Assembly: GCA_035327825.1 (NCBI GenBank)
Contig: DAOLCO010000004.1
Location: 5,950 to 69,949 of the forward strand
Direction of reading: 5' to 3'
Origin: Oligoflexia bacterium
GTDB lineage: Bacteria > Bdellovibrionota_C > UBA2361 > SZUA-149 > DAOLCO01
DNA: 64,000 bases
Shown: positions 1 to 64,000 of the stretch, piece by piece
Layout of the letters: each line of letters opens with the position of its first letter
Position numbering within the stretch: the stretch's first letter is position 1
Program-made: the position numbers and the translations under genes
Notes under the pieces: generated by a model
Seen by the model: the letters and a program-made list of their open reading frames with translations, nothing else
Databases searched by the model: none
What the model was told of the DNA's origin: nothing

Positions 1-306
1 ATCAAGGTTAAGACAGGAATAATGCTGGGACTGGGAGAGATTGAATCGGAAATTGACCAGGTCTTGAGAGATTCATATGAACATGGAGTTAGAATTTTTA
101 CGGCAGGTCAGTATATGCAACCAACTCGTAATCATTTACCCGTTCAAAGATATCTGCTGCCAGAGGAATTTAATAGAGTGGAAGTCTTGGCTCGTCAGAT
201 TGGATTCCCGGTAGTTTTTTCGGGGCCTCTTGTTCGTTCCAGTTACCATGCCGGAGAGGTGCACTCAAGTTTGAATGAACACCTTGCAAATAGTGTAAAT
301 ATTTAA
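1..306 (+). CDS. lipA: lipoyl synthase, C-terminal fragment (5' end outside window)
   Basis: ORF runs off the window start in frame. The tail (GLGE...ILTxGQYxQP...) matches the conserved LipA C-terminus. Confidence 0.75.
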   Translation: MKVKTGIMLGLGEIESEIDQVLRDSYEHGVRIFTAGQYMQPTRNHLPVQRYLLPEEFNRVEVLARQIGFPVVFSGPLVRSSYHAGEVHSSLNEHLANSVNI

Positions 307-346
307 TTTTTTGTCCGGGGCTTTAGTGTTTAAAGCTGCATTTTAT

Positions 347-1627
347 ATGAATAATAAAATAAGTGAACACAGTTCTTTTCCCAGGGTTAAAGGACTTCCC
401 CCTTACTCTCTTGGCAAAATTGCAAACAGGGTACATGAGCTACGTGCCGGAGGTAAAGATGTAATTGATTGCAGTCAATTGAATCCAGCCCTTAAACCCC
501 CTCAACTAGCGGTTGATAAACTTGTACAGGTATCTTTGTTGCCACATAATCATCGATACTCTGCTTCTGGTGGTATTGCTCTTCTTCGTACGGCATTTAC
601 TGAATATTACAAAACAAAATTTAATGTGGAGATCGATGCAAATCAGGAGATTGTTGTTACCCAGGGAACCAAGGAAGGTATTGCTCACTTGCTTCAAGCC
701 ATACTTAATCCGGGGGATACAGTACTGGTTCCTGTTCCTACATATCCTGTTCATACTGCCTCAGTGTGTCTTGCCGGGGCAGGTTTTGTTGGTGTTCCCC
801 TCTGGAAATCATTTGATCATATGAGTGAAAAAAATGGAATTTTAACCGGTGATAGTGAATATTTTTTCACTCGGCTGGAAAATCGTTATTTTCAGACCTG
901 GCCAAGACCTCGTATTCTTGTTACCAGCTTTCCTCATAATCCGACGACAAGTATTGTAACAAAATGTTTTTATGAGAGATTAATATCTTTTGCAAGTTTG
1001 CATAATTTGTTTATAGTAAATGATTTTGCTCACGGAGATTTATATTTTTCTCAAGAAGACAGATGCAGCATTTTATCTTTGCCCCATGCCAAAGAAGTGG
1101 CAGTAGAATTTTACTCGCTTTCCAAGGGGTTTTCTCTTCCAGGGTGGCGGATTGGTTGTGGTGCCGGAAATGCAAATTTATTAAATGCTCTAAAGAGCGT
1201 TAAAAGTTATATTGATTTTGGTATCTTTCAGCCACTTCAGGTTGCAGCTTCTGAACTGCTTAAATATGAGAGTTCTTATGATCGAAATTCAGCCAGGGTT
1301 GATCCTAATGCTGAAAGTTCAGTTATTTCTGATAATACTGACTTGTATCGTCACCGTCGGGATATTTTGAAATCTATACTTGAACAAAATGGATGGAACG
1401 TTATTTCAAGTCGAGCTACCCCATTCATATGGTGTCGCTTACCTGAAGATATGAGAAGCGCTGGATCTCAGACTGTTGCAGATTTATTACTTGAGAAAAG
1501 ACACCTTGCCTGTTCACCCGGGCAGGGTTTTGACTCTCAGCAAGTTGATTGTATGCGGTTTTCACTTGTTGAATCTGAAACAAGACTTAGGGAAGTTTCT
1601 AACCGCATTCGTGATTTTGGACTATAA
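347..1627 (+). CDS. PLP-dependent aminotransferase, class I/II fold (AspC / LL-DAP aminotransferase-like)
   Basis: SLSKGFSLPGWRIG PLP-lysine motif and FPHNPTT motif. The ORF track starts at TTG 311; the in-frame ATG at 347 is the more likely start. Confidence 0.7.
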   Translation: MNNKISEHSSFPRVKGLPPYSLGKIANRVHELRAGGKDVIDCSQLNPALKPPQLAVDKLVQVSLLPHNHRYSASGGIALLRTAFTEYYKTKFNVEIDANQEIVVTQGTKEGIAHLLQAILNPGDTVLVPVPTYPVHTASVCLAGAGFVGVPLWKSFDHMSEKNGILTGDSEYFFTRLENRYFQTWPRPRILVTSFPHNPTTSIVTKCFYERLISFASLHNLFIVNDFAHGDLYFSQEDRCSILSLPHAKEVAVEFYSLSKGFSLPGWRIGCGAGNANLLNALKSVKSYIDFGIFQPLQVAASELLKYESSYDRNSARVDPNAESSVISDNTDLYRHRRDILKSILEQNGWNVISSRATPFIWCRLPEDMRSAGSQTVADLLLEKRHLACSPGQGFDSQQVDCMRFSLVESETRLREVSNRIRDFGL

Positions 1628-1658
1628 TAATTCTCTTTGCATGGTGTTATACGTTACG

Positions 1659-2873
1659 ATGAAATTAAATATGTTAAAAAAAACAGGTTTGCAAAAAATT
1701 ATTAGAATTTCTGTGCTGGCAAAGTTATCTTGCTTATGTATTATTACTTTTCTGAATTTACTGGCTAATACTGAAATTGCATTCCCTGAGAAGAAGAACA
1801 GTGAAAATTGTCCTAAAGCGCTAGTTGAACTTAAAAAACTTGAAATGGCCAATTTGTCAGTTTTGGATCATAGAAAGGGACTTGAAAATGTAGAACAACT
1901 TTGTCCTTCTCTGGTAGAAGGACAATACGAATTTGGTCGCTGGTATCTGGAGCAAGGTAATTATTCAGAAGCTTCACGTTATTTCAAGCAAGCTGAAAAT
2001 CTGAAGCCCAGACTTGAACATGCATTAGGCCTTGCAAAAGCAAAATCGATGTTGCTTGATTTTGTTTCTGCAGAAACAATTTATAAGGAAGCAATTGGAA
2101 AATATTCAGGCCACTGGAGTTTGCTTGAAGGACTTGGTGTACTTTACCTTAGTCTTGGCAAATACCAGGATGCGGAAGAGCTTTTTCGCCAGGGTCTTCA
2201 GGATCAGTCGCTAGAAGGAAGTCTTTATTATAATCTTGGAGTTGCTCTTGAAAGGCAGAATAGAATTGATGAAGCTATGTTAAGTTTTAAGACTGCTCTT
2301 GATAAATCTCCTCTTCTTGTTCAGGCAAGAGTTGCCCTTATAAAGGGCCATTTTGAAAAGGGTGAGTTTCTTGAGGCAAAACGTCTTGGGGAGCAAGGGA
2401 TGTTGCACAGCCCCGGAAATACTGAATTATTAATAATGCAGATTCAGGTTCTAGACACAATGAATAGCCCAAGTGAAGCTCTGAGGCTGGTGGAACGTCT
2501 TCCTGATTCTACTTCAAGATCAATGAAATCCGCCTTTAAGGCAGTGTTGTTATTAAGGGATGGAGAAAAGGAGGAGGTTCAGAAAATTTTTTCGGAGTGG
2601 TTTGGATCTGATCAGCGTGTGAGCGCTGATAATCTGGATGTAGCAAGAGCTTATTCCTATTTCCTTCTAGTTGAGAAAAAATTTGAAAAGGCAGAAATGA
2701 TCCTTGAGCAGATAATAGAAATTCGTCCTGATGATGCTAGTATGCTTAATAATCTTGGTGTAGCTTGTCAGTCATTAGGTAAAATTGATAAGGCAAAAGA
2801 TTATTTTCGTAAGGCTGGAGCTCTTCTTCCAGCCTCGTCAGTAGTCAAAGCTAATCAGGAAAAAATTTCATAA
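1659..2873 (+). CDS. secreted TPR-repeat protein
   Basis: Hydrophobic signal-like N-terminus (MKLNMLKKTGLQKIIRISVLAKLSCLCIITF). Multiple 34-aa TPR-like repeats (YYNLGVALERQNRIDEA, LNNLGVACQSLGKIDKA). The ORF track's upstream extension overlaps the aminotransferase. Confidence 0.6.
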   Translation: MKLNMLKKTGLQKIIRISVLAKLSCLCIITFLNLLANTEIAFPEKKNSENCPKALVELKKLEMANLSVLDHRKGLENVEQLCPSLVEGQYEFGRWYLEQGNYSEASRYFKQAENLKPRLEHALGLAKAKSMLLDFVSAETIYKEAIGKYSGHWSLLEGLGVLYLSLGKYQDAEELFRQGLQDQSLEGSLYYNLGVALERQNRIDEAMLSFKTALDKSPLLVQARVALIKGHFEKGEFLEAKRLGEQGMLHSPGNTELLIMQIQVLDTMNSPSEALRLVERLPDSTSRSMKSAFKAVLLLRDGEKEEVQKIFSEWFGSDQRVSADNLDVARAYSYFLLVEKKFEKAEMILEQIIEIRPDDASMLNNLGVACQSLGKIDKAKDYFRKAGALLPASSVVKANQEKIS

Positions 2874-2918
2874 ATTCGATTTCAGTTAATAACGTATAAA
2901 TTTTAAACCAATGATTAT

Positions 2919-4700
2919 ATGAAAGAAATTCTAAGGTCATCATTTAGATCTCATTATTGTGGCGAGTTATCTTCAAAAAATGTTGGGGAAAATGTTTGTC
3001 TTAGTGGTTGGATGAGAAGGAGAAGAGATCACGGCGGACTTATTTTCATAGATCTTGCAGATTTTTCCGGTAGAGTTCAATTAGTCTTCTCTCCTGAAAA
3101 TGAGGTTTCTTTTAAAGTTGCTGAATCTGTAAGAAATGAATTTGTAATCACTGTTCAGGGCACTGTCCGTGATCGTCCTTCAGGTACGGAAAATGCTGAA
3201 CTTTCTACCGGCTCAATCGAAATTTCTGTTAGTTCAGCAAGTATTCTGTCAAAATCTGAGGTTCCTCCTTTCATGATAGAAGATGAGACAGATGCGAAGG
3301 AGGAATTAAGACTCAGATATCGATATCTCGACATTCGTCGTCCTCATGTTCAGAACATTCTTAGAACTCGCGCTTCTGTTTGTCGTGCGACACGAAGTTA
3401 TCTTGATTCCCTTGGGTTTTGCGAAATTGAAACCCCAATTTTGTCCAAACCTACACCTGAAGGTGCAAGGGATTTTCTGGTTCCATCCCGGCATCAGTTC
3501 GGTTCTTTTTATGCTCTTCCCCAGTCACCCCAGTTATTCAAGCAGGTTCTGATGTGTGGTGGAATGGATAAGTATTATCAGATTGTAAGATGTTTTCGTG
3601 ATGAAGATTTCAGGGCAAATCGTCAGCCTGAGTTTACTCAAGTTGATATTGAGATGTCATTTGTAGGAGAAGAGGAGGTTCAGAGAGTTGTTGAAGGTTT
3701 GGTTTCTCATATCTGGCAGGAAGTAAGAGGAATGACTCTTGAAACTCCATTTCTTCATATGAGCTATGATGAAGTAATGTTAAAGTATGGACTTGATGCA
3801 CCAGATTTAAGATTTGATCTTGAGATTTCTGACGTTACAGAAGTTTTCAGAAGTATCCAGTCTGATCGTATTCTTGAAACTCTTTCCACTGGTGGGGTAG
3901 TTCGGGGTATTCTTGTTCCCGATGGAGCTTCACTTTCCAGAAAGGATATGGATGAGCTTACTTCTTTTGTTTCTTCTTATGGGGCGAAGGGACTTGCCTG
4001 GTTCAAGAATGAGCAGGGTGTATTAAAGGGGCCTCTAGCAAAGTTTTTTCCAGAGAATATGCATTCAGATATTATTAAGGAGTTATGTCTTTCTGAGTCG
4101 GATTGTTATCTGGCTATATCTGATCAATTATCAGTTGTTTGTGCAAGTCTTGGAGCACTAAGGGTTAAGCTTGCCCAGAGATTTGAACTTATAGATGGAG
4201 ATAAGCTTTCTTTTGTCTGGATTGATTCATTCCCATTACTTGAGTTCGATCCAGTGGCTAAAAGGCATGTTGCGGTTCACCACCCTTTTACTGCTCCTCA
4301 ATTTAATTCTGTTAACAAAATATCTGAACTTAAAAGTGATCCTCTTTCAGTAAAAGCAAGGGCATATGATCTTGTGCTAAATGGACAGGAAATACTTGGA
4401 GGAAGTATAAGAATTAATGATACTGAACTCCAGGCGGAAATTTTTAATCTTCTTGGAATATCAAGGGAAGAGGCTCAGTCCAAATTTGGATTTTTGCTTG
4501 ATGCTCTATCCTTTGGTGCGCCCCCACATGGTGGAATTGCAATGGGTCTTGATCGGGTTGTAATGATTCTTTGTGGAACTGATTCAATACGTGAAGTAAT
4601 TCCCTTTCCAAAGACTCAGCGTGGTGCTGATATTATGGTTGGAGCACCAGCGCCTGCCGGTGTAGAGCAGCTTTTAGAGCTTGGGATCAAGGTGTTGTAG
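2919..4700 (+). CDS. aspS: aspartyl-tRNA synthetase
   Basis: N-terminal OB fold (RDHGGLIFIDL), class II motifs (FRDEDFRANRQPEFTQVDIEMSF; GGSIRINDTELQ), typical length. Confidence 0.93.
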   Translation: MKEILRSSFRSHYCGELSSKNVGENVCLSGWMRRRRDHGGLIFIDLADFSGRVQLVFSPENEVSFKVAESVRNEFVITVQGTVRDRPSGTENAELSTGSIEISVSSASILSKSEVPPFMIEDETDAKEELRLRYRYLDIRRPHVQNILRTRASVCRATRSYLDSLGFCEIETPILSKPTPEGARDFLVPSRHQFGSFYALPQSPQLFKQVLMCGGMDKYYQIVRCFRDEDFRANRQPEFTQVDIEMSFVGEEEVQRVVEGLVSHIWQEVRGMTLETPFLHMSYDEVMLKYGLDAPDLRFDLEISDVTEVFRSIQSDRILETLSTGGVVRGILVPDGASLSRKDMDELTSFVSSYGAKGLAWFKNEQGVLKGPLAKFFPENMHSDIIKELCLSESDCYLAISDQLSVVCASLGALRVKLAQRFELIDGDKLSFVWIDSFPLLEFDPVAKRHVAVHHPFTAPQFNSVNKISELKSDPLSVKARAYDLVLNGQEILGGSIRINDTELQAEIFNLLGISREEAQSKFGFLLDALSFGAPPHGGIAMGLDRVVMILCGTDSIREVIPFPKTQRGADIMVGAPAPAGVEQLLELGIKVL

Positions 4701-4882
4701 GGGATTTAAATAATATTTAAGGATAAAAGAATTCATGCTTCTTCTTCGCCCGTAAAACTTTTGATGGGCGTGTTTCGCAACAGATCCATAACCCGCATTA
4801 TTATTCATATCCAGATTTGCTGATAGGATCGTTTTTCAGCACTCCCAAATCTTCTTTAGATTCTGTCATGCCGAACCATAAC

Positions 4883-6034
4883 TCATACCCCATACTTTTT
4901 ACAAAAATCCATAAAAGGAATTATCTTCAGATTATCATCAATTTGCCTTGATTCTTCACCAACATGCACTTGATAAAATTTAGGGATATTTGTTCTCTTT
5001 CTGAAGTAATCAAGATGAGGCGAGAGGTTTAGGGAATCAGAAAATTTTGCTTCAACAGCAAATTCAGGTTTTTTATTTTTAAGAACTACAAAATCAACTT
5101 CTCTTGCGTTTGTGTCACGAATATATCGTAACTCCATCTTATGTCCTTCAGTATCTTCAAGGAAATGGCAATAGGAAAGCAGGTGACTTGCAACAAGATT
5201 TTCAAAACGTATTCCGGGGTTTTCGATTTGTGTCCAGTCCCAAAGATAAATTTTTTGTTCTTTTTTAACTGCCTTTATCTTAGGAGATCCAAATGGTGGA
5301 ACTAGAAATGAATAATATAAAGAACCTAAAATTCCAATCCACCTCTTTGAGGTTTTAAAATCTATTTCAAGGTCATTAGCTATGCTACTCATGGAGAGTG
5401 GAGACCCTACTCTTCTTGGAAGCTCCTCAGCCATTTGTTCTAGTTTATCAAGGTCCTTGACGGTATATAGATCTCTCAAGTCATCTTTTACAAGTCTCCC
5501 GATACGTTGGGTGTGCCACCTTCTGAGGTCTCTCTGATCTTTTGAAGATAACATTTCCGGGAAGCCACCATACTCCAAAAGCAGATCAAGATTATTTCTG
5601 CTATATCCCAGTTCTCCCAATGTATAAGGACCAAGTCTGTAATAGAAATATCTTCCAAGTAGAGAATCTCCTCCCTTTCTGTAATGATCAAGCCTTGCAG
5701 AGCCTGTGATTAAGAATTTATGTGAATGCTTAAGAGTGTCATAGAAGCCTTTAATGAGATTTCTCCATCCCTTTGACTTATGAATTTCATCAAGAACAAT
5801 CAAGTTCTGTTCACTTGGCCATTCTCTATTTCGAATTTTTTTTCTATGTTCAGCAAGATCCCAATTGAGATACCCAGGATGACCATCCGAGTAATTTTCT
5901 ATAAGGGATTGCGCCAGGGTAGTTTTCCCTATCTGTCGAGGACCTCCCAGAAAAACCATTTTCTTTTCAAGGTCTTGGGTAATATACGGTAAAATTTTTC
6001 TTTGTGGTAAAACTGGCATGAGTCTATTATCCAT
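4883..6034 (-). CDS. AAA+ ATPase, DUF4143 family
   Basis: Walker A GGPRQIGKTTLAQ near the N-terminus. Overall layout matches the AAA_14/DUF4143 family. Confidence 0.7.
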   Translation of the reverse strand: MDNRLMPVLPQRKILPYITQDLEKKMVFLGGPRQIGKTTLAQSLIENYSDGHPGYLNWDLAEHRKKIRNREWPSEQNLIVLDEIHKSKGWRNLIKGFYDTLKHSHKFLITGSARLDHYRKGGDSLLGRYFYYRLGPYTLGELGYSRNNLDLLLEYGGFPEMLSSKDQRDLRRWHTQRIGRLVKDDLRDLYTVKDLDKLEQMAEELPRRVGSPLSMSSIANDLEIDFKTSKRWIGILGSLYYSFLVPPFGSPKIKAVKKEQKIYLWDWTQIENPGIRFENLVASHLLSYCHFLEDTEGHKMELRYIRDTNAREVDFVVLKNKKPEFAVEAKFSDSLNLSPHLDYFRKRTNIPKFYQVHVGEESRQIDDNLKIIPFMDFCKKYGV

Positions 6035-6292
6035 GATTGTAAAATGGAGTCAAGTCTGTTTTAGTGCAATCTCTAAAGAAACATATTTTCAAAGAGCTCT
6101 GAAAGAAGTACCGCTCTTTTTTTCTTTCCGACACTTCGGGTGACTTGCATTCTCTACGTTCAGTATATGCGCCCAAAAAATATACAGGGGGATTCACCTT
6201 CGGCTCAAATACCCCAATTTAATTTTCCATACGGAAAATCAAATCATGTGGGGTATAAATGCCGTAAGCTACTGACAGGTAATGTTAAAACA

Positions 6293-8545
6293 CTACTTTA
6301 ACAAACCAGGTACGACAAATTGAGGCAAGGTGTTGGTGTTTCTTTTAAGCCTGGTTGTTGTACCGAATATAAGGGCATTTCCTGTTGGCGTGACCCTGAC
6401 TGTTCCATAAGAATTTGCTATCGTACCAAATAATCCAAAATCATGAAGATTAACTTCCTTACTTTCAAACGGTGCAAATGACATGGTTCCACTTGCTCCG
6501 GAGCTTGATTGTGAAGCTATGAGAATGTTTGCTGATCCAGAAAGGGCAGCTGTATTATGTAATCTTAATCTACTTTCCATTGACAGAAAAAGGTTATAAC
6601 TGCCATTTAAAATACTACTTCCGGACGTTACCTCCTGAGTTCCACTGATTGAAGATATTGAACCAGAGACAGGATCTCTGAAATAAAACATTGATTGAGA
6701 AGCAAGGGGAGTTCCACCAGTCGGAGTTATGCTTCCAAATCCAATACTTCCAGCGGGCAGTATTTGAGATGTATTTAAATGAAACTGAGAGTATGGATTA
6801 AGCCCAATAGTCTGATTACTTAGTAAGTTACCAGATTCACTGAAAATCTGAACCTGGGCAGAATTTCCCTGACTTGAGGGATTTACAAGTTCAATCCAGT
6901 TCTGATGTGTGTCCCTGTCTCCAACAGGAAAATAATGAGTCCCATTAAGACCTTTGGTTGCTACCAAAGGAAAGGCAAAGTTAAATGCAGTTCCTCCAGT
7001 TTTATAACCATAGCGAACCAGTTGGGCACTGTATTTTGCATTGATATCTACGGGAACTATTTCAAGAAGTCCAACATTACCTGGTCCAGGACTTACATGT
7101 CCACCATCTATATCTGCCCGATTTCTGCTGGCAAGAGAAATATTTGTTTCAGATAAAAGTACACCTGACTGATTATACTTTTTTACAAGAAATGATTTAG
7201 TGCCAGTATCGAGATTAACAACTGAAAGCCAGTTAGCAACAAGATTTGATGTTTCCCCAGGGTTAAAACTTGGCTGAAATGTATTAAAGCTCACTGAGCT
7301 TTTGTTGGTTATTGGAGGAGCAAATGGTAATGCATATGCAAAGTCAAAATCAGTAAAGCTGCCACTGACTTTAGGTTTATAATAACTGATTCGTCCGCTA
7401 ACATTACTCGATATTTGAACCACACCATAGGAGTCTGTACTGTATCCACTTAATTGATTTAGAATAACATCAAACTGCTGTCCAGCAGGAACTGAAAATG
7501 AATTGGTTGAGACATGAGTCCCTGCAGCATTAAAGAGATTCACTTTTGCTGTTACTGCACTTCCACTAGTATTTTGAATCTCAGCAATATTTACTAAACC
7601 AATAAAACCATTCCATAAACCATAATCACCATCTGTCTCACTTAAAGGCTCACTTGGCGTAACTGAAACAGGAGGCGGAGGATTGCCCGATACTGGGCTG
7701 CTGGATGTCGGAGTGTACTCGTTAATCCAGCTAAGATAATGCGGGACTCTGGCCCAGACACCAAATTTATTTGGAAGGGCGCATCCTTCTCCAAAACTTG
7801 TAGCGCCAATCAGAAGTGGTGCATTAGTTCCACCAATAACCAGTGGCCCTCCGCTATCTCCCTGACAGGCATCCTTTCCTCCTCCCTGAACCCCAGCACA
7901 TACCATTCCGGCAGTAATTGAATTACCATACATGGTATTACATGCGTTATTTGTAATTACCTGCAAATCAACCTGAAGAAGTAGTGGAGATGAAGAACCA
8001 CCTGAACTTGTAGTTCCCCATCCGATAGCTGTGCTTACAAGTCCTGCAAGTTCTGATGAGGGATCAGCTATACCAATAATTGTTCCTGTGTTTGATGGAG
8101 ATGCGAGCTCAAGAAGAGCAATATCATTGTTACTTGTGTTTTCATTATATTGAGGATGGGGGATAATCCTTTTAACATTGATTGTTTCCCCGCCATTTTG
8201 CCTGAGATCATGAAGTCCTATTCCTACTTCCATACTTTGAGGGGTCTCTTCAGCTATGCAGTGCGCTGCAGTTACAACCCACGTGGTTGCAATTAGGGAA
8301 CCTCCGCAAAACTGGCGATTAAATTTATTACCGCTACCTTTACTAAAAAGCCCAACCATAAAAGGCCATGAACCAGGACTAGCTTCAATCCCGCCAACAA
8401 TTCTTGGACGAATTACATCATCAGGATTTGATGCATAAGAATCTGTTCTAAGTTGAATGAAGGAAAGATTAACTAAAAAGAGAAAGATATAAACAGGTTT
8501 GAATAATTTATGTGTCATAAACCTTGATACTCCAGGTTTTTTCAA
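6293..8545 (-). CDS. secreted trypsin-like (S1 family) serine protease with long C-terminal extension
   Basis: Signal peptide, IVGG start, catalytic triad contexts (TAAHC, DIALLEL, GDSGGPL). A Pro-rich linker is followed by a ~450-aa S/T/G/N-rich region. Confidence 0.8.
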   Translation of the reverse strand: MKKPGVSRFMTHKLFKPVYIFLFLVNLSFIQLRTDSYASNPDDVIRPRIVGGIEASPGSWPFMVGLFSKGSGNKFNRQFCGGSLIATTWVVTAAHCIAEETPQSMEVGIGLHDLRQNGGETINVKRIIPHPQYNENTSNNDIALLELASPSNTGTIIGIADPSSELAGLVSTAIGWGTTSSGGSSSPLLLQVDLQVITNNACNTMYGNSITAGMVCAGVQGGGKDACQGDSGGPLVIGGTNAPLLIGATSFGEGCALPNKFGVWARVPHYLSWINEYTPTSSSPVSGNPPPPVSVTPSEPLSETDGDYGLWNGFIGLVNIAEIQNTSGSAVTAKVNLFNAAGTHVSTNSFSVPAGQQFDVILNQLSGYSTDSYGVVQISSNVSGRISYYKPKVSGSFTDFDFAYALPFAPPITNKSSVSFNTFQPSFNPGETSNLVANWLSVVNLDTGTKSFLVKKYNQSGVLLSETNISLASRNRADIDGGHVSPGPGNVGLLEIVPVDINAKYSAQLVRYGYKTGGTAFNFAFPLVATKGLNGTHYFPVGDRDTHQNWIELVNPSSQGNSAQVQIFSESGNLLSNQTIGLNPYSQFHLNTSQILPAGSIGFGSITPTGGTPLASQSMFYFRDPVSGSISSISGTQEVTSGSSILNGSYNLFLSMESRLRLHNTAALSGSANILIASQSSSGASGTMSFAPFESKEVNLHDFGLFGTIANSYGTVRVTPTGNALIFGTTTRLKRNTNTLPQFVVPGLLK

Positions 8546-8659
8546 GAAGATAGCGTAACTATTCGGTACTTATTCTGAAATACTGAAGGCGAATTTAGAA
8601 TTTTAAGCTTTTTGAGATATAGATATTTTTAGGGTGGTAGCTTTTATGAGAATTGGAGT

Positions 8660-8734
8660 TGGTAGGCGCGGGGAGGATTGAACTCCCGACTTCTTGCACG
8701 TCAAGCAAGCGCTCTCCCGCTGAGCTACGCGCCT
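8660..8734 (-). tRNA. tRNA-Val (anticodon GAC), CCA encoded
   Basis: Hand-folded cloverleaf: 7-bp acceptor AGGCGCG/CGCGCCT, D-arm GCTC/GAGC, anticodon stem CTTGC/GCAAG with loop TTGACGT, T-arm GGGAG/CTCCC with TTCAATC loop, discriminator A then CCA. Confidence 0.85.
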
Positions 8735-9130
8735 AAAATTATTGATAAAATGTCCTGTAAGTTCATTTTTATCATTAACAGTAAAGTTTCCTAGCATAGC
8801 TTCAACCTTATTTAAAGTTTCAATACAGTTAGATAACTAATCCCCGATCTCTAATACAATAACAATTTAAGAGCACTAAAAGCATAGGATATTATGTTTT
8901 TAATTAAACTCAAATCTTGCTGATTATTTGCCATACCCCTTTCAAATTACCCTGTATTTTGCTATTAAGCGGGACAATTTTTGTGCAGGGATTCCATTTA
9001 TATTGATTTATCATGTAAACTTAATAGGATATGTAAGTTTTTTGATAGAAAGTTTTATTTTAGTCAGTATATTTATTTTTATCCGATAATTTTTTTAATA
9101 CTGTGTTTCTAAATTCCTAGGGTGGCAGAT

Positions 9131-9331
9131 ATGCCAAAAATGAAAACTAACAGAGCGGCTGCAAAAAGATACACTAAAACAGGTGGTGGTAAAGTTAAGA
9201 GGGGCTCTGCTTTCAGACGTCATATTCTTACTTCCAAATCTTCCAAAACAAAGAGGCAGTTAAGATCACCAGCTTACATTTCAGATGCAAATATTAAGGA
9301 AGTTGAAAGGAGACTTTTACCCTACGGGTAG
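9131..9331 (+). CDS. rpmI: 50S ribosomal protein L35
   Basis: [33 protein letters not shown] is the canonical L35 sequence. SD AGGGTGG lies ~8 nt upstream. A GTG at 9122 is an alternative start. Confidence 0.9.
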
Positions 9332-9354
9332 TTTTTAAAGACTAAATAAATCAT

Positions 9355-9396
9355 AAGTTAATACAGTTTAAGTTAATACAGCTTAAGTTAATAAAG
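9355..9396. repeat. three tandem ~15-nt copies (AAGTTAATACAGYT) in the rpmI-rplT spacer
   Basis: Copies start at 9355, 9370 and 9385, immediately upstream of the rplT SD AGAGGG. Confidence 0.6.
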
Positions 9397-9404
9397 AGGG
9401 TATC

Positions 9405-9824
9405 ATGCGGGTTAAAAGAGGCGTTAAAGCCAAGAAAAGAAGAAGCAGTGTATTTGAACGGGCCAAAGGCTTTCGTGGTCGTTCAAAAAATACCATCCGT
9501 CAAGCCAGCAGTCGCGTGGATAAGGCAATGCGGTACATGTACCGTGATCGAAAGAGGAAAAAAGGTGACTTTCGAGCAATCTGGATACAGAGGATTAATG
9601 CTGCTGCAAGAATAATGGGCATGAACTATAACGGCTTTATAAGTGCACTAAAAGTTGCAGGAGTTGAGCTTGACCGTCGAATGCTCGCAAAAATTGCTGT
9701 AGAGCGACCTGAAGCGTTCAAGGCTGTAGGTGATATTGCTTCTAAACATGTACAACCTTGTAGTGTTTTAAAAGCACAAACCTTTTCTAGTGTTGCGTCA
9801 TCGGGTATTTCTGCTGAAGTTTAG
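9405..9824 (+). CDS. rplT: 50S ribosomal protein L20 (with short C-terminal extension)
   Basis: MRVKRGVKAKKRR...AIWIQRINAAAR is the canonical L20. It sits directly downstream of rpmI. Confidence 0.92.
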   Translation: MRVKRGVKAKKRRSSVFERAKGFRGRSKNTIRQASSRVDKAMRYMYRDRKRKKGDFRAIWIQRINAAARIMGMNYNGFISALKVAGVELDRRMLAKIAVERPEAFKAVGDIASKHVQPCSVLKAQTFSSVASSGISAEV

Positions 9825-9895
9825 TTTGAGTTTCTTCTTGGCTATAGCTTTTAAACTCGTTTAGTCAGGCCTTTGCGATCAATACAGGTGTTCTC

Positions 9896-10900
9896 TTGGA
9901 GATGCTTTCCAGTGTTAAGTCAATTCTTGCAGATGCTACAACAGCCATACTTGAATCCAGTTCAAGTTCTCAAATTGAAGAAATAAAAGTTCATTTTCTC
10001 GGAAAAAAGGGAGTTCTTACTGGAATTCTTAAGGGTCTTTCAAATTTATCTGCCGAGGAGAGGAGAGAGCTTGGAGAGGCTGTAAATATTGCCAAAAACT
10101 CTATTAATGATCAACTTACCAAAAGACTTGAGGAAGTTGCAAGGCTGGAAGAAGAAGTAGCACTTAAAAGTGAAGCTATTGATGTCACTCTTCCTGTTAA
10201 AATGCCTGTCATGACTGATACCTGTGGCGCAATTCATCCACTTAGTCAGGTACAGAAGGAACTAGAGGATATTTTTATCAGCCTTGGTTTTGATGTTGTT
10301 GATGGACCTGAGGTTGAGAGTGAATTTTACAATTTTGAGGCACTTAATGTCCCGGGCTGGCATCCAGCAAGAGATATGCAGGATACTATCTGGACTACTT
10401 TGCCCGGATTACTCCTTCGCACCCAGACTTCACCGATACAGGTTCGTTCTCTAAAAGAGAGAAAAGCCCCAATAAGAATTGTAGCCCCAGGTAGAGTGTT
10501 CAGATATGAGCGTGTAGATGCAACCCACGGCCATACTTTCTACCAAATGGAAGGTATGATGATAGATCGGGAAGTTTCTGTGGGACATCTTGTATATTTC
10601 ATGAAAACCCTTCTCAGAAAGATTTTTGGATTTGAGCCCCGTATTCGTTTAAGACCAGGATACTTCCCTTTCGTTGAGCCTGGTTTTGAGCTTGATATAT
10701 GGTTTCAGGAAAGGTGGATGGAGCTTCTTCCGTGTGGTCTGGTTCACCCTCAAGTATTAAGGTACGGTGGAGTAGATCCTGATGAATGGCAGGGGTTTGC
10801 CTTTGGTCTGGGGCTAAGCAGGCTGGTTATGAGCAGGTTTCAGATTGATGATATTCGCTATTTACTAGGATCTGATTTCCGTTTTTTAAACCAGTTTTAA
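9896..10900 (+). CDS. pheS: phenylalanyl-tRNA synthetase alpha subunit
   Basis: FRYERVDATHGHTFYQMEGMMID class II motif, with pheT immediately downstream. Start ambiguous: TTG 9896 or ATG 9902. Confidence 0.92.
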   Translation: MEMLSSVKSILADATTAILESSSSSQIEEIKVHFLGKKGVLTGILKGLSNLSAEERRELGEAVNIAKNSINDQLTKRLEEVARLEEEVALKSEAIDVTLPVKMPVMTDTCGAIHPLSQVQKELEDIFISLGFDVVDGPEVESEFYNFEALNVPGWHPARDMQDTIWTTLPGLLLRTQTSPIQVRSLKERKAPIRIVAPGRVFRYERVDATHGHTFYQMEGMMIDREVSVGHLVYFMKTLLRKIFGFEPRIRLRPGYFPFVEPGFELDIWFQERWMELLPCGLVHPQVLRYGGVDPDEWQGFAFGLGLSRLVMSRFQIDDIRYLLGSDFRFLNQF

Positions 10901-10926
10901 TTTAAACCATGGATTATAATTTTTAA

Positions 10927-13578
10927 ATGAAGATTTCCCGTGAATGGTTACTGGAATTTGTTGATTTTTCTGATTTATCCGGAGAGGATTTTTCCGAACT
11001 TATTACAACTCGAGTTGCCGAAGTTGAAGAATGTTACAAAGTTGGTACTCCAATTGAATCTGCTGAAGTAGCAGAAATCCTGGAGTTTTCTCCTCATCCT
11101 GAGCGTAATAAATTATCTGTAGTAAGACTTGCTACTCTGGCTGGTGTGCAGACTCTTGTATGTGGGGCAAATAATCTTAAAAATGGAGCTCAGGTTTTGT
11201 ATGCTCCCCCTGGTTCATCCGTAAGAAAACCTGGTCGTCCAGCAGAAGAAGAAGAGCTTGTTACAGTAGAAGCAAGAGAGTTTGCCGGAATAATGAGTGT
11301 GGGCATGATTCTTTCCGAGTCTGAGCTTGGAATAAGTCCTGATCATGAGGGGATTTTACTACTTAATGAGTTAACTGAAAGTTCTTCCTCGTCGAGTTTT
11401 AATTCTGAAAACAAATTCAAAATCGGAGATAAAGCCGCATCAATATTTCCAGGTCCGGATTTAATAATAGACATTGATAACAAGTCGCTAACTCATCGTC
11501 CAGACCTTTGGAGTCACTTTGGCTTTGCTAGAGAAATTTCAGCTATTCTTAAGCGTCCGCTGAAAAAGCCGATGGATTTGTTCTCTGATGGAACATATTT
11601 TAACTATTACGATAAATCTAAAGTTGATACTGAAGAATTTAATTCTCTTATCGGAAAAGAAAAGCCAATCAGCCCATTTAGTGTAAGAATCGGAAGTGAA
11701 TCTGGATCAAAGCGTTTAAGTTTTTTTTATATTGGAGGGTTATCTAATAGAACTTCACCATTATGGATAAGACGACGACTGTTTATGATAAATGCAGGGA
11801 TAAGAAATTTACTTGTAGATTGTAGTAATTATGTACTTCATGAAACAGGACAACCAAATCATGCATATGATCCTTCAAAACTTTCAGGTAAAACTCTTGA
11901 GGTAAGAAAAGCTGTTCAAGGTGAAAAATTCACCGGTCTTGATCTTGTTGATAGAATCCTTGATAGCAGAGATATTGTTATAGCAGATGATGAAAAAGCT
12001 CTTGCGCTAGCAGGTATTCTTGGTGGTAATTCCTGTTCTGTAAGCGATGATACAAGGGAAATTCTACTTGAAAGTGGTCACTTTGATCCTGTATTTGTCA
12101 GACAGACAGCAAAGCGACATCAAGTCAGGACGGACTCTTCAAATCGATTTGAAAAAAGTATTTCACCTTTTCAAATTCCTTTAGCTCCAATAAGATTTAT
12201 TGATATTTTAAAACGGGCGGGAGAGAATCCCGAATTGCCTTATGCATGGAGCGACAACTTTCCCTTAAAGCCGGCTCCAGTCATGGTTCAGTGCAGGCCA
12301 GAATATATAAGAAGCAGATTGGGTGGAGTTCCTGAGACTGATAAGGAGATTTCCGATATCTTGTCAAGACTGGGTTTCGGCGTTGATAACAATACAGAAA
12401 CCTTATCTAATTCTTATGAAAGTTCCACCAGATTAACCGTTCCTTATTACAGAGCTACCAGTGATGTTACAATCGAAGATGATCTGGTTGAAGAGGTTGG
12501 AAGGATAATAGGATTTGATCGTGTTCCTGAGAAGGCCCCACTTATTGAGGCTATAGGAAGTGCAAGAACGCTAACTGGTAATGCCGAAGTAACTTTAAGA
12601 GAAAGTCTTTCTGCTCAAGGTCTGGTTGAGTTATCTAATGACAGTTTTTGCTCTATTAGCGAAGCTCAGGAGTTGGGTTACTGTGTAGATGATGCAATTC
12701 GTCTTTTAAACCCAGTTGATCAAAACTCAGATGCTGTCCAGACAACACTTGTCCCAGGTCTTCTTTCTGTAGCCAGATCAAATTCTCGTCATTTTGCGAA
12801 ATGCTCTGGTTTCGAGATTGGCAGGAGTTATCATTTATCCGGTTCTTGTGATGACTCAAAAATATTATCAGGGGATTCCTCCATAACTGATACCAATGTG
12901 ATGGAAAGGCGCCTTCTTGGATTATTCACTATGGGTGATATTCAAGAGCGCTCATGGGGAGAGCCAGAAGTATCTAGTGGTATTTTATTTTACAGCCTTT
13001 CTACCGTGATAAGAAGAATAGCTCGTGTTTTAGGTGGTGGCGAATTTGAGCTTGTTCCTTTAAAAGAGGAAATAAACAGGAGCAAGTCCCAGGATTTTAC
13101 ATCTCTCAAGAGCTGGATGCATCCGTTTAGGTCAGCCTCTATCAAAATTGGAAACCTAAATGTTGGAGTGATTGCTGAGGTAAGGCCAAGTGTGATTAAT
13201 ATAAGGCAGTCCAGGGTTGTTATTGCTGAAATTGATATTGAAGCATTAATGGCGACTCGAGTTAATTCTCAAGCGACATTTCTCCCTATATCACGCTATC
13301 CTGAGAGTTTTTTTGAGATATCAATTGTAATGCCTCTTGAGGAAAGGTTTTCAAGAATTAAATCAACTTTTTATGCAAATCTTGGTGAACCCTGTTTAAG
13401 ATCTATTTTGCCAGTAGCAGTTTATCAAGGTGCTCCACTTCATGAATCTGAAAAGAGCTTATCAATTCGATTTGTATATAGTAAGGAAAGTGGTACTGTT
13501 ACAACTGAGGAACTTGAGTCTTTTCGCTCATCTGTCCTTAATGTCGTACAAAAATCAAAATACAGATTAAGAAGTTAA
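10927..13578 (+). CDS. pheT: phenylalanyl-tRNA synthetase beta subunit
   Basis: Typical PheT N-terminus MKISREWLLEFVDF, ~880 aa, follows pheS. Confidence 0.92.
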   Translation: MKISREWLLEFVDFSDLSGEDFSELITTRVAEVEECYKVGTPIESAEVAEILEFSPHPERNKLSVVRLATLAGVQTLVCGANNLKNGAQVLYAPPGSSVRKPGRPAEEEELVTVEAREFAGIMSVGMILSESELGISPDHEGILLLNELTESSSSSSFNSENKFKIGDKAASIFPGPDLIIDIDNKSLTHRPDLWSHFGFAREISAILKRPLKKPMDLFSDGTYFNYYDKSKVDTEEFNSLIGKEKPISPFSVRIGSESGSKRLSFFYIGGLSNRTSPLWIRRRLFMINAGIRNLLVDCSNYVLHETGQPNHAYDPSKLSGKTLEVRKAVQGEKFTGLDLVDRILDSRDIVIADDEKALALAGILGGNSCSVSDDTREILLESGHFDPVFVRQTAKRHQVRTDSSNRFEKSISPFQIPLAPIRFIDILKRAGENPELPYAWSDNFPLKPAPVMVQCRPEYIRSRLGGVPETDKEISDILSRLGFGVDNNTETLSNSYESSTRLTVPYYRATSDVTIEDDLVEEVGRIIGFDRVPEKAPLIEAIGSARTLTGNAEVTLRESLSAQGLVELSNDSFCSISEAQELGYCVDDAIRLLNPVDQNSDAVQTTLVPGLLSVARSNSRHFAKCSGFEIGRSYHLSGSCDDSKILSGDSSITDTNVMERRLLGLFTMGDIQERSWGEPEVSSGILFYSLSTVIRRIARVLGGGEFELVPLKEEINRSKSQDFTSLKSWMHPFRSASIKIGNLNVGVIAEVRPSVINIRQSRVVIAEIDIEALMATRVNSQATFLPISRYPESFFEISIVMPLEERFSRIKSTFYANLGEPCLRSILPVAVYQGAPLHESEKSLSIRFVYSKESGTVTTEELESFRSSVLNVVQKSKYRLRS

Positions 13579-13592
13579 ATTTCTGCTCCTAT

Positions 13593-14096
13593 ATGCCTCA
13601 AACAAAAGAGAGAATTGATTCTGAGCAAAATCTGGAGGGTTTAGTTTGTAGGTCAATTACCCCTGATCTTGTCGACTACATATATAATCTTGAACAAAGA
13701 GTATACCCTAATGGCTGGTCCCGCGCATTGATAGAGTCTGAGTTTGATAAAGTAATTTCTTTAAGGCTTGGTCTATTTAACAGATATCAGTTGTTACTCG
13801 GTTATTCATTCAGTTATCTGATTGAAGATGAGTTACATTTATTGAATATTGCTCTGGATCCTGAATATCAGGGGCAGGGGCTTGGTACATATCTGTTATC
13901 TGAAATTATTTCTAAAGCTTCAGTTATGGGTGCCAGGGTTTCATATCTTGAAGTGAGAAGGTCAAACCAAAGGGCAATATCGCTCTATCGGAAGTTTGGT
14001 TATGTTGAAACGGCATATCGGAAAGCCTACTATCAGGATAATCATGAGGATGCCATTTTAATGGAAGCCGATATAGGTAGGGCATCTATTATCTAG
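13593..14096 (+). CDS. rimI: GNAT N-acetyltransferase, RimI-like
   Basis: LNIALDPEYQGQGLGTYLL ... LEVRRSNQRAISLYRKFGY ... HEDAILM aligns with E. coli RimI motifs. Confidence 0.7.
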   Translation: MPQTKERIDSEQNLEGLVCRSITPDLVDYIYNLEQRVYPNGWSRALIESEFDKVISLRLGLFNRYQLLLGYSFSYLIEDELHLLNIALDPEYQGQGLGTYLLSEIISKASVMGARVSYLEVRRSNQRAISLYRKFGYVETAYRKAYYQDNHEDAILMEADIGRASII

Positions 14097-14174
14097 TAAA
14101 TATCTATGGATTGACCATTTTGCTATTTTAATATATACTCCCCGGCATTATTACTAATTCCTGGGGCTGATATA

Positions 14175-15761
14175 ATGGGCAAAGTTAAAAAACAAGCTTC
14201 TTCACCTAAGTCGCCAAAATCACAGGCTAAAGCATTAAAGCCACAAAAAAAGGGTTCTAAAGCTTCTAAGGGTTTAAAATTAAAAAATAAAAAGCCTGAA
14301 AAATCTGTTTCCTCAAGAACAAGTGCTAAAAAGAAAGCTGTTTCTAAAAGTAATAATTCCAAAAAGGGTATTTCCAGCAAAAAGACCAAGGTTGCAGTAT
14401 CTTCCAGCCTAAAAAAGGGGGAGAAACAAAAGTCTGCCGTGAAGTCTACAGTTAAGCCTGCTAGTAATCCTGCTGGGAAGTCTAAAGTAAAATCTGCATT
14501 TGCCTCTGTTGGGAATTATAAGGATAAAAAGATTAATGCCAAGAAAGATCTTAAATCCCAATCATCAAAGTCTACCAAATCTCTCTCGACAGCTTCAAGT
14601 GTAAAGAGTTCAGTTAAATCTGAAAATTCAAAATCAAATAAATCTTCTATTAAAAAGACTGGTAGCCTTGGTGTAAGTAGTGTAGACTTCAGCACCTTCA
14701 AAGGAAGGGGTTCATCCACTCGTAAAGAAGCAGTTGGTGGACAGTTAACCGTTTCGGGAAATAAAGATAATATTATGCCTTTAAAGTCATCTGCTGATAA
14801 CAAATCTGATTCTTCAGAGGTAAATAACAAGCCTTTACTTTTATCAGCTAATGATGGGGCTCCTGCTGATGAGCCGATAAAGAGAAAACGGGGCAGACCT
14901 AGAAAGACCGATTCCTCTGGATCATCTGCTAATAAACTACAGGAAACAAAAGGAGTTCGGCGATTTGGTATGAACTATGGTAGGCCTGGTGTTGCCGCAG
15001 GCAGATACTCCTGGAGTGCAGAAACAGGAACTTCCCTTGTAGACAAACCAGCCAGTGAGAATAATTCATTACGCGGCAGTTCAAAATCGGAAATATCTTC
15101 TGATAACATTTATTCTTCAAACGGACGCTTTGAAACAAATGGCAAGTCTGCAACTGGTACTATTAATGGTCATTCAAGCAGAAGCAGAAAGGGCCTTAGC
15201 TCACAAATCACTGTTAGTAATAATTATAGTGATGAGGGTCTTGCAAATGGAGATTCTTCCGACGAAATCCCGATGATTGAGTTTATACAAGGCGATAAGG
15301 TGGTGTATCCGGCACATGGGTTGGGTAAAATAGATGCCGTACAGGTTCGAAATGTTGGTGGTACCCAGCAAAAATTTTATATGATTGTTATTGTTGAAAC
15401 TGGTATGAAGATAATGGTACCAGTAAGTCAGGCAAGAACAGTTGGTCTTAGGCGAGTTGTTGACACTGGTACTGTTGACAAAGTCTATGATATTCTTCGT
15501 GACAAGAATGTGGCCATAGACAATCAGACCTGGAATAGGAGATACAGGGAATATTCCCAGAAAATCAAAACAGGTTCGGTACTTGAAATTGCATCTGTTA
15601 TCAGGGATTTAACAGTACTAAAGATAGAGAAAGAACTTTCCTTTAATGAAAGACGTATGCTTGATACTGCTCAGGGTCTTTTAGTGAAAGAGCTTTCAAT
15701 AGCTAAATCAAGCTCTGAGGACAGCATAAAGGAAGAACTTGAGTTAATCTGTCAGCCTTGA
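14175..15761 (+). CDS. CarD/CdnL-family RNA-polymerase-interacting regulator with N-terminal histone-H1-like K/S-rich tail and an AT-hook
   Basis: C-terminal ~170 aa carries the CarD_CdnL_TRCF signature (FIQGDKVVYPAHGLGKIDAV...). N-terminal ~350 aa is K/S/A-rich low complexity with KRKRGRPRKT at ~14877-14906. Confidence 0.75.
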   Translation: MGKVKKQASSPKSPKSQAKALKPQKKGSKASKGLKLKNKKPEKSVSSRTSAKKKAVSKSNNSKKGISSKKTKVAVSSSLKKGEKQKSAVKSTVKPASNPAGKSKVKSAFASVGNYKDKKINAKKDLKSQSSKSTKSLSTASSVKSSVKSENSKSNKSSIKKTGSLGVSSVDFSTFKGRGSSTRKEAVGGQLTVSGNKDNIMPLKSSADNKSDSSEVNNKPLLLSANDGAPADEPIKRKRGRPRKTDSSGSSANKLQETKGVRRFGMNYGRPGVAAGRYSWSAETGTSLVDKPASENNSLRGSSKSEISSDNIYSSNGRFETNGKSATGTINGHSSRSRKGLSSQITVSNNYSDEGLANGDSSDEIPMIEFIQGDKVVYPAHGLGKIDAVQVRNVGGTQQKFYMIVIVETGMKIMVPVSQARTVGLRRVVDTGTVDKVYDILRDKNVAIDNQTWNRRYREYSQKIKTGSVLEIASVIRDLTVLKIEKELSFNERRMLDTAQGLLVKELSIAKSSSEDSIKEELELICQP

Positions 15762-15824
15762 TTTATTTCTAAAAGAGTTTTCTCTCTTTACGGAATCTTT
15801 AGTTAATCAGATCATGGTAGATAA

Positions 15825-16628
15825 ATGAGTGTTTGTATTTATCCCCAAAATATATGGGCTATTGTGCCTGCTGCTGGATCAAGCAGCAGAATGGGGTGTA
15901 CTCTAGAAGCTGAATCTGAAAAAGTATCAAGCAAGGTACTTATTCCTCTGGAATCATCATGGACAGTGCTTCATGAATCTCTTAAACAGTTATGGCTTTC
16001 TGGAGTCAGGGTTCTTGTAATCCCGACTAAGGTAGAGTTAATAGAAGAGATAAATAAAATTGCAATTGAAACAGGGGACTGGAATTATCTTAAGGTATGT
16101 CAAGGCGGGGAGACGAGAACGGATTCTGTATTAAACGCAGTTAGCTATTTAAAAGATTTACGAGAAAACACAGTTTGTCTGGATAATAGAAATCAGGATG
16201 AACCAATTGTTATTATTCATGATGCAGCTCGGCCATTTTGTAGTGTTTCCTTAATTGAAAAGGCAATTAAAATTTCAAGAATAGAGAAGCATGGCGCAGT
16301 TATTGGAGTTCCTGTTATCTCAACGATAAAAGAAGTTAATGGTGAAGGATTTATAACAAATACACCATTAAGAGAAAAATTATGGGAAGCTCAAACACCA
16401 CAGGTCTTTCCGTTTGACAATTTTGTTTTTGCTTACGAATCTTTAAAAAACTCCGGACACATATTCTATGATGATTCTTCAGTATATGAATCTGCAGGGT
16501 TTACAGTTAAAATTGTAAGAGGAGAATATCAAAATTTGAAAGTTACAACTCCAATAGATATTGAAGTTGGAAGAATAATTTATAAAACAATAAGATTAAA
16601 AGGTGGAAAGGGTTCTAAACCTGAATAA
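15825..16628 (+). CDS. ispD: 2-C-methyl-D-erythritol 4-phosphate cytidylyltransferase
   Basis: AIVPAAGSSSRMG, GGETRTDSVL, HDAARPF, TPQVF and NLKVTTPID align with IspD motifs. It carries a ~25-aa insertion after the P-loop. Confidence 0.75.
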   Translation: MSVCIYPQNIWAIVPAAGSSSRMGCTLEAESEKVSSKVLIPLESSWTVLHESLKQLWLSGVRVLVIPTKVELIEEINKIAIETGDWNYLKVCQGGETRTDSVLNAVSYLKDLRENTVCLDNRNQDEPIVIIHDAARPFCSVSLIEKAIKISRIEKHGAVIGVPVISTIKEVNGEGFITNTPLREKLWEAQTPQVFPFDNFVFAYESLKNSGHIFYDDSSVYESAGFTVKIVRGEYQNLKVTTPIDIEVGRIIYKTIRLKGGKGSKPE

Positions 16629-16674
16629 TTAAAAACCCACTCCACCGATAATATGAATCAGGATCAGGGTTAAT

Positions 16675-17031
16675 TTAACCTTGATCCGGACTGTTTTCGT
16701 CGCTGGTATTTTCGCTCATATTCTGAGAATAAAGTTTGTTATACCGATCTTCTGAAAGAAATACATCAAAAGGAATAGCAGAGGCTGCCGCTCCAAAGTT
16801 ATTTTTGATTTCTTCCAGCTTTTTCTCAGACAAATTGCCTTTTCCGCGCCTTAGTTCGGACGCATAACAAGGAGAAATTCCAAACTCTTTTGCGATAAAG
16901 GCATCGAGAATACCTTCTTTGGTTGGCACTCTGTATCCGGGCTTCTTAAATCTGAAAATACCACGAAAACATAGCAGTCTTCGTTCTTTATGCAATTCAC
17001 TTGAAGGTGGAGCTCTCTTTTTCTTACTCAT
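16675..17031 (-). CDS. small basic hypothetical protein, possible HTH DNA-binding
   Basis: Likely start at MSKKKR; the ORF track extends to 17085. ILDAFIAKEFGISPCYASELRRGKG looks helix-turn-helix-like. No family recognised. Confidence 0.35.
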   Translation of the reverse strand: MSKKKRAPPSSELHKERRLLCFRGIFRFKKPGYRVPTKEGILDAFIAKEFGISPCYASELRRGKGNLSEKKLEEIKNNFGAAASAIPFDVFLSEDRYNKLYSQNMSENTSDENSPDQG

Positions 17032-17161
17032 TATAAAATACCTAAAAAAACCATGGAACTCTTTCCATCCATACTTTTCACTCAAAAAAAGTCAAAATTA
17101 TGTATTAAAAAGAAACAGGTGACATCCCTTTCACCTTTGAAAAACATTTAGACACAAATTC

Positions 17162-17887
17162 CTACATTTTGGAAAGTAATCTCTTTACATGACTAAGACG
17201 TAACTCGAGATTGGTCAGTTCCTGTCGTAGTATTGAGACTTTTTCGCTAATATCTGAAATATCAACTTCCTTAATCTCAGGTGCAGCAAGAACCACTTTT
17301 GCCAGTCCAGGCAGTTTTTCTTTCAGCTCATCTGGTAAAGGTATTGAGTCATTATGCGAACTTCCAAGTAACTGAAAGAAAATTGCCCAAAGCTCAATTA
17401 ATGAAAACTCGGCAGCTCCTGATAAAGAAAGATCAGAAAGCCAGAGATTTTCTCCTTCACTTCGAATAAATGCGTTCTTTCCAACAAGGATACCATCTGG
17501 TGACGTTTCAAATGGTGGATCAAAGATACTTTTTGATGGCGTAATTTCCTTAACAAACTCAGAATGAAGAAGAGTTCTTGCAGCTTGTATCAGGAATTTA
17601 TTTGTCATGTTCTGAAACGGAAGCCAGTATCCTGGAGCAAGCTCTCCTTGAAGACCCGGAATGTTACATGTTTTGAATGCATCAAATTCATGCCGAGCGG
17701 ATTGAAGCAAAAGAAAAAGCTCATTTGGATTTAGTCGCAGGGGATCATTCTCATCGTAAGCAAATTCAAGGTCTTCATAAGAGTCTCCTTGAATTATAGA
17801 TTCCACGATTTTGTATCCTGAACTTTTACTCTGAACAAGTGCAAGAGCCCGATCATCGTCTAAGTCGACAAATGAAATTGGAGTCAT
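17162..17887 (-). CDS. hypothetical protein (island gene E)
   Basis: Clean 241-aa ORF with no recognisable motifs. A hairpin (17951-17987) separates it from the upstream GHKL gene. Confidence 0.5.
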   Translation of the reverse strand: MTPISFVDLDDDRALALVQSKSSGYKIVESIIQGDSYEDLEFAYDENDPLRLNPNELFLLLQSARHEFDAFKTCNIPGLQGELAPGYWLPFQNMTNKFLIQAARTLLHSEFVKEITPSKSIFDPPFETSPDGILVGKNAFIRSEGENLWLSDLSLSGAAEFSLIELWAIFFQLLGSSHNDSIPLPDELKEKLPGLAKVVLAAPEIKEVDISDISEKVSILRQELTNLELRLSHVKRLLSKM

Positions 17888-17940
17888 TAAAAACCTCCTT
17901 TATAACCAAAATTAAGTAGATGTCACGAAATTTTAGTCCT

Positions 17941-17987
17941 TATATAAAAGGGCGAGATGCGGTTAATATCTAAAACCTCATCTCGCC
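17941..17987 (-). terminator. hairpin (GGCGAGATG / CATCTCGCC, 19-nt loop) followed by CUUUUAUAUA on the minus strand
   Basis: 9-bp perfect inverted repeat 75 bp downstream of the GHKL ATPase stop. The loop is large, so only moderate confidence as an intrinsic terminator. Confidence 0.4.
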
Positions 17988-18025
17988 GGGAAAATCTCCC
18001 AAGAACTAAGAATAGGGACGTGAGA

Positions 18026-19576
18026 CTATTGACCCTTCTTTTTCTTGTTCCTGTGCAAAGTAATCTGCCGTTGTGTCGGAAGCTTGATCCGCCCGTGAGT
18101 GAACCAAAGTAGCACCGAAGGATGCTCTATACAGTTTACAAGGATTGGGAGAGGAGGGAACTCGCCATCGTGGAGAGCTCCGTATCTGCTGATCTGGCTT
18201 AGTACCTCGATAGCGAGAAGAGCCTTTGCTAGTTCTCTCTTTTCATTGCTTCTTCCGCATTCTTCGAAGATAGTTTTCACTGGTCCATATGATTCATTAA
18301 TTGTAATCAATCGAGGATTAGCAACAATAGGATCATTCTCCTGACCGTCTCGCTGGAAAACAATCTTGGGCGGAGTCTTTGTTTTTCTTCCAGTACCAGG
18401 AGGATTTTTAGGGGGCTTTTTACCACCTTTACCTCCACCTTTTCCACCTCGATGTCCATCGTCTTCGTCGTCGTCACCCTCTTCGGAGGTTTTTTTTCGA
18501 CCACCGCCAAGGGTCAGTTCAAACTCGTCAATTAAATAATCGAGCAAGTCCTGATGAATGACGTCGTCAACATGCATTGCATTGTATGCATCCAGAAATT
18601 CATGAAGAGATTCAGGCAGATCTTCTGCAACGATCTCTGAAGCCACGGTATCATCGAAACCGGTTATCTTACTCCTGAATATATCGAATTTAAAGCCTTT
18701 AACAGCCTCAATAATGAGGATTACCTCAGACTGACCGCAGTAGATTCCCGCGGTGTTGACCTTGGCAATTCCACCTCTGTGACTATCCCACCACTCTACA
18801 CACTCTCCATCGGCAGCAAAGCTAAAAGGTGGTGCACTCCATGGACTTACGAGTTCACTTTGCCTTCGGCTTGCCTTTTGAGGACGAATCCCCCAATGAA
18901 GATTAAAAGCTGGACAGGTCGTAGTGCCTTTATAGGCTTTGGTCCCGTTGACCTCGCAAAGAGCTTTGAGAGAGCCAAGGGCACCTACGATCCGAATCTC
19001 TGAACTTCTATCAACGGCGGTAACAACAACCTCGCCAGGAATTGAGAGGTAACGTTGATTCAGAAACTCAATTATCTTCGTTATGCTAAAATTAGCACTC
19101 TTAAGGTGAACTGAAGTGCCTGAGCGCTTATCGAGGGAATCACGTGGAATTGAAACAAATTTTCCAACTCCGTGCTCCGTATCGGGAAGACCCTCAAAGT
19201 GCGTACCATCATCTGTAGCTTTCAGGATGATCTGATAAGCCTGATTATTTTCAGGCGACCTTTGGCAGTGGCTTGTGAATACTGCAGGACCACAAAGGGC
19301 ACTTGCAATCTTGGAGCCGATTCCCATTCTTTGGGCTGCTCCTCTTCCCAATTTACTGGAGCTAGATCCAAGTCCAGTCAGATAAAGGCGCATTTCCTTT
19401 GGAGTCATTCCTTTTCCATTGTCCCGAATCAGGATACCGCCAGATGGGTGTTCTTCAATCCGAACACATGTTGCACCACCGTCGATGGCATTTTGTACCA
19501 TCTCTCGGATTGCAATTAGCGGGTCAATGTCTTCGGGAAGAAGAAATGCCGCAGAAACCAGGTTAAGCTTAGCCAT
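18026..19576 (-). CDS. GHKL/Bergerat-fold ATPase (HATPase_c_3; MORC/Hsp90/MutL-like) with disordered G/K/D-rich linker
   Basis: N-terminal motifs EMVQNAIDGGAT (N-box), IRDNGKGMT (G1) and MGIGSKIAS (G2). C-terminal GGGRKKTSEEGDDDEDDGHRGGKGGGKGGKKPPKNPPGTGRKTK linker. Possibly GC-elevated: ~41-51% in four hand-counted 100-nt windows. Confidence 0.75.
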   Translation of the reverse strand: MAKLNLVSAAFLLPEDIDPLIAIREMVQNAIDGGATCVRIEEHPSGGILIRDNGKGMTPKEMRLYLTGLGSSSSKLGRGAAQRMGIGSKIASALCGPAVFTSHCQRSPENNQAYQIILKATDDGTHFEGLPDTEHGVGKFVSIPRDSLDKRSGTSVHLKSANFSITKIIEFLNQRYLSIPGEVVVTAVDRSSEIRIVGALGSLKALCEVNGTKAYKGTTTCPAFNLHWGIRPQKASRRQSELVSPWSAPPFSFAADGECVEWWDSHRGGIAKVNTAGIYCGQSEVILIIEAVKGFKFDIFRSKITGFDDTVASEIVAEDLPESLHEFLDAYNAMHVDDVIHQDLLDYLIDEFELTLGGGRKKTSEEGDDDEDDGHRGGKGGGKGGKKPPKNPPGTGRKTKTPPKIVFQRDGQENDPIVANPRLITINESYGPVKTIFEECGRSNEKRELAKALLAIEVLSQISRYGALHDGEFPPLPILVNCIEHPSVLLWFTHGRIKLPTQRQITLHRNKKKKGQ

Positions 19577-19589
19577 TTAAGGCCTCCAT

Positions 19590-19698
19590 ATTTAAAAACA
19601 GGAAAAAACGCTTTTTAACCGCAACTCGCGGACACTTGATTTTTAGCTGATGATTTATAGAAAAAAGGTAAACACCAAGTGTCCGCGCAAAAGTTGCG
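19590..19698 (-). terminator. imperfect inverted repeat plus U-run, then GGAGG RBS for the GHKL gene
   Basis: GCAACTCGCGGACACTTG (19621-19638) pairs with CAAGTGTCCGCG...AGTTGC (19676-19697). On the minus strand it is followed by GCGUUUUUUCCUGUUUUU, with GGAGG 9 nt upstream of ATG 19576. Confidence 0.35.
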
Positions 19699-19831
19699 CG
19701 AATCTACCCTGTAAATAAGAGAAAGAGCGATTATGATTACGTTTTGTGATAAGCCGAAAAAGCATATCATAAAACGTAGCGTGTGGAAAACCCACCCGCT
19801 ACTTCGGTAAAGTAGCAAAAACCTAAATAAA

Positions 19832-20758
19832 CTAAGGAGTGGCAGGAGGAGAAAGATTCTGTTCTCTTGCCTTTAGCTCATTAGCCCAGCTTTGAAGTCG
19901 CTGTTGTCTTTTTTCTAGAAGGCCAAGGTGAAGAGTGATTTCTTCCTGATCCGGAGCAATACCTAAAGGACTTGATCTTGCTTTTGCTAGTTCAATTTCA
20001 AGAGCCTTATTTCGTTCTCGAAGCTCTTCAAGCTCTTGAAGAAGGGCAAGGACTCCTTCCTGATATTCGTTCTCAGATTTTCTGAGAGTTTCAATCAATG
20101 AGTTAATTTCCTCCGTGTTAAAAGAAGAAGTAACTGGTATAGGTTGAGCCGATTCTTCTTCTAATAACAAAGAAGGTTCTTCACGATTCAGGATAACGGG
20201 ATCAGGTATTCGAACTCCATCAATATCCCAGCAATCTAGATCATGAACAGGTAGCTGAGGGACCTGATAAATCCCCATTATAGGATCAGAAAAGAGGCGA
20301 ACTGCAAGTTCACACCAAAGATCAAACGATGCGTCAACAGTCCTTCCCTTACTACTTGTAAATTTGAAGTTTCCGGACTTGTGTCTAACGGTTATATGAC
20401 CAATCACAAGGGATTTTTCAGAACTACCAATGTCTTCCCAGGGATTCATTTTTTTCGAGATATCAATGCCCTGCCTTTTTAATTTTCGTAGAGCCTCCTC
20501 GAAATTCCTGATAACCTTCTCCTTGGAGCTGTTACCTGGATTAAAGAGATACTCATTGGTAGCAACAAGCTGATCAGGGACAAGTTTGTTATGATAGTTA
20601 AACCAAAGAACAAAATTGCACCAGCGTGCAAGAATCCTGATGTTCATTACAACATCTCTTGAAAATGTAGGATTCACTTCCCGAAAGACCCATGAGTTAT
20701 CAGATTCCTGCCTTTTGAAATGAAATCCGTTAATGGTCACATGCTCTTTTTGAGTCAT
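19832..20758 (-). CDS. hypothetical protein with C-terminal coiled coil (island gene C)
   Basis: 308-aa ORF. The C-terminal ~80 aa is heptad-like (LQELEELRERNKALEIELAKA). No known family recognised. Confidence 0.5.
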   Translation of the reverse strand: MTQKEHVTINGFHFKRQESDNSWVFREVNPTFSRDVVMNIRILARWCNFVLWFNYHNKLVPDQLVATNEYLFNPGNSSKEKVIRNFEEALRKLKRQGIDISKKMNPWEDIGSSEKSLVIGHITVRHKSGNFKFTSSKGRTVDASFDLWCELAVRLFSDPIMGIYQVPQLPVHDLDCWDIDGVRIPDPVILNREEPSLLLEEESAQPIPVTSSFNTEEINSLIETLRKSENEYQEGVLALLQELEELRERNKALEIELAKARSSPLGIAPDQEEITLHLGLLEKRQQRLQSWANELKAREQNLSPPATP

Positions 20759-20968
20759 TTTTTCTCCTTTATAGGTTAAAACCCTTTTTAATTTTCCACA
20801 CGCACATTTTGATTTGCAATTTTAAAAAGATAAAATCAAAATATGCGTATATTCGCTCTTCTACTCAAAGTAATAATTTTGCTGCAGATTCAGCCAGTTT
20901 ATATAAAACTGGGCGATTGAATTTTGTAATAAAACCGCCCAATGTATGTGAAAATTAACGAGTAGCTC

Positions 20969-22078
20969 CTAAGCTCGAATTATTTCCTCAAGTACTCTGA
21001 AACTTTGGTCTTTGAGATGAGGGAATACTGTTCCTTCCATAAAGATTTTAAGAAGTTCCATTGGCTCCAGTTGCCGGGAAGGACTTGCAACTTTTTCGAT
21101 TGACTTATGGACAGGAGTTTTTTCCTGTTTAAAGCTGACCAAGTCGCTATCCATGATTTGATTAAATGAAAGGATTGGATCTTCAATTTCGTTTGATCCA
21201 ATAATGACCAAAAGAATAAAGCCAAATTGCGAAGGTTCAAGGTTGTCCGAAATTAGAAATTTGCCTTCTGATGCAATGAAAGTATCATCATTTTCAGATT
21301 GCTCACTTCTTAGCTCATCTACAAAACCATGAGGCGTGATGTCAAAGGGAGTCTCAAGTGTTTCTTCGATTCGTAGAATGAGAAGTTTCCTCTTAATTAA
21401 CAGTGTATCATCTTTCGTGAAGAGAATATCCAGAGGGATTTGAAAATCAAAGAGTTCCAAAAGTTCTTCTGGCAACACTTCTCGAAAATCCGAATGACCC
21501 TGGTCTTTCAATTTTGAAAGTATATACTCACGAAGTTCCACCAGAGAACCGAATTCTAGCAGTTCTCCGCTCTTATCTTGTGCCAGTGATTGCTTTTCTG
21601 AAGGCTCACCATAGACCAGAGCAACTGACGAGGGATCAAAGAAGTAATTTTTACCCCTTATAATTTCTCCTGAGAGAACAACCAGGGCGACGTTTATCCA
21701 GTCAGTCCATGGAGCTGATCGAGATAAAATCTTCCATGGAAGTGAGGTAGATTCACGTTCAATAGTTACTATTCCGGAACTAACCTTTAGAAGAGTTCCT
21801 GAATTCACTTGATCTGTTCCAGATCTGAATTGAGCAAGATATTTTGCCTTTTTTAGAAATCGGCTCTCTAGTAACTTTTTAAAAAGAGTTAAAAGATCTT
21901 TGTGAGATAAGTGGTAAGTAGTATGTCCTGCGACTTCATGATAATCCATTCTCCCCCAATCTCGTCTAACAGTTCGAGACTGATACTCGTAAAACATTGA
22001 GTGATCATCATCGGATGTCTTAGGTCCTAGGATGACCTGGATGTGAGGGAGCTTGACTCCTCGTGGAGCTATGCGCAT
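20969..22078 (-). CDS. hypothetical protein (island gene B)
   Basis: 369-aa ORF with acidic stretches. No recognisable catalytic motif. Confidence 0.5.
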   Translation of the reverse strand: MRIAPRGVKLPHIQVILGPKTSDDDHSMFYEYQSRTVRRDWGRMDYHEVAGHTTYHLSHKDLLTLFKKLLESRFLKKAKYLAQFRSGTDQVNSGTLLKVSSGIVTIERESTSLPWKILSRSAPWTDWINVALVVLSGEIIRGKNYFFDPSSVALVYGEPSEKQSLAQDKSGELLEFGSLVELREYILSKLKDQGHSDFREVLPEELLELFDFQIPLDILFTKDDTLLIKRKLLILRIEETLETPFDITPHGFVDELRSEQSENDDTFIASEGKFLISDNLEPSQFGFILLVIIGSNEIEDPILSFNQIMDSDLVSFKQEKTPVHKSIEKVASPSRQLEPMELLKIFMEGTVFPHLKDQSFRVLEEIIRA

Positions 22079-22216
22079 TTTTAAATCCTTTCTTAAAAAT
22101 ATTATTCAATCACCCGTGATAAAAAAGGGTGCTTGAATCTGCAGCATCTACTCTTTATAATTTCAAAGATCAGCTAGTTTTTGTGAAAGGATGCATTTAA
22201 ACCTTTTTACTGATGC

Positions 22217-22262
22217 CAGACTCGGGGACTTGACGAATTGTCTGGTCCCCGAGTTGGCTTTT
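22217..22262. terminator. strong GC-rich hairpin (ACTCGGGGAC / GTCCCCGAGT, 10 bp) followed by TGGCTTTTT on the plus strand
   Basis: Perfect 10-bp inverted repeat with a 15-nt loop, between island genes A and B. The T-run is on the plus strand while the flanking genes are on the minus strand. Confidence 0.45.
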
Positions 22263-22279
22263 TACGAGCAGCGAAATTC

Positions 22280-23230
22280 TTAAACAGTTTTTCTCTCGTT
22301 TCTTATCTGATGAACTCTCTTTCGGAAATTATTGGCATAAAGGCGTTTTCTTCCCGCCTTGCTTTTTTCCTGAAAATCCCTTAGTTCATCCCAAAGCTCT
22401 TTAAGGGTCATTCCATTATCTCCGACTTTACCGTGCTCATTTTTTGTCCTTCTTTCAATGTCTCGGAGCACATCTTCAACATCGGAAAGCTCAGTGCATT
22501 GTCGGATTGAAGCCAGAATTCTGGAGAAGCTTACACCATCAGAGTAGTATCCACCTTGACCTCTCTCTTCCAGAACTTCTTTGGTTTCTAGTGAAAGTTT
22601 GGGCACTCCCCTGGAAATGAGAATTTGATCAATACAGTGAGCAAGATGAGATGCTCCCCCAGCTCGTTCCATTAATTCGGTAACAAGCTTTAGCTCCTTG
22701 TCAATATCATTTGACATCTCACCAACCAGTGCTTTTAGTTCATCAAGTTCAAGCCGTTCTTTTGAAATTTCTTCTCGTTTCTGTTGAAGTTCAGCCTGAA
22801 TTTCCGAACGTTCTTTTAGAAGTTCAGAAAGTTCAGCTTTTAAAGTCTGAATCTGTTCTGCAAGCTTATTAACTTCAGCACGCTTTTGAACAATATCCCC
22901 ATCAATTTTTTGTTCCTGAGGGCTTGTTTCAATTTTTGGTTCCTGTGATGAACCGATTGGCAAAGTTTCGACAAATGAGCGAATCATATCCATGCATTCT
23001 GGCATGATACGACCCTTCAATTCCAGCTGTAACTTTTCGCGAAGAACGGATTCCATCTTCTCCGCAGAGAAACGTTCTGGAACCCTCGCTTCATGCTGTT
23101 GAAGAAGAGCAGAACGAAGATTTGCTAAAGTCTGCGCTTCAAATGAAGATACACTTTTGCACCATGTTTTTACCTCAGGTTGAGACAGGAGCCATACCAC
23201 CGATCCTAATACTTCCGGATTTTTTGTCAT
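22280..23230 (-). CDS. hypothetical coiled-coil protein (island gene A)
   Basis: Long central coiled coil (QKRAEVNKLAEQIQTLKAELSELLKERSEIQAELQQKREEISKERLELDELKAL). Likely start at MTKNPEVL; the ORF track extends to 23290. Confidence 0.5.
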   Translation of the reverse strand: MTKNPEVLGSVVWLLSQPEVKTWCKSVSSFEAQTLANLRSALLQQHEARVPERFSAEKMESVLREKLQLELKGRIMPECMDMIRSFVETLPIGSSQEPKIETSPQEQKIDGDIVQKRAEVNKLAEQIQTLKAELSELLKERSEIQAELQQKREEISKERLELDELKALVGEMSNDIDKELKLVTELMERAGGASHLAHCIDQILISRGVPKLSLETKEVLEERGQGGYYSDGVSFSRILASIRQCTELSDVEDVLRDIERRTKNEHGKVGDNGMTLKELWDELRDFQEKSKAGRKRLYANNFRKRVHQIRNERKTV

Positions 23231-23276
23231 TATATATCCTTTTTGTAAAAACCTATCCATTAAAACCAAAATGCAT

Positions 23277-23327
23277 CCTGCTCCAAACAAGAAAGTAGTA
23301 AATACTACTTTCCACTTTTGAAGCAGG
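23277..23327. promoter_or_regulatory. palindromic operator-like site upstream of island gene A, in the divergent promoter region shared with the sensor kinase
   Basis: Perfect 9-bp arms GAAAGTAGT-AAAT-ACTACTTTC (23291-23312). They are nested in an imperfect outer repeat CCTGCTCCAAA...TTTGAAGCAGG. An AT-rich ~280-bp intergenic region follows. Confidence 0.4.
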
Positions 23328-23605
23328 TCTGATCCTTGTCCCGGATTACTATGTTAAAGAGATAGTCCTGAAAAAGTAGGTATAATAATACGCATACTTT
23401 TAAAGGTGAAATGAGCTAGTTTACTATCATATTAGTGGGAAAAATCAAGATTTGGATAAATCTTAAGATATATATAATAATAGTATAGTAATTATAAGTA
23501 GTTATAGCGTCACTATAGGCTAATGAGTTAAGAAACTTGAGTATTTATCCTAATAGCATTAGCTCTAATATTGAGCTAATATTTTGAATTAATACAAATC
23601 TTTAA

Positions 23606-24874
23606 ATGACGATTAATAATTCCATATCAAATCTTAGCAATCAGCAAATTATCTTCCTTGCCGAACTACCAAGGTTCCTGAATTCAACTCTGGTCACGGC
23701 TGACATTATTGATATTCTGCTAAGAAAGCTTTGCCTTGAGCTAAAATGTGAAGCTGCAACTACATTTCTACTTTCCAGCTCAGGTATGGAACTTCGCTTC
23801 TGGGCCTCGCATGGCGGAAAAAGTTCAGAGCTTTCCGGTAAAAAAATGCCTGCTGATCAGGGTATTGTAGGTTGGGTTATTAAAAACCGGAAATCTGTTC
23901 ATGTAAGAGACGTTAATAAAGATGAGAGATTTTTTAAAACAATAGATAATGAAACGGATTTTAAAACCAAAGAAATTCTCTGCTCTCCACTTATAGCACA
24001 GGGAGAAAAAATTATTGGAGCAGTTCAGGTTCTTAATTCCCTTAATGAATCGGGATTTAATGAAACTGATCAGCTATTTATTGAACGAGTGTGCGACCAG
24101 GCATCTCTCGCAATTTTTAATGCCCAGCTATATCACAATGCAAGAAAATCAGCTCAGACTCTTGCTGAACTCCAGAGAAGAAGGGATGACCTGATTTCTG
24201 TTATCTCCCATGAATTCAGAACACCTCTTAATATAATTCAAAATTCAATTGAACTTCTCGGAATGAGTGATATTAATGAAGATATGAGAAATCAAATTGA
24301 GAGTACTGCAGCGAGAAGTATAACAAAATTGACTGAGCTGATTTCCCGGATGAGGGATGTTTCAGAGTCTGCTCCTGGCAGCACTTTTATAAAAAAAGAG
24401 AAAATATCCTTAAGTGAACTTTTTAAAACACTTGAATCCGAATTTTCTATAGTGTGCAGTGATAAACGTTCCTTAAATCTCAGTTTTGATATTAGGGAGG
24501 GTGCAGAGCATGCTAAAGGTGATAGCACCCTGATTGCTGTTGCTATTATTAATTTAATCTCAAATGCTATTCGATTCACCCCAGATGGTGGAAAAATTAG
24601 TGTTACAGCAAGTAGTTCTTCAGGACTTGTCAAAATAAGTGTTTCTGATTCTGGCATAGGTATTTGCGAAAGCAATCATCAACTTATATTTGAAAAATTT
24701 TATGAAGTTACTGATGTAGCAAATCACAGTTCAGGTAAATTTGAATTTCGCTCCAGTGGCCTTGGGCTGGGACTACCAACAGTAAAAAATATCTGTGAAG
24801 CCCATGGAACAGAACTTGAGCTTCAAAGTTCTATTGATTCTGGAAGCTGTTTTAGCTTTTGCCTTCAAAAATAA
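23606..24874 (+). CDS. GAF-domain sensor histidine kinase
   Basis: N-terminal GAF-like region, HisKA H-box ISHEFRTPLN, and a C-terminal HATPase_c domain. Confidence 0.8.
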   Translation: MTINNSISNLSNQQIIFLAELPRFLNSTLVTADIIDILLRKLCLELKCEAATTFLLSSSGMELRFWASHGGKSSELSGKKMPADQGIVGWVIKNRKSVHVRDVNKDERFFKTIDNETDFKTKEILCSPLIAQGEKIIGAVQVLNSLNESGFNETDQLFIERVCDQASLAIFNAQLYHNARKSAQTLAELQRRRDDLISVISHEFRTPLNIIQNSIELLGMSDINEDMRNQIESTAARSITKLTELISRMRDVSESAPGSTFIKKEKISLSELFKTLESEFSIVCSDKRSLNLSFDIREGAEHAKGDSTLIAVAIINLISNAIRFTPDGGKISVTASSSSGLVKISVSDSGIGICESNHQLIFEKFYEVTDVANHSSGKFEFRSSGLGLGLPTVKNICEAHGTELELQSSIDSGSCFSFCLQK

Positions 24875-25135
24875 GAGTCTTTCTGAAATTCAGGAAATGT
24901 TCAAAAAAGAGCGAGAAAAGTATTAGAAAATCCCTTTAATTACAGACCTATTATGCTAAGTGCCTGAAATGATTTATTATAAAAATGTTCAAAATTGTTC
25001 ATATTTTTTAAAAAAACTCTAAAGCTTTCATAAGGTTGTGACGTTAACAATTTTAAGGGCAGGAAGTAGTTCAAAATTGTACGGACTTTCGACTCAAAGA
25101 ATTATAAGCTGAAATAAGAATAGAGATAAAAAATC

Positions 25136-25384
25136 ATGGATAATACACTAAACAAGAAAGAAAACATTGAGACAGAAGTAAATAGTTCAGTAGCTGAAGC
25201 CAAGGTAAGAAATAAAAGAATACCTAGACCAAGAAATCTGACAGTACTAAAACTTGAACTTATTGCTGAGCGTGCAAGAAAAATTAAACGAATTAAGGAT
25301 GCAATCACAGCCGGTAATTACTCAGTCGACTCAAAGCTGGTAGTTAGTGCACTTACCAAAAGTTTCTCCGAGGAGGATCTCTAG
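25136..25384 (+). CDS. flgM: anti-sigma-28 factor FlgM
   Basis: 82 aa. The C-terminal IKRIKDAITAGNYSVDSKLVVSALTK matches the FlgM sigma-28-binding region. Confidence 0.65.
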   Translation: MDNTLNKKENIETEVNSSVAEAKVRNKRIPRPRNLTVLKLELIAERARKIKRIKDAITAGNYSVDSKLVVSALTKSFSEEDL

Positions 25385-25448
25385 AAAGTAATTACAAAAA
25401 TTTAAACTGGATGCTCTAGCACTTTATTTGAGTCGCTATTAATGATAA

Positions 25449-26519
25449 TTGAGGCATAATATGAATGCCTCAAATTGTACTTCTTATATTGCAAGAATTG
25501 TTGGTGAGGAATCTCCTCTAGAGATTCATTCTGCATTTTTCGAAAGAGAAGATCTATTAAACTATCTTGTGGGAACTCGTCTCCATTCAAGCTTGTTGTC
25601 GCAAAGAAAGAGAGTTTTTTCCTTGCTTATGCGTCCAGTATGGAAAGATATAATTTCACTTCTTTCAAATCTTGGTTCAAATAGCATAGAGGGTTACCAT
25701 GTTGACCAGATTGGACGACTGGTAACAAATTTTTCCTTTGGCCTGGAAGGGGAGAAGATTCAGGCTAAATTAAGGGATAACCTTATATTGTGTCTTAAGC
25801 ATCTCATACCCTGGAGAAAGGGACCATTTTGTATTGGTGGAGTAAATATTGATGCAGAATGGGATAGTAATATCAAATACAGTGAACTTAAGAGTGTAAT
25901 TAAATATTTCTCTGGTGCAAGCATACTTGATATCGGAGGAGGAAATGGATATTACGCTTTTAGAATGCGTAAAGATGGGGCTAAATCAGTAATTTCTCTT
26001 GATCCATCAGAAAAATTTTTTTATCAATTTGAACTTTTTCAAAAATTTGCAAAAGACCCCTATACTCAATATGAACCTCTGAGTTTTGAATATGCTGGAA
26101 TGCTTGGCCACAAGTTTGATATTGTATCCTGCATGGGTGTAATATATCATCAGAAAAATCCCCTATATTTGCTTGAGTGCTGCAAAGAAGCATTAAATAG
26201 GAAAAAAGGCACTCTAATACTTGAGTCTATGGTTCTGGACAGTAATAAAAATGAATCTTTCTTTCCACCGGGAAGATATGCAAAAGCAAGAAATGTGTTT
26301 TTTATACCTTCTGTTTTAGCACTAAATGCCATGTGCCAAAGAGCTGGATTCAGAAAAATTGAACTTATAAGCATGCGTTATGTTGGACTTGAGGAACAGG
26401 CGAGGCGAGAATATGCCCCTTATGAGAGTCTTTCTGATTTTCTTGATCCAATTGACAGATCTAAAACTATAGAAGGATATCCCGCACCAGCTCGAGCAAT
26501 TATAGTAGCAAGTTTATGA
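25449..26519 (+). CDS. cmoB: tRNA U34 carboxymethyltransferase CmoB
   Basis: [23 protein letters not shown] aligns with E. coli CmoB [34 protein letters not shown] is the SAM fold; [23 protein letters not shown] is the conserved C-terminus. Confidence 0.88.
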   Translation: [356 protein letters not shown]

Positions 26520-29062
26520 CAAATTTAAACATTGTTGTTGTAAATGATCAAACACTGGAAGAGCAATATCCTTTCAGGAACTATATTAATTCGCCGATAA
26601 TTCGATTAACAAAACCATCCTCTCGCCAAAGTTTTTATGGAAGTACCATGGAAATTAATGCATGGTGCATGTTACCAGAAGAATATGAAACTCCATTATT
26701 AAAAGAACATATTTCATTAAAATGTTTTGTTGCCGCAACGGATCAGTTCGAATCAGTCGCGCTTCATGAAATCATTTATAAAGGTTCTGAAATTTTACCT
26801 CTTTCTCAATGGACCATTTCAAATCCAAAGCAATATTATCTGTCACCAGATAAGAAAATATGGGGGTTCCCACTTCAAATTTCCGGAATTTTAAACCTAT
26901 CATATTTAGATCGTAGTAGAAATTATAACATTTTTCTTCAACTTGAGCTCTTAGGTTCTGTTTGTAACTCCAATCTTGCTACTATTTATCTTGGGAATAA
27001 AGCTGAAATTGCAGGAAAAGTTCATGGTGGTCCCTTACAAATTCTTCCAAGATATATTTTTTCTGATCAACTTATTCTTCAATCATGGGCATTAGAATGT
27101 GATCATAAAATATCTTCTGTTGAAACAATAGTTAAAACAACCGAATCCAAAATAGAACATATTATCAAGAGGGTTTACACCGAAATTGATTTGTCAGGTA
27201 ATTTTTCTGCACTTCCAGATATTCCAGAGTACAAAAAATCTGGTATTGAAACTATTATCCAATTTGACAAGAATTTTTTTGACGGTAAGGATTATCAGGA
27301 CATTTCTATTCACCAGACAGTCCTATCAACTTCTGGAAAGATACATGAATTTTTGCTTGGACTATCCCGTGTCTACAATAAGACCATTCAACCTGTTTAT
27401 ATCAGCAGTGTCAAAACTACATCTGATTTCGTGGAAATATCTGGCTGCCTTTCACGTACGGCTGATATTTCTGATGTTCTTGTTATTAAAGGTAAAGGAC
27501 GTGAAGTTATTATTCCATTATCACATGATGCTAATAAGTTTTGCAAAGATGGATTTGAGCTTTCATGGTCAATCAGCCCAAATTATCCATTAGAATTTGG
27601 ATCTGTATCACTCTCTTCAGAGGATCAATTTTACCTGAAAATTTCAACTGACTCTATAAATTCCTTTGGCGACAGATTTTCCTTATCCAAGAAATCTAGT
27701 TCCGGAACAATAATACTACTTGAAGATTCCTTTTTATCACAATTTAATTTTACTTCTAGTCAAAAAAACAAGGGTTTATTAATTCCCCTGATTAATTCAT
27801 TCAAAAATGCTCTTAATATGCATTCCGGACTTACAAATCATAATGAAACTTTAAAAAACGATTATTTAAAACCATCGCCTGATTCCTCTGGCTTTAAGGA
27901 AGAAAAAAATTTACATTTTTTTATGCATAGCTTTTCTGCAACAGAAGGTGCCCCAATTGTAGCCAGTAATATTATAAAGTCTCTTTCAGAAGTTTCAACT
28001 AATAATCTCCAAATAACAGGATTTCTTGATGGTGATTTGAAAAGTGATCTTTTACCATATGCCACAAAGGTATCTCTTAGAAATGAAGGATCAATGTATT
28101 CTCAATCAACTAACCGTTACCTTAATTTGTTGAGTGAGCTTGTTGCAGGAATAAAGAGAGATAAAACTTCACTTGTTCTCGCAAATGGGCTTGATGCGTT
28201 TATTGCAATTGATGCTGCAAACAGAAGTCTTGTTCCTTCCGTCTGGATAATTCACGAAAGTGTTGATCCTGGTGATAAATATAGAGAACATGGCTTAAAA
28301 ATTCGAACTCATTTTTTATCAGCCCTTAGAAATGCTAGCAGGATAGTATTTGTCAGTGAAACTACCAGAAAATTATATTCAGATCTGATTGACTTTAAGC
28401 AAACGGTAATAATTCCTAATGGCATTGATCAGAAGTCATTTAATCTTCAAATGGATAAATATAACAGAACTAACGAAAGAGAGATGCTAGGCATTGATTC
28501 AGATACAAAGGTATTTCTCTCTGTTGGTACAATTTGCGAGAGAAAGGGGCAGGAGAGAACACTTGCGGAATTTGTACAGTTTAGAGAAAAATTTCCAGAG
28601 ATTAACTGTAAACTTGTTTTGGTAGGTGCCCGACCAATGCCTTTTCTTGAGCTAGTAAAAAAAATGATAATTGATCTTGCCCTTGTTGATCATGTAATAT
28701 TAATACCTGAAACTAAAGAGGTTCATCGCTATTATAAATTAGCAGATGCTTTTGTTATAAATTCAAGAGAAGAATCATTTCCACTTGTTGTACTAGAGGC
28801 TTTTGCCGCCGGACTTCCTGTCATTTCTACCAATGTTTATGGACTTGGAGAAATCCTAATCAACGAAACCAATGCGCTTCTGTTTGATGGAGACAAGAAA
28901 GGTCAACTGGCAGATTTGATGTACAGAATTATTAATGATTGTGGATTATCTGATAAACTCAGTCAGGGTGCTTTAAATTCTTTAAAGGCCAAATACACCC
29001 TGGAAGCAACTATTTCTCAATATAAGCAAACTATTAGAGACTGTTTTTTTTCAAAAAATTAA
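26516..29062 (+). CDS. bipartite protein: ~450-aa N-terminal domain of unknown function fused to a C-terminal GT4 (GT-B) glycosyltransferase
   Basis: C-terminal EESFPLVVLEAFAAGLPVISTNVYGLGEIL is the GT4 signature. The start overlaps the cmoB stop (ATGA), suggesting translational coupling. Confidence 0.7.
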   Translation: MTNLNIVVVNDQTLEEQYPFRNYINSPIIRLTKPSSRQSFYGSTMEINAWCMLPEEYETPLLKEHISLKCFVAATDQFESVALHEIIYKGSEILPLSQWTISNPKQYYLSPDKKIWGFPLQISGILNLSYLDRSRNYNIFLQLELLGSVCNSNLATIYLGNKAEIAGKVHGGPLQILPRYIFSDQLILQSWALECDHKISSVETIVKTTESKIEHIIKRVYTEIDLSGNFSALPDIPEYKKSGIETIIQFDKNFFDGKDYQDISIHQTVLSTSGKIHEFLLGLSRVYNKTIQPVYISSVKTTSDFVEISGCLSRTADISDVLVIKGKGREVIIPLSHDANKFCKDGFELSWSISPNYPLEFGSVSLSSEDQFYLKISTDSINSFGDRFSLSKKSSSGTIILLEDSFLSQFNFTSSQKNKGLLIPLINSFKNALNMHSGLTNHNETLKNDYLKPSPDSSGFKEEKNLHFFMHSFSATEGAPIVASNIIKSLSEVSTNNLQITGFLDGDLKSDLLPYATKVSLRNEGSMYSQSTNRYLNLLSELVAGIKRDKTSLVLANGLDAFIAIDAANRSLVPSVWIIHESVDPGDKYREHGLKIRTHFLSALRNASRIVFVSETTRKLYSDLIDFKQTVIIPNGIDQKSFNLQMDKYNRTNEREMLGIDSDTKVFLSVGTICERKGQERTLAEFVQFREKFPEINCKLVLVGARPMPFLELVKKMIIDLALVDHVILIPETKEVHRYYKLADAFVINSREESFPLVVLEAFAAGLPVISTNVYGLGEILINETNALLFDGDKKGQLADLMYRIINDCGLSDKLSQGALNSLKAKYTLEATISQYKQTIRDCFFSKN

Positions 29063-29305
29063 CCAGAATATGCCACCATTTGGTCTTTATCCATGCCTGA
29101 TAAACCAGAAAAATACTAGAAAAATAGCCTCTTAGCTTACATATCCCCAAGGTAGGATATTATTTTAATCTACCTTCAATTTTCTCCCTCCTTGGTGGAC
29201 TTTTTCCTACCATTAGTTTAGCCTGTTTGAAGCTCTGGATTTAACCAGAGGAGCGTTTGTGGCAACCCTTTTAAAGTTCATTTAATTCAACAAAGGTGTT
29301 CAGTA

Positions 29306-30580
29306 GTGGCGACAAAAGTAAATAACAGTTTAATTGTAGGGCTTGATATAGGTACAACCAAGATTGCAGTTATTGTAGCTGATCGCTTGCCTGGAGGTAA
29401 GGTTGATATAATCGGCATAGGTACTCATCCTTCCGAGGGTCTTCGAAAAGGAGTTGTTATAAACATTGAAGCCACTGTTAATTCCATCCAGCGTGCTATC
29501 GAAGAAGCTGAACTTATGGCCGGTTGTCATATAACTTCAGTGTTTGCAGGAATTGCAGGTTCTCATATTAAGGGATTTAACAGTCATGGCATTGTTGCTA
29601 TTAAAAACAAGGAAGTAAGTCCAAAAGATATAGAAAGAGTCATTGATGCGGCAAAAGCAGTCGCTATTCCAATGGATCGTGAGATCCTTCATATATTGCC
29701 ACAGGAGTACATTGTCGATGAGCAGGATGGCATTCGTGAGCCTCTTGGTATGTCAGGTGTCAGACTCGAAGCTAAAGTACATATTGTCACTGGAGCTGTT
29801 GCTTCAGCCCAAAATATTGTAAAAAGTGCCAATAGAGTTGGCCTTTCAGTTGAAGATATTGTTCTTGAGCCTATAGCATCTGCTGAGGCAGTACTGTCTC
29901 CTGAAGAAAAAGAACTAGGCGTTGCCATGGTTGATATTGGTGGGGGCACAACTGATCTTACAATTTTTCATGCTGGCGCAGTCAAACATACTGCCGTAAT
30001 CCCCCTTGGAGGAAATCATATTACAAATGATATTTCTGCTGGACTAAGAACGCCGGTTTCTTCGGCTGAATTGATCAAGAGGAAATACGGACTTGCTTAC
30101 AGAGCTATGTCCAAGCCTCAGGATACTATAGAGGTTCCATCAACCGGTGGCAGGGATCCTCGAATATTACCAAAACATAGCTTAACTGAAATTATTGAAG
30201 CTCGTCTTGAAGAAATATATACTCTTGTACACAGAGAAATTATTCGTTCAGGATTTGATGAATTCCTTACCGCTGGACTTGTACTTACAGGCGGCACTGT
30301 CCTTCTTGAGGGTTCGGCAGAGTTAGCTGAGGACGTATTTAATCTTCCTGTCAGAGTAGGTTATCCAACAGGAGTTGGTGGGCTTATTGACGTTGTAAAT
30401 TCACCTGCCTTTGCAACTGGTGTTGGACTAGTAATATACGGGGCGCGTAATTCCCAAATAATTGAGTATGGAAGAGGACGTTCATTTACAAATGATAGTT
30501 CATCTGCTCATGGTTTTACTATATTTGAGAGAATAAAAGAACGAATGACATCCTGGTTTTCCGGTGTCCCAACATCCTGA
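29306..30580 (+). CDS. ftsA: cell division protein FtsA
   Basis: GLDIGTTKIAVIVAD, DIGGGTTDLTIF and the C-terminal amphipathic helix ERIKERMTSWFSG match FtsA rather than PilM/MreB. GTG start. Confidence 0.88.
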   Translation: MATKVNNSLIVGLDIGTTKIAVIVADRLPGGKVDIIGIGTHPSEGLRKGVVINIEATVNSIQRAIEEAELMAGCHITSVFAGIAGSHIKGFNSHGIVAIKNKEVSPKDIERVIDAAKAVAIPMDREILHILPQEYIVDEQDGIREPLGMSGVRLEAKVHIVTGAVASAQNIVKSANRVGLSVEDIVLEPIASAEAVLSPEEKELGVAMVDIGGGTTDLTIFHAGAVKHTAVIPLGGNHITNDISAGLRTPVSSAELIKRKYGLAYRAMSKPQDTIEVPSTGGRDPRILPKHSLTEIIEARLEEIYTLVHREIIRSGFDEFLTAGLVLTGGTVLLEGSAELAEDVFNLPVRVGYPTGVGGLIDVVNSPAFATGVGLVIYGARNSQIIEYGRGRSFTNDSSSAHGFTIFERIKERMTSWFSGVPTS

Positions 30581-30613
30581 AATAACATGATTTTTTTAAG
30601 GTCTTAAAATATC

Positions 30614-31120
30614 TTGAAGTGTACCAGTTCTCCCCAAAGGTATCTTGATGAATGTCTTTCCGTAATGAAAGCTGATGGTGCGAGGATTACTCGAACCAGA
30701 AAGGCTGTAATAGAATGCCTGGCCGTAACTGAACATCCACTTACTCCTCAGGCTATAGTTCAACTTCTGTCTAAAAATCAGATTGATAATACCAAAAATC
30801 CTGGAAATGCCCCGGAAGTGGAAGAAAATAATTCCATTGATCTTGCCTCTGTTTACAGAATCCTCAAGTATATGAGTTCATTGGGATTAGTTCATCAGCT
30901 TGGTTCTGATGGAGGTTTTTTTCCCTGTACACATGCAAGTTGTAATAGCGGAGTACATCTTCTTACGCGTTGTGAACAATGTGAAAACACTAAGGAAATA
31001 CACATGCCAAAGGATATTACAGCTGGCCTCATCTGGTATATTGAAAACGAAACTGATTTTCTCCCCGAAAGTCATATTCTTGAAATCAGTGGAACCTGCA
31101 ATAATTGTCGATCAATTTAA
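30614..31120 (+). CDS. Fur-family metalloregulator (Fur/Zur/PerR-like)
   Basis: Winged-helix region RITRTRKAVIECL...HPLTPQAIV plus C-terminal Cys pairs (CEQC, CNNC). The probable start is ATG 30665 (MKADGARI). Confidence 0.65.
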   Translation: MKCTSSPQRYLDECLSVMKADGARITRTRKAVIECLAVTEHPLTPQAIVQLLSKNQIDNTKNPGNAPEVEENNSIDLASVYRILKYMSSLGLVHQLGSDGGFFPCTHASCNSGVHLLTRCEQCENTKEIHMPKDITAGLIWYIENETDFLPESHILEISGTCNNCRSI

Positions 31121-31166
31121 CTATAAAATAAGTCATATTCACTTAACCACATTGCATAAGATTCAT

Positions 31167-33518
31167 ATGAACGAAAAAGAAAGAGCTCTTCAATATCACG
31201 AATTCCCGAGACCAGGTAAAATCTCCGTCCAGGCGAGTAAACCCTGTGAAACTGCCTATGATCTTTCACTGGCTTATAGTCCAGGTGTTGCGGTACCATG
31301 TCTTGAAATTGCGGCTGATGAAAGTAAAGTTTACCAGTACACATCCAAGGGAAATCTGGTAGCTGTTATTAGTAATGGAACGGCCGTCCTCGGTCTTGGT
31401 AATATTGGACCAAGTGCCTCCAAGCCAGTAATGGAGGGCAAAGGAGTTCTATTTAAGTCATTTGCCGATATTGATGTCTTTGATCTTGAACTTCAATGTA
31501 ATTCCAAAGAGCACTTGATTGATACCATTGCTGCACTTGCACCAACTTTTGGTGGTATTAATCTTGAAGATATTAAAGCACCTGAATGTTTTGATATTGA
31601 AACTGAACTTCAAAAACGCTTGGATATTCCGGTATTTCACGATGACCAGCATGGAACAGCTATTATTGCAGCAGCAGCCCTGATTAATGCCCTTGAAATT
31701 ACAGGCCGGAAAATTTCCACCATACGTCTTGTAATAAGCGGCGCAGGGGCAGCGGCCCTTGCTTCAGCTAAACTCTTGTTTAGCCTTGGATTCAAACCTG
31801 AAAATCTTCTTTTAGTGGATTCTGTTGGTGTTGTTTATAAAGGCAGAACAGAAGGAATGAATAAGTACAAGGAAGAATTTGCAGTTAAAACAGAAAAACG
31901 CACACTTGAAGATGCTGTCGCAGGTTCCGATGTTTTTTTTGGATTATCTGGTAAGGACATTCTCACACCAAAAATGCTATTAAGCATGTCTAAAAACCCG
32001 ATTGTTTTTGCGATGGCGAATCCTGATCCTGAAATAAATTATGATCTCGCCAAAAAGACTCGTTCTGATGTTATAATTGCTACTGGCAGAAGTGACCATC
32101 CTAATCAGGTGAATAACGTATTAGGGTTTCCGTTTATATTTCGTGGAGCACTCGATGTAAGGGCTCGAGGTATAAATGAGGAAATGAAACTTGCTGCAGT
32201 ATATGCCCTTGCAAGACTTGCTAAAGAACCTGTTCCTGACAGTGTAAAGGCAGCTTATGGTAATACAGATTTCTCATTTGGTGCTGACTATTTAATTCCT
32301 AAACCATTTGATCCAAGAGTCCTTTACTATGTTTCTCCGGCAGTGGCAGATGCTGCCATGAGAAGTGGTATGGCCAGAATTAATCTTGATCTGGAAGATT
32401 ACACTCTTAAACTCAAAGGTGCACAAAATGCAGGAAGAGTTATCCTAAGAACCTGGCATACTATTGCTCGAAGAGGGATAAAGAAGAGAATTGTCTTTTC
32501 CGAAGGTAGTAATGAAAGAGTTGTTAACGCAGCTCACATGGCTGTTTCAGAGGGTGTTTGCAGCCCAGTTCTTGTTGGTAATCGCGAGGCAATTCTCGCT
32601 GAGTTTAAAAAACTTGATTCCTTGCCTGAAGGGATAGAAATAATTGATCCTGAGAATGACAAACGATATTCTGATTTTGTAAAACGCTTTTTTCAAATGA
32701 GGTGCAGAAAAGGTGTTACACTTACTGAAGCATTTCGACTCTTAAAAGAAGATACGATTTTCTCAACCATGCTACTTAATGAAGGTCATGTTGATGGTCT
32801 TATTGGTGGAGTAGACAGAAATTATCCTCAGTCAGTAAAACCACTTTTAGAATTAATTCCCGTTCACGAAGACTATTCTACGACTGCTGGTCTTTATATC
32901 GTATCAATAAAAGATAAAATTTTATTCTTTGCTGATACTACAATCCATCTCTCAATGTCTCCTGATATTCTCGCGGAAATTGCTTTAATGTCAGCAGATT
33001 TTGCAAAATCAATGAATTGTGAACCTCGCATAGCAATGCTTTCTTATTCCAATTTTGGAAGTTCCTCTCACAGTGCTGCCAGAATGGTTAGAGAAGCAGT
33101 TGATATTGTAAGAGGCCGTAACCCAAAACTGACCATTGATGGAGAAATGCAAGCTGATACTGCATCTGATCCATCAATTCTCGCTCAGTATCCATTCTCT
33201 AACCTTTTCATGTCTGATGGAGAAAATACCCCTTCATCAAGTGCAAATGTATTTGTATTTCCCGATATGCAATCCGGGAATATATCATATAAATTACTTC
33301 AACGACTTGGTGGGGCACGTGTCATTGGACCAATACTTCTTGGACTATCAAGACCTGCTCACATACTTCAGCGTCATGCATCAGTAGATGAGATTTTTAA
33401 TATGACTACAGTTGCGGCTGCACAAGCTTCACTTCTTGAATCAGACAAAGAAAACTCGAAAAGGAAAGTTAATGAAAGTACTTCGAAAACACTTTTTCTG
33501 AAAAGATCAGCTGGCTAG
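31167..33518 (+). CDS. maeB: NADP-dependent malic enzyme (malic enzyme domain fused to PTA-like domain)
   Basis: N-terminus [21 protein letters not shown]...SLAYSPGVA matches MaeB, with a ~330-aa PTA-like C-terminal domain. The ORF track's upstream extension to 30900 overlaps the Fur gene and is unlikely to be real. Confidence 0.88.
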
Positions 33519-33526
33519 TATTTCTT

Positions 33527-34972
33527 ATGCTTAAAACAAAGAACCTTGTTATTCTTTTTACTGATATTGCCGGGTATACAGAATATACCAGTAACCGATC
33601 TCGAATTCAAAATCAGCAAATGGTTGATAAGCACAATTCAATCCTTTTGCCTGTTATTCGTCGGTTTAAGGGAAGACATGTAAAAAGTATTGGGGATGCT
33701 CTTTTGCTCACATTCACTTCACCTACTGATGCTATGCGTTGTGCCATGGCAATGCAGGACGCACTGCATGAACATAATCTGGGAGTTCCAGAAGCCGATC
33801 AGATACATATCAGAATCGCTGCAAGCCTTGGCGAGGTTCGTACAACACGAAATGATGTTTTTGGTGAAGCCGTCAATCTTACAAGTAGAATTGAAACAAT
33901 TACACCCTCCGATGAAATTTACTTCAGTGAGGCAGTTTATTTAGCCATGAATAAGGCCGAGGTGCCGGCTGTTGAAATTGGTATGCAGGAATTAAAGGGT
34001 ATTCCAAAGCCCGTAAAAATATTTGCAATACCGCGTTTTGCTGACAGCAAGCTGGTATCTGAACCTCATAGCTCAATTGAAACAGATCCTAGAATTGCTT
34101 TTCCTTATGGTGGAATGCATCTCAATCAGGGATTTTCAAATACAAATTGGATAAAGGGCGTTATTTCATCTGATATTTCAAAAAATTACCCAAAGATTTC
34201 CAGAAATATCCTGATAAGTCTTGCTATTGGCGTAGTTTTGATACTTTTAGTCGGTAATTATGATTTTTTCCTTAAACCACATAATCTTGTAATAAAGGAA
34301 CAGATATCTCAAAATTCTATTAATCCTCTTAATCCCTTAGAACAAACTCTCCCCGCCAGCGAATTATCATCTAGCAAAATATCTTCTCAGAGAGGAAGAT
34401 TAGATGGCCTTATTAAAGATCTAGCAGAACAGAATAATATTACCAAATCAACTTCATCTGGTGATTCATCTGAGTCTGAGAATGCTGTGATTGGAAACAC
34501 AAACTGGATCGTTGTTGATCCGATGATGGATATTAAAGGCCCGTTGTTGCCTCCACCTATGGAAGTTTTACCAGAAAATGATAACAAGCCTAATCTAACT
34601 ACAGGACTTAGCTCTACTGATCCGATAGTTAAAAGTAATCCACAATCAAGTGTTGTCATTGAAACAACAGGTAATACAAAGTCAAAAAAAAATACATTTG
34701 CAGCCACATCAAAGCTGTCTGAAAAGATTAATTCAGACACAGAGAGCAGGAAGCCTTCGAATGTATTTCGTAATATATCTCAAGTCAAAGCCGCATATAA
34801 GGCTAATAAAATTACTAAAGATACTTACAAGCAGCAAGTCAACAGAATTGAATCAGAGTATGAACGCAAGGTTCAGGAGGAAAAATATGCTTATCGATCT
34901 AACAGGATCAGCAAAGATCAATATAAATCAAGAGTCCGTGCACTGAAACGCGAGTACTACGGCGATAGATAA
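33527..34972 (+). CDS. class III adenylate/guanylate cyclase with TM segment and C-terminal SHOCT-like repeats
   Basis: Cyclase domain (LFTDIAGYTEY...GEAVNLTSRIE) at the N-terminus. A TM helix ILISLAIGVVLILLVG lies at ~34190-34260. Two C-terminal repeats ITKDTYKQQVNRIESEY and ISKDQYKSRVRALKREY resemble the SHOCT motif. Confidence 0.8.
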   Translation: MLKTKNLVILFTDIAGYTEYTSNRSRIQNQQMVDKHNSILLPVIRRFKGRHVKSIGDALLLTFTSPTDAMRCAMAMQDALHEHNLGVPEADQIHIRIAASLGEVRTTRNDVFGEAVNLTSRIETITPSDEIYFSEAVYLAMNKAEVPAVEIGMQELKGIPKPVKIFAIPRFADSKLVSEPHSSIETDPRIAFPYGGMHLNQGFSNTNWIKGVISSDISKNYPKISRNILISLAIGVVLILLVGNYDFFLKPHNLVIKEQISQNSINPLNPLEQTLPASELSSSKISSQRGRLDGLIKDLAEQNNITKSTSSGDSSESENAVIGNTNWIVVDPMMDIKGPLLPPPMEVLPENDNKPNLTTGLSSTDPIVKSNPQSSVVIETTGNTKSKKNTFAATSKLSEKINSDTESRKPSNVFRNISQVKAAYKANKITKDTYKQQVNRIESEYERKVQEEKYAYRSNRISKDQYKSRVRALKREYYGDR

Positions 34973-34977
34973 AAGGA

Positions 34978-36378
34978 TCAAATACCATTCAGTACATCTT
35001 TATCTTTTGCTGAACTAGAGTTCCATTCAAGTGTACTTTCAATCAGACTGGAAAGAGCTCTTGCCGCATCAACTTCACCGTGAATTGTGCGTACAATTTT
35101 GGGAAATGATAATTCATATTTCTCATGAGATTCCTTTAGCCAGCGAATAAGTTCACCTCTGTCAGCATGAGCTGAAAGACCAGAAAGGGATTTAATTTTC
35201 GCCTTGACTGGGATATCTTTTGCAAAAATACGTATTGTATTTTCTCCTCTTAATAAGCGATCTCCACGAGTACCATCTGCCTGATATCCAACAAATACCA
35301 CTGTTGTTTCAGGTTTTGATATCCAATGTGACAAATGATGAAGTATTCGACCACCAGTTGCCATACCACTTCCGGCTATAATAATTCTTGGTCCGGTCAT
35401 CTTGTTTGATAGCTTTGATTGCTCCTGAGTCTCCAGAAAAACAGTTTTCCGAGTCTTAAGTATAATTTTACCTTCTTCCAAATCGGTTTTGGCTTCTTCA
35501 TCGAAATAATTTCGATATCGATGATATATATCTGTTGCATCAATGGCCATTGGGCTGTCCAGTAATACAGGAATTTCCGGAATAAGCTCCTCTCTTTCAA
35601 GTTTTGCAATTAAATATAGTAAATGCTGAGCTCGACCAATAGAAAATGAGGGGATTAATATTGGTCCTCCTGACTGTAAACTTTCCAGAATAATATTTTG
35701 AAGTGCTGTTTCGACATTCTCATTTCCGTGATCACGATTACCATAGGTTGATTCACATAAAAGTATATCACCAAGTGGCACAGGCTCGGGATCAGGAAGA
35801 ATTGGAATATCATATCTTCCGATGTCACCTGAAAATGTTATAGTTTTCCCGTCAATTGAAAAATTAAGTATTGCAGCGCCCAGAATATGACCTGCAGAAT
35901 ATGGAGTCACAAAAATTCCTGGCAGAATTTCCCTGGCTTTATGAGGCTCAAGTGTTTTGAATAATTTAATAGCCTCTTCAGCATCTCCTCCTGTATAAAG
36001 TGGGAGGGCAGGATGATGTTTAGAACTTCCATGCATATTGGCATATCGAGCCTCTTCCTCCTGAAGCCTAGCACTGTCAAGAAGGATAAGTCTGGTTAGT
36101 TCTACTGTTGGTGCAGTCGCATAAATTGGGCCGAAAAATCCCTCCTTAACAAGTCTTGGCAAATAACCAGTATGATCAAGATGCGCATGAGTAAGTATTA
36201 CTGCCGAAATTGACTCAGCAGGAACTGGAAATGATTCCCAGTTGCGGAGTCTAAGCTCTTTTCTGCCCTGAAAAAGTCCACAATCAACCAGTATCCTGTC
36301 TTTTCCCCTTTCTAGAAGAAATTTTGAACCTGTTACAGTTCCAGATGCCCCAAGAAATTCAAGCTTATATGAACTCAT
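34978..36378 (-). CDS. MBL-fold beta-CASP hydrolase (RNA-metabolising metallo-beta-lactamase family)
   Basis: The HxHxDH motif (THAHLDHTGYLP) and ~466 aa length fit the beta-CASP/RMMBL architecture. Confidence 0.75.
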   Translation of the reverse strand: MSSYKLEFLGASGTVTGSKFLLERGKDRILVDCGLFQGRKELRLRNWESFPVPAESISAVILTHAHLDHTGYLPRLVKEGFFGPIYATAPTVELTRLILLDSARLQEEEARYANMHGSSKHHPALPLYTGGDAEEAIKLFKTLEPHKAREILPGIFVTPYSAGHILGAAILNFSIDGKTITFSGDIGRYDIPILPDPEPVPLGDILLCESTYGNRDHGNENVETALQNIILESLQSGGPILIPSFSIGRAQHLLYLIAKLEREELIPEIPVLLDSPMAIDATDIYHRYRNYFDEEAKTDLEEGKIILKTRKTVFLETQEQSKLSNKMTGPRIIIAGSGMATGGRILHHLSHWISKPETTVVFVGYQADGTRGDRLLRGENTIRIFAKDIPVKAKIKSLSGLSAHADRGELIRWLKESHEKYELSFPKIVRTIHGEVDAARALSSLIESTLEWNSSSAKDKDVLNGI

Positions 36379-36408
36379 AAAGATGATATCCTGTTAAAAT
36401 ATTAAGGG

Positions 36409-37827
36409 TTAAGCCCCGTCAAGTAAACTTATCATTTCCTTTACAGTTCTTATTTTTGAGGCATTTTTACCAAGTCTTATGCCATCCATCTTTTCATTTT
36501 CTTCAATTTTTTTCCAATCTGCAAAAGTGGTTATTCTCATCCCTGATCTTTCCAGTTTTGACCAAAGTAACTGGGGATCTTTTGTGTTTCTTTGAAGAAG
36601 TTCAGGAATATCTGAGACAATACTCTTCACTGTTTCTACGCTATCCGACTTGTTTGTACCTATTACTCCACTTGGACCTCGTTTAATCCATCCTGACGTA
36701 TATAATCCTCTAAGAATATTTGAATTACCAGAAACAGAATCCTGGTTATTAACAATACGACCTTCTATATTTGGATAAATTCCCATTTTATAGTCAAAGG
36801 GTATACCCTCAATGCCTGATCCGAAGTAGCCTACGCTTCTAAACAAAATGTCGCAAGGTAGTATCTCCTGATCACCGGTGCTTTCAGTTTTTCTTGCTTC
36901 AAGTGGACCCGTCAGATAATTCTTTTCCAGTTTAATACCAGTTAAAATTTTATTTCCAATCAATGAAATTGGAGATAAGAAAAACCTTATATAAAATACG
37001 CGGTTCTCAGGCTTTATCTTACTTTCAGAAAATGATTTTAGAATTTCAAAATTTCTTCTGACTCCTTTGGGTGCATCACTTAGCCATTTTTCCTCTTCAT
37101 TACTCAAAATAAGGTCTTCACTTCTTACTGATACTGATACTCCAGGAAGTTCTCCAAACTCAGCCAATTCTTTATCTGTGCAGGCAATTTGAAGGGGTCC
37201 TCTTCTACCTATAAGATGAACTTCCCTTAAGGTGCTATTTCTTAAAGTATCAAGAGCATATGAACCAATATCAGTTGAAGCAAGCTCATCAGGGTTTCTC
37301 AATAAAATTCTTGCTACGTCGAGAGCAACATTTCCTTGACCAATTATAGCAGCTGTTTTAATTTTCAGATCAAATGACTTTTCCGTAAACCAGGGATGAC
37401 TATTGTACCATCCAACAAATGAAGTTGCAGTTTCAGAGTTAATCAGATTTTCACCAGGAATTGACAAATTTCTGTCATGATGCGCTCCGTGACAAAGTAT
37501 AACGGCATGATAATGATCAAGGAGTTCATTTATCTGGATATCAATTCCAACTCTGATATTACCAACAAAAGTCACTGATGAATTTGTTAAAATCCTTTCA
37601 AATCCTTTTTGAACTTCTTTGATTTTAAAATGGTCAGGAGCAACCCCAGAACGAACCAGGCCATAAGGAGTAGGCAATGCTTCAATGACTGTTATATGAG
37701 CATCCGGGACAAGCTTTAATAGAGCTTCGGTTGCAAATATACCCGCGGGACCTGCCCCTACGACTGCAACATTTATTGAGTCTTTATTTGATAGAGAGCC
37801 TTCAGAATCCATAATGCTAAGAAACAA
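36409..37827 (-). CDS. FAD/NAD(P)-binding oxidoreductase, adrenodoxin-reductase/FprA-like
   Basis: N-terminal Rossmann motif VAVVGAGPAGIFATEAL, a second GQGNVALDVARIL dinucleotide motif, ~470 aa. Confidence 0.6.
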   Translation of the reverse strand: MFLSIMDSEGSLSNKDSINVAVVGAGPAGIFATEALLKLVPDAHITVIEALPTPYGLVRSGVAPDHFKIKEVQKGFERILTNSSVTFVGNIRVGIDIQINELLDHYHAVILCHGAHHDRNLSIPGENLINSETATSFVGWYNSHPWFTEKSFDLKIKTAAIIGQGNVALDVARILLRNPDELASTDIGSYALDTLRNSTLREVHLIGRRGPLQIACTDKELAEFGELPGVSVSVRSEDLILSNEEEKWLSDAPKGVRRNFEILKSFSESKIKPENRVFYIRFFLSPISLIGNKILTGIKLEKNYLTGPLEARKTESTGDQEILPCDILFRSVGYFGSGIEGIPFDYKMGIYPNIEGRIVNNQDSVSGNSNILRGLYTSGWIKRGPSGVIGTNKSDSVETVKSIVSDIPELLQRNTKDPQLLWSKLERSGMRITTFADWKKIEENEKMDGIRLGKNASKIRTVKEMISLLDGA

Positions 37828-37912
37828 AGCTCTCTTTAAGAATTAAAGCAATTCACCGATTATCAGCTAGCTATAAATTAAAACGGTAAAAAGAAGAGAA
37901 AAAGAACAAGCC

Positions 37913-38167
37913 TTAAGCTCCAGGCTTTCCATACTTCTTGTTGAATTTATCAATTCTTCCTTGAGTATCAAGTAGTCTGGTGGCTCCAGTGTAAAAGGGA
38001 TGGGAGTAGCTTGATATCGCAAGCTGATACAGTGGATATTCGTTACCATCTTCCCACTTGATAGTCTTGTCAGTCTTAACAGTTGAGCGACTAAGAAAAG
38101 ATTTTCCTGAAGAAGCATCAGAAAAAACTACATGCCTGTAAGTTTCTGGATGTATACCTTGTTTCAT
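37913..38167 (-). CDS. rpmE2: 50S ribosomal protein L31 type B
   Basis: [10 protein letters not shown]...HPFYTG with no CxxC zinc ribbon. Confidence 0.85.
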
Positions 38168-38217
38168 AATATGATTCTTTAAATAAAAATTAAATTAATA
38201 CTGAAGAGTAAACAAAA

Positions 38218-38523
38218 TTACCAGCTTGCTTTAGTAACGCCCGGCAGAAGCCCTTCAAGGGCCTTTAGACGAACCATGGAGCGGGATAAACCAAATTTTC
38301 TGTAAAATCCTCTGGAGCGTCCTGTAAGAAAGCATCTGTTTCTGACACGAATTGCTGAAGAGTTGCGAGGAAGACCCTGTAACTTTGCCTTGGCCTCCTC
38401 ACGCTCTTCCCAGGTAGAATGAGGGTTGCGAATAGTTTCCTTAAGCTCGGCACGCTTGGTAGCATACTTCTTTACCAGTCTGATTCTTTTATTATTTTTT
38501 TCAATTCTGCTTTTTTTTGCCAT
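38218..38523 (-). CDS. rpsN: 30S ribosomal protein S14 (long, Cys-less form)
   Basis: [13 protein letters not shown]...[23 protein letters not shown]...W is canonical S14, 101 aa. Confidence 0.88.
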
Positions 38524-38646
38524 CGCTTATCCAAATCGTTAAATAAAACTAAAATCCTGTAAAATTTTGATTGATCACCCTAAAGCGGGTAAAACCGGCG
38601 CATTTATACTATAAATATAGATAGTAAGTAAAGCCTGCTTAAAGAG

Positions 38647-39465
38647 CTATAGAAGTTGATTAATTTGATCACGAATTGACAATGCCTCTGCTCTTACTAC
38701 TTGCTCAAAGTCACTACCTTTAGTTTTATGAATAATTCCCCTTGATGAGCTAATAATCAGCCCAAAATCAGAATTTCTACCTGAGCTTACCACGGAATGA
38801 AGATCACCGCCCTGAGCACCAATTCCTGGAACAAGAAACCATGTATTTTTAGCTATTTCCCTGATTTGTTTCATAATATCAGGATAGGTGGCACCTACAA
38901 CCAGTAAAAAATCGCCTTTATCCTGCCATGAATCAACTTGTCTTGCGACTTCAAGGTAAAGCTCTTTGTTGGGGCACTTTAAGTCCTGAAGCATGCTTGA
39001 GCCAGGATTGCTGGTTTTACAAAGGATTATTAAACCTTTTCCCTTCCATTCAAGAAAGGGCTCTATAGCGTCAAAACCAAGATATGGATTTAAAGTAACA
39101 GCATCAGCACCATAACGATCGAAGCACTCAACTGCATAATGACGCGCAGTAGATCCAATATCACCTCTTTTTGCATCAAGTATAACAGGTATTTCCGGAT
39201 AGGTGCTCTTAATGAACCTTATAGTTTCCAAAAGCTCTTCTTCTTTTGAAAGAGCCGAATAATGAGCAATTTGTGGTTTATAAGCACACACCAAATCTGC
39301 AGTAAGATTGATAATGCATTTATTAAATTCTAAAAATGGTTTTTCTTTATTTTTAAACACATCTGGCAAACGATCAAACTCAGGATCTAGCCCAACACAA
39401 AGATAACTTTTATTTATTTTGGATGCCCGGGAAATTTTATTGGTAAAATTGATATCAATATTCAT
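38647..39465 (-). CDS. pyrF: orotidine 5'-phosphate decarboxylase (type 2)
   Basis: LCVGLDP, ILDAKRGDIGST and the ~270 aa length are typical of long-form PyrF. Confidence 0.85.
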   Translation of the reverse strand: MNIDINFTNKISRASKINKSYLCVGLDPEFDRLPDVFKNKEKPFLEFNKCIINLTADLVCAYKPQIAHYSALSKEEELLETIRFIKSTYPEIPVILDAKRGDIGSTARHYAVECFDRYGADAVTLNPYLGFDAIEPFLEWKGKGLIILCKTSNPGSSMLQDLKCPNKELYLEVARQVDSWQDKGDFLLVVGATYPDIMKQIREIAKNTWFLVPGIGAQGGDLHSVVSSGRNSDFGLIISSSRGIIHKTKGSDFEQVVRAEALSIRDQINQLL

Positions 39466-39478
39466 GCTCTACTATTTA

Positions 39479-40267
39479 TTATCTTCTGAAATTTTCGGGA
39501 AGATCAAGCCACTCTTTAAATGAAATTCCAGTTTTTTTATTGGCTTCCACAAAATCCCACAAAATTTTATCGATAGTATTATCATCATTTATAAGACTCT
39601 TAAATCTTCGTTCCTGATAAAAAAAACCGAATTTGGGAGATAGTTGCTTAGATGCTTCTTCAATACTAATCCCATAACGTAAATGAAGAAGAAGTGCGGT
39701 AACAATTCCACTTCTATGAGTCCCACTGGTGCAATGTACAAGTACAGGACCATTAATCTCCTCTGCGATCTTGATCAAGCGCTTAAAAGCTTTCTTCTGT
39801 CTTGTGTTGCTACCATTGAGGGGAAGCCAGATATATCTTGAACCATTTTTTTTAACTAGAGCTTTTTCTGAAGATTCACCTTCTTCCCGATCACCGCCAA
39901 GCCTAAGGTCAATGACATTCTTGATGCCATAAAGCACTAATTTTTCCTCTAAAACCTTATTGGATAATTTCGCACTTCGATAAAGTTCGCCAGGACGAAC
40001 TTCATGAAAATTATCCGATGATACCATGTGAGCCAAGGCAGAAGTAAATGAGGTTTGATCAGAAACAATCTGAAAAGCAAATCCTGATATTAAAATCAAA
40101 AAAAAGATAATTAAGATTGTCAAAATACCTGAATATAAACGAGAAATTAATTTTATTGATCTCATAAGGACCTCAAATTTTCTTTTTAATGATTTCCATA
40201 TGATTTTATGACTAAACTTGTTCAATTGGGAATAGTAAAAAATTAAGCTACCTTTTTTTTGCTTCAA
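39479..40267 (-). CDS. membrane-anchored protein tyrosine/dual-specificity phosphatase
   Basis: CX5R P-loop VHCTSGTHRSG; N-terminal TM helix ILTILIIFFLILISGFAF. Confidence 0.75.
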   Translation of the reverse strand: MKQKKGSLIFYYSQLNKFSHKIIWKSLKRKFEVLMRSIKLISRLYSGILTILIIFFLILISGFAFQIVSDQTSFTSALAHMVSSDNFHEVRPGELYRSAKLSNKVLEEKLVLYGIKNVIDLRLGGDREEGESSEKALVKKNGSRYIWLPLNGSNTRQKKAFKRLIKIAEEINGPVLVHCTSGTHRSGIVTALLLHLRYGISIEEASKQLSPKFGFFYQERRFKSLINDDNTIDKILWDFVEANKKTGISFKEWLDLPENFRR

Positions 40268-40892
40268 AAATGCGAAGGGGAGGGATATTTCTCATTTCTA
40301 TGTTTGATCTTGTTATGGAAAAATACTCCAAAAGCTTGTTTTTTATATCTTGCTGACCAATTGAAAGAGAAATTAGAAACTGATAAACAAGAAAGGCTCC
40401 ATTATCCGAAAGCACACTAAGTGTTCCTTTTAGTATGGTATCTTTTAAAGTGGGAGGGAACATCGAAAATGGAATACCAGAAACTATATAATCTGCCCTA
40501 TTTGATTCAATTAACTGCTCTGAATATAATTTTTCAATATGAAAAACTACGTCAGCTGCTGAACCCTCAATAACAATCAGACGTTCATCCTTGATTTCTT
40601 CTGCAAGCGCTCTTGCAAAATCAGGGTTATTTTCAATTGCTACAAGCCGGGAATTTACAGGAAGCTGACTTAGTACATATTTAGTAATAACCCCACCACC
40701 AGGACCAAACTCGATGAATAACCCGCACCTGGATAAATCAATTCCACTAAATATTCTTTTAATTCCAAAAACTGAGGTAGGAGCAATTGATGCAACTTCA
40801 GGATCTCTTATAATATTTGAAATATATGACAAAACAGAATCTTGAGTACCTGTTTTGATGTCAAACTTCTCTTTCATAGTCCTAGCTTCCAT
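40248..40892 (-). CDS. class I SAM-dependent methyltransferase (rRNA adenine dimethylase-like fold)
   Basis: GLFIEFGPGGGVIT glycine-rich SAM motif. Overlaps the phosphatase gene by 20 nt. Confidence 0.55.
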   Translation of the reverse strand: MEARTMKEKFDIKTGTQDSVLSYISNIIRDPEVASIAPTSVFGIKRIFSGIDLSRCGLFIEFGPGGGVITKYVLSQLPVNSRLVAIENNPDFARALAEEIKDERLIVIEGSAADVVFHIEKLYSEQLIESNRADYIVSGIPFSMFPPTLKDTILKGTLSVLSDNGAFLVYQFLISLSIGQQDIKNKLLEYFSITRSNIEMRNIPPLRIFEAKKR

Positions 40893-40910
40893 TAACCACT
40901 CACATTAAAT

Positions 40911-43133
40911 TTAACTAACATAATCCCGAAGTAACTTTTCCCTTTTTCCCCTGGAGGAATTTTTTAAATCAATAAAAACAGAAAGATCATCTACAAATGA
41001 ATGCCTAGTAGGCAAGTTTCTAATAGCAAAAAAGAATAGTCGAAAAAAGTAACCCAAAGAACTTAAAATAATGATCAAAGAAAAGATTAGCCTGGAGCAT
41101 TCGCCTATATCTAACTGCTTATACCAATACTTTCTCTCATTAAGGTAATAAAGAGTTAAAAGCCTGTTGCGACCCAGATGCTGAGTTGAACTGCCACCTT
41201 CATGAAGCACGGTTGCTTTTGGCACCAGAATTGAAGGTAAGCCATGACTTTTTATGCGCATTGAGAGATCAACATCTTCATACCATGCAGGAAAAAATGA
41301 ATCATCAAAACCCTTTATATCTCTAAAAACTTGTGAAGGTATGAAGAGACATGCTCCTGAAACATGCTCTACTTCCAGATAATCAGGTCCTTTTGAATTG
41401 GTGCTTGCAAGTGAATTAGCTATTATATAGTCATCTTCATAATGGTAAAATCTTGATACCGGATTATCAGGCCAAATGGCTTCAATAAAAAAAGTATTCA
41501 TAAAAACAGAGCCAAGTGACGGCAGCTTTTTACCTGAATACTTACGTTGAGGTTTTTTATCATCAGAATTAACTGGTATAGGGCTAACAAGACCAGGATT
41601 TTCGATTGATTTAATTGCGTTAATGCAAAATTTGAATGCATTTTCAAGTGGAGCAATATCAGGATTTAGAACCAGATAGCAATCTGCATCGTTATCAGCA
41701 AGTAATGCATGATTATTGGCCCCGGCAAAACCAAGATTCAAACCTGGTTCAATAAGTGATATATGATTATTATTTACAACTAAAGCTCTAACTTTTTCAA
41801 AATATGGATCATTTGGGCTGTTATTTGTAATAGAAAGATGCCAGCTGATTTTAATATCATCTTCACATCTTTTAAGCTCATCAATTACAGCAGATATATT
41901 CCTTATTATTGATTCACTTTGATAATAAGAGACGATTGAAACATGTAATTTAAAAGGATAAGATTCCTTGTTGAAAGAATTTTTATCCCTATACCGACAT
42001 GCATTAAGAGCATCTTGTCCACTGTAGAATAATGACAAAAAAGATAAATCTGAACAGGCCATTCTAGATCTGATCCATGAATTTTTGCTTAAAGCCTGGG
42101 ATGATTTTAGAAAAGCACCTTTAAGTCCAGACAAAGAGCTTCTCTCAAATATAAGGCAAGCTAATATCACAATACAATTACGAATCAGAACCATTGGGCA
42201 AAGCAGCAAAAAGTTTAAAAATCCAAGGGTTTGAAGTTGAAGAAGAAATCTGTTCTGAACTCCAAGTGAATTAATCAGCTCATTCTGGGAAGAACGGTTA
42301 TCATGAAGCACTCTTCTGACATGAAAACCAACCGCACGTGGTTCATACCTGTATCGCCAACCAAGCAGTTTTGCTCTAAGACTTAACTCTGCATCTTCCC
42401 TGTACATAATAAAGGCTTCATCAAGAAATTCTACTCCTTCCATAGCTATATCTTCAGAACTTCGGTAACGTATTTCTGGAGGAAAAGATACATCTTCAAT
42501 AAAATCCCTGGAGAACATGAGGCAGGCACCAGTTCCGCCACTTACAAATTGTGGAGCTGAAAATTTAACCTCTCCCTTTGAATTAGCTTCTGGCTCACCA
42601 GAACCTCTGTCAAAATGACGAAATGATGGAACAAAATACATTCCCGCAGCATCCAGTACATCTCGCTGAAGTAGATTGAATGAGGGATCTGTCCTGTAAA
42701 GCTTTGGTGTAACTGCTCCTATTCGCAGTTGATTATTTTGAGTACTTGAGCCAAATGCCCTATACATTTCCAATATGCAGTCAGGATCAAGCACCATGTC
42801 CGGATTAATCAAAACAATATAATCTGCATTGTTTTTTAGTGCATAATTGATTGCAACATTGTGAGCAGGACTGAAACCCAAGTTACTATTAAGTAAAATT
42901 ATATGAACCCTGTTAGTATATTTGTTTTTAAATTTTTCAATAATTGTGCGGCTTTTATCTGAAGAAGAATTATCTGCAATAATAATATTTATATGAAATC
43001 CCTTCTGCGTACTCTCAATTACAGAATGGAGGCATTTCTCTATCGTCTTGTCACTATTATAGGTAACTATTTGGGCAAAAATGTGAACTTCACTATCTGT
43101 AGTGCTAACAGGAGAGTCGTTCTTGCTTGCCAT
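40911..43133 (-). CDS. two-domain glycosyltransferase (tandem GT2 domains)
   Basis: Two repeats of the GT-A signature: IFAQIVTYNSDKT...IIADNSSSD and VSIVSYYQSES...ITNNSPND, each followed by DxD-containing segments. Confidence 0.7.
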   Translation of the reverse strand: MASKNDSPVSTTDSEVHIFAQIVTYNSDKTIEKCLHSVIESTQKGFHINIIIADNSSSDKSRTIIEKFKNKYTNRVHIILLNSNLGFSPAHNVAINYALKNNADYIVLINPDMVLDPDCILEMYRAFGSSTQNNQLRIGAVTPKLYRTDPSFNLLQRDVLDAAGMYFVPSFRHFDRGSGEPEANSKGEVKFSAPQFVSGGTGACLMFSRDFIEDVSFPPEIRYRSSEDIAMEGVEFLDEAFIMYREDAELSLRAKLLGWRYRYEPRAVGFHVRRVLHDNRSSQNELINSLGVQNRFLLQLQTLGFLNFLLLCPMVLIRNCIVILACLIFERSSLSGLKGAFLKSSQALSKNSWIRSRMACSDLSFLSLFYSGQDALNACRYRDKNSFNKESYPFKLHVSIVSYYQSESIIRNISAVIDELKRCEDDIKISWHLSITNNSPNDPYFEKVRALVVNNNHISLIEPGLNLGFAGANNHALLADNDADCYLVLNPDIAPLENAFKFCINAIKSIENPGLVSPIPVNSDDKKPQRKYSGKKLPSLGSVFMNTFFIEAIWPDNPVSRFYHYEDDYIIANSLASTNSKGPDYLEVEHVSGACLFIPSQVFRDIKGFDDSFFPAWYEDVDLSMRIKSHGLPSILVPKATVLHEGGSSTQHLGRNRLLTLYYLNERKYWYKQLDIGECSRLIFSLIIILSSLGYFFRLFFFAIRNLPTRHSFVDDLSVFIDLKNSSRGKREKLLRDYVS

Positions 43134-43167
43134 TTACTTGCCTTTGCTGAAAGACTGGAATACTTGA

Positions 43168-44841
43168 CTACTGTTTAAGACAATGGGTCTTCATGCATAA
43201 TGAATGAGTACCAAGTCTTCTGCCATCCTGAAATAATCCAAGCATTGGATAAGGTTTGGATTTAATGCTCCACGGGCTGACTGGACTCATTCCCGACCCT
43301 TTTTTTCTCATTGAAAGGGTGTATTTTTTCCCTGCGGATTGAAGTTGAGGATCGAAATCAACTTTTACCCACTGATTGTTTTTAATCAATGAACTGTTTA
43401 ATGATTTTTTTGCAACAACTCGTAAACCAGAATGAAAATCAGACTCACCTGTATATTCAGATAGATTAATCTCAATTTCACCATCCGTCTCATGACCATG
43501 AGTTCCAAAAAGTAATTCAATTTCCTTAAGTCCGTTTATTCGGCAAATGAAGTGCTGTTCCAGGGTGCTATTAATACCAAAAGCAAAATCACAAGACTCT
43601 GCAATGTCAATTGAAATATCAATCTCCCTATTAGAACTTATAACAGGAGTATCAAGAATATTGATAATTTGATTTGCCGCTTTCTTGCGGTCAAAAAGCT
43701 CTTTTGCTAGTAATAAGGCATTTTTTGATTTTGTAACTACCAATAACGGATCGTTGAAAATTTCTTCTATCACTTCTCTAAAAGCACGTTCATCCCCTGG
43801 AGCTATGCACCATCCAGCGTTAAATTTCTTTATTGAATCCGCAAGATCTGCATAATTATTATAAATTATCGGAATACCAGCCCATAAGTAAGTTGTTGTC
43901 CTAATTGTAATTGCAAGTTCCCTTTCTAAATTCCAGCTCATTAAATCAAGAGCGACATCTGCATTTGGAAGTAACTCCACAAACTTCTCAAGGGGCAGAA
44001 GTGGCAATCGTTTCACACGAGGATTTTGCTCAAGTGAATAAAACAGTTCGTCATACTTTCCCGTATTAATATCATAGTTAGGATGTTTACCTCCTATCAG
44101 TGTCAAAGTACCCAGATTGCGATTTTTTAGTTCATTTGAAAGATTCTCCAGACCCCAGGTTGGATCCTGCCACGGAAGAAAAACTCCACCAAAAATAAAT
44201 GAAGGACTGAAAAGACCGGAACTGCTACTGTTGCTATCAATTGATAGAGTTTTTGATCCAGATATTCTTTCAATTCTATTCTTTGTATTTTGATCTTCAA
44301 TGGGAGGTAGGGGCATTGCTATTGTACATATTCGCTCTTCAGGACGGGAAACTTTCGCGCGCATCAGCCAGGACAAAAAATATAATCTTTGCTTCTGGCC
44401 TGAAACGATAAAATAATCAGCACAGGCTAAAGCATTTAGTTTGCCATGAACAGCTGCATTGTAGTTATCTTCACCCTGAAAATATCTTTCAAGCAGATGT
44501 GGACCTGCAAGATCAATGATTAATGGTTGTCTTGGTTTTCTGCCCAAAGTCCATGCAGGCCAATGTCCACAGAAGATAACATCAGGGTTTGTTTCGGAAA
44601 TTATTTTTGCCTGATTAACAGCATCAAAGGCATAGCGATTTAACTCTTTAAGAATTTCTTTAGATACTTTTTCATTTAACGAAGAATTTATACCATCAAG
44701 AGCTGATAGTGGTACAGAAAATATCACCTCATGTCCAAGATCTCTCAGTCCTTCAGCAATTTGATTTGTCCTTAGAGCTGTCCCCGAAGTAGGATAGCCG
44801 GATAAGGGAGGTAAATCGGTAGCAAATATAAGAATTTTCAT
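43168..44841 (-). CDS. GT4-family glycosyltransferase with ~180-aa C-terminal extension (paralog A)
   Basis: MKILIFATDLPPLSGYPTSGTALRTNQIAEGL N-terminus. A conserved block LMSWNLERELAITIRTTTYLWAGIPIIYNNYADL is shared with the divergent paralog. Confidence 0.7.
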   Translation of the reverse strand: MKILIFATDLPPLSGYPTSGTALRTNQIAEGLRDLGHEVIFSVPLSALDGINSSLNEKVSKEILKELNRYAFDAVNQAKIISETNPDVIFCGHWPAWTLGRKPRQPLIIDLAGPHLLERYFQGEDNYNAAVHGKLNALACADYFIVSGQKQRLYFLSWLMRAKVSRPEERICTIAMPLPPIEDQNTKNRIERISGSKTLSIDSNSSSSGLFSPSFIFGGVFLPWQDPTWGLENLSNELKNRNLGTLTLIGGKHPNYDINTGKYDELFYSLEQNPRVKRLPLLPLEKFVELLPNADVALDLMSWNLERELAITIRTTTYLWAGIPIIYNNYADLADSIKKFNAGWCIAPGDERAFREVIEEIFNDPLLVVTKSKNALLLAKELFDRKKAANQIINILDTPVISSNREIDISIDIAESCDFAFGINSTLEQHFICRINGLKEIELLFGTHGHETDGEIEINLSEYTGESDFHSGLRVVAKKSLNSSLIKNNQWVKVDFDPQLQSAGKKYTLSMRKKGSGMSPVSPWSIKSKPYPMLGLFQDGRRLGTHSLCMKTHCLKQ

Positions 44842-45194
44842 TTTAATTCTAAATCCCGGTACTATGAGGTCTTTAAAAAATACGAATTATTAATTCTGAA
44901 CCGAACGGGCTGTTTTAAAACATCCCCAGGCTCCCTTGGCGGTAGTATTGAAATCAGTGGCGGAAAATACATTAATAGCAACAGGTTACAATTTTCACCA
45001 AGAGCATCTTAGAGAACAATTTAGACAGTTTACAAGATAAGCACAATATCCTACAAACCGAACGACACTTTCCGTATATTAAGCGTCAATTAATATTGCC
45101 AAGACCTACCAGATGATATGAATCGATTCAATCGCAAGCGTGGCGGTATTAATCTTACTATTTATTAACTTAGCTGAACTGGAGCTATAAACTG

Positions 45195-47045
45195 GTGAAA
45201 GTTCTATTATTCAGTAACGATACTATGCCTTTTGGAACCCTTCCAACCAGTGGGGGAGGACTTCGTTGCTGGCAATTATATCAGGGGTTAAGAAGTCAGG
45301 GTATTGAAGTAATAGCATCAATGCCTGCTTTTACTTTTCTTACCCAGAAATATTTCTCGGAAATCCCGGAAGAAGTAAGAGCTAATTTATGGGAATGGCA
45401 TACCCAGGATGATATCTTTGAAAGGAACAAACCTGATGCTGTAATTTTTGCTTCAAACTGGGATCACTATAACTTAAGAAAAAAACCAGATGTTCCTCTT
45501 ATTGTTGATCTTCACGGCTCAAGGTTGATTGAGACCGCACTTTTTGGTGACCAGGCCGACTGTAACAAAAAAGTAGATGTATTTTCAAGAGCTGATTTAC
45601 TTTTATCTGCCGGAAAAAGACAAAGAAACTATTTTTATGGTTGGCTTACTCAGGCCGGCAGAGTACCTGAATGCGATCATTTCATTCGGTATATACCGGT
45701 ATCGCTTGGGCCGGAGAACTTTGTAAGAAATGATTTACCCCCAAGCTCAATTAATTTTCCATTGATAGTGAGTGGGGGAGGGTGGTTTCCATGGCAAGAT
45801 CAATCGAAAGCAATTTTTCAGATTGCCCGTTACTTTATTGAAAAGAAAAAGGGTAAACTTCAGATTTATGGAACACCTCACGATAATCCTTCTCCTTCTC
45901 CAGAAGAACTTGCAATAAGGCGCATTTTTGCATCCGTAGAAGACCTTTCGACAAAACATGGAGAAGTAGATGTAGTAGGTTATGTAGGAAGGGATGATCT
46001 ACTTAAAGAATACAGCAAAGCATCTGTTGCTCTTGAATTAATGACCTATAACCTTGAGCGTGAACTCGCATTTACCACGCGTACTATTGAATATTTGTGG
46101 TGTGGATTACCTGTAATTTACAATAATTATTCTGAAATTAGTGATCACATTTCAGAATATGATGCTGGATGGACAATTGATCCTGGTGACAGTAGTGCAT
46201 TAAAATTAGTGCTTGATGAGATAATGGATAATCCGGAAATTATAAGATCAAAATCCAGAAATGCACAGCAACTTGCAAGAGAAAGATTTTCCTGGGATAA
46301 AACCATAAATCCACTTGTTGATTTTCTTAAGAATCCCGTAATCTCAAAGGAATTAACTCCATGCATATCGTTTGTTGGAGGTCGCGCTTCTTATCTTACT
46401 CCAGGTGGATCACCACTTGAGATCCCCCTTTCCTGCGCTAAAGATGAATCAATTGAAATGAATTGCAAAATAAGGTTGAGTCAGCGTTTTATTTTCCCAA
46501 CTGAAGGAGTCTGGGCCCTGGAAGTACCTTATCAACTTGAAAAATCGATTGGAGAGATTACGCTAAAAGTAAAATCAAAGTACGGTTTTACTATCTCAAA
46601 ACGAAGGCATTTACTAAGCGTAATTCCAAAACATGGCACTTTTCTTTTACCACTTTCACGAATATTTAGACCACTTGGGGGGAGTGCTGGTATTCTGGAA
46701 ATTGTTTATGAAGGTGTTTCTGGTGGCATGTTGCTAAATGGCCTGCTTGAACCAGTATACCCTTTGCTTGAATCAGCTGAAGTTTCTTCTTTTGTGGCTC
46801 GTGATTCCCTTGGAAGAGAGTCTAGGGCCAGTGTTTTAAAATTCCAGTTCCATGCCGGCGCCAGTAGAACTTATCATCTTCGAAGTATGATTGAGAGAGC
46901 TTACTGGCTGATAAGACAGGGGCAAATAAAACGATTAGTAAGGGCGGTATTAAGAAGGATGGGCTCAAAAAAAACTGCTGTTTTAAGAAAAATTATATCC
47001 TTATTCAAGTCCCTAAGGTTTCATAGTTCGGCCCAAAAGGTGTAG
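45195..47045 (+). CDS. GT4-family glycosyltransferase with C-terminal extension (paralog B)
   Basis: MKVLLFSNDTMPFGTLPTSGGGLRCWQLYQGL and LMTYNLERELAFTTRTIEYLWCGLPVIYNNYSEI are clearly paralogous to 43168-44841. The two genes are divergently transcribed. Confidence 0.7.
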   Translation: MKVLLFSNDTMPFGTLPTSGGGLRCWQLYQGLRSQGIEVIASMPAFTFLTQKYFSEIPEEVRANLWEWHTQDDIFERNKPDAVIFASNWDHYNLRKKPDVPLIVDLHGSRLIETALFGDQADCNKKVDVFSRADLLLSAGKRQRNYFYGWLTQAGRVPECDHFIRYIPVSLGPENFVRNDLPPSSINFPLIVSGGGWFPWQDQSKAIFQIARYFIEKKKGKLQIYGTPHDNPSPSPEELAIRRIFASVEDLSTKHGEVDVVGYVGRDDLLKEYSKASVALELMTYNLERELAFTTRTIEYLWCGLPVIYNNYSEISDHISEYDAGWTIDPGDSSALKLVLDEIMDNPEIIRSKSRNAQQLARERFSWDKTINPLVDFLKNPVISKELTPCISFVGGRASYLTPGGSPLEIPLSCAKDESIEMNCKIRLSQRFIFPTEGVWALEVPYQLEKSIGEITLKVKSKYGFTISKRRHLLSVIPKHGTFLLPLSRIFRPLGGSAGILEIVYEGVSGGMLLNGLLEPVYPLLESAEVSSFVARDSLGRESRASVLKFQFHAGASRTYHLRSMIERAYWLIRQGQIKRLVRAVLRRMGSKKTAVLRKIISLFKSLRFHSSAQKV

Positions 47046-47069
47046 TATCCGATTGAAAGAGATTACCGG

Positions 47070-47909
47070 ATGAACAGTAAATTATCTAAAAAGCAGATAT
47101 CTGAAAAACAAATATCTGAGAAACAAAGGAGTGAAGCAAAAATGAATACATTACCAGAGGATAAGTATTCACTTCTGGACGAATCAAACAGCAAGGCAGG
47201 TTCCAATAAAACTACTTCTAAAACGTCGGAGGGTATAGGCAAAGAATCCGAGATTTATACCAGCCGCTTTAGTCCTGCTCAGGAAAAAGTTCGTGAAGAG
47301 ACATGGGATATTCTTGTTAGTGAGTTTTTTCAGAATTACGTATCTCCTGATGATTGTCTTCTTGATCTTGGAGCAGGAGATGGTCTTTTTGTTACCAGAA
47401 TCAAGGCAAGACGACGAATAGCAGTAGATCTTTCTTCTCATGTAAACAAACTTGAATCTGCCGGGATAGAGGTTTTGCAATGTCTGGCAAGTGATTTCGT
47501 GAGTAAACTCAATGAGCCTGCAGATGTAATTTTTATGAGTAATTTCCTTGAGCACTTGCCGGATAAGCGTACTGTGATTGAAGTATTTGACGAATGCAGA
47601 AGGGCACTTTCACCTGATGGAAAGGTACTGATCCTACAACCCAATATAAGATATGTTGGTGTCAAGTACTGGGATTATATAGACCATCATATTGCTCTTA
47701 CAGAACATTCTCTTGTCGAAGGGCTTGAAGTATCTGGATTCAGGGTAGAAGAACTTATTCCAAGATTTCTGCCATATACTGCCAAATCGGGCGTAGGGGC
47801 AATTAGCGGAATGTTTGATACGAAATCACTCGTATCTGCATATCTTAAAATACCACTGTTGTGGAAATTTCTTGGAGCACAGACTTTTATCTGTGCACGA
47901 AAAAAATAG
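47070..47909 (+). CDS. class I SAM-dependent methyltransferase
   Basis: LLDLGAGDGLF motif I. An N-terminal tandem KQISEKQISEKQRSE repeat is encoded by a 15-nt DNA repeat at ~47085-47130. Confidence 0.6.
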   Translation: MNSKLSKKQISEKQISEKQRSEAKMNTLPEDKYSLLDESNSKAGSNKTTSKTSEGIGKESEIYTSRFSPAQEKVREETWDILVSEFFQNYVSPDDCLLDLGAGDGLFVTRIKARRRIAVDLSSHVNKLESAGIEVLQCLASDFVSKLNEPADVIFMSNFLEHLPDKRTVIEVFDECRRALSPDGKVLILQPNIRYVGVKYWDYIDHHIALTEHSLVEGLEVSGFRVEELIPRFLPYTAKSGVGAISGMFDTKSLVSAYLKIPLLWKFLGAQTFICARKK

Positions 47910-47945
47910 TACTTACATTTATTAAAATTAATCTAGAAAATATTT

Positions 47946-49169
47946 ATGAATAAAGAAATAGTTGTTGTTGGTGGATGTGGTCACGTTGGACTTCCACTTG
48001 GAGTAAAATTATCAGAAGCTGGTTTCAAAACCAGCCTTGTAGATATTGATCAAAAAGCTATCGACAAGGTTAATTCCGGACAGTTCCCCTTTCTTGAAAG
48101 AGGTGGGGATGAACAACTGCAGTTCGCAATTAAAAGAGGACTAAGGGCAACCAGGGATGCAAACGTATGTCGCACGGCTGATGCTGTTGTATTCGTAATA
48201 GGCACACCAGTAGACGAGCATCTTAATCCCAAGATTTCTGATGTGATCAAAATTTTTGATTATTATGTTCCGCTACTTAAGCCAGGAACTCTAATTATCA
48301 TGCGCTCTACCTTGTTTCCGGGAACCATGGAGCACCTGAAAGAAAGGCTTAAGGAGCAAAAAATTGATGTAAAAATTGCATTCTGTCCAGAGCGCGTTGC
48401 TCAAGGTTATGCTCTTGAGGAAATTGATTCACTACCGCAAATTGTGTCAGCTTATGAAGAAGAAAGCTTTCAGAGTGCATATGATATATTTAAAAGGCTT
48501 GCCCCATCCGTTATTCGCCTAACTCCAATCGAAGCTGAAATGACAAAACTAATGGCAAATTCATGGCGCTATCTTGAGTTTGCTATTGCAAATCAGTTTT
48601 ATATGATTGCTGAATCCAAGGGTGTTGATTTTTTTAAAATTTATGATGCAATAAGGTATGATTATCCAAGAGCCAGTGGTTATAAATCTCCGGGTCTGGC
48701 TGCCGGCCCATGCCTGTTTAAAGACACAATGCAGCTTGCAAGTTTCTTTGATCACCAGTTTTATATGGGCCACTCTGCAATGTTAGTCAATGAGGGCCTG
48801 GCAGGATTTCTCGTGGACAAAGTCGCTAAAATTTTTGGTGATTCTCTTTGGGGGAAAAAAGTTGCCCTTCTTGGAATGACTTTCAAGGCTAATAACGACG
48901 ACATAAGAGAATCATTGAGTTATCGGTTAAAAAAAGGGCTTGAGTTTAAAGGCGCTGAAGTTCTTGATCATGATCCCTACCTTGAAAACAAAAATGAACT
49001 TGAAGCAATTCTTGAGGAGGCAGATGCCTTGGTAATTGGCACCCCTCACGATGAGTATAAAAAACTTGCTCTAAAAAAACCATGTATTGATGTTTGGGGC
49101 ATTTTTAATCGTCCACATCTGGAGGTTTTGCAAGGCGAAATATCTGCAAACAGAGCTGCAAATAGTTAA
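47946..49169 (+). CDS. nucleotide-sugar (UDP-glucose/GDP-mannose family) dehydrogenase
   Basis: N-terminal Rossmann IVVVGGCGHVGLPLG, ~407 aa, consistent with the UDPG_MGDP_dh family. Confidence 0.75.
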   Translation: MNKEIVVVGGCGHVGLPLGVKLSEAGFKTSLVDIDQKAIDKVNSGQFPFLERGGDEQLQFAIKRGLRATRDANVCRTADAVVFVIGTPVDEHLNPKISDVIKIFDYYVPLLKPGTLIIMRSTLFPGTMEHLKERLKEQKIDVKIAFCPERVAQGYALEEIDSLPQIVSAYEEESFQSAYDIFKRLAPSVIRLTPIEAEMTKLMANSWRYLEFAIANQFYMIAESKGVDFFKIYDAIRYDYPRASGYKSPGLAAGPCLFKDTMQLASFFDHQFYMGHSAMLVNEGLAGFLVDKVAKIFGDSLWGKKVALLGMTFKANNDDIRESLSYRLKKGLEFKGAEVLDHDPYLENKNELEAILEEADALVIGTPHDEYKKLALKKPCIDVWGIFNRPHLEVLQGEISANRAANS

Positions 49170-49208
49170 ATCGAATTTAATATTGAACACAGAATAGAAA
49201 GGGCAAAT

Positions 49209-50243
49209 ATGTCTGATAACAAAAAAATATTGGTAACAGGATCAGCTGGTTTTATTGGTGGTTATGTTGTTGAAGAATTACTTAATAATGGTTGGACAGT
49301 TGTTGGTATAGATAATTTCTCCAAATATGGCGAAATTGAAAAGTCTTATGATTCTCACCCCAATTATCATTTTGTAAGGGGAGATGTGAAAAACACTCCT
49401 CTTATGATGGAGCTGGCTGAAGGATGTTCCCATATTCTTGCAGGAGCTGCAATGATTGGTGGTATAAGTTACTTTCATGAGTTTGCATATGATTTACTTT
49501 CTGAAAATGAAAGAATTATGGCTTCAACTTTTGACTCTGCAATACATGGCTGGAAGAAAGGAACTCTTAAGAAAATTACCGTTCTAAGCTCCAGTATGGT
49601 TTTTGAATCAACTAACAAATTTCCTAGTCCGGAAGGCGAAGAACTTGCTTGTCCTCCACCAAAGAGTACTTATGGGTTTCAAAAACTAGCCTGTGAATAT
49701 TTTGCCAGAGGCGCTTTTGAACAGTATCAGCTACCTTACACAATTGTTAGACCATTTAACTGTGTAGGAGTAGGGGAGAAAAGGGCTCTTTCAGACCATG
49801 AAATAATGTCTGGAAATGTTAAGCTTGCGATGAGTCATGTAGTTCCTGATTTGATCCAGAAGCTTGTTAAGGGCCAAGATCCGCTTCATATATTGGGAGA
49901 TGGCTCACAAATAAGGCACTATACATATGGAGGAGACCTTGCCAGAGGCATACGAATAGCAATTGAACACGAAAAAGCCCTAAACGAGGACTTCAATATT
50001 TCAACTGAGACAGGAACAACGGTTAGAGAGCTTGCAGAAGTTATATGGAAAAAAATCAAGGGTGATAATGTGCCATTAAGAATGGTATCTGATGATCCTT
50101 TTGTTCATGACGTTCAGAAAAGAGTTCCTGATTGTAGCAAGGCAAAGAAGTTACTTGGATATGAAGCCACTACTTCTCTTGAGCAAATTCTTGACGAGGT
50201 TATTCCTTGGGTTACTGAGCAGGTTAAACTGGGTGCAATATAA
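49209..50243 (+). CDS. NAD-dependent nucleotide-sugar epimerase/dehydratase (extended SDR)
   Basis: ILVTGSAGFIGGYVVEELL Rossmann motif and a YxxxK context (STYGFQK). Confidence 0.75.
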   Translation: MSDNKKILVTGSAGFIGGYVVEELLNNGWTVVGIDNFSKYGEIEKSYDSHPNYHFVRGDVKNTPLMMELAEGCSHILAGAAMIGGISYFHEFAYDLLSENERIMASTFDSAIHGWKKGTLKKITVLSSSMVFESTNKFPSPEGEELACPPPKSTYGFQKLACEYFARGAFEQYQLPYTIVRPFNCVGVGEKRALSDHEIMSGNVKLAMSHVVPDLIQKLVKGQDPLHILGDGSQIRHYTYGGDLARGIRIAIEHEKALNEDFNISTETGTTVRELAEVIWKKIKGDNVPLRMVSDDPFVHDVQKRVPDCSKAKKLLGYEATTSLEQILDEVIPWVTEQVKLGAI

Positions 50244-50288
50244 AATTCCTAATATGATTAATTCGTAGCTCTGCAATCATTTTTAACA

Positions 50289-51071
50289 ATGAAGTCTTGT
50301 GTAAATACAGCCAAGGTCTTGCCAAGGGATAAAGTGGATAATCTGGTTCAAATTATGTCACCAGTTTATAACGAAGGTGATGCTGTACTAAAATTGTACT
50401 CAGAACTTGTAGATGTTAACAACATACACTTTGATAGATTAACTTTTGTATATGATTTTGATGGTGATACTACTTTGCCTTTCATAAAATCTCTTTGTGA
50501 AAAAGACACCAGAGTAAGGGCAGAAAAAAATACCTTTGGAAAAGGTGTAATCAATGCCATGAAATGGGGATTCTCCAATGCCGAACCAGGGCCTTTTATT
50601 GTTGTAATGGCTGACAATTCTGATAAGCTCTCTATCATTCCTGAATTGATTCGTTTGTGGGACGAAGGTGCAAAAGTAGTTGTACCTTCTCGTTATATGA
50701 AAGGTGGTAAGCAGCATGGAGGCCCAAAACTTAAAAAATTCTTGTCCGGCTTTTCAGGTCGTGTACTTAAATTAGCAGGGTTTCCAACCTCCGATCCTAC
50801 CAATAATTTTAAACTTTATGATGGGAACTGGTTAAGATTACAAAAAATTCAAAGTTCTGGTGGATTTGAAGTGGCTTTGGAGCTCACAGGAAAAGCTTTT
50901 CTTGGGGGCTTCTCTATTAAGGAAATACCTACAGAATGGTGGGACAGAACTCAAGGGAAAAGTAATTTCCGAATGTGGGCCTGGTTACCCCTATATCTCA
51001 AGTGGTACATTCCATTACTTCTTAAAACTCCATTTTACAAACTGAAAAGAATTTTAAAGGGGATTAATTAA
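50289..51071 (+). CDS. GT2 polyprenol-phosphate glycosyltransferase (DPM1/ArnC-like)
   Basis: IVVMADNSDK and VVVPSRYMKGG...FLSGFSGRVL resemble dolichol-phosphate mannosyltransferase-like GT2s. Confidence 0.65.
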   Translation: MKSCVNTAKVLPRDKVDNLVQIMSPVYNEGDAVLKLYSELVDVNNIHFDRLTFVYDFDGDTTLPFIKSLCEKDTRVRAEKNTFGKGVINAMKWGFSNAEPGPFIVVMADNSDKLSIIPELIRLWDEGAKVVVPSRYMKGGKQHGGPKLKKFLSGFSGRVLKLAGFPTSDPTNNFKLYDGNWLRLQKIQSSGGFEVALELTGKAFLGGFSIKEIPTEWWDRTQGKSNFRMWAWLPLYLKWYIPLLLKTPFYKLKRILKGIN

Positions 51072-51121
51072 AAGGTTATTAAAATTCAGAACCAGTAAAC
51101 CTTTTATTGAGTTAAGTTTTA

Positions 51122-51658
51122 ATGGCAGAAGAAGGTGTAAATAAAGACAAAAAAGGAAAAAAAACTTCGACAGATAAGGAGCAGAAAAATTTCGGTTTAT
51201 CTCATCGAAAAAAAATCCTGATTTCAAGTTTAATATTTCTGATTATTATTTTCACACTTATCACTGTTTACTTTTGGTCTATAAATAAAAAAAATGATAC
51301 CCAACTACACGATGAGAATAAACTAACTGTAATTGAAGTAGATGATCCTGATGAAGTTTTAGAAGGTGCCGTAATGCCTCTAGAACCATTTGTTATAAAT
51401 TTAAAATCAAATACTGGAATACTTTATCTGAAGGTAGCAGTTCAATTTTATGATACAGTTCCAAACGAAGAAACCCTTGGAAGAATTCCTGCAGTACGTG
51501 ATTTTATTATAGAAACTTCATCGGGCTTTTCGGCAGAGGAGCTGTTAAGAAAAGGACCTGAATCTTTACGCCTTGCCATACAACAAGGCATTAATCAGAG
51601 ACTACCAGAAGAAGACCAGGCACATAATGTCTTTATAGAGCAATTTCTGATAAGATAA
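51122..51658 (+). CDS. fliL: flagellar basal-body-associated protein FliL
   Basis: Basic N-terminus, single TM helix (ILISSLIFLIIIFTLITVYF) and LEPFVINLKSNTGILYLKVAVQFYD match FliL. Confidence 0.75.
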   Translation: MAEEGVNKDKKGKKTSTDKEQKNFGLSHRKKILISSLIFLIIIFTLITVYFWSINKKNDTQLHDENKLTVIEVDDPDEVLEGAVMPLEPFVINLKSNTGILYLKVAVQFYDTVPNEETLGRIPAVRDFIIETSSGFSAEELLRKGPESLRLAIQQGINQRLPEEDQAHNVFIEQFLIR

Positions 51659-51685
51659 TAAGTGGTAAAAACCAGTTATTATCAT

Positions 51686-52201
51686 CTATACGTCATCCTC
51701 ATCCTCTCTCTCAGGAGGAGTGTTAACTTCATCCAGGGTAACAATTCTGGGAGGAATTTTGAGAGCGTTTGCTATATCCTCAGGAAGGGGAGGTGGTGGA
51801 GCTGAAAGCTGTGCCTTTAAGTCATCAGGAAGCTCCTGTGGGCCCATTTCAAGTTGACGTTTTAGATCATCAGGAAGCTCTGGTGGGGGAGCATCCAGTT
51901 GCGCTTGTAAATCAGGAGGAAGATCAATGGGATTGTTACTCTCCGGTTTTAACGAAGCCCGGGAAATATCTTCGGGAAGATTCAAGTCTCCCTTTAGGGT
52001 AGTCGAATAGTTTGAATTGGCTTTATCACTATCATCTTTAATTGGCTGTGAACTCTTGGTTTTATCACTAAGAATGTTGGAAGAATTTGTTTTAGCAGTA
52101 TTACTCCCGGAATTTTCGATATTTCCACGTAAATCACTGGAGAAATAGAAATACGCTACAGCGAGAAGCAGGACATAAATCAGCAAATTATTCTTTTTCA
52201 T
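51686..52201 (-). CDS. secreted proline-rich repeat protein
   Basis: Signal peptide, then imperfect repeats PPxLPDDLKxQL (three or more copies). Confidence 0.5.
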   Translation of the reverse strand: MKKNNLLIYVLLLAVAYFYFSSDLRGNIENSGSNTAKTNSSNILSDKTKSSQPIKDDSDKANSNYSTTLKGDLNLPEDISRASLKPESNNPIDLPPDLQAQLDAPPPELPDDLKRQLEMGPQELPDDLKAQLSAPPPPLPEDIANALKIPPRIVTLDEVNTPPEREDEDDV

Positions 52202-52341
52202 AATTACTTATTATCATTAGGAGTTTCTAATAGCAAAAATCAAACGCTCTCTCACTCACAGACGAATACCTACCTGGAAATATTCTCAGATTATGTAATA
52301 CTCCGGTATTAACTTTATTACTATTCTATTTCCCGCCCGGT

Positions 52342-53361
52342 ATGACATCATTGATTAATTATTTTATCAGGTTCCGGTTTATTACTTTGTTAATATTTGT
52401 TGTTCTGTTTTGTACTTTGATTCCTGCCTGCACCCTTCCTCCTTCTGATAATTCCCCAAGGTTTCTTGATATGCAAGAATTTGCCCAGATTAGCAATCTG
52501 ACTAACGCAAAAGCATATCTCAAAGCAGGTCAAATAGGACGGGCTGAACCTATATTACGAAGAATGGTTAGGGACAATCCAGACCTTGTGGTAACACTCA
52601 ATGATCTTGGATATTTGTTGTTACTTGATGGGAGGTATGAGGAAGCAGAGAAAGTTTTTAATGATGCATTAAGGATTGAACCCAGGCTCATATCGATCAG
52701 AATTAATCTTGCCAGAGTTTATTCCCTTACAGAAAAATATAGTGAAGCCATTAAACAATATGAAATTGCTGAAGATATAATTTACAATCTTTCAACAAGA
52801 AGTTATGAAGAAATCAACAAAGAACCCGTTGTTCCAGGGCTTATCGCAAAAATTAAAAGAAACAAGGCGTCTATTTACTACCTTATGGGAGAGTATGATG
52901 AAGCAATCTGCAATTCATTAATAGCCCAAATGGAAAATCCGGTTATGCAGGAGGTCAGTATTCACTCAAGACTTCTAATGTCTCTTGAACTATTGTCTGC
53001 TGCTCATGAACTGCTAAAATCAGCTCTTATAGTACATGAAGACAGGCTTCCAGCCAGCATGATGTTCGACTACGGACTTGTTTTGGTAGCCATGGAATCT
53101 TTCGATACCGCGATTCTTGTTTTTGATCGGGTTTTGGGGATAAGTGCACTTGGCATGGAGGAAAAGACAGCAAGCAGATTTCTGAGATATGCAATTGAGA
53201 AAAACCCATCAGAAGCTCTTTTAATAAAGGAATCCCTACTGGATGACGCGCTTTCTCCATGCAAAAGAAATAAATTTGATTCGGCTGGCTACTGGCCGTA
53301 TCATGTAAATCAATTAATTCTGGATTCATACAAAGAGGTTTGTAGAAGTGGAACAACCTAA
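52342..53361 (+). CDS. TPR-repeat lipoprotein
   Basis: Signal peptide with a lipobox-like LIPAC. TPR-like repeats (LNDLGYLLLLDGRYEEAEKVFNDAL). Confidence 0.6.
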   Translation: MTSLINYFIRFRFITLLIFVVLFCTLIPACTLPPSDNSPRFLDMQEFAQISNLTNAKAYLKAGQIGRAEPILRRMVRDNPDLVVTLNDLGYLLLLDGRYEEAEKVFNDALRIEPRLISIRINLARVYSLTEKYSEAIKQYEIAEDIIYNLSTRSYEEINKEPVVPGLIAKIKRNKASIYYLMGEYDEAICNSLIAQMENPVMQEVSIHSRLLMSLELLSAAHELLKSALIVHEDRLPASMMFDYGLVLVAMESFDTAILVFDRVLGISALGMEEKTASRFLRYAIEKNPSEALLIKESLLDDALSPCKRNKFDSAGYWPYHVNQLILDSYKEVCRSGTT

Positions 53362-55123
53362 AAAATCTGATCCATCAGGCAATAATGAAAATAATGATCT
53401 TTTAGATATCGAAGATTATAATGATTCTATTTCTAAAGAAAAGTCCGGGATAAATGCCAATTCATTTAATCCTGATGTTTTAACCTTGAGGCCAGTTTCT
53501 GTTTCCGATCCCATGTCCTCAGTTTCATTTTCACCAGAACCCCTTTCAAATGATTATGATTATTCTGACTGGAATTTCAATACTGAAAACACAATTAATC
53601 AGCCGATTCAGGATTCTTCATCTGATTACTTTTCGCCTACCGATGACAGAAGTCAATATGGAATGAAATTTCAACAGTCATATTTACAGGGTCGATATTC
53701 AAACAGATCAGGTGGCAATGTAGTAAGTATGTCCAAAGGCCCTTCGGGACGTGTCCCTCCTCACTCACCTGAATCTGAACAGGCAGTTCTTGGCGGGGTT
53801 CTTTTGGACAATGAAGCACTGCACAGTATAGTTGAAATACTTGGCCCAAAAGATTTCTACAGGGGAGCTCACTCAGATATTTTTTCTGCAATGCTTTCGT
53901 TAAGCGAGAGGCATGAACCGATAGACATAGTGACCCTGAGCAGTGAACTTAAAGCAAAGGGATTACTGGATTCTGCCGGTGGCACAGAGTACCTTTCAAT
54001 TCTGGTCGATGCAGTGCCAACCTCCGCTCATATGCAGTACTACAGCAGACTCATCAGGGAGATGTCCATCAGAAGACAACTAATACATCAGGCTGGGGAA
54101 ATTTCCAGCCAGGCGTTTGAGTGGGGCACACGGATTGATGATTTACTGGATCAAGTTGAACAAAGGATTTTTGCCATATCAGAATCTAAGGTTAAACCCA
54201 GCTTCGCCCGAGTTAGTGATGTTGTAAAAGACACAATAAAGCATGTAGAAGAACTATACATAAACAATGACCAGTTAACCGGTATACCCTCAGGTTTTCA
54301 TGATTTGGATGAGATGACTTCCGGGTTTCAGAAATCAGATCTTATAATTATTGCTGGTCGACCAAGCATGGGTAAAACAGCTCTGGCACTTTCAATCGCT
54401 CGTCATGTGGGTGTTGAATGCAGTAAACGCGTAGCAGTTTTTTCTCTAGAAATGTCAAAAGAGCAGATAGTCATGCGATTGTTGTGCTCTGAAGCAAAAG
54501 TCAGTAACTCAAGGGTTCGCAGTGGGAAGCTAGCCGAAAGTGACTTTCCGAAATTAGTTGATGCTGCTTCAAAGATTTCTTGCGCTGAAATTTTTATTGA
54601 TGATACACCTGCGATTTCTGTCCTTGAACTTCGTGCAAAGGCAAGAAGACTACATAGGGAGTCTCCATTAAGTTTAATTGTTGTCGATTATCTTCAATTA
54701 ATGAGAGGAAGTTCAAGAACGGCCGAAAGACGTGATCAGGAAATATCCGAGATTTCTTCGGCGCTTAAAGCTATTGCTAAAGAGTTATCAGTTCCGGTTA
54801 TTGCACTTAGCCAGTTGAATCGTGCAGTCGAATCCAGAAATGACAAACGTCCAATGATGGCTGATCTTCGTGAGTCGGGAGCTATTGAACAGGATGCAGA
54901 TATAATAGGATTTGTTTACAGAGATGAGGTGTACCATCCTGAAACTATGGATAAGGGTGTTGCTGAACTTATAATTTCAAAGCACAGAAATGGTGCAGTA
55001 GGAACCGTTCGTCTTGGTTTCCAGGGGGAAATTACTCTGTTCGTTAATCTTGAAGAAGACCATGAAACTTATGATTATCTTGGAGCTGATCTTGGATTAG
55101 GCGAAGATGATGATTTAATTTAA
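53348..55123 (+). CDS. dnaB: replicative DNA helicase DnaB (with ~127-codon open N-terminal extension; conserved core starts at ATG 53729)
   Basis: RVPPHSPESEQAVLGGVLLDNEAL aligns with the E. coli DnaB N-terminus. Walker A GRPSMGKTALAL and a RecA-like C-terminal domain. The upstream 127 codons are stop-free and S/D/N-rich. Confidence 0.9.
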   Translation: MEQPKKSDPSGNNENNDLLDIEDYNDSISKEKSGINANSFNPDVLTLRPVSVSDPMSSVSFSPEPLSNDYDYSDWNFNTENTINQPIQDSSSDYFSPTDDRSQYGMKFQQSYLQGRYSNRSGGNVVSMSKGPSGRVPPHSPESEQAVLGGVLLDNEALHSIVEILGPKDFYRGAHSDIFSAMLSLSERHEPIDIVTLSSELKAKGLLDSAGGTEYLSILVDAVPTSAHMQYYSRLIREMSIRRQLIHQAGEISSQAFEWGTRIDDLLDQVEQRIFAISESKVKPSFARVSDVVKDTIKHVEELYINNDQLTGIPSGFHDLDEMTSGFQKSDLIIIAGRPSMGKTALALSIARHVGVECSKRVAVFSLEMSKEQIVMRLLCSEAKVSNSRVRSGKLAESDFPKLVDAASKISCAEIFIDDTPAISVLELRAKARRLHRESPLSLIVVDYLQLMRGSSRTAERRDQEISEISSALKAIAKELSVPVIALSQLNRAVESRNDKRPMMADLRESGAIEQDADIIGFVYRDEVYHPETMDKGVAELIISKHRNGAVGTVRLGFQGEITLFVNLEEDHETYDYLGADLGLGEDDDLI

Positions 55124-55226
55124 TGAATTGTGAATGATCTTGCATGGTCTTTTTGTTAAATATCCGGTTCTTGTTTTTAAGCTTTCTTTAATGTAGGAAT
55201 TATTAATTAAAAGGTTTTTCTTTTAT

Positions 55227-55301
55227 CGGGGTGTGGCGCAGCCTGGCTAGCGCGTTCGCTTGGGGTGCGAGAGGTCGGCGGTTCAAATCCGCTCACCCCG
55301 A
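55227..55301 (+). tRNA. tRNA-Pro (anticodon GGG)
   Basis: Hand-folded: acceptor CGGGGTG/CACCCCG, D-arm GCGC/GCGC, anticodon stem TTCGC/GCGAG with loop TTGGGGT, T-arm GGCGG/CCGCT with TTCAAAT loop. No encoded CCA. Confidence 0.8.
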
Positions 55302-55493
55302 TTCATTTATGAATATATAAATTTACCCCTTAATATGGTGTTAATTTATTTCCCGTCCTTCCAAAAATATTTATCAAAATAGCATCATGTTTTCAAGTAG
55401 TTGCGTTTTTTAAATTGCGGCACTTAATCTTTTAAGTGATGATTATAAGATGGCCAAGAATTTAGTTAACAAATCTTGAGTATAAAAGTCTAA

Positions 55494-56366
55494 ATGAGAT
55501 CAATTCTTTCATCATTACTCATTGCATCTTTGATGTTCATGACTGCTTGTTCCATCGGCGGGTTTGGCGCGAGAAAGCAGGTACCAGCCAAGCCTGTATA
55601 TCATACTATCAAAAAGGGGGAGAGCTTGCTTGGTATTAGTGGAAGATATCTTTCTACTCCTGATGAGATACTTTTGCTGAATGGAATGCAGACAACACGT
55701 TATCTAAGAGTTGGACAGCGATTGCTTGTTGGTTATCAGTACGAAGATGAGATTAAAACTGGTATAATGAGAGCTTCAATAAGGTCTGGATCAACTTCTA
55801 ATCAGTTGCCATCGTCGTCAGAATCAGAATTTGTTGGAGGTTCTCGTAGTGGTGATTACGTTTACCTTGAGGGAGGGAAAATTGCCTGGCCATTACTTGA
55901 AAAAGCCCGAATAGTCTCAGGATTTGGACCAAGGCGATCATCATTTCATGATGGACTCGATGTCGCTGCACCTGTTGGTACAACTATAGTCTCAGTACAT
56001 AATGGCATTGTCGCATATTCAGGGTCTGACCTTGGAGGCTATGGAAATCTTATTGTAATCAAAGGAGATGATGGATTGATTTCAGTTTATGCTCACAACC
56101 GAAAGAATTTTGTCTCTAAAGGCTCACGGGTATCCAAAGGCCAAAAAATTGCTGAGGTTGGTTCTACTGGTCGGGCAGAAGGCCCGCACTTACACTTTGA
56201 GGTTAGGGCCAAGGATACCCGTGGACGTGCTGTCGCTATTGATCCCATGCCACTTCTTAAACCTGAATATGAACAAAAGCCAAGATTCCGAGTTAATGAG
56301 AGCCTGAAACCAATTCTTGCCTGGCTTGATGGCAAATCTGATAAAACCGTAGCATCTGGAAAGTGA
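55494..56366 (+). CDS. LysM-domain M23 family metallopeptidase lipoprotein (NlpD-like)
   Basis: Lipobox MTAC; LysM motif YHTIKKGESLLGISGRY; M23 motifs HDGLDVAAPVGT and GSTGRAEGPHLHFEVR. Confidence 0.85.
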   Translation: MRSILSSLLIASLMFMTACSIGGFGARKQVPAKPVYHTIKKGESLLGISGRYLSTPDEILLLNGMQTTRYLRVGQRLLVGYQYEDEIKTGIMRASIRSGSTSNQLPSSSESEFVGGSRSGDYVYLEGGKIAWPLLEKARIVSGFGPRRSSFHDGLDVAAPVGTTIVSVHNGIVAYSGSDLGGYGNLIVIKGDDGLISVYAHNRKNFVSKGSRVSKGQKIAEVGSTGRAEGPHLHFEVRAKDTRGRAVAIDPMPLLKPEYEQKPRFRVNESLKPILAWLDGKSDKTVASGK

Positions 56367-56548
56367 ATAAAGTCAGATTGAAATCATAGGGAAGAGCCTG
56401 ACCCGATGATAAAGCTTGCGTTTATCTATCAACTGAATATAATAAAACTGCTGTTTATTTTCAAATGCTTACGTATCGATGCTGACTATTTTGGCGTCTG
56501 AATTATGGGCGTGTTAAGTGTTTTTGTTGTAGGTGTTATTTTTTACGC

Positions 56549-56622
56549 GCTCTCGTAGCTCAGTAGGATAGAGCACAGGTTTCCTAAACCTGGGGTCATA
56601 GGTTCGAATCCTATCGGGAGCA
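56549..56622 (+). tRNA. tRNA-Arg (anticodon CCT)
   Basis: Hand-folded: acceptor GCTCTCG/CGGGAGC (one G-U), D-arm GCTC/GAGC, anticodon stem CAGGT/ACCTG with loop TTCCTAA, T-arm ATAGG/CCTAT with TTCGAAT loop. Confidence 0.8.
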
Positions 56623-56767
56623 TTGTGAGTCTAAAGTAATGGGTTTAAGGCATTGGTATCGCTTATTAACTTTTTCGGTTTTTTTTGTTTATTTCCGGAT
56701 TGGTTTCTTGGCTGTTTGAATTAGTATCCCTGATAAATTTTTATTGTTTGATTAAGGATCTTAGAAT

Positions 56768-57067
56768 ATGAACAAGTCTGAGTTGGTTGAGAAAATGGCA
56801 GAGAGAAGTGGAATTGGTGTTATCCAGGCTGAAGAACTTGCTAATTTGATGTTTGGCAAAATGAAAGCATCACTTCTTAATGGCGATAGAATAGAAATTC
56901 GTGGCTTTGGAAGATTCAAGGTTAAGCAGTATGAGAGCTACTGGGGCAGAAACCCCAAGACCGGAGAGAAGATACTTGTTTCTCCAAAAAAACTACCTAC
57001 ATTCAAGTTGGGAAAAGAGCTTAAAAAGCGTTTGAATGGTGGCGAATTACCTGGTGTTGATGATTAG
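56768..57067 (+). CDS. HU/IHF-family DNA-binding protein
   Basis: GFGRFKVKQYESYWGRNPKTGEKILV carries the RNPxTGE arm signature of bacterial HU/IHF. Confidence 0.8.
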   Translation: MNKSELVEKMAERSGIGVIQAEELANLMFGKMKASLLNGDRIEIRGFGRFKVKQYESYWGRNPKTGEKILVSPKKLPTFKLGKELKKRLNGGELPGVDD

Positions 57068-57105
57068 ATAGTATTCATCTTTTTTAAAAATTTTAAAGTT
57101 ATTAT

Positions 57106-57483
57106 ATGTCGATAGACTATCTTGAAGATCTTGAAAGAATTATTGATTCAGGAAAGGACATGTATGTTTGCCCTGGTGCCCAATCTGCTGACTGGGAGCT
57201 ATCAAATGATCTGGAAAGTCTAAGAAAAAAAGCCCAGCGGACTGCAAATGCGCTCAAATTTCAGGTGCATATCTACCGCGTAATCAATAAAGGTGATACC
57301 CTTGGAGAAGATAGTTTTTTAGTTGTCCGAAAGATACTGGATTCTACTGCCAGGGGTGAGCCTAGATTTCAATGGGCTATTGTTGATACAAAGGAGGCCG
57401 CTGAAATGCTAAGGGACGTATCTCAAGGTCCAACTCCTTATTTTGGTGCAACCGTTGAAGAAACATTCCATCCTGGCAAGTAG
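57106..57483 (+). CDS. hypothetical protein
   Basis: 125-aa ORF with good coding look and no family recognised. One hand-counted 100-nt window gave ~46% GC. Confidence 0.4.
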   Translation: MSIDYLEDLERIIDSGKDMYVCPGAQSADWELSNDLESLRKKAQRTANALKFQVHIYRVINKGDTLGEDSFLVVRKILDSTARGEPRFQWAIVDTKEAAEMLRDVSQGPTPYFGATVEETFHPGK

Positions 57484-57609
57484 ACTGTATAATATTTTTG
57501 AATTCTTATGTGCCGAAGTTGCTCTTTAAATTCCTGACTTCCTGATTTGTATCGTTTCTGTTAAGTCTGATTCATAATAAAAATTTTAAATTTATTTCTA
57601 CCTGGTTAT

Positions 57610-57864
57610 ATGAAATTTACAAGAAAAAAGGTACGAGGTATCGTTAAGGGGCGTTATCTTGATGGCATTAAACCTTCATTATGGGACAAACGTGTTGATG
57701 GTCTCGATATAGTTATAGATGAGGACGGAGAGACTCTTTGTCTATATTCAACAGGTGATCAGTCTACACCTCAACCAGGCTGGGAAATTCTGATTACTGG
57801 ACAAAGACCAGATAATCCTGAATACCTTGAGTGGACTTTGTACGGAGTACAAAAAGTGACTTAA
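57610..57864 (+). CDS. hypothetical protein
   Basis: 84-aa ORF, no recognisable motif. Confidence 0.35.
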   Translation: MKFTRKKVRGIVKGRYLDGIKPSLWDKRVDGLDIVIDEDGETLCLYSTGDQSTPQPGWEILITGQRPDNPEYLEWTLYGVQKVT

Positions 57865-58021
57865 ATACTATATAAGGCTTTTACTTTTAAGGTATGCCCG
57901 ATAACATTACTTATCGGGCATGGAGGATGTGTATAGTTATTTTTATATTTAGTAATTTTATAATTCATTAACTTTTGGTGCTTAATTTCTGAATAAGTTT
58001 TTAATCACCTGAATTCTAATT

Positions 58022-59200
58022 ATGCACATTCCCTCAGATATAGAAGGACCACTGGAAATCCTGACCATTTCCGGACGAAAGTTATATTTGCTTGGCACAG
58101 CCCATGTCAGTAAAAAAAGTGCAGATGAAGTTAGATCCTTAATATGTTCAATAAAGCCAGACGTGGTGTGCATAGAGCTTTGTCATTCACGCATGGAATC
58201 ATTTTCAAATCCTGACAGATGGAAGAACACCGATATATTTGATGTAATAAAATCAGGTCGTACATTTTTATTACTTGCCCAGGTAGTTCTCGCCTCCTTT
58301 CAAAAACGTATAGCAAATAAATTGGGCATAGAACCTGGCGCAGAAATGAGAGCTGCAATAGAAGCCGCAAAAGAAGTTGGCTCCAGAGTAGAAGTAATTG
58401 ACAGAGATGTTAAAATTACCCTCAGGAGAACCTGGAAAAAGCTTTCTATATGGTCAATTCTGAAACTTATCGCCTCTTCATTTGTATCTGTAGATCCATC
58501 CAAAGAGGTAAGCCTTGAAGAAATTGAAGCATTAAAAGGTAAAGATGAACTATCAGCTGCACTACATGAATTTTCTGAAAAATTGCCAGAAGTAAAGGAA
58601 ACTCTGGTCGATGAGCGTGACAGTTATATGTCTAGCAAACTTCAGAAGGTTCAGGGAGAAGTTATCGTTGCTGTTCTGGGCGCTGGGCATTTACCAGGAA
58701 TGACCAGACATCTCACAGCAAATGCAGTGCTGGATCACGAGCAACTAGAAGTAGTACCCCCAACAGGACTTTTTTTTAAAATACTGGGTTATTCTATCCC
58801 AATTGGTTTTGTTGGGGTAATTTTATATGCGAGTTTAACAATTGATCTGGCTACGGGGCTATCAATGATGGGCGCATGGGCAGCACTTACTGGTGCTTGT
58901 GCTGCAATTGGAGCTGGGCTTGCGCTGGCTCACCCTGTCTCTATTATTGCTGCTGCGCTTGCCGCTCCTGTTGCTTCTTTACATCCTGGTATTGCCACTG
59001 GCTGGGTTTCCGGACTGGTTGAAGCCTGGTTAAGAAAACCCAAGGTACAGGATTTCGAGTCGATTGCCGAAGACCTTGAGTCATTTAGGGGTTTTTGGAA
59101 AAATCGTGTTATGCGTATAATACTTGTAGTTTCTTTTTCTAACCTTGGATGTCTTATTGGAATGTGGCTTGGCTCGCTAGAGGTTATTCAGAAATTTTAA
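58022..59200 (+). CDS. TraB/GumN (PrgY-like) family protein
   Basis: LYLLGTAHVSKKSADEV...VCIELC near the N-terminus is the TraB-family signature. The C-terminal half is hydrophobic. Confidence 0.7.
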   Translation: MHIPSDIEGPLEILTISGRKLYLLGTAHVSKKSADEVRSLICSIKPDVVCIELCHSRMESFSNPDRWKNTDIFDVIKSGRTFLLLAQVVLASFQKRIANKLGIEPGAEMRAAIEAAKEVGSRVEVIDRDVKITLRRTWKKLSIWSILKLIASSFVSVDPSKEVSLEEIEALKGKDELSAALHEFSEKLPEVKETLVDERDSYMSSKLQKVQGEVIVAVLGAGHLPGMTRHLTANAVLDHEQLEVVPPTGLFFKILGYSIPIGFVGVILYASLTIDLATGLSMMGAWAALTGACAAIGAGLALAHPVSIIAAALAAPVASLHPGIATGWVSGLVEAWLRKPKVQDFESIAEDLESFRGFWKNRVMRIILVVSFSNLGCLIGMWLGSLEVIQKF

Positions 59201-59207
59201 TCTCATA

Positions 59208-59690
59208 ATGGAGGTCCTTAACAACATGATCAGTCTAACTTACCTCCATCCAATAGCCGCGGGCTTCCCCTTTCCTCTTTTTATAGCCGCTTTTCTCACT
59301 GAACTTATGGCCTATTTTGCTCTTACAAATCACTGGAGAAATAGTGCGTTTTTTTTGGTTATCTTGGCTTCAATATGTTCTGTAATTGCGTACTATTCAG
59401 GATTTTATCAAGTTGGAGAAGCTAATAAAACTTTTATAGTAGATCAGGATCTTATAACAAGGCATCAAGCAATAGCCCGTGTTCAAACTCTGAGTCTGAT
59501 TCCCCTTTTACTATTTGGCTTAATTCGGAGCATCAAGCAAACGGAACTTATACACTGGATATATGTTCCATTTCTTATTCTTTCATTGATCCTAACAGGA
59601 GCAACATCTCATCGTGGAGGAATGCTGGTTTTTGAACAAGGTGCTGGAATTAGCAGGCCATGTGAAAAGACAATTCCTGATCCTGAATAA
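59208..59690 (+). CDS. integral membrane protein (4 TM, DUF2231-like)
   Basis: Four hydrophobic segments; no catalytic motif. Confidence 0.45.
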   Translation: MEVLNNMISLTYLHPIAAGFPFPLFIAAFLTELMAYFALTNHWRNSAFFLVILASICSVIAYYSGFYQVGEANKTFIVDQDLITRHQAIARVQTLSLIPLLLFGLIRSIKQTELIHWIYVPFLILSLILTGATSHRGGMLVFEQGAGISRPCEKTIPDPE

Positions 59691-59758
59691 TGTTATACTA
59701 AAAGTGGAATCTTGTACTTTTTCAGCTTTGCTAGTTGTTTCTAACAAAAACAGCATAA

Positions 59759-60721
59759 TTATCGAGCGGAAAATACATATCGGGGAATCTCTGGCAAGTG
59801 CCCTACTTCTGAATTTCCAATTCTCCCAGCTATTGAGCTGACAAAAAACTGATCCACGAGACTTACTTCTTTTGCAATTTCTTTTGTCCTTGAATCTGTA
59901 GTACCAAAAGGTACAGCAAAACCCGATACTCTGCCAGGAATAATCTCATTTAATTCTTCATGACAACTTATAATTTCATCTCGAACTATATCTTTTGGAA
60001 GACGCGTTAAAGGATAATGATGTTTTGTGTGTGACCCAATTTCAACAAGAGGATTTGTTGCTAAATTTCGTATTTGATCTGGCATTAAAAACAAGGTTGA
60101 AGTGACTTTTTTCTCATCAAAATTGCTATCAACTTCAGTAATTAACTTAAAAAATTCCCGATTAATTACTGAAACAGTATCAGTCAGTGTAAAATAATCT
60201 ATAAAATCATTTATCAGTGCTTTTCGGGATTTTTTGAATGAAGGAATTGCAGATCTGGCAATATCATTAATTCTTTCAGGTAAATATTCGAATAAGTAAC
60301 TAAGCTTGTTTAGCCAAGGGATAAAGCCATTTAAAGGTTCTGAATTAATAAAAATCTTCGAAGGTAAACGATATTTTTCAAGAATTGGCAAAGCTAAATT
60401 GCAATAACTCAATAACCCATCATCAAAAGTAATAGAGCACAATGGTTCAGTATTATCTGGATTAACAATCCTGGAAAAAGGAATAATTCTGTAATGACAG
60501 CTCAATAAATAAATAAATTCTTCGAATATTTCCCTTGAAGTGCTTACACCAAGGTGCTTAGTGAAAGGAGTATCGTTACCAATATTATGAAACAGGAAAA
60601 CCCGTCTGGATCTGCCAAAAACAGGAAACCTGAGATAATCAATAATCCTTAATTTTGAATAAAACGACAAACCCGAAAGGCGAAAAGGTTTTAAAAATGC
60701 CCGGTGGTTCATTGAAATCAT
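59759..60721 (-). CDS. polysaccharide deacetylase (NodB-homology, CE4)
   Basis: ITFDDGLLSY matches the NodB motif TFDDG. Confidence 0.65.
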   Translation of the reverse strand: MISMNHRAFLKPFRLSGLSFYSKLRIIDYLRFPVFGRSRRVFLFHNIGNDTPFTKHLGVSTSREIFEEFIYLLSCHYRIIPFSRIVNPDNTEPLCSITFDDGLLSYCNLALPILEKYRLPSKIFINSEPLNGFIPWLNKLSYLFEYLPERINDIARSAIPSFKKSRKALINDFIDYFTLTDTVSVINREFFKLITEVDSNFDEKKVTSTLFLMPDQIRNLATNPLVEIGSHTKHHYPLTRLPKDIVRDEIISCHEELNEIIPGRVSGFAVPFGTTDSRTKEIAKEVSLVDQFFVSSIAGRIGNSEVGHLPEIPRYVFSAR

Positions 60722-61854
60722 GAACCTGTGCGATCCAAAGAAGCATTTTGGTCAATAAAAATAGTCTGGGTTGGATAGGCAAAGTCAATACCAGATGCTT
60801 CAAAATTTTCAATTAAGGCAAGATTTATGCTTTGTTGTATATTCATATAATCAATATATTCGCTACTAAGCACAAAATATACCACTTCAAAGAGTAGTGC
60901 ATAATCACCAAATGATGCAAAATGAGCCCGATCAAAGCTCGTTTTTTCATGACTTTGAATTATTGTCTTTAACATATCAGGTATTAATTTTATTTTCTCA
61001 GCTGGAGTCTGATACGTTACCCCGAAATTAAATACTATTCGGCGCTGATTCATACGTTTGAAATTTTTTACCCGCTTTTGAATCAGATCAGAATTTGCAA
61101 CAACTATCTGCTCACCAGAAATGCTACGAACTCGAGTTGATTTGATTCCAATTTTTTCCACCGTGCCACGCATATCATCAACTACAATAAAGTCACCAAC
61201 TTCAAATGGTTTATCAAGTAATATGGATAAAGAACAAAATAAATCTCCAAGAATATTCTGAACAGCAAGGGCAACAGCAATACCACCAACTCCAAGCCCA
61301 GCTATAAGAGCAGTAATATTAATTCCCAGGTTATCAAGCAGCAAAAGTACAAATAATAACCAGATAATGAAGCGCGCAAAGAATGAGACTAGCCAGTAAC
61401 TTGATGATGTTCCCTGAGTTAAACTGGAAGCGCCACTCACTTCGGCATTTTTCAGTTTCATAGCAAGAAAAAATCTTGCAAATGTATCAAGCCATATTGC
61501 TACCTGCAGGAATAAGGTAATTGCAAAAGCCTTAGCAAGTAAAACTGATAATGTTTCAGAAAGTGCAAGAAAGCCGATACTTATCTCAGCTGAAAGAAGT
61601 ACTATAAAAAATGATTTGGTATTATCAAGAACCTGACTAAGGGGCTCTAGCAAATTCTTCATTACACCAGATTCAACCTTGTGTAATTTGTTCTTTAAAG
61701 ACTTTAGTAAGAAATTAATTACATAAGATATAAACAGAGTTGCAAATAATACCAGTAATATATCAAGAATATTGTTGCCTTTGATATCAAAGCCTGAAAT
61801 CCTATCAAAAGCCGATCCAATGTATTCTTGACTAAAGAAGTATGAAGAATTCAT
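60718..61854 (-). CDS. small-conductance mechanosensitive channel (MscS family)
   Basis: TM region followed by the MscS beta-domain motif VGDFIVVDDMRGTVEKIGIKSTRVRSISGEQIVVANSDL. Confidence 0.8.
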   Translation of the reverse strand: MNSSYFFSQEYIGSAFDRISGFDIKGNNILDILLVLFATLFISYVINFLLKSLKNKLHKVESGVMKNLLEPLSQVLDNTKSFFIVLLSAEISIGFLALSETLSVLLAKAFAITLFLQVAIWLDTFARFFLAMKLKNAEVSGASSLTQGTSSSYWLVSFFARFIIWLLFVLLLLDNLGINITALIAGLGVGGIAVALAVQNILGDLFCSLSILLDKPFEVGDFIVVDDMRGTVEKIGIKSTRVRSISGEQIVVANSDLIQKRVKNFKRMNQRRIVFNFGVTYQTPAEKIKLIPDMLKTIIQSHEKTSFDRAHFASFGDYALLFEVVYFVLSSEYIDYMNIQQSINLALIENFEASGIDFAYPTQTIFIDQNASLDRTGS

Positions 61855-61914
61855 TTAATGCATTCGGAGAGTTATCAGTGAGAACTAGTTAAAAATGAGA
61901 GCTAGTTAAAAATC

Positions 61915-62205
61915 TCAGGAAGCTGCTGACTCTTTCTCTTTTGGCAATACTCTCAGCTTTCCAACTACGGGAGTATTTATTACAAGTGCAGTCTCAACAT
62001 CAGTTCTTTTCCACTCAACGTCAAGATGTCTATTTTCAATGGTAAAATATTTTGAGATGACATCCATCAAGTCTTTCTTGAAAAGTTCCATTTCTGCAGT
62101 AGAAAGCCCACTTCTATCCTGAACAAGTACCATCTGCAAGCGATTCTTGGCTGGTACTTTAGACTGACTCTTGCCAGTAAGTAGAGAGGTCAGAGTTTTA
62201 AACAC
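61915..62205 (-). CDS. minE: cell division topological specificity factor MinE
   Basis: 96 aa. LQMVLVQDRSG...FKKDLMDVISKYF is MinE-like, and it sits directly downstream of minD. Confidence 0.8.
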   Translation of the reverse strand: MFKTLTSLLTGKSQSKVPAKNRLQMVLVQDRSGLSTAEMELFKKDLMDVISKYFTIENRHLDVEWKRTDVETALVINTPVVGKLRVLPKEKESAAS

Positions 62206-62360
62206 GGCAGATCTCCTTCTCGATTTAACTTTAGAGAGTAAAAGAAAATTCCCAAACTACCAAAGTTACTTTTTAAACTAATACTAAAGCAAACAACATT
62301 ATCAATTCCAAAACTAAACCGCATCACTCAAGCAACCCCCAAAAACAATCAACACCACAA

Positions 62361-63188
62361 TCACGCAGCCCTGAGCTTCTTTCCCAGACGAGCTAGAAAA
62401 CTCATATTTAAATCCGGATTATCAAGTGGGAGTTCTGCCCCCATCATGCGCTCCGCAACTTCAATAAATGAACGGCCAGCTCGTGACTTAGGATTATATA
62501 CAACTGGTTCACCAGTATTAGATGAAACAACTATGTCATTATCCCTAAGAACAAGACCAATTTGTTCAATTCCAAGGATGTCAATAACATCCTGAGGAGA
62601 AAGCATATCTCCCCTTCGAACCATATCCTTGTCAACCCTGTTAATGATAAGCTGTGGCTCAATGCCTTGGGCAGATAAAAGGCCCACCACACGGTCGGCA
62701 TCGCGAATTGCTGAAACTTCAGGTGTTGTAACTACAATGGCACTGTCAGCACCGGCACATGCATTTCTGAATCCTTGTTCAATCCCTGCTGGTGAATCAA
62801 TTAGAATAAAATGAAACTCACTTTTAAGTTGTTTTACCAGATCAGCCATCTCACCAGTTGAAACGGCATCTTTGTCGTCGGTTTGTGATGCTGGCAAAAG
62901 AAAAAGATTATTGGATCTCTTAGACTTAATGTAGCCTTGTTGTGGTTTGCAAACTCCCTTAACAACATCCACCAGGTTAAAAACAATTCTGTTTTCCAAA
63001 CCCATTATCACATCAAGATTTCGAAGACCGATATCAGCATCAATTACCAGGACGCGCTTACCCTTCATCGCCAGAGCTGCGCCAAGATTTGCCGTAGTTG
63101 TCGTCTTTCCAACACCACCCTTCCCGGAAGTAATTACAATCGCTTTTCCTGTCATCTGTTCCCCTTGGTATATATTGTTACGACCCAA
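62361..63188 (-). CDS. minD: septum site-determining ATPase MinD
   Basis: Deviant Walker A ITSGKGGVGKTTTTANLG and a C-terminal amphipathic helix. Likely start at MTGKAIV (~63155). Confidence 0.92.
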   Translation of the reverse strand: MGRNNIYQGEQMTGKAIVITSGKGGVGKTTTTANLGAALAMKGKRVLVIDADIGLRNLDVIMGLENRIVFNLVDVVKGVCKPQQGYIKSKRSNNLFLLPASQTDDKDAVSTGEMADLVKQLKSEFHFILIDSPAGIEQGFRNACAGADSAIVVTTPEVSAIRDADRVVGLLSAQGIEPQLIINRVDKDMVRRGDMLSPQDVIDILGIEQIGLVLRDNDIVVSSNTGEPVVYNPKSRAGRSFIEVAERMMGAELPLDNPDLNMSFLARLGKKLRAA

Positions 63189-63340
63189 TGAAATTTATTT
63201 GAATACCAAAACCTGAACTATAAACCAAGAATAATACTAACTGCCGAAAATTCTTCACGAATTAAGTACAAGATCAACAACACCAACTATATACTATAAA
63301 CAAATACTCAAAACTATGAGTAATGTCTTTAAAGTATAAT

Positions 63341-63919
63341 CTAGCGCTTTCTACCTGATATCGCGCTATTAAGCAGACGGGCCGAATAAGGCTCTACTAC
63401 TATCATTCTATTATCAATTCTTGCAATTTCCGGCCCCCTGCCAACTTCACCACTTCCACGAGAAACCACCGAACCAATCCTTAATTGCATCGGTTGCATC
63501 TGAAGGGCAATAACAACCCTATCCAGATTATCATCTTCATAGGCACCAGCATGAGCAGTTCCCCTCAGACTTCCAATGACGACAACATCCCCTCCAGCAA
63601 TCAGATCAGCTCCGGGATTAACATCACCAAGTACTATCAGGGAGAATGGTGTTTCAATACGTTGACCAGAACGCAAAGTGCCGGTGACTATACGAGCATT
63701 TGCTTCTTCATCAAAAACCAGATCTGCTCCCAGATACTGAGCAACTCTTTCGGTATAAGCTCCACTAACTAGGGGAACCCCTGAAGTAAATGAGTAGGCA
63801 CCCTCACGTGAAAGCCCTTCATAACCATCCCCAGAAGCAAGTTTTTCAACACGATCAAGCAGATTTTCAATGGCAGGAGAACTTGATACGGAAGCAAAAT
63901 TACTTGAGGATTTAAGCAT
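63341..63919 (-). CDS. minC: septum formation inhibitor MinC
   Basis: C-terminal beta-helix region TGTLRSGQRIETPFSLIVLGDVNPGADLIAGGDVVVIGSLRGTAHAG is the MinC signature. minC-minD-minE gene order. Confidence 0.75.
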   Translation of the reverse strand: MLKSSSNFASVSSSPAIENLLDRVEKLASGDGYEGLSREGAYSFTSGVPLVSGAYTERVAQYLGADLVFDEEANARIVTGTLRSGQRIETPFSLIVLGDVNPGADLIAGGDVVVIGSLRGTAHAGAYEDDNLDRVVIALQMQPMQLRIGSVVSRGSGEVGRGPEIARIDNRMIVVEPYSARLLNSAISGRKR

Positions 63920-64000
63920 TTCATTGTCCTCAAATAAATCCAGAGAATGTGCAAGTCCGGGTGATGAGCCTCCAAATTCTCTTAAAAGTAGTTCATCTCC

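Follow-up and report, generated by a model that had tools for sequence, protein, structure and literature searches.

A GT4 glycosyltransferase with predicted Ig-like modules is encoded by a gene overlapping cmoB in an uncultured Bdellovibrionota lineage

Introduction

In Escherichia coli, cmoB lies downstream of cmoA in the same operon and is followed by torZ on the other strand. A different arrangement is found in a 64-kb stretch of DNA from a metagenome-assembled genome (MAG) of an Oligoflexia bacterium; we refer to this whole stretch as “the window”. Here, the downstream neighbor of cmoB is a large, coupled gene that encodes an 848-aa glycosyltransferase (GT) (Table 1). Why would a tRNA-modifying enzyme be expressed together with a GT, and do the two act in one pathway? 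The reading that we favor, with about even confidence, is that CmoB is a normal enzyme dependent on carboxy-SAM (Cx-SAM), and that its gene is transcribed together with that of a retaining, cytoplasmic GT4 specific to this clade. The GT4 would act on an acceptor other than tRNA, probably a glycoconjugate of the envelope. Here, we describe the two proteins, the conservation of their genes as neighbors, and the possible reasons for it.

Table 1. Features of the cmoB-GT locus (positions in the window)
Feature	Position	Strand	Basis
FlgM-like ORF, 82 aa, upstream of cmoB	25136..25384	+	borderline profile matches
Hairpin around the cmoB start	25449..25473	+	terminator-like match; RNA fold
cmoB, predicted tRNA ho5U34 carboxymethyltransferase (352 aa)	25461..26519	+	NCBIfam equivalogs, conserved residues
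ATGA start/stop overlap, cmoB/GT translational coupling	26516..26519	+	sequence
848-aa glycosyltransferase: three predicted Ig-like modules, basic linker, GT4 domain	26516..29062	+	
Predicted Ig-like beta-sandwich module 1, ~aa 25–160	26588..26995	+	
Predicted Ig-like beta-sandwich module 2, ~aa 170–290	27023..27385	+	
Predicted Ig-like beta-sandwich module 3, ~aa 294–402	27395..27721	+	
Basic, predicted-disordered linker, ~aa 411–460	27746..27895	+	pLDDT, pI, consensus
GT4 catalytic domain (GT-B fold, predicted retaining)	27899..29059	+	Pfam, EX7E motif
ftsA, downstream neighbor of the GT gene	29306..30580	+	TIGR01174, 481 bits vs 175.85

The cmoB gene and its product

The earlier note called this gene cmoB, and its product exceeds the cut-offs of both NCBIfam CmoB equivalogs, scoring 296.5 against 209 for NF011650 and 290.1 against 275 for TIGR00452. 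A mechanical ORF search starts the gene at TTG 25449; we use ATG 25461, the start that is shared by the gene calls of four independent assemblies and that homology also indicates. The start is surrounded by a hairpin with a perfect 9-bp stem, which RNA folding extends to ~13 pairs (−13.1 kcal/mol, z = −2.55); the hairpin encloses an SD-like GAGG and holds the cmoB ATG in its loop. No counterpart of the hairpin was found at the related loci L006, L008, L009, L014 and L015.

The window CmoB is 36–43% identical to that of E. coli, depending on the aligned span, and alignments of the two show that K91, K110, Y200 and R315 (E. coli numbering) are common to both. K91, Y200 and R315, together with K110, are ligands of the carboxymethyl (carboxylate) group of Cx-SAM (PMC4482062). 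Since K91, Y200 and R315 are retained, a normal cmo5U pathway is expected. By sequence, then, the window CmoB is a conventional, canonical enzyme, predicted to transfer a carboxymethyl group to ho5U34. One position departs from the pattern: Arg-202, a phosphate-binding site that is 98.3% conserved in CmoB (PMC4482062), is Gln in the window protein. Every one of the 11 CmoBs linked to the GT has Q, S or H here, and seven of eight other CmoBs have Arg. The absence of Arg-202 could hint at co-adaptation with the GT; the residue is not family-defining, and the membership of the window protein in the CmoB family stands.

The loss of Arg-202 can also be read as the mark of a repurposed enzyme, in which CmoA and CmoB would carboxymethylate the sugar or glycan product of the GT, and tRNA either not exclusively or not at all. 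The lost residue is a putative contact to tRNA phosphate, and the N-terminal ~100 residues, which are the proposed tRNA platform in E. coli CmoB, align poorly, with the NCBIfam match starting at profile position 67. There is also a conserved three-gene neighborhood of cmoA, cmoB and the GT gene, and Cx-SAM has one non-tRNA use, by the phage DNA carboxymethyltransferase CmoX (PMC12783734). However, the proteins exceed the CmoB equivalog cut-offs, N-terminal net charge does not distinguish GT-linked CmoBs from others, the basic residue 203, beside the lost Arg-202, is still present, and the window copy is probably a housekeeping tRNA enzyme. We consider a repurposed CmoB to be extremely unlikely.

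The location of cmoA

The earlier note stated that cmoA is absent. This is true of the window, where tblastn with CmoA from three relatives gave no match, and neither did later queries with the CmoA proteins of E. coli and L006, but it is not true of the genome. The same MAG (Oligoflexia, GCA_035324615.1) encodes a CmoA, P0141, on another contig (DAOLBI010000009.1), with a score of 228.8 against a cut-off of 193.3 for TIGR00740. P0141 was also found in the SRA runs SRR2107178/9, which carry the genes of the window too. Hence the window genome, like E. coli, has a CmoA equivalog; the two differ in that cmoA is unlinked to cmoB in the window genome, while in relatives it is divergent from cmoB and adjoins it. 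At L017, as in the window, cmoA is detached from the cmoB-GT pair.

The gene for P0141 lies in a block consisting of HATPase_c_2, Peripla_BP_6 and cmoA, and the same block flanks cmoB in L006; therefore, one rearrangement explains why cmoB now follows the FlgM-like ORF. The assignment of this ORF to FlgM is borderline, with scores of 25.2 against a cut-off of 25 for Pfam and 21.9 against 40.75 for NCBIfam. It adjoins cmoB only in the window genome; in L006, a homolog (58% identity) is on the opposite strand at a distance of three genes, and the other loci have none. The flgM-cmoB junction is thus a lineage-specific rearrangement, and the link to the flagellar regulon that the earlier note had raised is not conserved. 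We likewise rejected a flagellar-regulon glycosylation system, as flagellar genes do not consistently accompany the GT across loci.

Coupling of cmoB and the GT gene

The TGA stop codon of cmoB (26517–26519) overlaps the ATG start codon of the GT gene (26516–26518), with the junction reading gtttATGAcaaat; the ATGA overlap on which translational coupling had been proposed is therefore confirmed. The two genes are also neighbors at 14 of the 16 other loci of the GT family, which is found only in Bdellovibrionota. Gaps between them range from −4 to +33 nt in seven of nine measured loci and are operon-like; outside the window, they are −4 (L009, L015), −1 (L008), +8 (L017), +9 (L014) and +33 nt (L006). 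The other flanks vary among loci that keep the pair, and the proteins themselves have diverged, with identities as low as 38% for CmoB and of 17–28% for the N-terminal region of the GT. Adjacency amid shuffled flanks is a classic signature for inferring functional association, and it counts against incidental linkage. Because the clade is narrow, however, the repeated adjacency may reflect few independent events. In two loci, L024 and L032, the large GT gene is present and cmoB is not adjacent, so the GT module can work without a neighboring cmoB. At these two loci and at L022, a partner gene encoding 536–640 aa lies directly upstream of the GT gene. Pfam assigns a Glycos_transf_2 domain to the partners of L022 and L032; that of L024 has no Pfam match but shares 35% identity with the GT2 of L022. 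An upstream GT2 partner suggests stepwise glycan assembly.

The suggestion that coupling reflects co-function is strengthened by adjacency across a clade and by the position of the large protein outside all curated EPS/LPS GT equivalogs; the same cannot be said of the particular functions put forward with it, tRNA glycosylation and a flagellar role. In its most general form, co-function would mean that cmoA/cmoB and the GT gene, sometimes with a GT2 gene, encode one pathway, leading either to a sugar on the tRNA product of CmoB or to a glycan carboxymethylated with Cx-SAM. We judge this to be very unlikely.

In the tRNA version, the GT would glycosylate cmo5U/ho5U34, the wobble nucleoside that CmoB produces, or a neighboring position. 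Such a role fits the adjacency despite changing flanks, the overlap of the stop and start codons, the integrity of the pair where cmoA has moved off, and the uniform loss of Arg-202 among GT-linked CmoBs. There is a vertebrate precedent in QTMAN (GTDC1) and QTGAL (B3GNTL1), which are to our knowledge the only glycosyltransferases that act on a tRNA wobble base. QTMAN is a GT4, in which a GTDC1-specific N-terminal domain accompanies Glycos_transf_1, and QTGAL is a GT2; members of both families also adjoin cmoB in L022. The resemblance is one of analogy only, since organism, base and chemistry all differ and the homology detected is confined to the generic GT4 fold. Indeed, Pfam (E ≤ 0.01) detects only generic GT4 domains in the window GT, with no N-terminal domain of the GTDC1 type. 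Other observations also weigh against a tRNA substrate: both globular regions of the GT are acidic, and the folds predicted for its extra domains are Ig-like rather than known RNA-binding ones; two loci hold a GT2+GT4 module without adjoining cmoB; and joining a sugar to a carboxylate as an ester would be atypical of a GT4. In phage DNA, carboxymethyl groups do provide handles on which other modifications are built (PMC12783734), but our literature search returned no report of a glycosylated wobble uridine of this kind. We consider the tRNA version very unlikely.

The catalytic domain and family of the GT

The C-terminal ~390 aa of the 848-aa protein had been called a GT4 domain, and Pfam bears this out: Glycos_transf_1 matches residues 651–819 (108.1 bits against a cut-off of 26.4), and Glyco_transf_4 matches residues 533–638 (31.0 against 28.5). 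A Pfam GT4-conflict match (30.4 bits) lies beneath the stronger Glycos_transf_1 match. The EX7E motif, E753...E761 (nt 28772–28798), is invariant in 17 family members; E752 and R676-K677-G678-Q679 are invariant as well. We conclude that the protein is a GT4, predicted to be retaining and NDP-sugar-dependent. The two-Rossmann GT-B domain, the EX7E motif, the basic R-K-G-Q phosphate-binding motif, and a soluble or peripheral cytoplasmic character are shared with generic GT4s such as BshA, MshA, PimA/PimB, WaaG and archaeal GlgA; unlike these, the window GT has a 460-residue N-terminal extension, consisting of three predicted Ig-like modules and a basic linker.

The best solved relatives of the catalytic domain are generic GT4 enzymes (BshA, 5d00, 94 bits). 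All matches to NCBIfam GT families are far below cut-off, the best being BshA (92.2 against 273.7); BshA, MshA, TuaC, EpsE, PelF, VpsD, TviE, PEP-CTERM stp2/stp3 and other equivalogs were rejected on their curated cut-offs. In particular, no curated EPS/LPS equivalog includes the protein, which bears on the possibility, raised at the outset, of a known EPS or LPS family. A GT4 of anti-phage defense was also considered, and PADLOC gave no match. In a phmmer search with residues 1–470 against 1.84 billion proteins, only 11 cluster representatives were found, 10 of which have the full-length architecture (798–870 aa); the other, P0130 (688 aa), matches weakly and only in part. On this evidence, the family is narrow and limited to one uncultured Bdellovibrionota clade. 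The window GT has no signal-like N-terminus and no transmembrane segment, its peak 19-residue hydropathy of 1.58 falling within the catalytic core.

In the window, ftsA follows the GT gene after 243 nt and is probably a separate transcription unit. Elsewhere, ftsA follows the GT gene only in L006, L008 and L009 (83–86% identity), and not in L014, L015, L016, L017 or L022. No gene for a lipid-carrier priming enzyme, flippase, ABC exporter or sugar-nucleotide synthesis lies beside the GT gene at any locus. The window has a polysaccharide cluster at 40.9–51 kb, 12 kb away, with no visible link to the GT. Both points weigh against the envelope acceptor that we favor.

The N-terminal region of the GT

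The earlier note found the N-terminal 450 aa unrecognizable, and residues 1–460 indeed match no Pfam family, with only noise at E ≤ 1. We predicted the structure of this region with AlphaFold (AF2) from a 10-sequence alignment (mean pLDDT 71.5), and a Foldseek search with the model led to tandem-Ig proteins. The previously unassigned region is thus modeled as three Ig-like beta-sandwiches. Conserved residues are P34, W50 and S152-N153 in module 1, G171-G172, P178, W191, P234-D235, G243 and G282 in module 2, and G310 in module 3, which is the less confident one (block pLDDT 50–83). In the linker, residues 411–458 have pLDDT < 50. The linker has the family consensus KSxxxxLxxKGLLPxK and a pI of 9.3–12.0 in all 17 members, and the globular parts on both sides are acidic (pI ~5 in 16 of 17). 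The combination of acidic globular parts with a basic linker speaks against an RNA ligand and would be in keeping with a peripheral membrane protein.

TarM, GtfA/GtfB and SdgA/SdgB likewise join a GT4 core to an appended or inserted beta-rich module, to which acceptor binding is attributed. In the window GT, the accessory region is N-terminal, has three tandem Ig-like modules in the model, and shows no detected sequence similarity to theirs; the similarity to TarM and SdgA/B is weak and confined to the catalytic C-terminal half. The likeness raises the possibility of a cytoplasmic protein O-glycosyltransferase, in which the Ig-like modules would recognize a protein (flagellin, pilin, an adhesin, or a cell-division or translation factor) and the GT4 domain would modify it before export or assembly, with cmoB being incidental. 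An N-terminal substrate-binding module joined to a C-terminal GT-B domain resembles known protein glycosyltransferases, Ig-like folds commonly serve protein-protein contacts, and PDB matches include TarM-type GT4s with a beta-sandwich insert. Weak NCBIfam matches to SdgA (50 bits) and SdgB (42 bits) point the same way, yet they are far under the cut-off of 800. As for genomic context, polysaccharide export genes are not nearby, a FlgM-like gene is near in the window and L006, and FtsA is encoded downstream in four loci; however, flagellar, pilus and ftsA neighbors vary across the family, no gene for a candidate substrate accompanies that of the GT, and a GT2 partner, as seen at some loci, would be more usual for an enzyme of glycan assembly. 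Overall, we regard a protein acceptor as unlikely.

A possible mechanism

The reading that we favor, a normal CmoB co-transcribed with a GT for a non-tRNA acceptor, can be laid out as follows. The first gene of a two-gene operon would encode CmoB and the second, ATGA-coupled gene would encode the GT. CmoB would convert tRNA ho5U34 to cmo5U with carboxy-SAM from the CmoA encoded elsewhere in the genome. The GT-B catalytic domain would take an NDP-sugar donor, the three acidic Ig-like modules may bind or position the acceptor or mediate oligomerization, and the basic linker may tether the enzyme to the anionic surface of the inner membrane. The acceptor would then be membrane-proximal: a lipid-linked glycan, a glycolipid or another envelope glycoconjugate. 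With one shared promoter, a break between the genes would silence the GT, and the pair would therefore be kept without linked chemistries. The identities of the genes, the architecture and fold class of the GT, the presence of cmoA elsewhere in the genome and the conserved adjacency are shown by the analysis. What we infer is the acceptor class, the association with the membrane and the lack of a biochemical link to CmoB; membrane binding by the linker, a part of the AF2 model with low confidence, is purely our inference.

Significance

If the pairing is mere operon inheritance, the locus adds a clade-restricted GT4 family with a new N-terminal module of three Ig-like domains, and corrects the “missing” cmoA. 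If there is a functional linkage, it would be a novel hypermodification of the tRNA wobble position or a new use of carboxy-SAM, and the loss of Arg-202 in GT-linked CmoBs would, under a single pathway, mark co-adaptation. The tRNA version would yield a glycosylated wobble uridine, the first of its kind, and would also be the first case of tRNA base glycosylation in bacteria; the glycan version would provide the first cellular use of Cx-SAM outside tRNA. The cmoB-GT pair is also a defined marker for an uncultured Bdellovibrionota lineage.

The cmoB-glycosyltransferase gene pair

An earlier note described cmoB and the ORF for an 848-aa glycosyltransferase ("the GT") as two genes overlapping at their stop and start codons. 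Both ORFs were confirmed, as was the overlap of four bases between the cmoB TGA and the GT ATG (gtttATGAcaaat). In each of four independent assemblies of this organism, gene callers place the start of cmoB at the ATG at 25461, giving a protein of 352 aa. This protein exceeds the cut-offs of both NCBIfam CmoB equivalogs (296.5 vs 209 and 290.1 vs 275).

Coordinates of the features discussed (window numbering, except for the loci L022, L024 and L032 of other genomes or metagenomes)
Feature	Coordinates	Strand	Content
CarD-family gene	14175-15761		528 aa
Six-gene run	16675-23290	-	136, 241, 516 (HATPase_c_3 only), 308, 369 and 336 aa
Hairpin at cmoB start	25449-25473		9-bp inverted repeat
cmoB (ORF scan)	25449/25461-26519	+	CmoB
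Arg-202 position in cmoB	about 26151-26153	+	
GT ORF	26516-29062	+	848 aa
ftsA	29306-30580		FtsA
Genes after ftsA	30614-34972		Fur-family gene, malic enzyme-PTA fusion, guanylate-cyclase-domain protein
Polysaccharide-type cluster	40911-51071		740-aa split GT2, 557-aa protein without Pfam match, 616-aa GT1-family, 260-aa GT2, methyltransferase, UDP-glucose/GDP-mannose dehydrogenase, NAD-dependent epimerase/dehydratase
L022 GT partner	6083-7939		GT2 domain
L024 GT partner	2305-3915		no Pfam match
L032 GT partner	1837-3759		GT2 domain
L032 receiver-LpxC fusion	8415-9845		476 aa

Conservation of the gene pair

A word-indexed homolog search with the full-length GT returned the query alone, since GT4 words saturate the candidates; phmmer was run instead with residues 1-470 alone. 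Out of 1.84 billion cluster representatives, this query matched only 11 proteins, 10 of which have the full-length architecture (798-870 aa); the remaining match, P0130 (688 aa), is weak and partial. When 185,579 species genomes were scanned with a pattern, nine related loci emerged. Seven (L011-L017) are close relatives, all from MAGs mostly labelled Bdellovibrionales or Bdellovibrionota; the other two are a Pelagicoccus GT4 of generic type and a fragment of 70 residues. For three of the seven (L013, L016, L017), tblastn sees the GT4 half only, but each still encodes an N-terminal extension that is similarly long. A metagenome scan added a few further loci.

The linkage of the two genes is conserved. 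Of the loci reached from the GT side, by the protein or its N-terminal domain, 10/12 have cmoB immediately 5' of the GT (L009/L011, L013-L017, L045, L046, L047 and the P0128 locus in GCA_041443025.1), a count that leaves out three loci where the sequence ends inside the GT (L012, L023, L025). The exceptions, L024 and L032, have a GT2-like gene before the big GT and no cmoB upstream. Among loci found through CmoB similarity, the GT is downstream in five of six (L006, L008, L009, L022, L048), with a 618-aa GT2 intervening in L022; in L021, a sigma-54 regulator takes its place. Overall, cmoB and the GT are linked in 14 of 16 other loci, which lends support to the earlier guess that the coupling might be meaningful. 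Junction spacings are −4, −4, −4, −1, +8, +9 and +33 nt; three other gaps are longer.

Beyond the pair, the flanks vary among loci. ftsA is found 3' of the GT in the four closest genomes only; elsewhere, the downstream genes include those for ferredoxin, ArgRS and PAS kinases. cmoA adjoins in most loci, the window and L017 being exceptions. GT-linked CmoBs can be as little as 38% identical to one another, no closer than they are to E. coli CmoB. Nothing else in the neighborhood persists as well as the cmoB-GT adjacency, not even cmoA-cmoB. Durability of this kind could arise indirectly: because the GT would have no promoter of its own and a break in the operon would be selected against, the adjacency could persist without shared chemistry.

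In three loci (L022, L024, L032), the gene just before the big GT4 encodes a protein of 536-640 aa. In L022 and L032, roughly 300 residues without a Pfam match come ahead of a GT2 domain at about residues 317-504; the L024 protein is 35% identical to that of L022. Homology between the L022 partner and the Ig-like N-terminus of the GT4 was rejected (hhalign probability 0.2), and the window contains no homolog of the partner. In L032, which is from a metagenomic relative, the fusion of a response-regulator receiver to LpxC lies downstream of GT2-GT4, ferredoxin and purA.

cmoA and the rearrangement upstream of cmoB

The earlier claim that cmoB occurs without cmoA holds for the 64-kb window, where tblastn finds no CmoA-like sequence, but not for the genome. 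In relatives, a methyltransferase of 253-258 aa is encoded upstream of cmoB in divergent orientation. It is CmoA by TIGR00740 (213 and 238 vs a cut-off of 193.3) and shares 33-34% identity with E. coli CmoA. A search with this protein recovered P0141, "CmoA [Oligoflexia bacterium]", which passes the same cut-off (228.8 vs 193.3). Its gene is on contig DAOLBI010000009.1 of GCA_035324615.1, the MAG assembly (labelled Oligoflexia bacterium) that carries the window genes on DAOLBI010000005.1, and P0141 is also encoded on contigs of the SRA runs carrying the window's genes.

The neighbors of the P0141 gene encode Peripla_BP_6 and HATPase_c_2 proteins, the same genes that lie beside cmoA-cmoB in the related locus L006, whose order is flgM, HATPase_c_2, Peripla_BP_6, cmoA, cmoB, GT, ftsA. 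Because these neighbors match the block between flgM and cmoB in L006, a single rearrangement removing HATPase_c_2-PBP-cmoA would explain why flgM abuts cmoB in the window. The proposed flagellar link is not conserved, and the 82-aa ORF upstream of cmoB is only a borderline FlgM. Both the flagellar link and the missing cmoA are local accidents of the window genome.

The start of cmoB lies in a perfect inverted repeat (TTGAGGCAT/ATGCCTCAA), with an SD-like GAGG in the 5' arm and the ATG in a 7-nt loop (predicted RNA fold −13.1 kcal/mol, z = −2.55). This hairpin is not conserved: five relatives checked have no counterpart. It may thus control translation in this lineage alone, or be left over from the rearrangement that joined flgM to cmoB. 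A sigma-70 scan of the region showed no excess of sites (16 vs 17.9 expected from shuffles), and no sigma-28-like promoter was seen by eye between flgM and cmoB.

CmoB residues

Aligned with E. coli CmoB, the window protein retains Lys-91, Lys-110, Tyr-200 and Arg-315, and Lys-91 is essential for carboxymethyl transfer (Kim et al., PMC4482062). On the strength of these residues, we infer that CmoB is built for the use of Cx-SAM, not merely SAM. Arg-202, a phosphate-binding residue conserved at 98.3% (Kim et al., PMC4482062), is replaced by Q, S or H in all 11 GT-linked CmoBs aligned, and kept in seven of the eight others compared, including a Bdellovibrionales CmoB without a GT downstream. The replacement may just mark the clade, or it may reflect co-adaptation with the GT. 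The charge of the N-terminal platform was rejected as a discriminator, as it does not differ between GT-linked and other CmoBs.

The durability of the adjacency and the loss of Arg-202 speak for something beyond an incidental operon. Because of them, and although Arg-202 replacement may be a clade marker, we retain three alternatives to the reading set out at the end. One is that the CmoB/Cx-SAM pathway has been repurposed and acts on the glycan of the GT; by analogy only, a phage DNA carboxymethyltransferase that depends on Cx-SAM (PMC12783734) would be a precedent, and we consider this extremely unlikely. Another is glycosylation of tRNA by the GT, for which vertebrate queuosine glycosyltransferases could serve as precedent, again by analogy; this is very improbable. 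Literature searches turned up no paper that connects CmoB or cmo5U with glycosyltransferases or glycosylation.

The glycosyltransferase

The description of the GT as a GT4 C-terminus behind an unrecognized N-terminus was upheld. Pfam Glycos_transf_1 (108 bits) and Glyco_transf_4 (31 bits) span residues of about 533-819, and the EX7E motif (E753...E761) is invariant. The protein belongs to no known curated GT family: all NCBIfam GT4 equivalogs score far under cut-off, the best being BshA (92 vs 273.7). The nearest solved structures are generic GT4 enzymes. Residues 1-460 match no Pfam family, and at E ≤ 1 across ten family members only noise appears.

A single-sequence AF2 model of the whole GT was poor (pLDDT 35), and the N-terminal part was instead modelled with a 10-sequence alignment (mean pLDDT 71.5). 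Three beta-sandwich modules are predicted, at about residues 25-160, 170-290 and 294-402, followed by a low-confidence segment (411-458). Residues conserved specifically in the family are P34, W50, S152-N153, G171-G172, P178, W191, P234-D235, G243, G282 and G310. Both the Ig-like region and the GT domain have an acidic pI, about 5, in all but one of the 17 members; every one of the 17 has a strongly basic linker (pI 9.3-12) of roughly 45-60 residues. The GT has no TM-compatible hydrophobic segment, no signal-like N-terminus and no PADLOC match. The third alternative, that the GT is a protein glycosyltransferase, is doubtful. Acidic surfaces, accessory folds like those of carbohydrate enzymes, the recurring GT2 partner and the two loci with the GT module minus cmoB were counted in favor of the reading set out at the end.

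The GT gene is the G+C minimum of its neighborhood (0.33-0.35 at 26001-28000 vs about 0.38 in the window overall); this mildly low value is compatible with relaxed constraint or older acquisition. Identity to relatives is 83-86% for FtsA vs about 50% for CmoB and about 31% for the GT.

Other genes in the window

The ftsA gene is bona fide (TIGR01174, 481 bits) and stands alone; the FtsZ signature GGGTG[ST]G occurs nowhere in the 64-kb window. The six-gene run has almost no family assignment and no matching PADLOC system. Its 336-aa protein is coiled-coil-like with weak LmuB/JetC-type matches, and the NCBI assembly splits its 516-aa gene into two (235 + 277 aa). The CarD-family protein carries RID and C-terminal domains at residues 371-522, behind a 370-residue extension without a Pfam match. 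The polysaccharide-type cluster is separate, with no demonstrated link to cmoB-GT.

Possible function of the gene pair

The earlier interpretation is partly supported: it fell on cmoA and the flagellar link and stood on the adjacency and on a GT outside curated families. We give about even odds to a reading in which a canonical CmoB shares its transcript with a cytoplasmic, retaining GT4 that is specific to the clade and whose acceptor would be a non-tRNA glycoconjugate. The Ig-like modules would hold the acceptor or mediate assembly, and the basic linker would place the GT at the inner membrane. What is new is a GT4 that carries three Ig-like domains at its N-terminus and is encoded with cmoB in a conserved operon.
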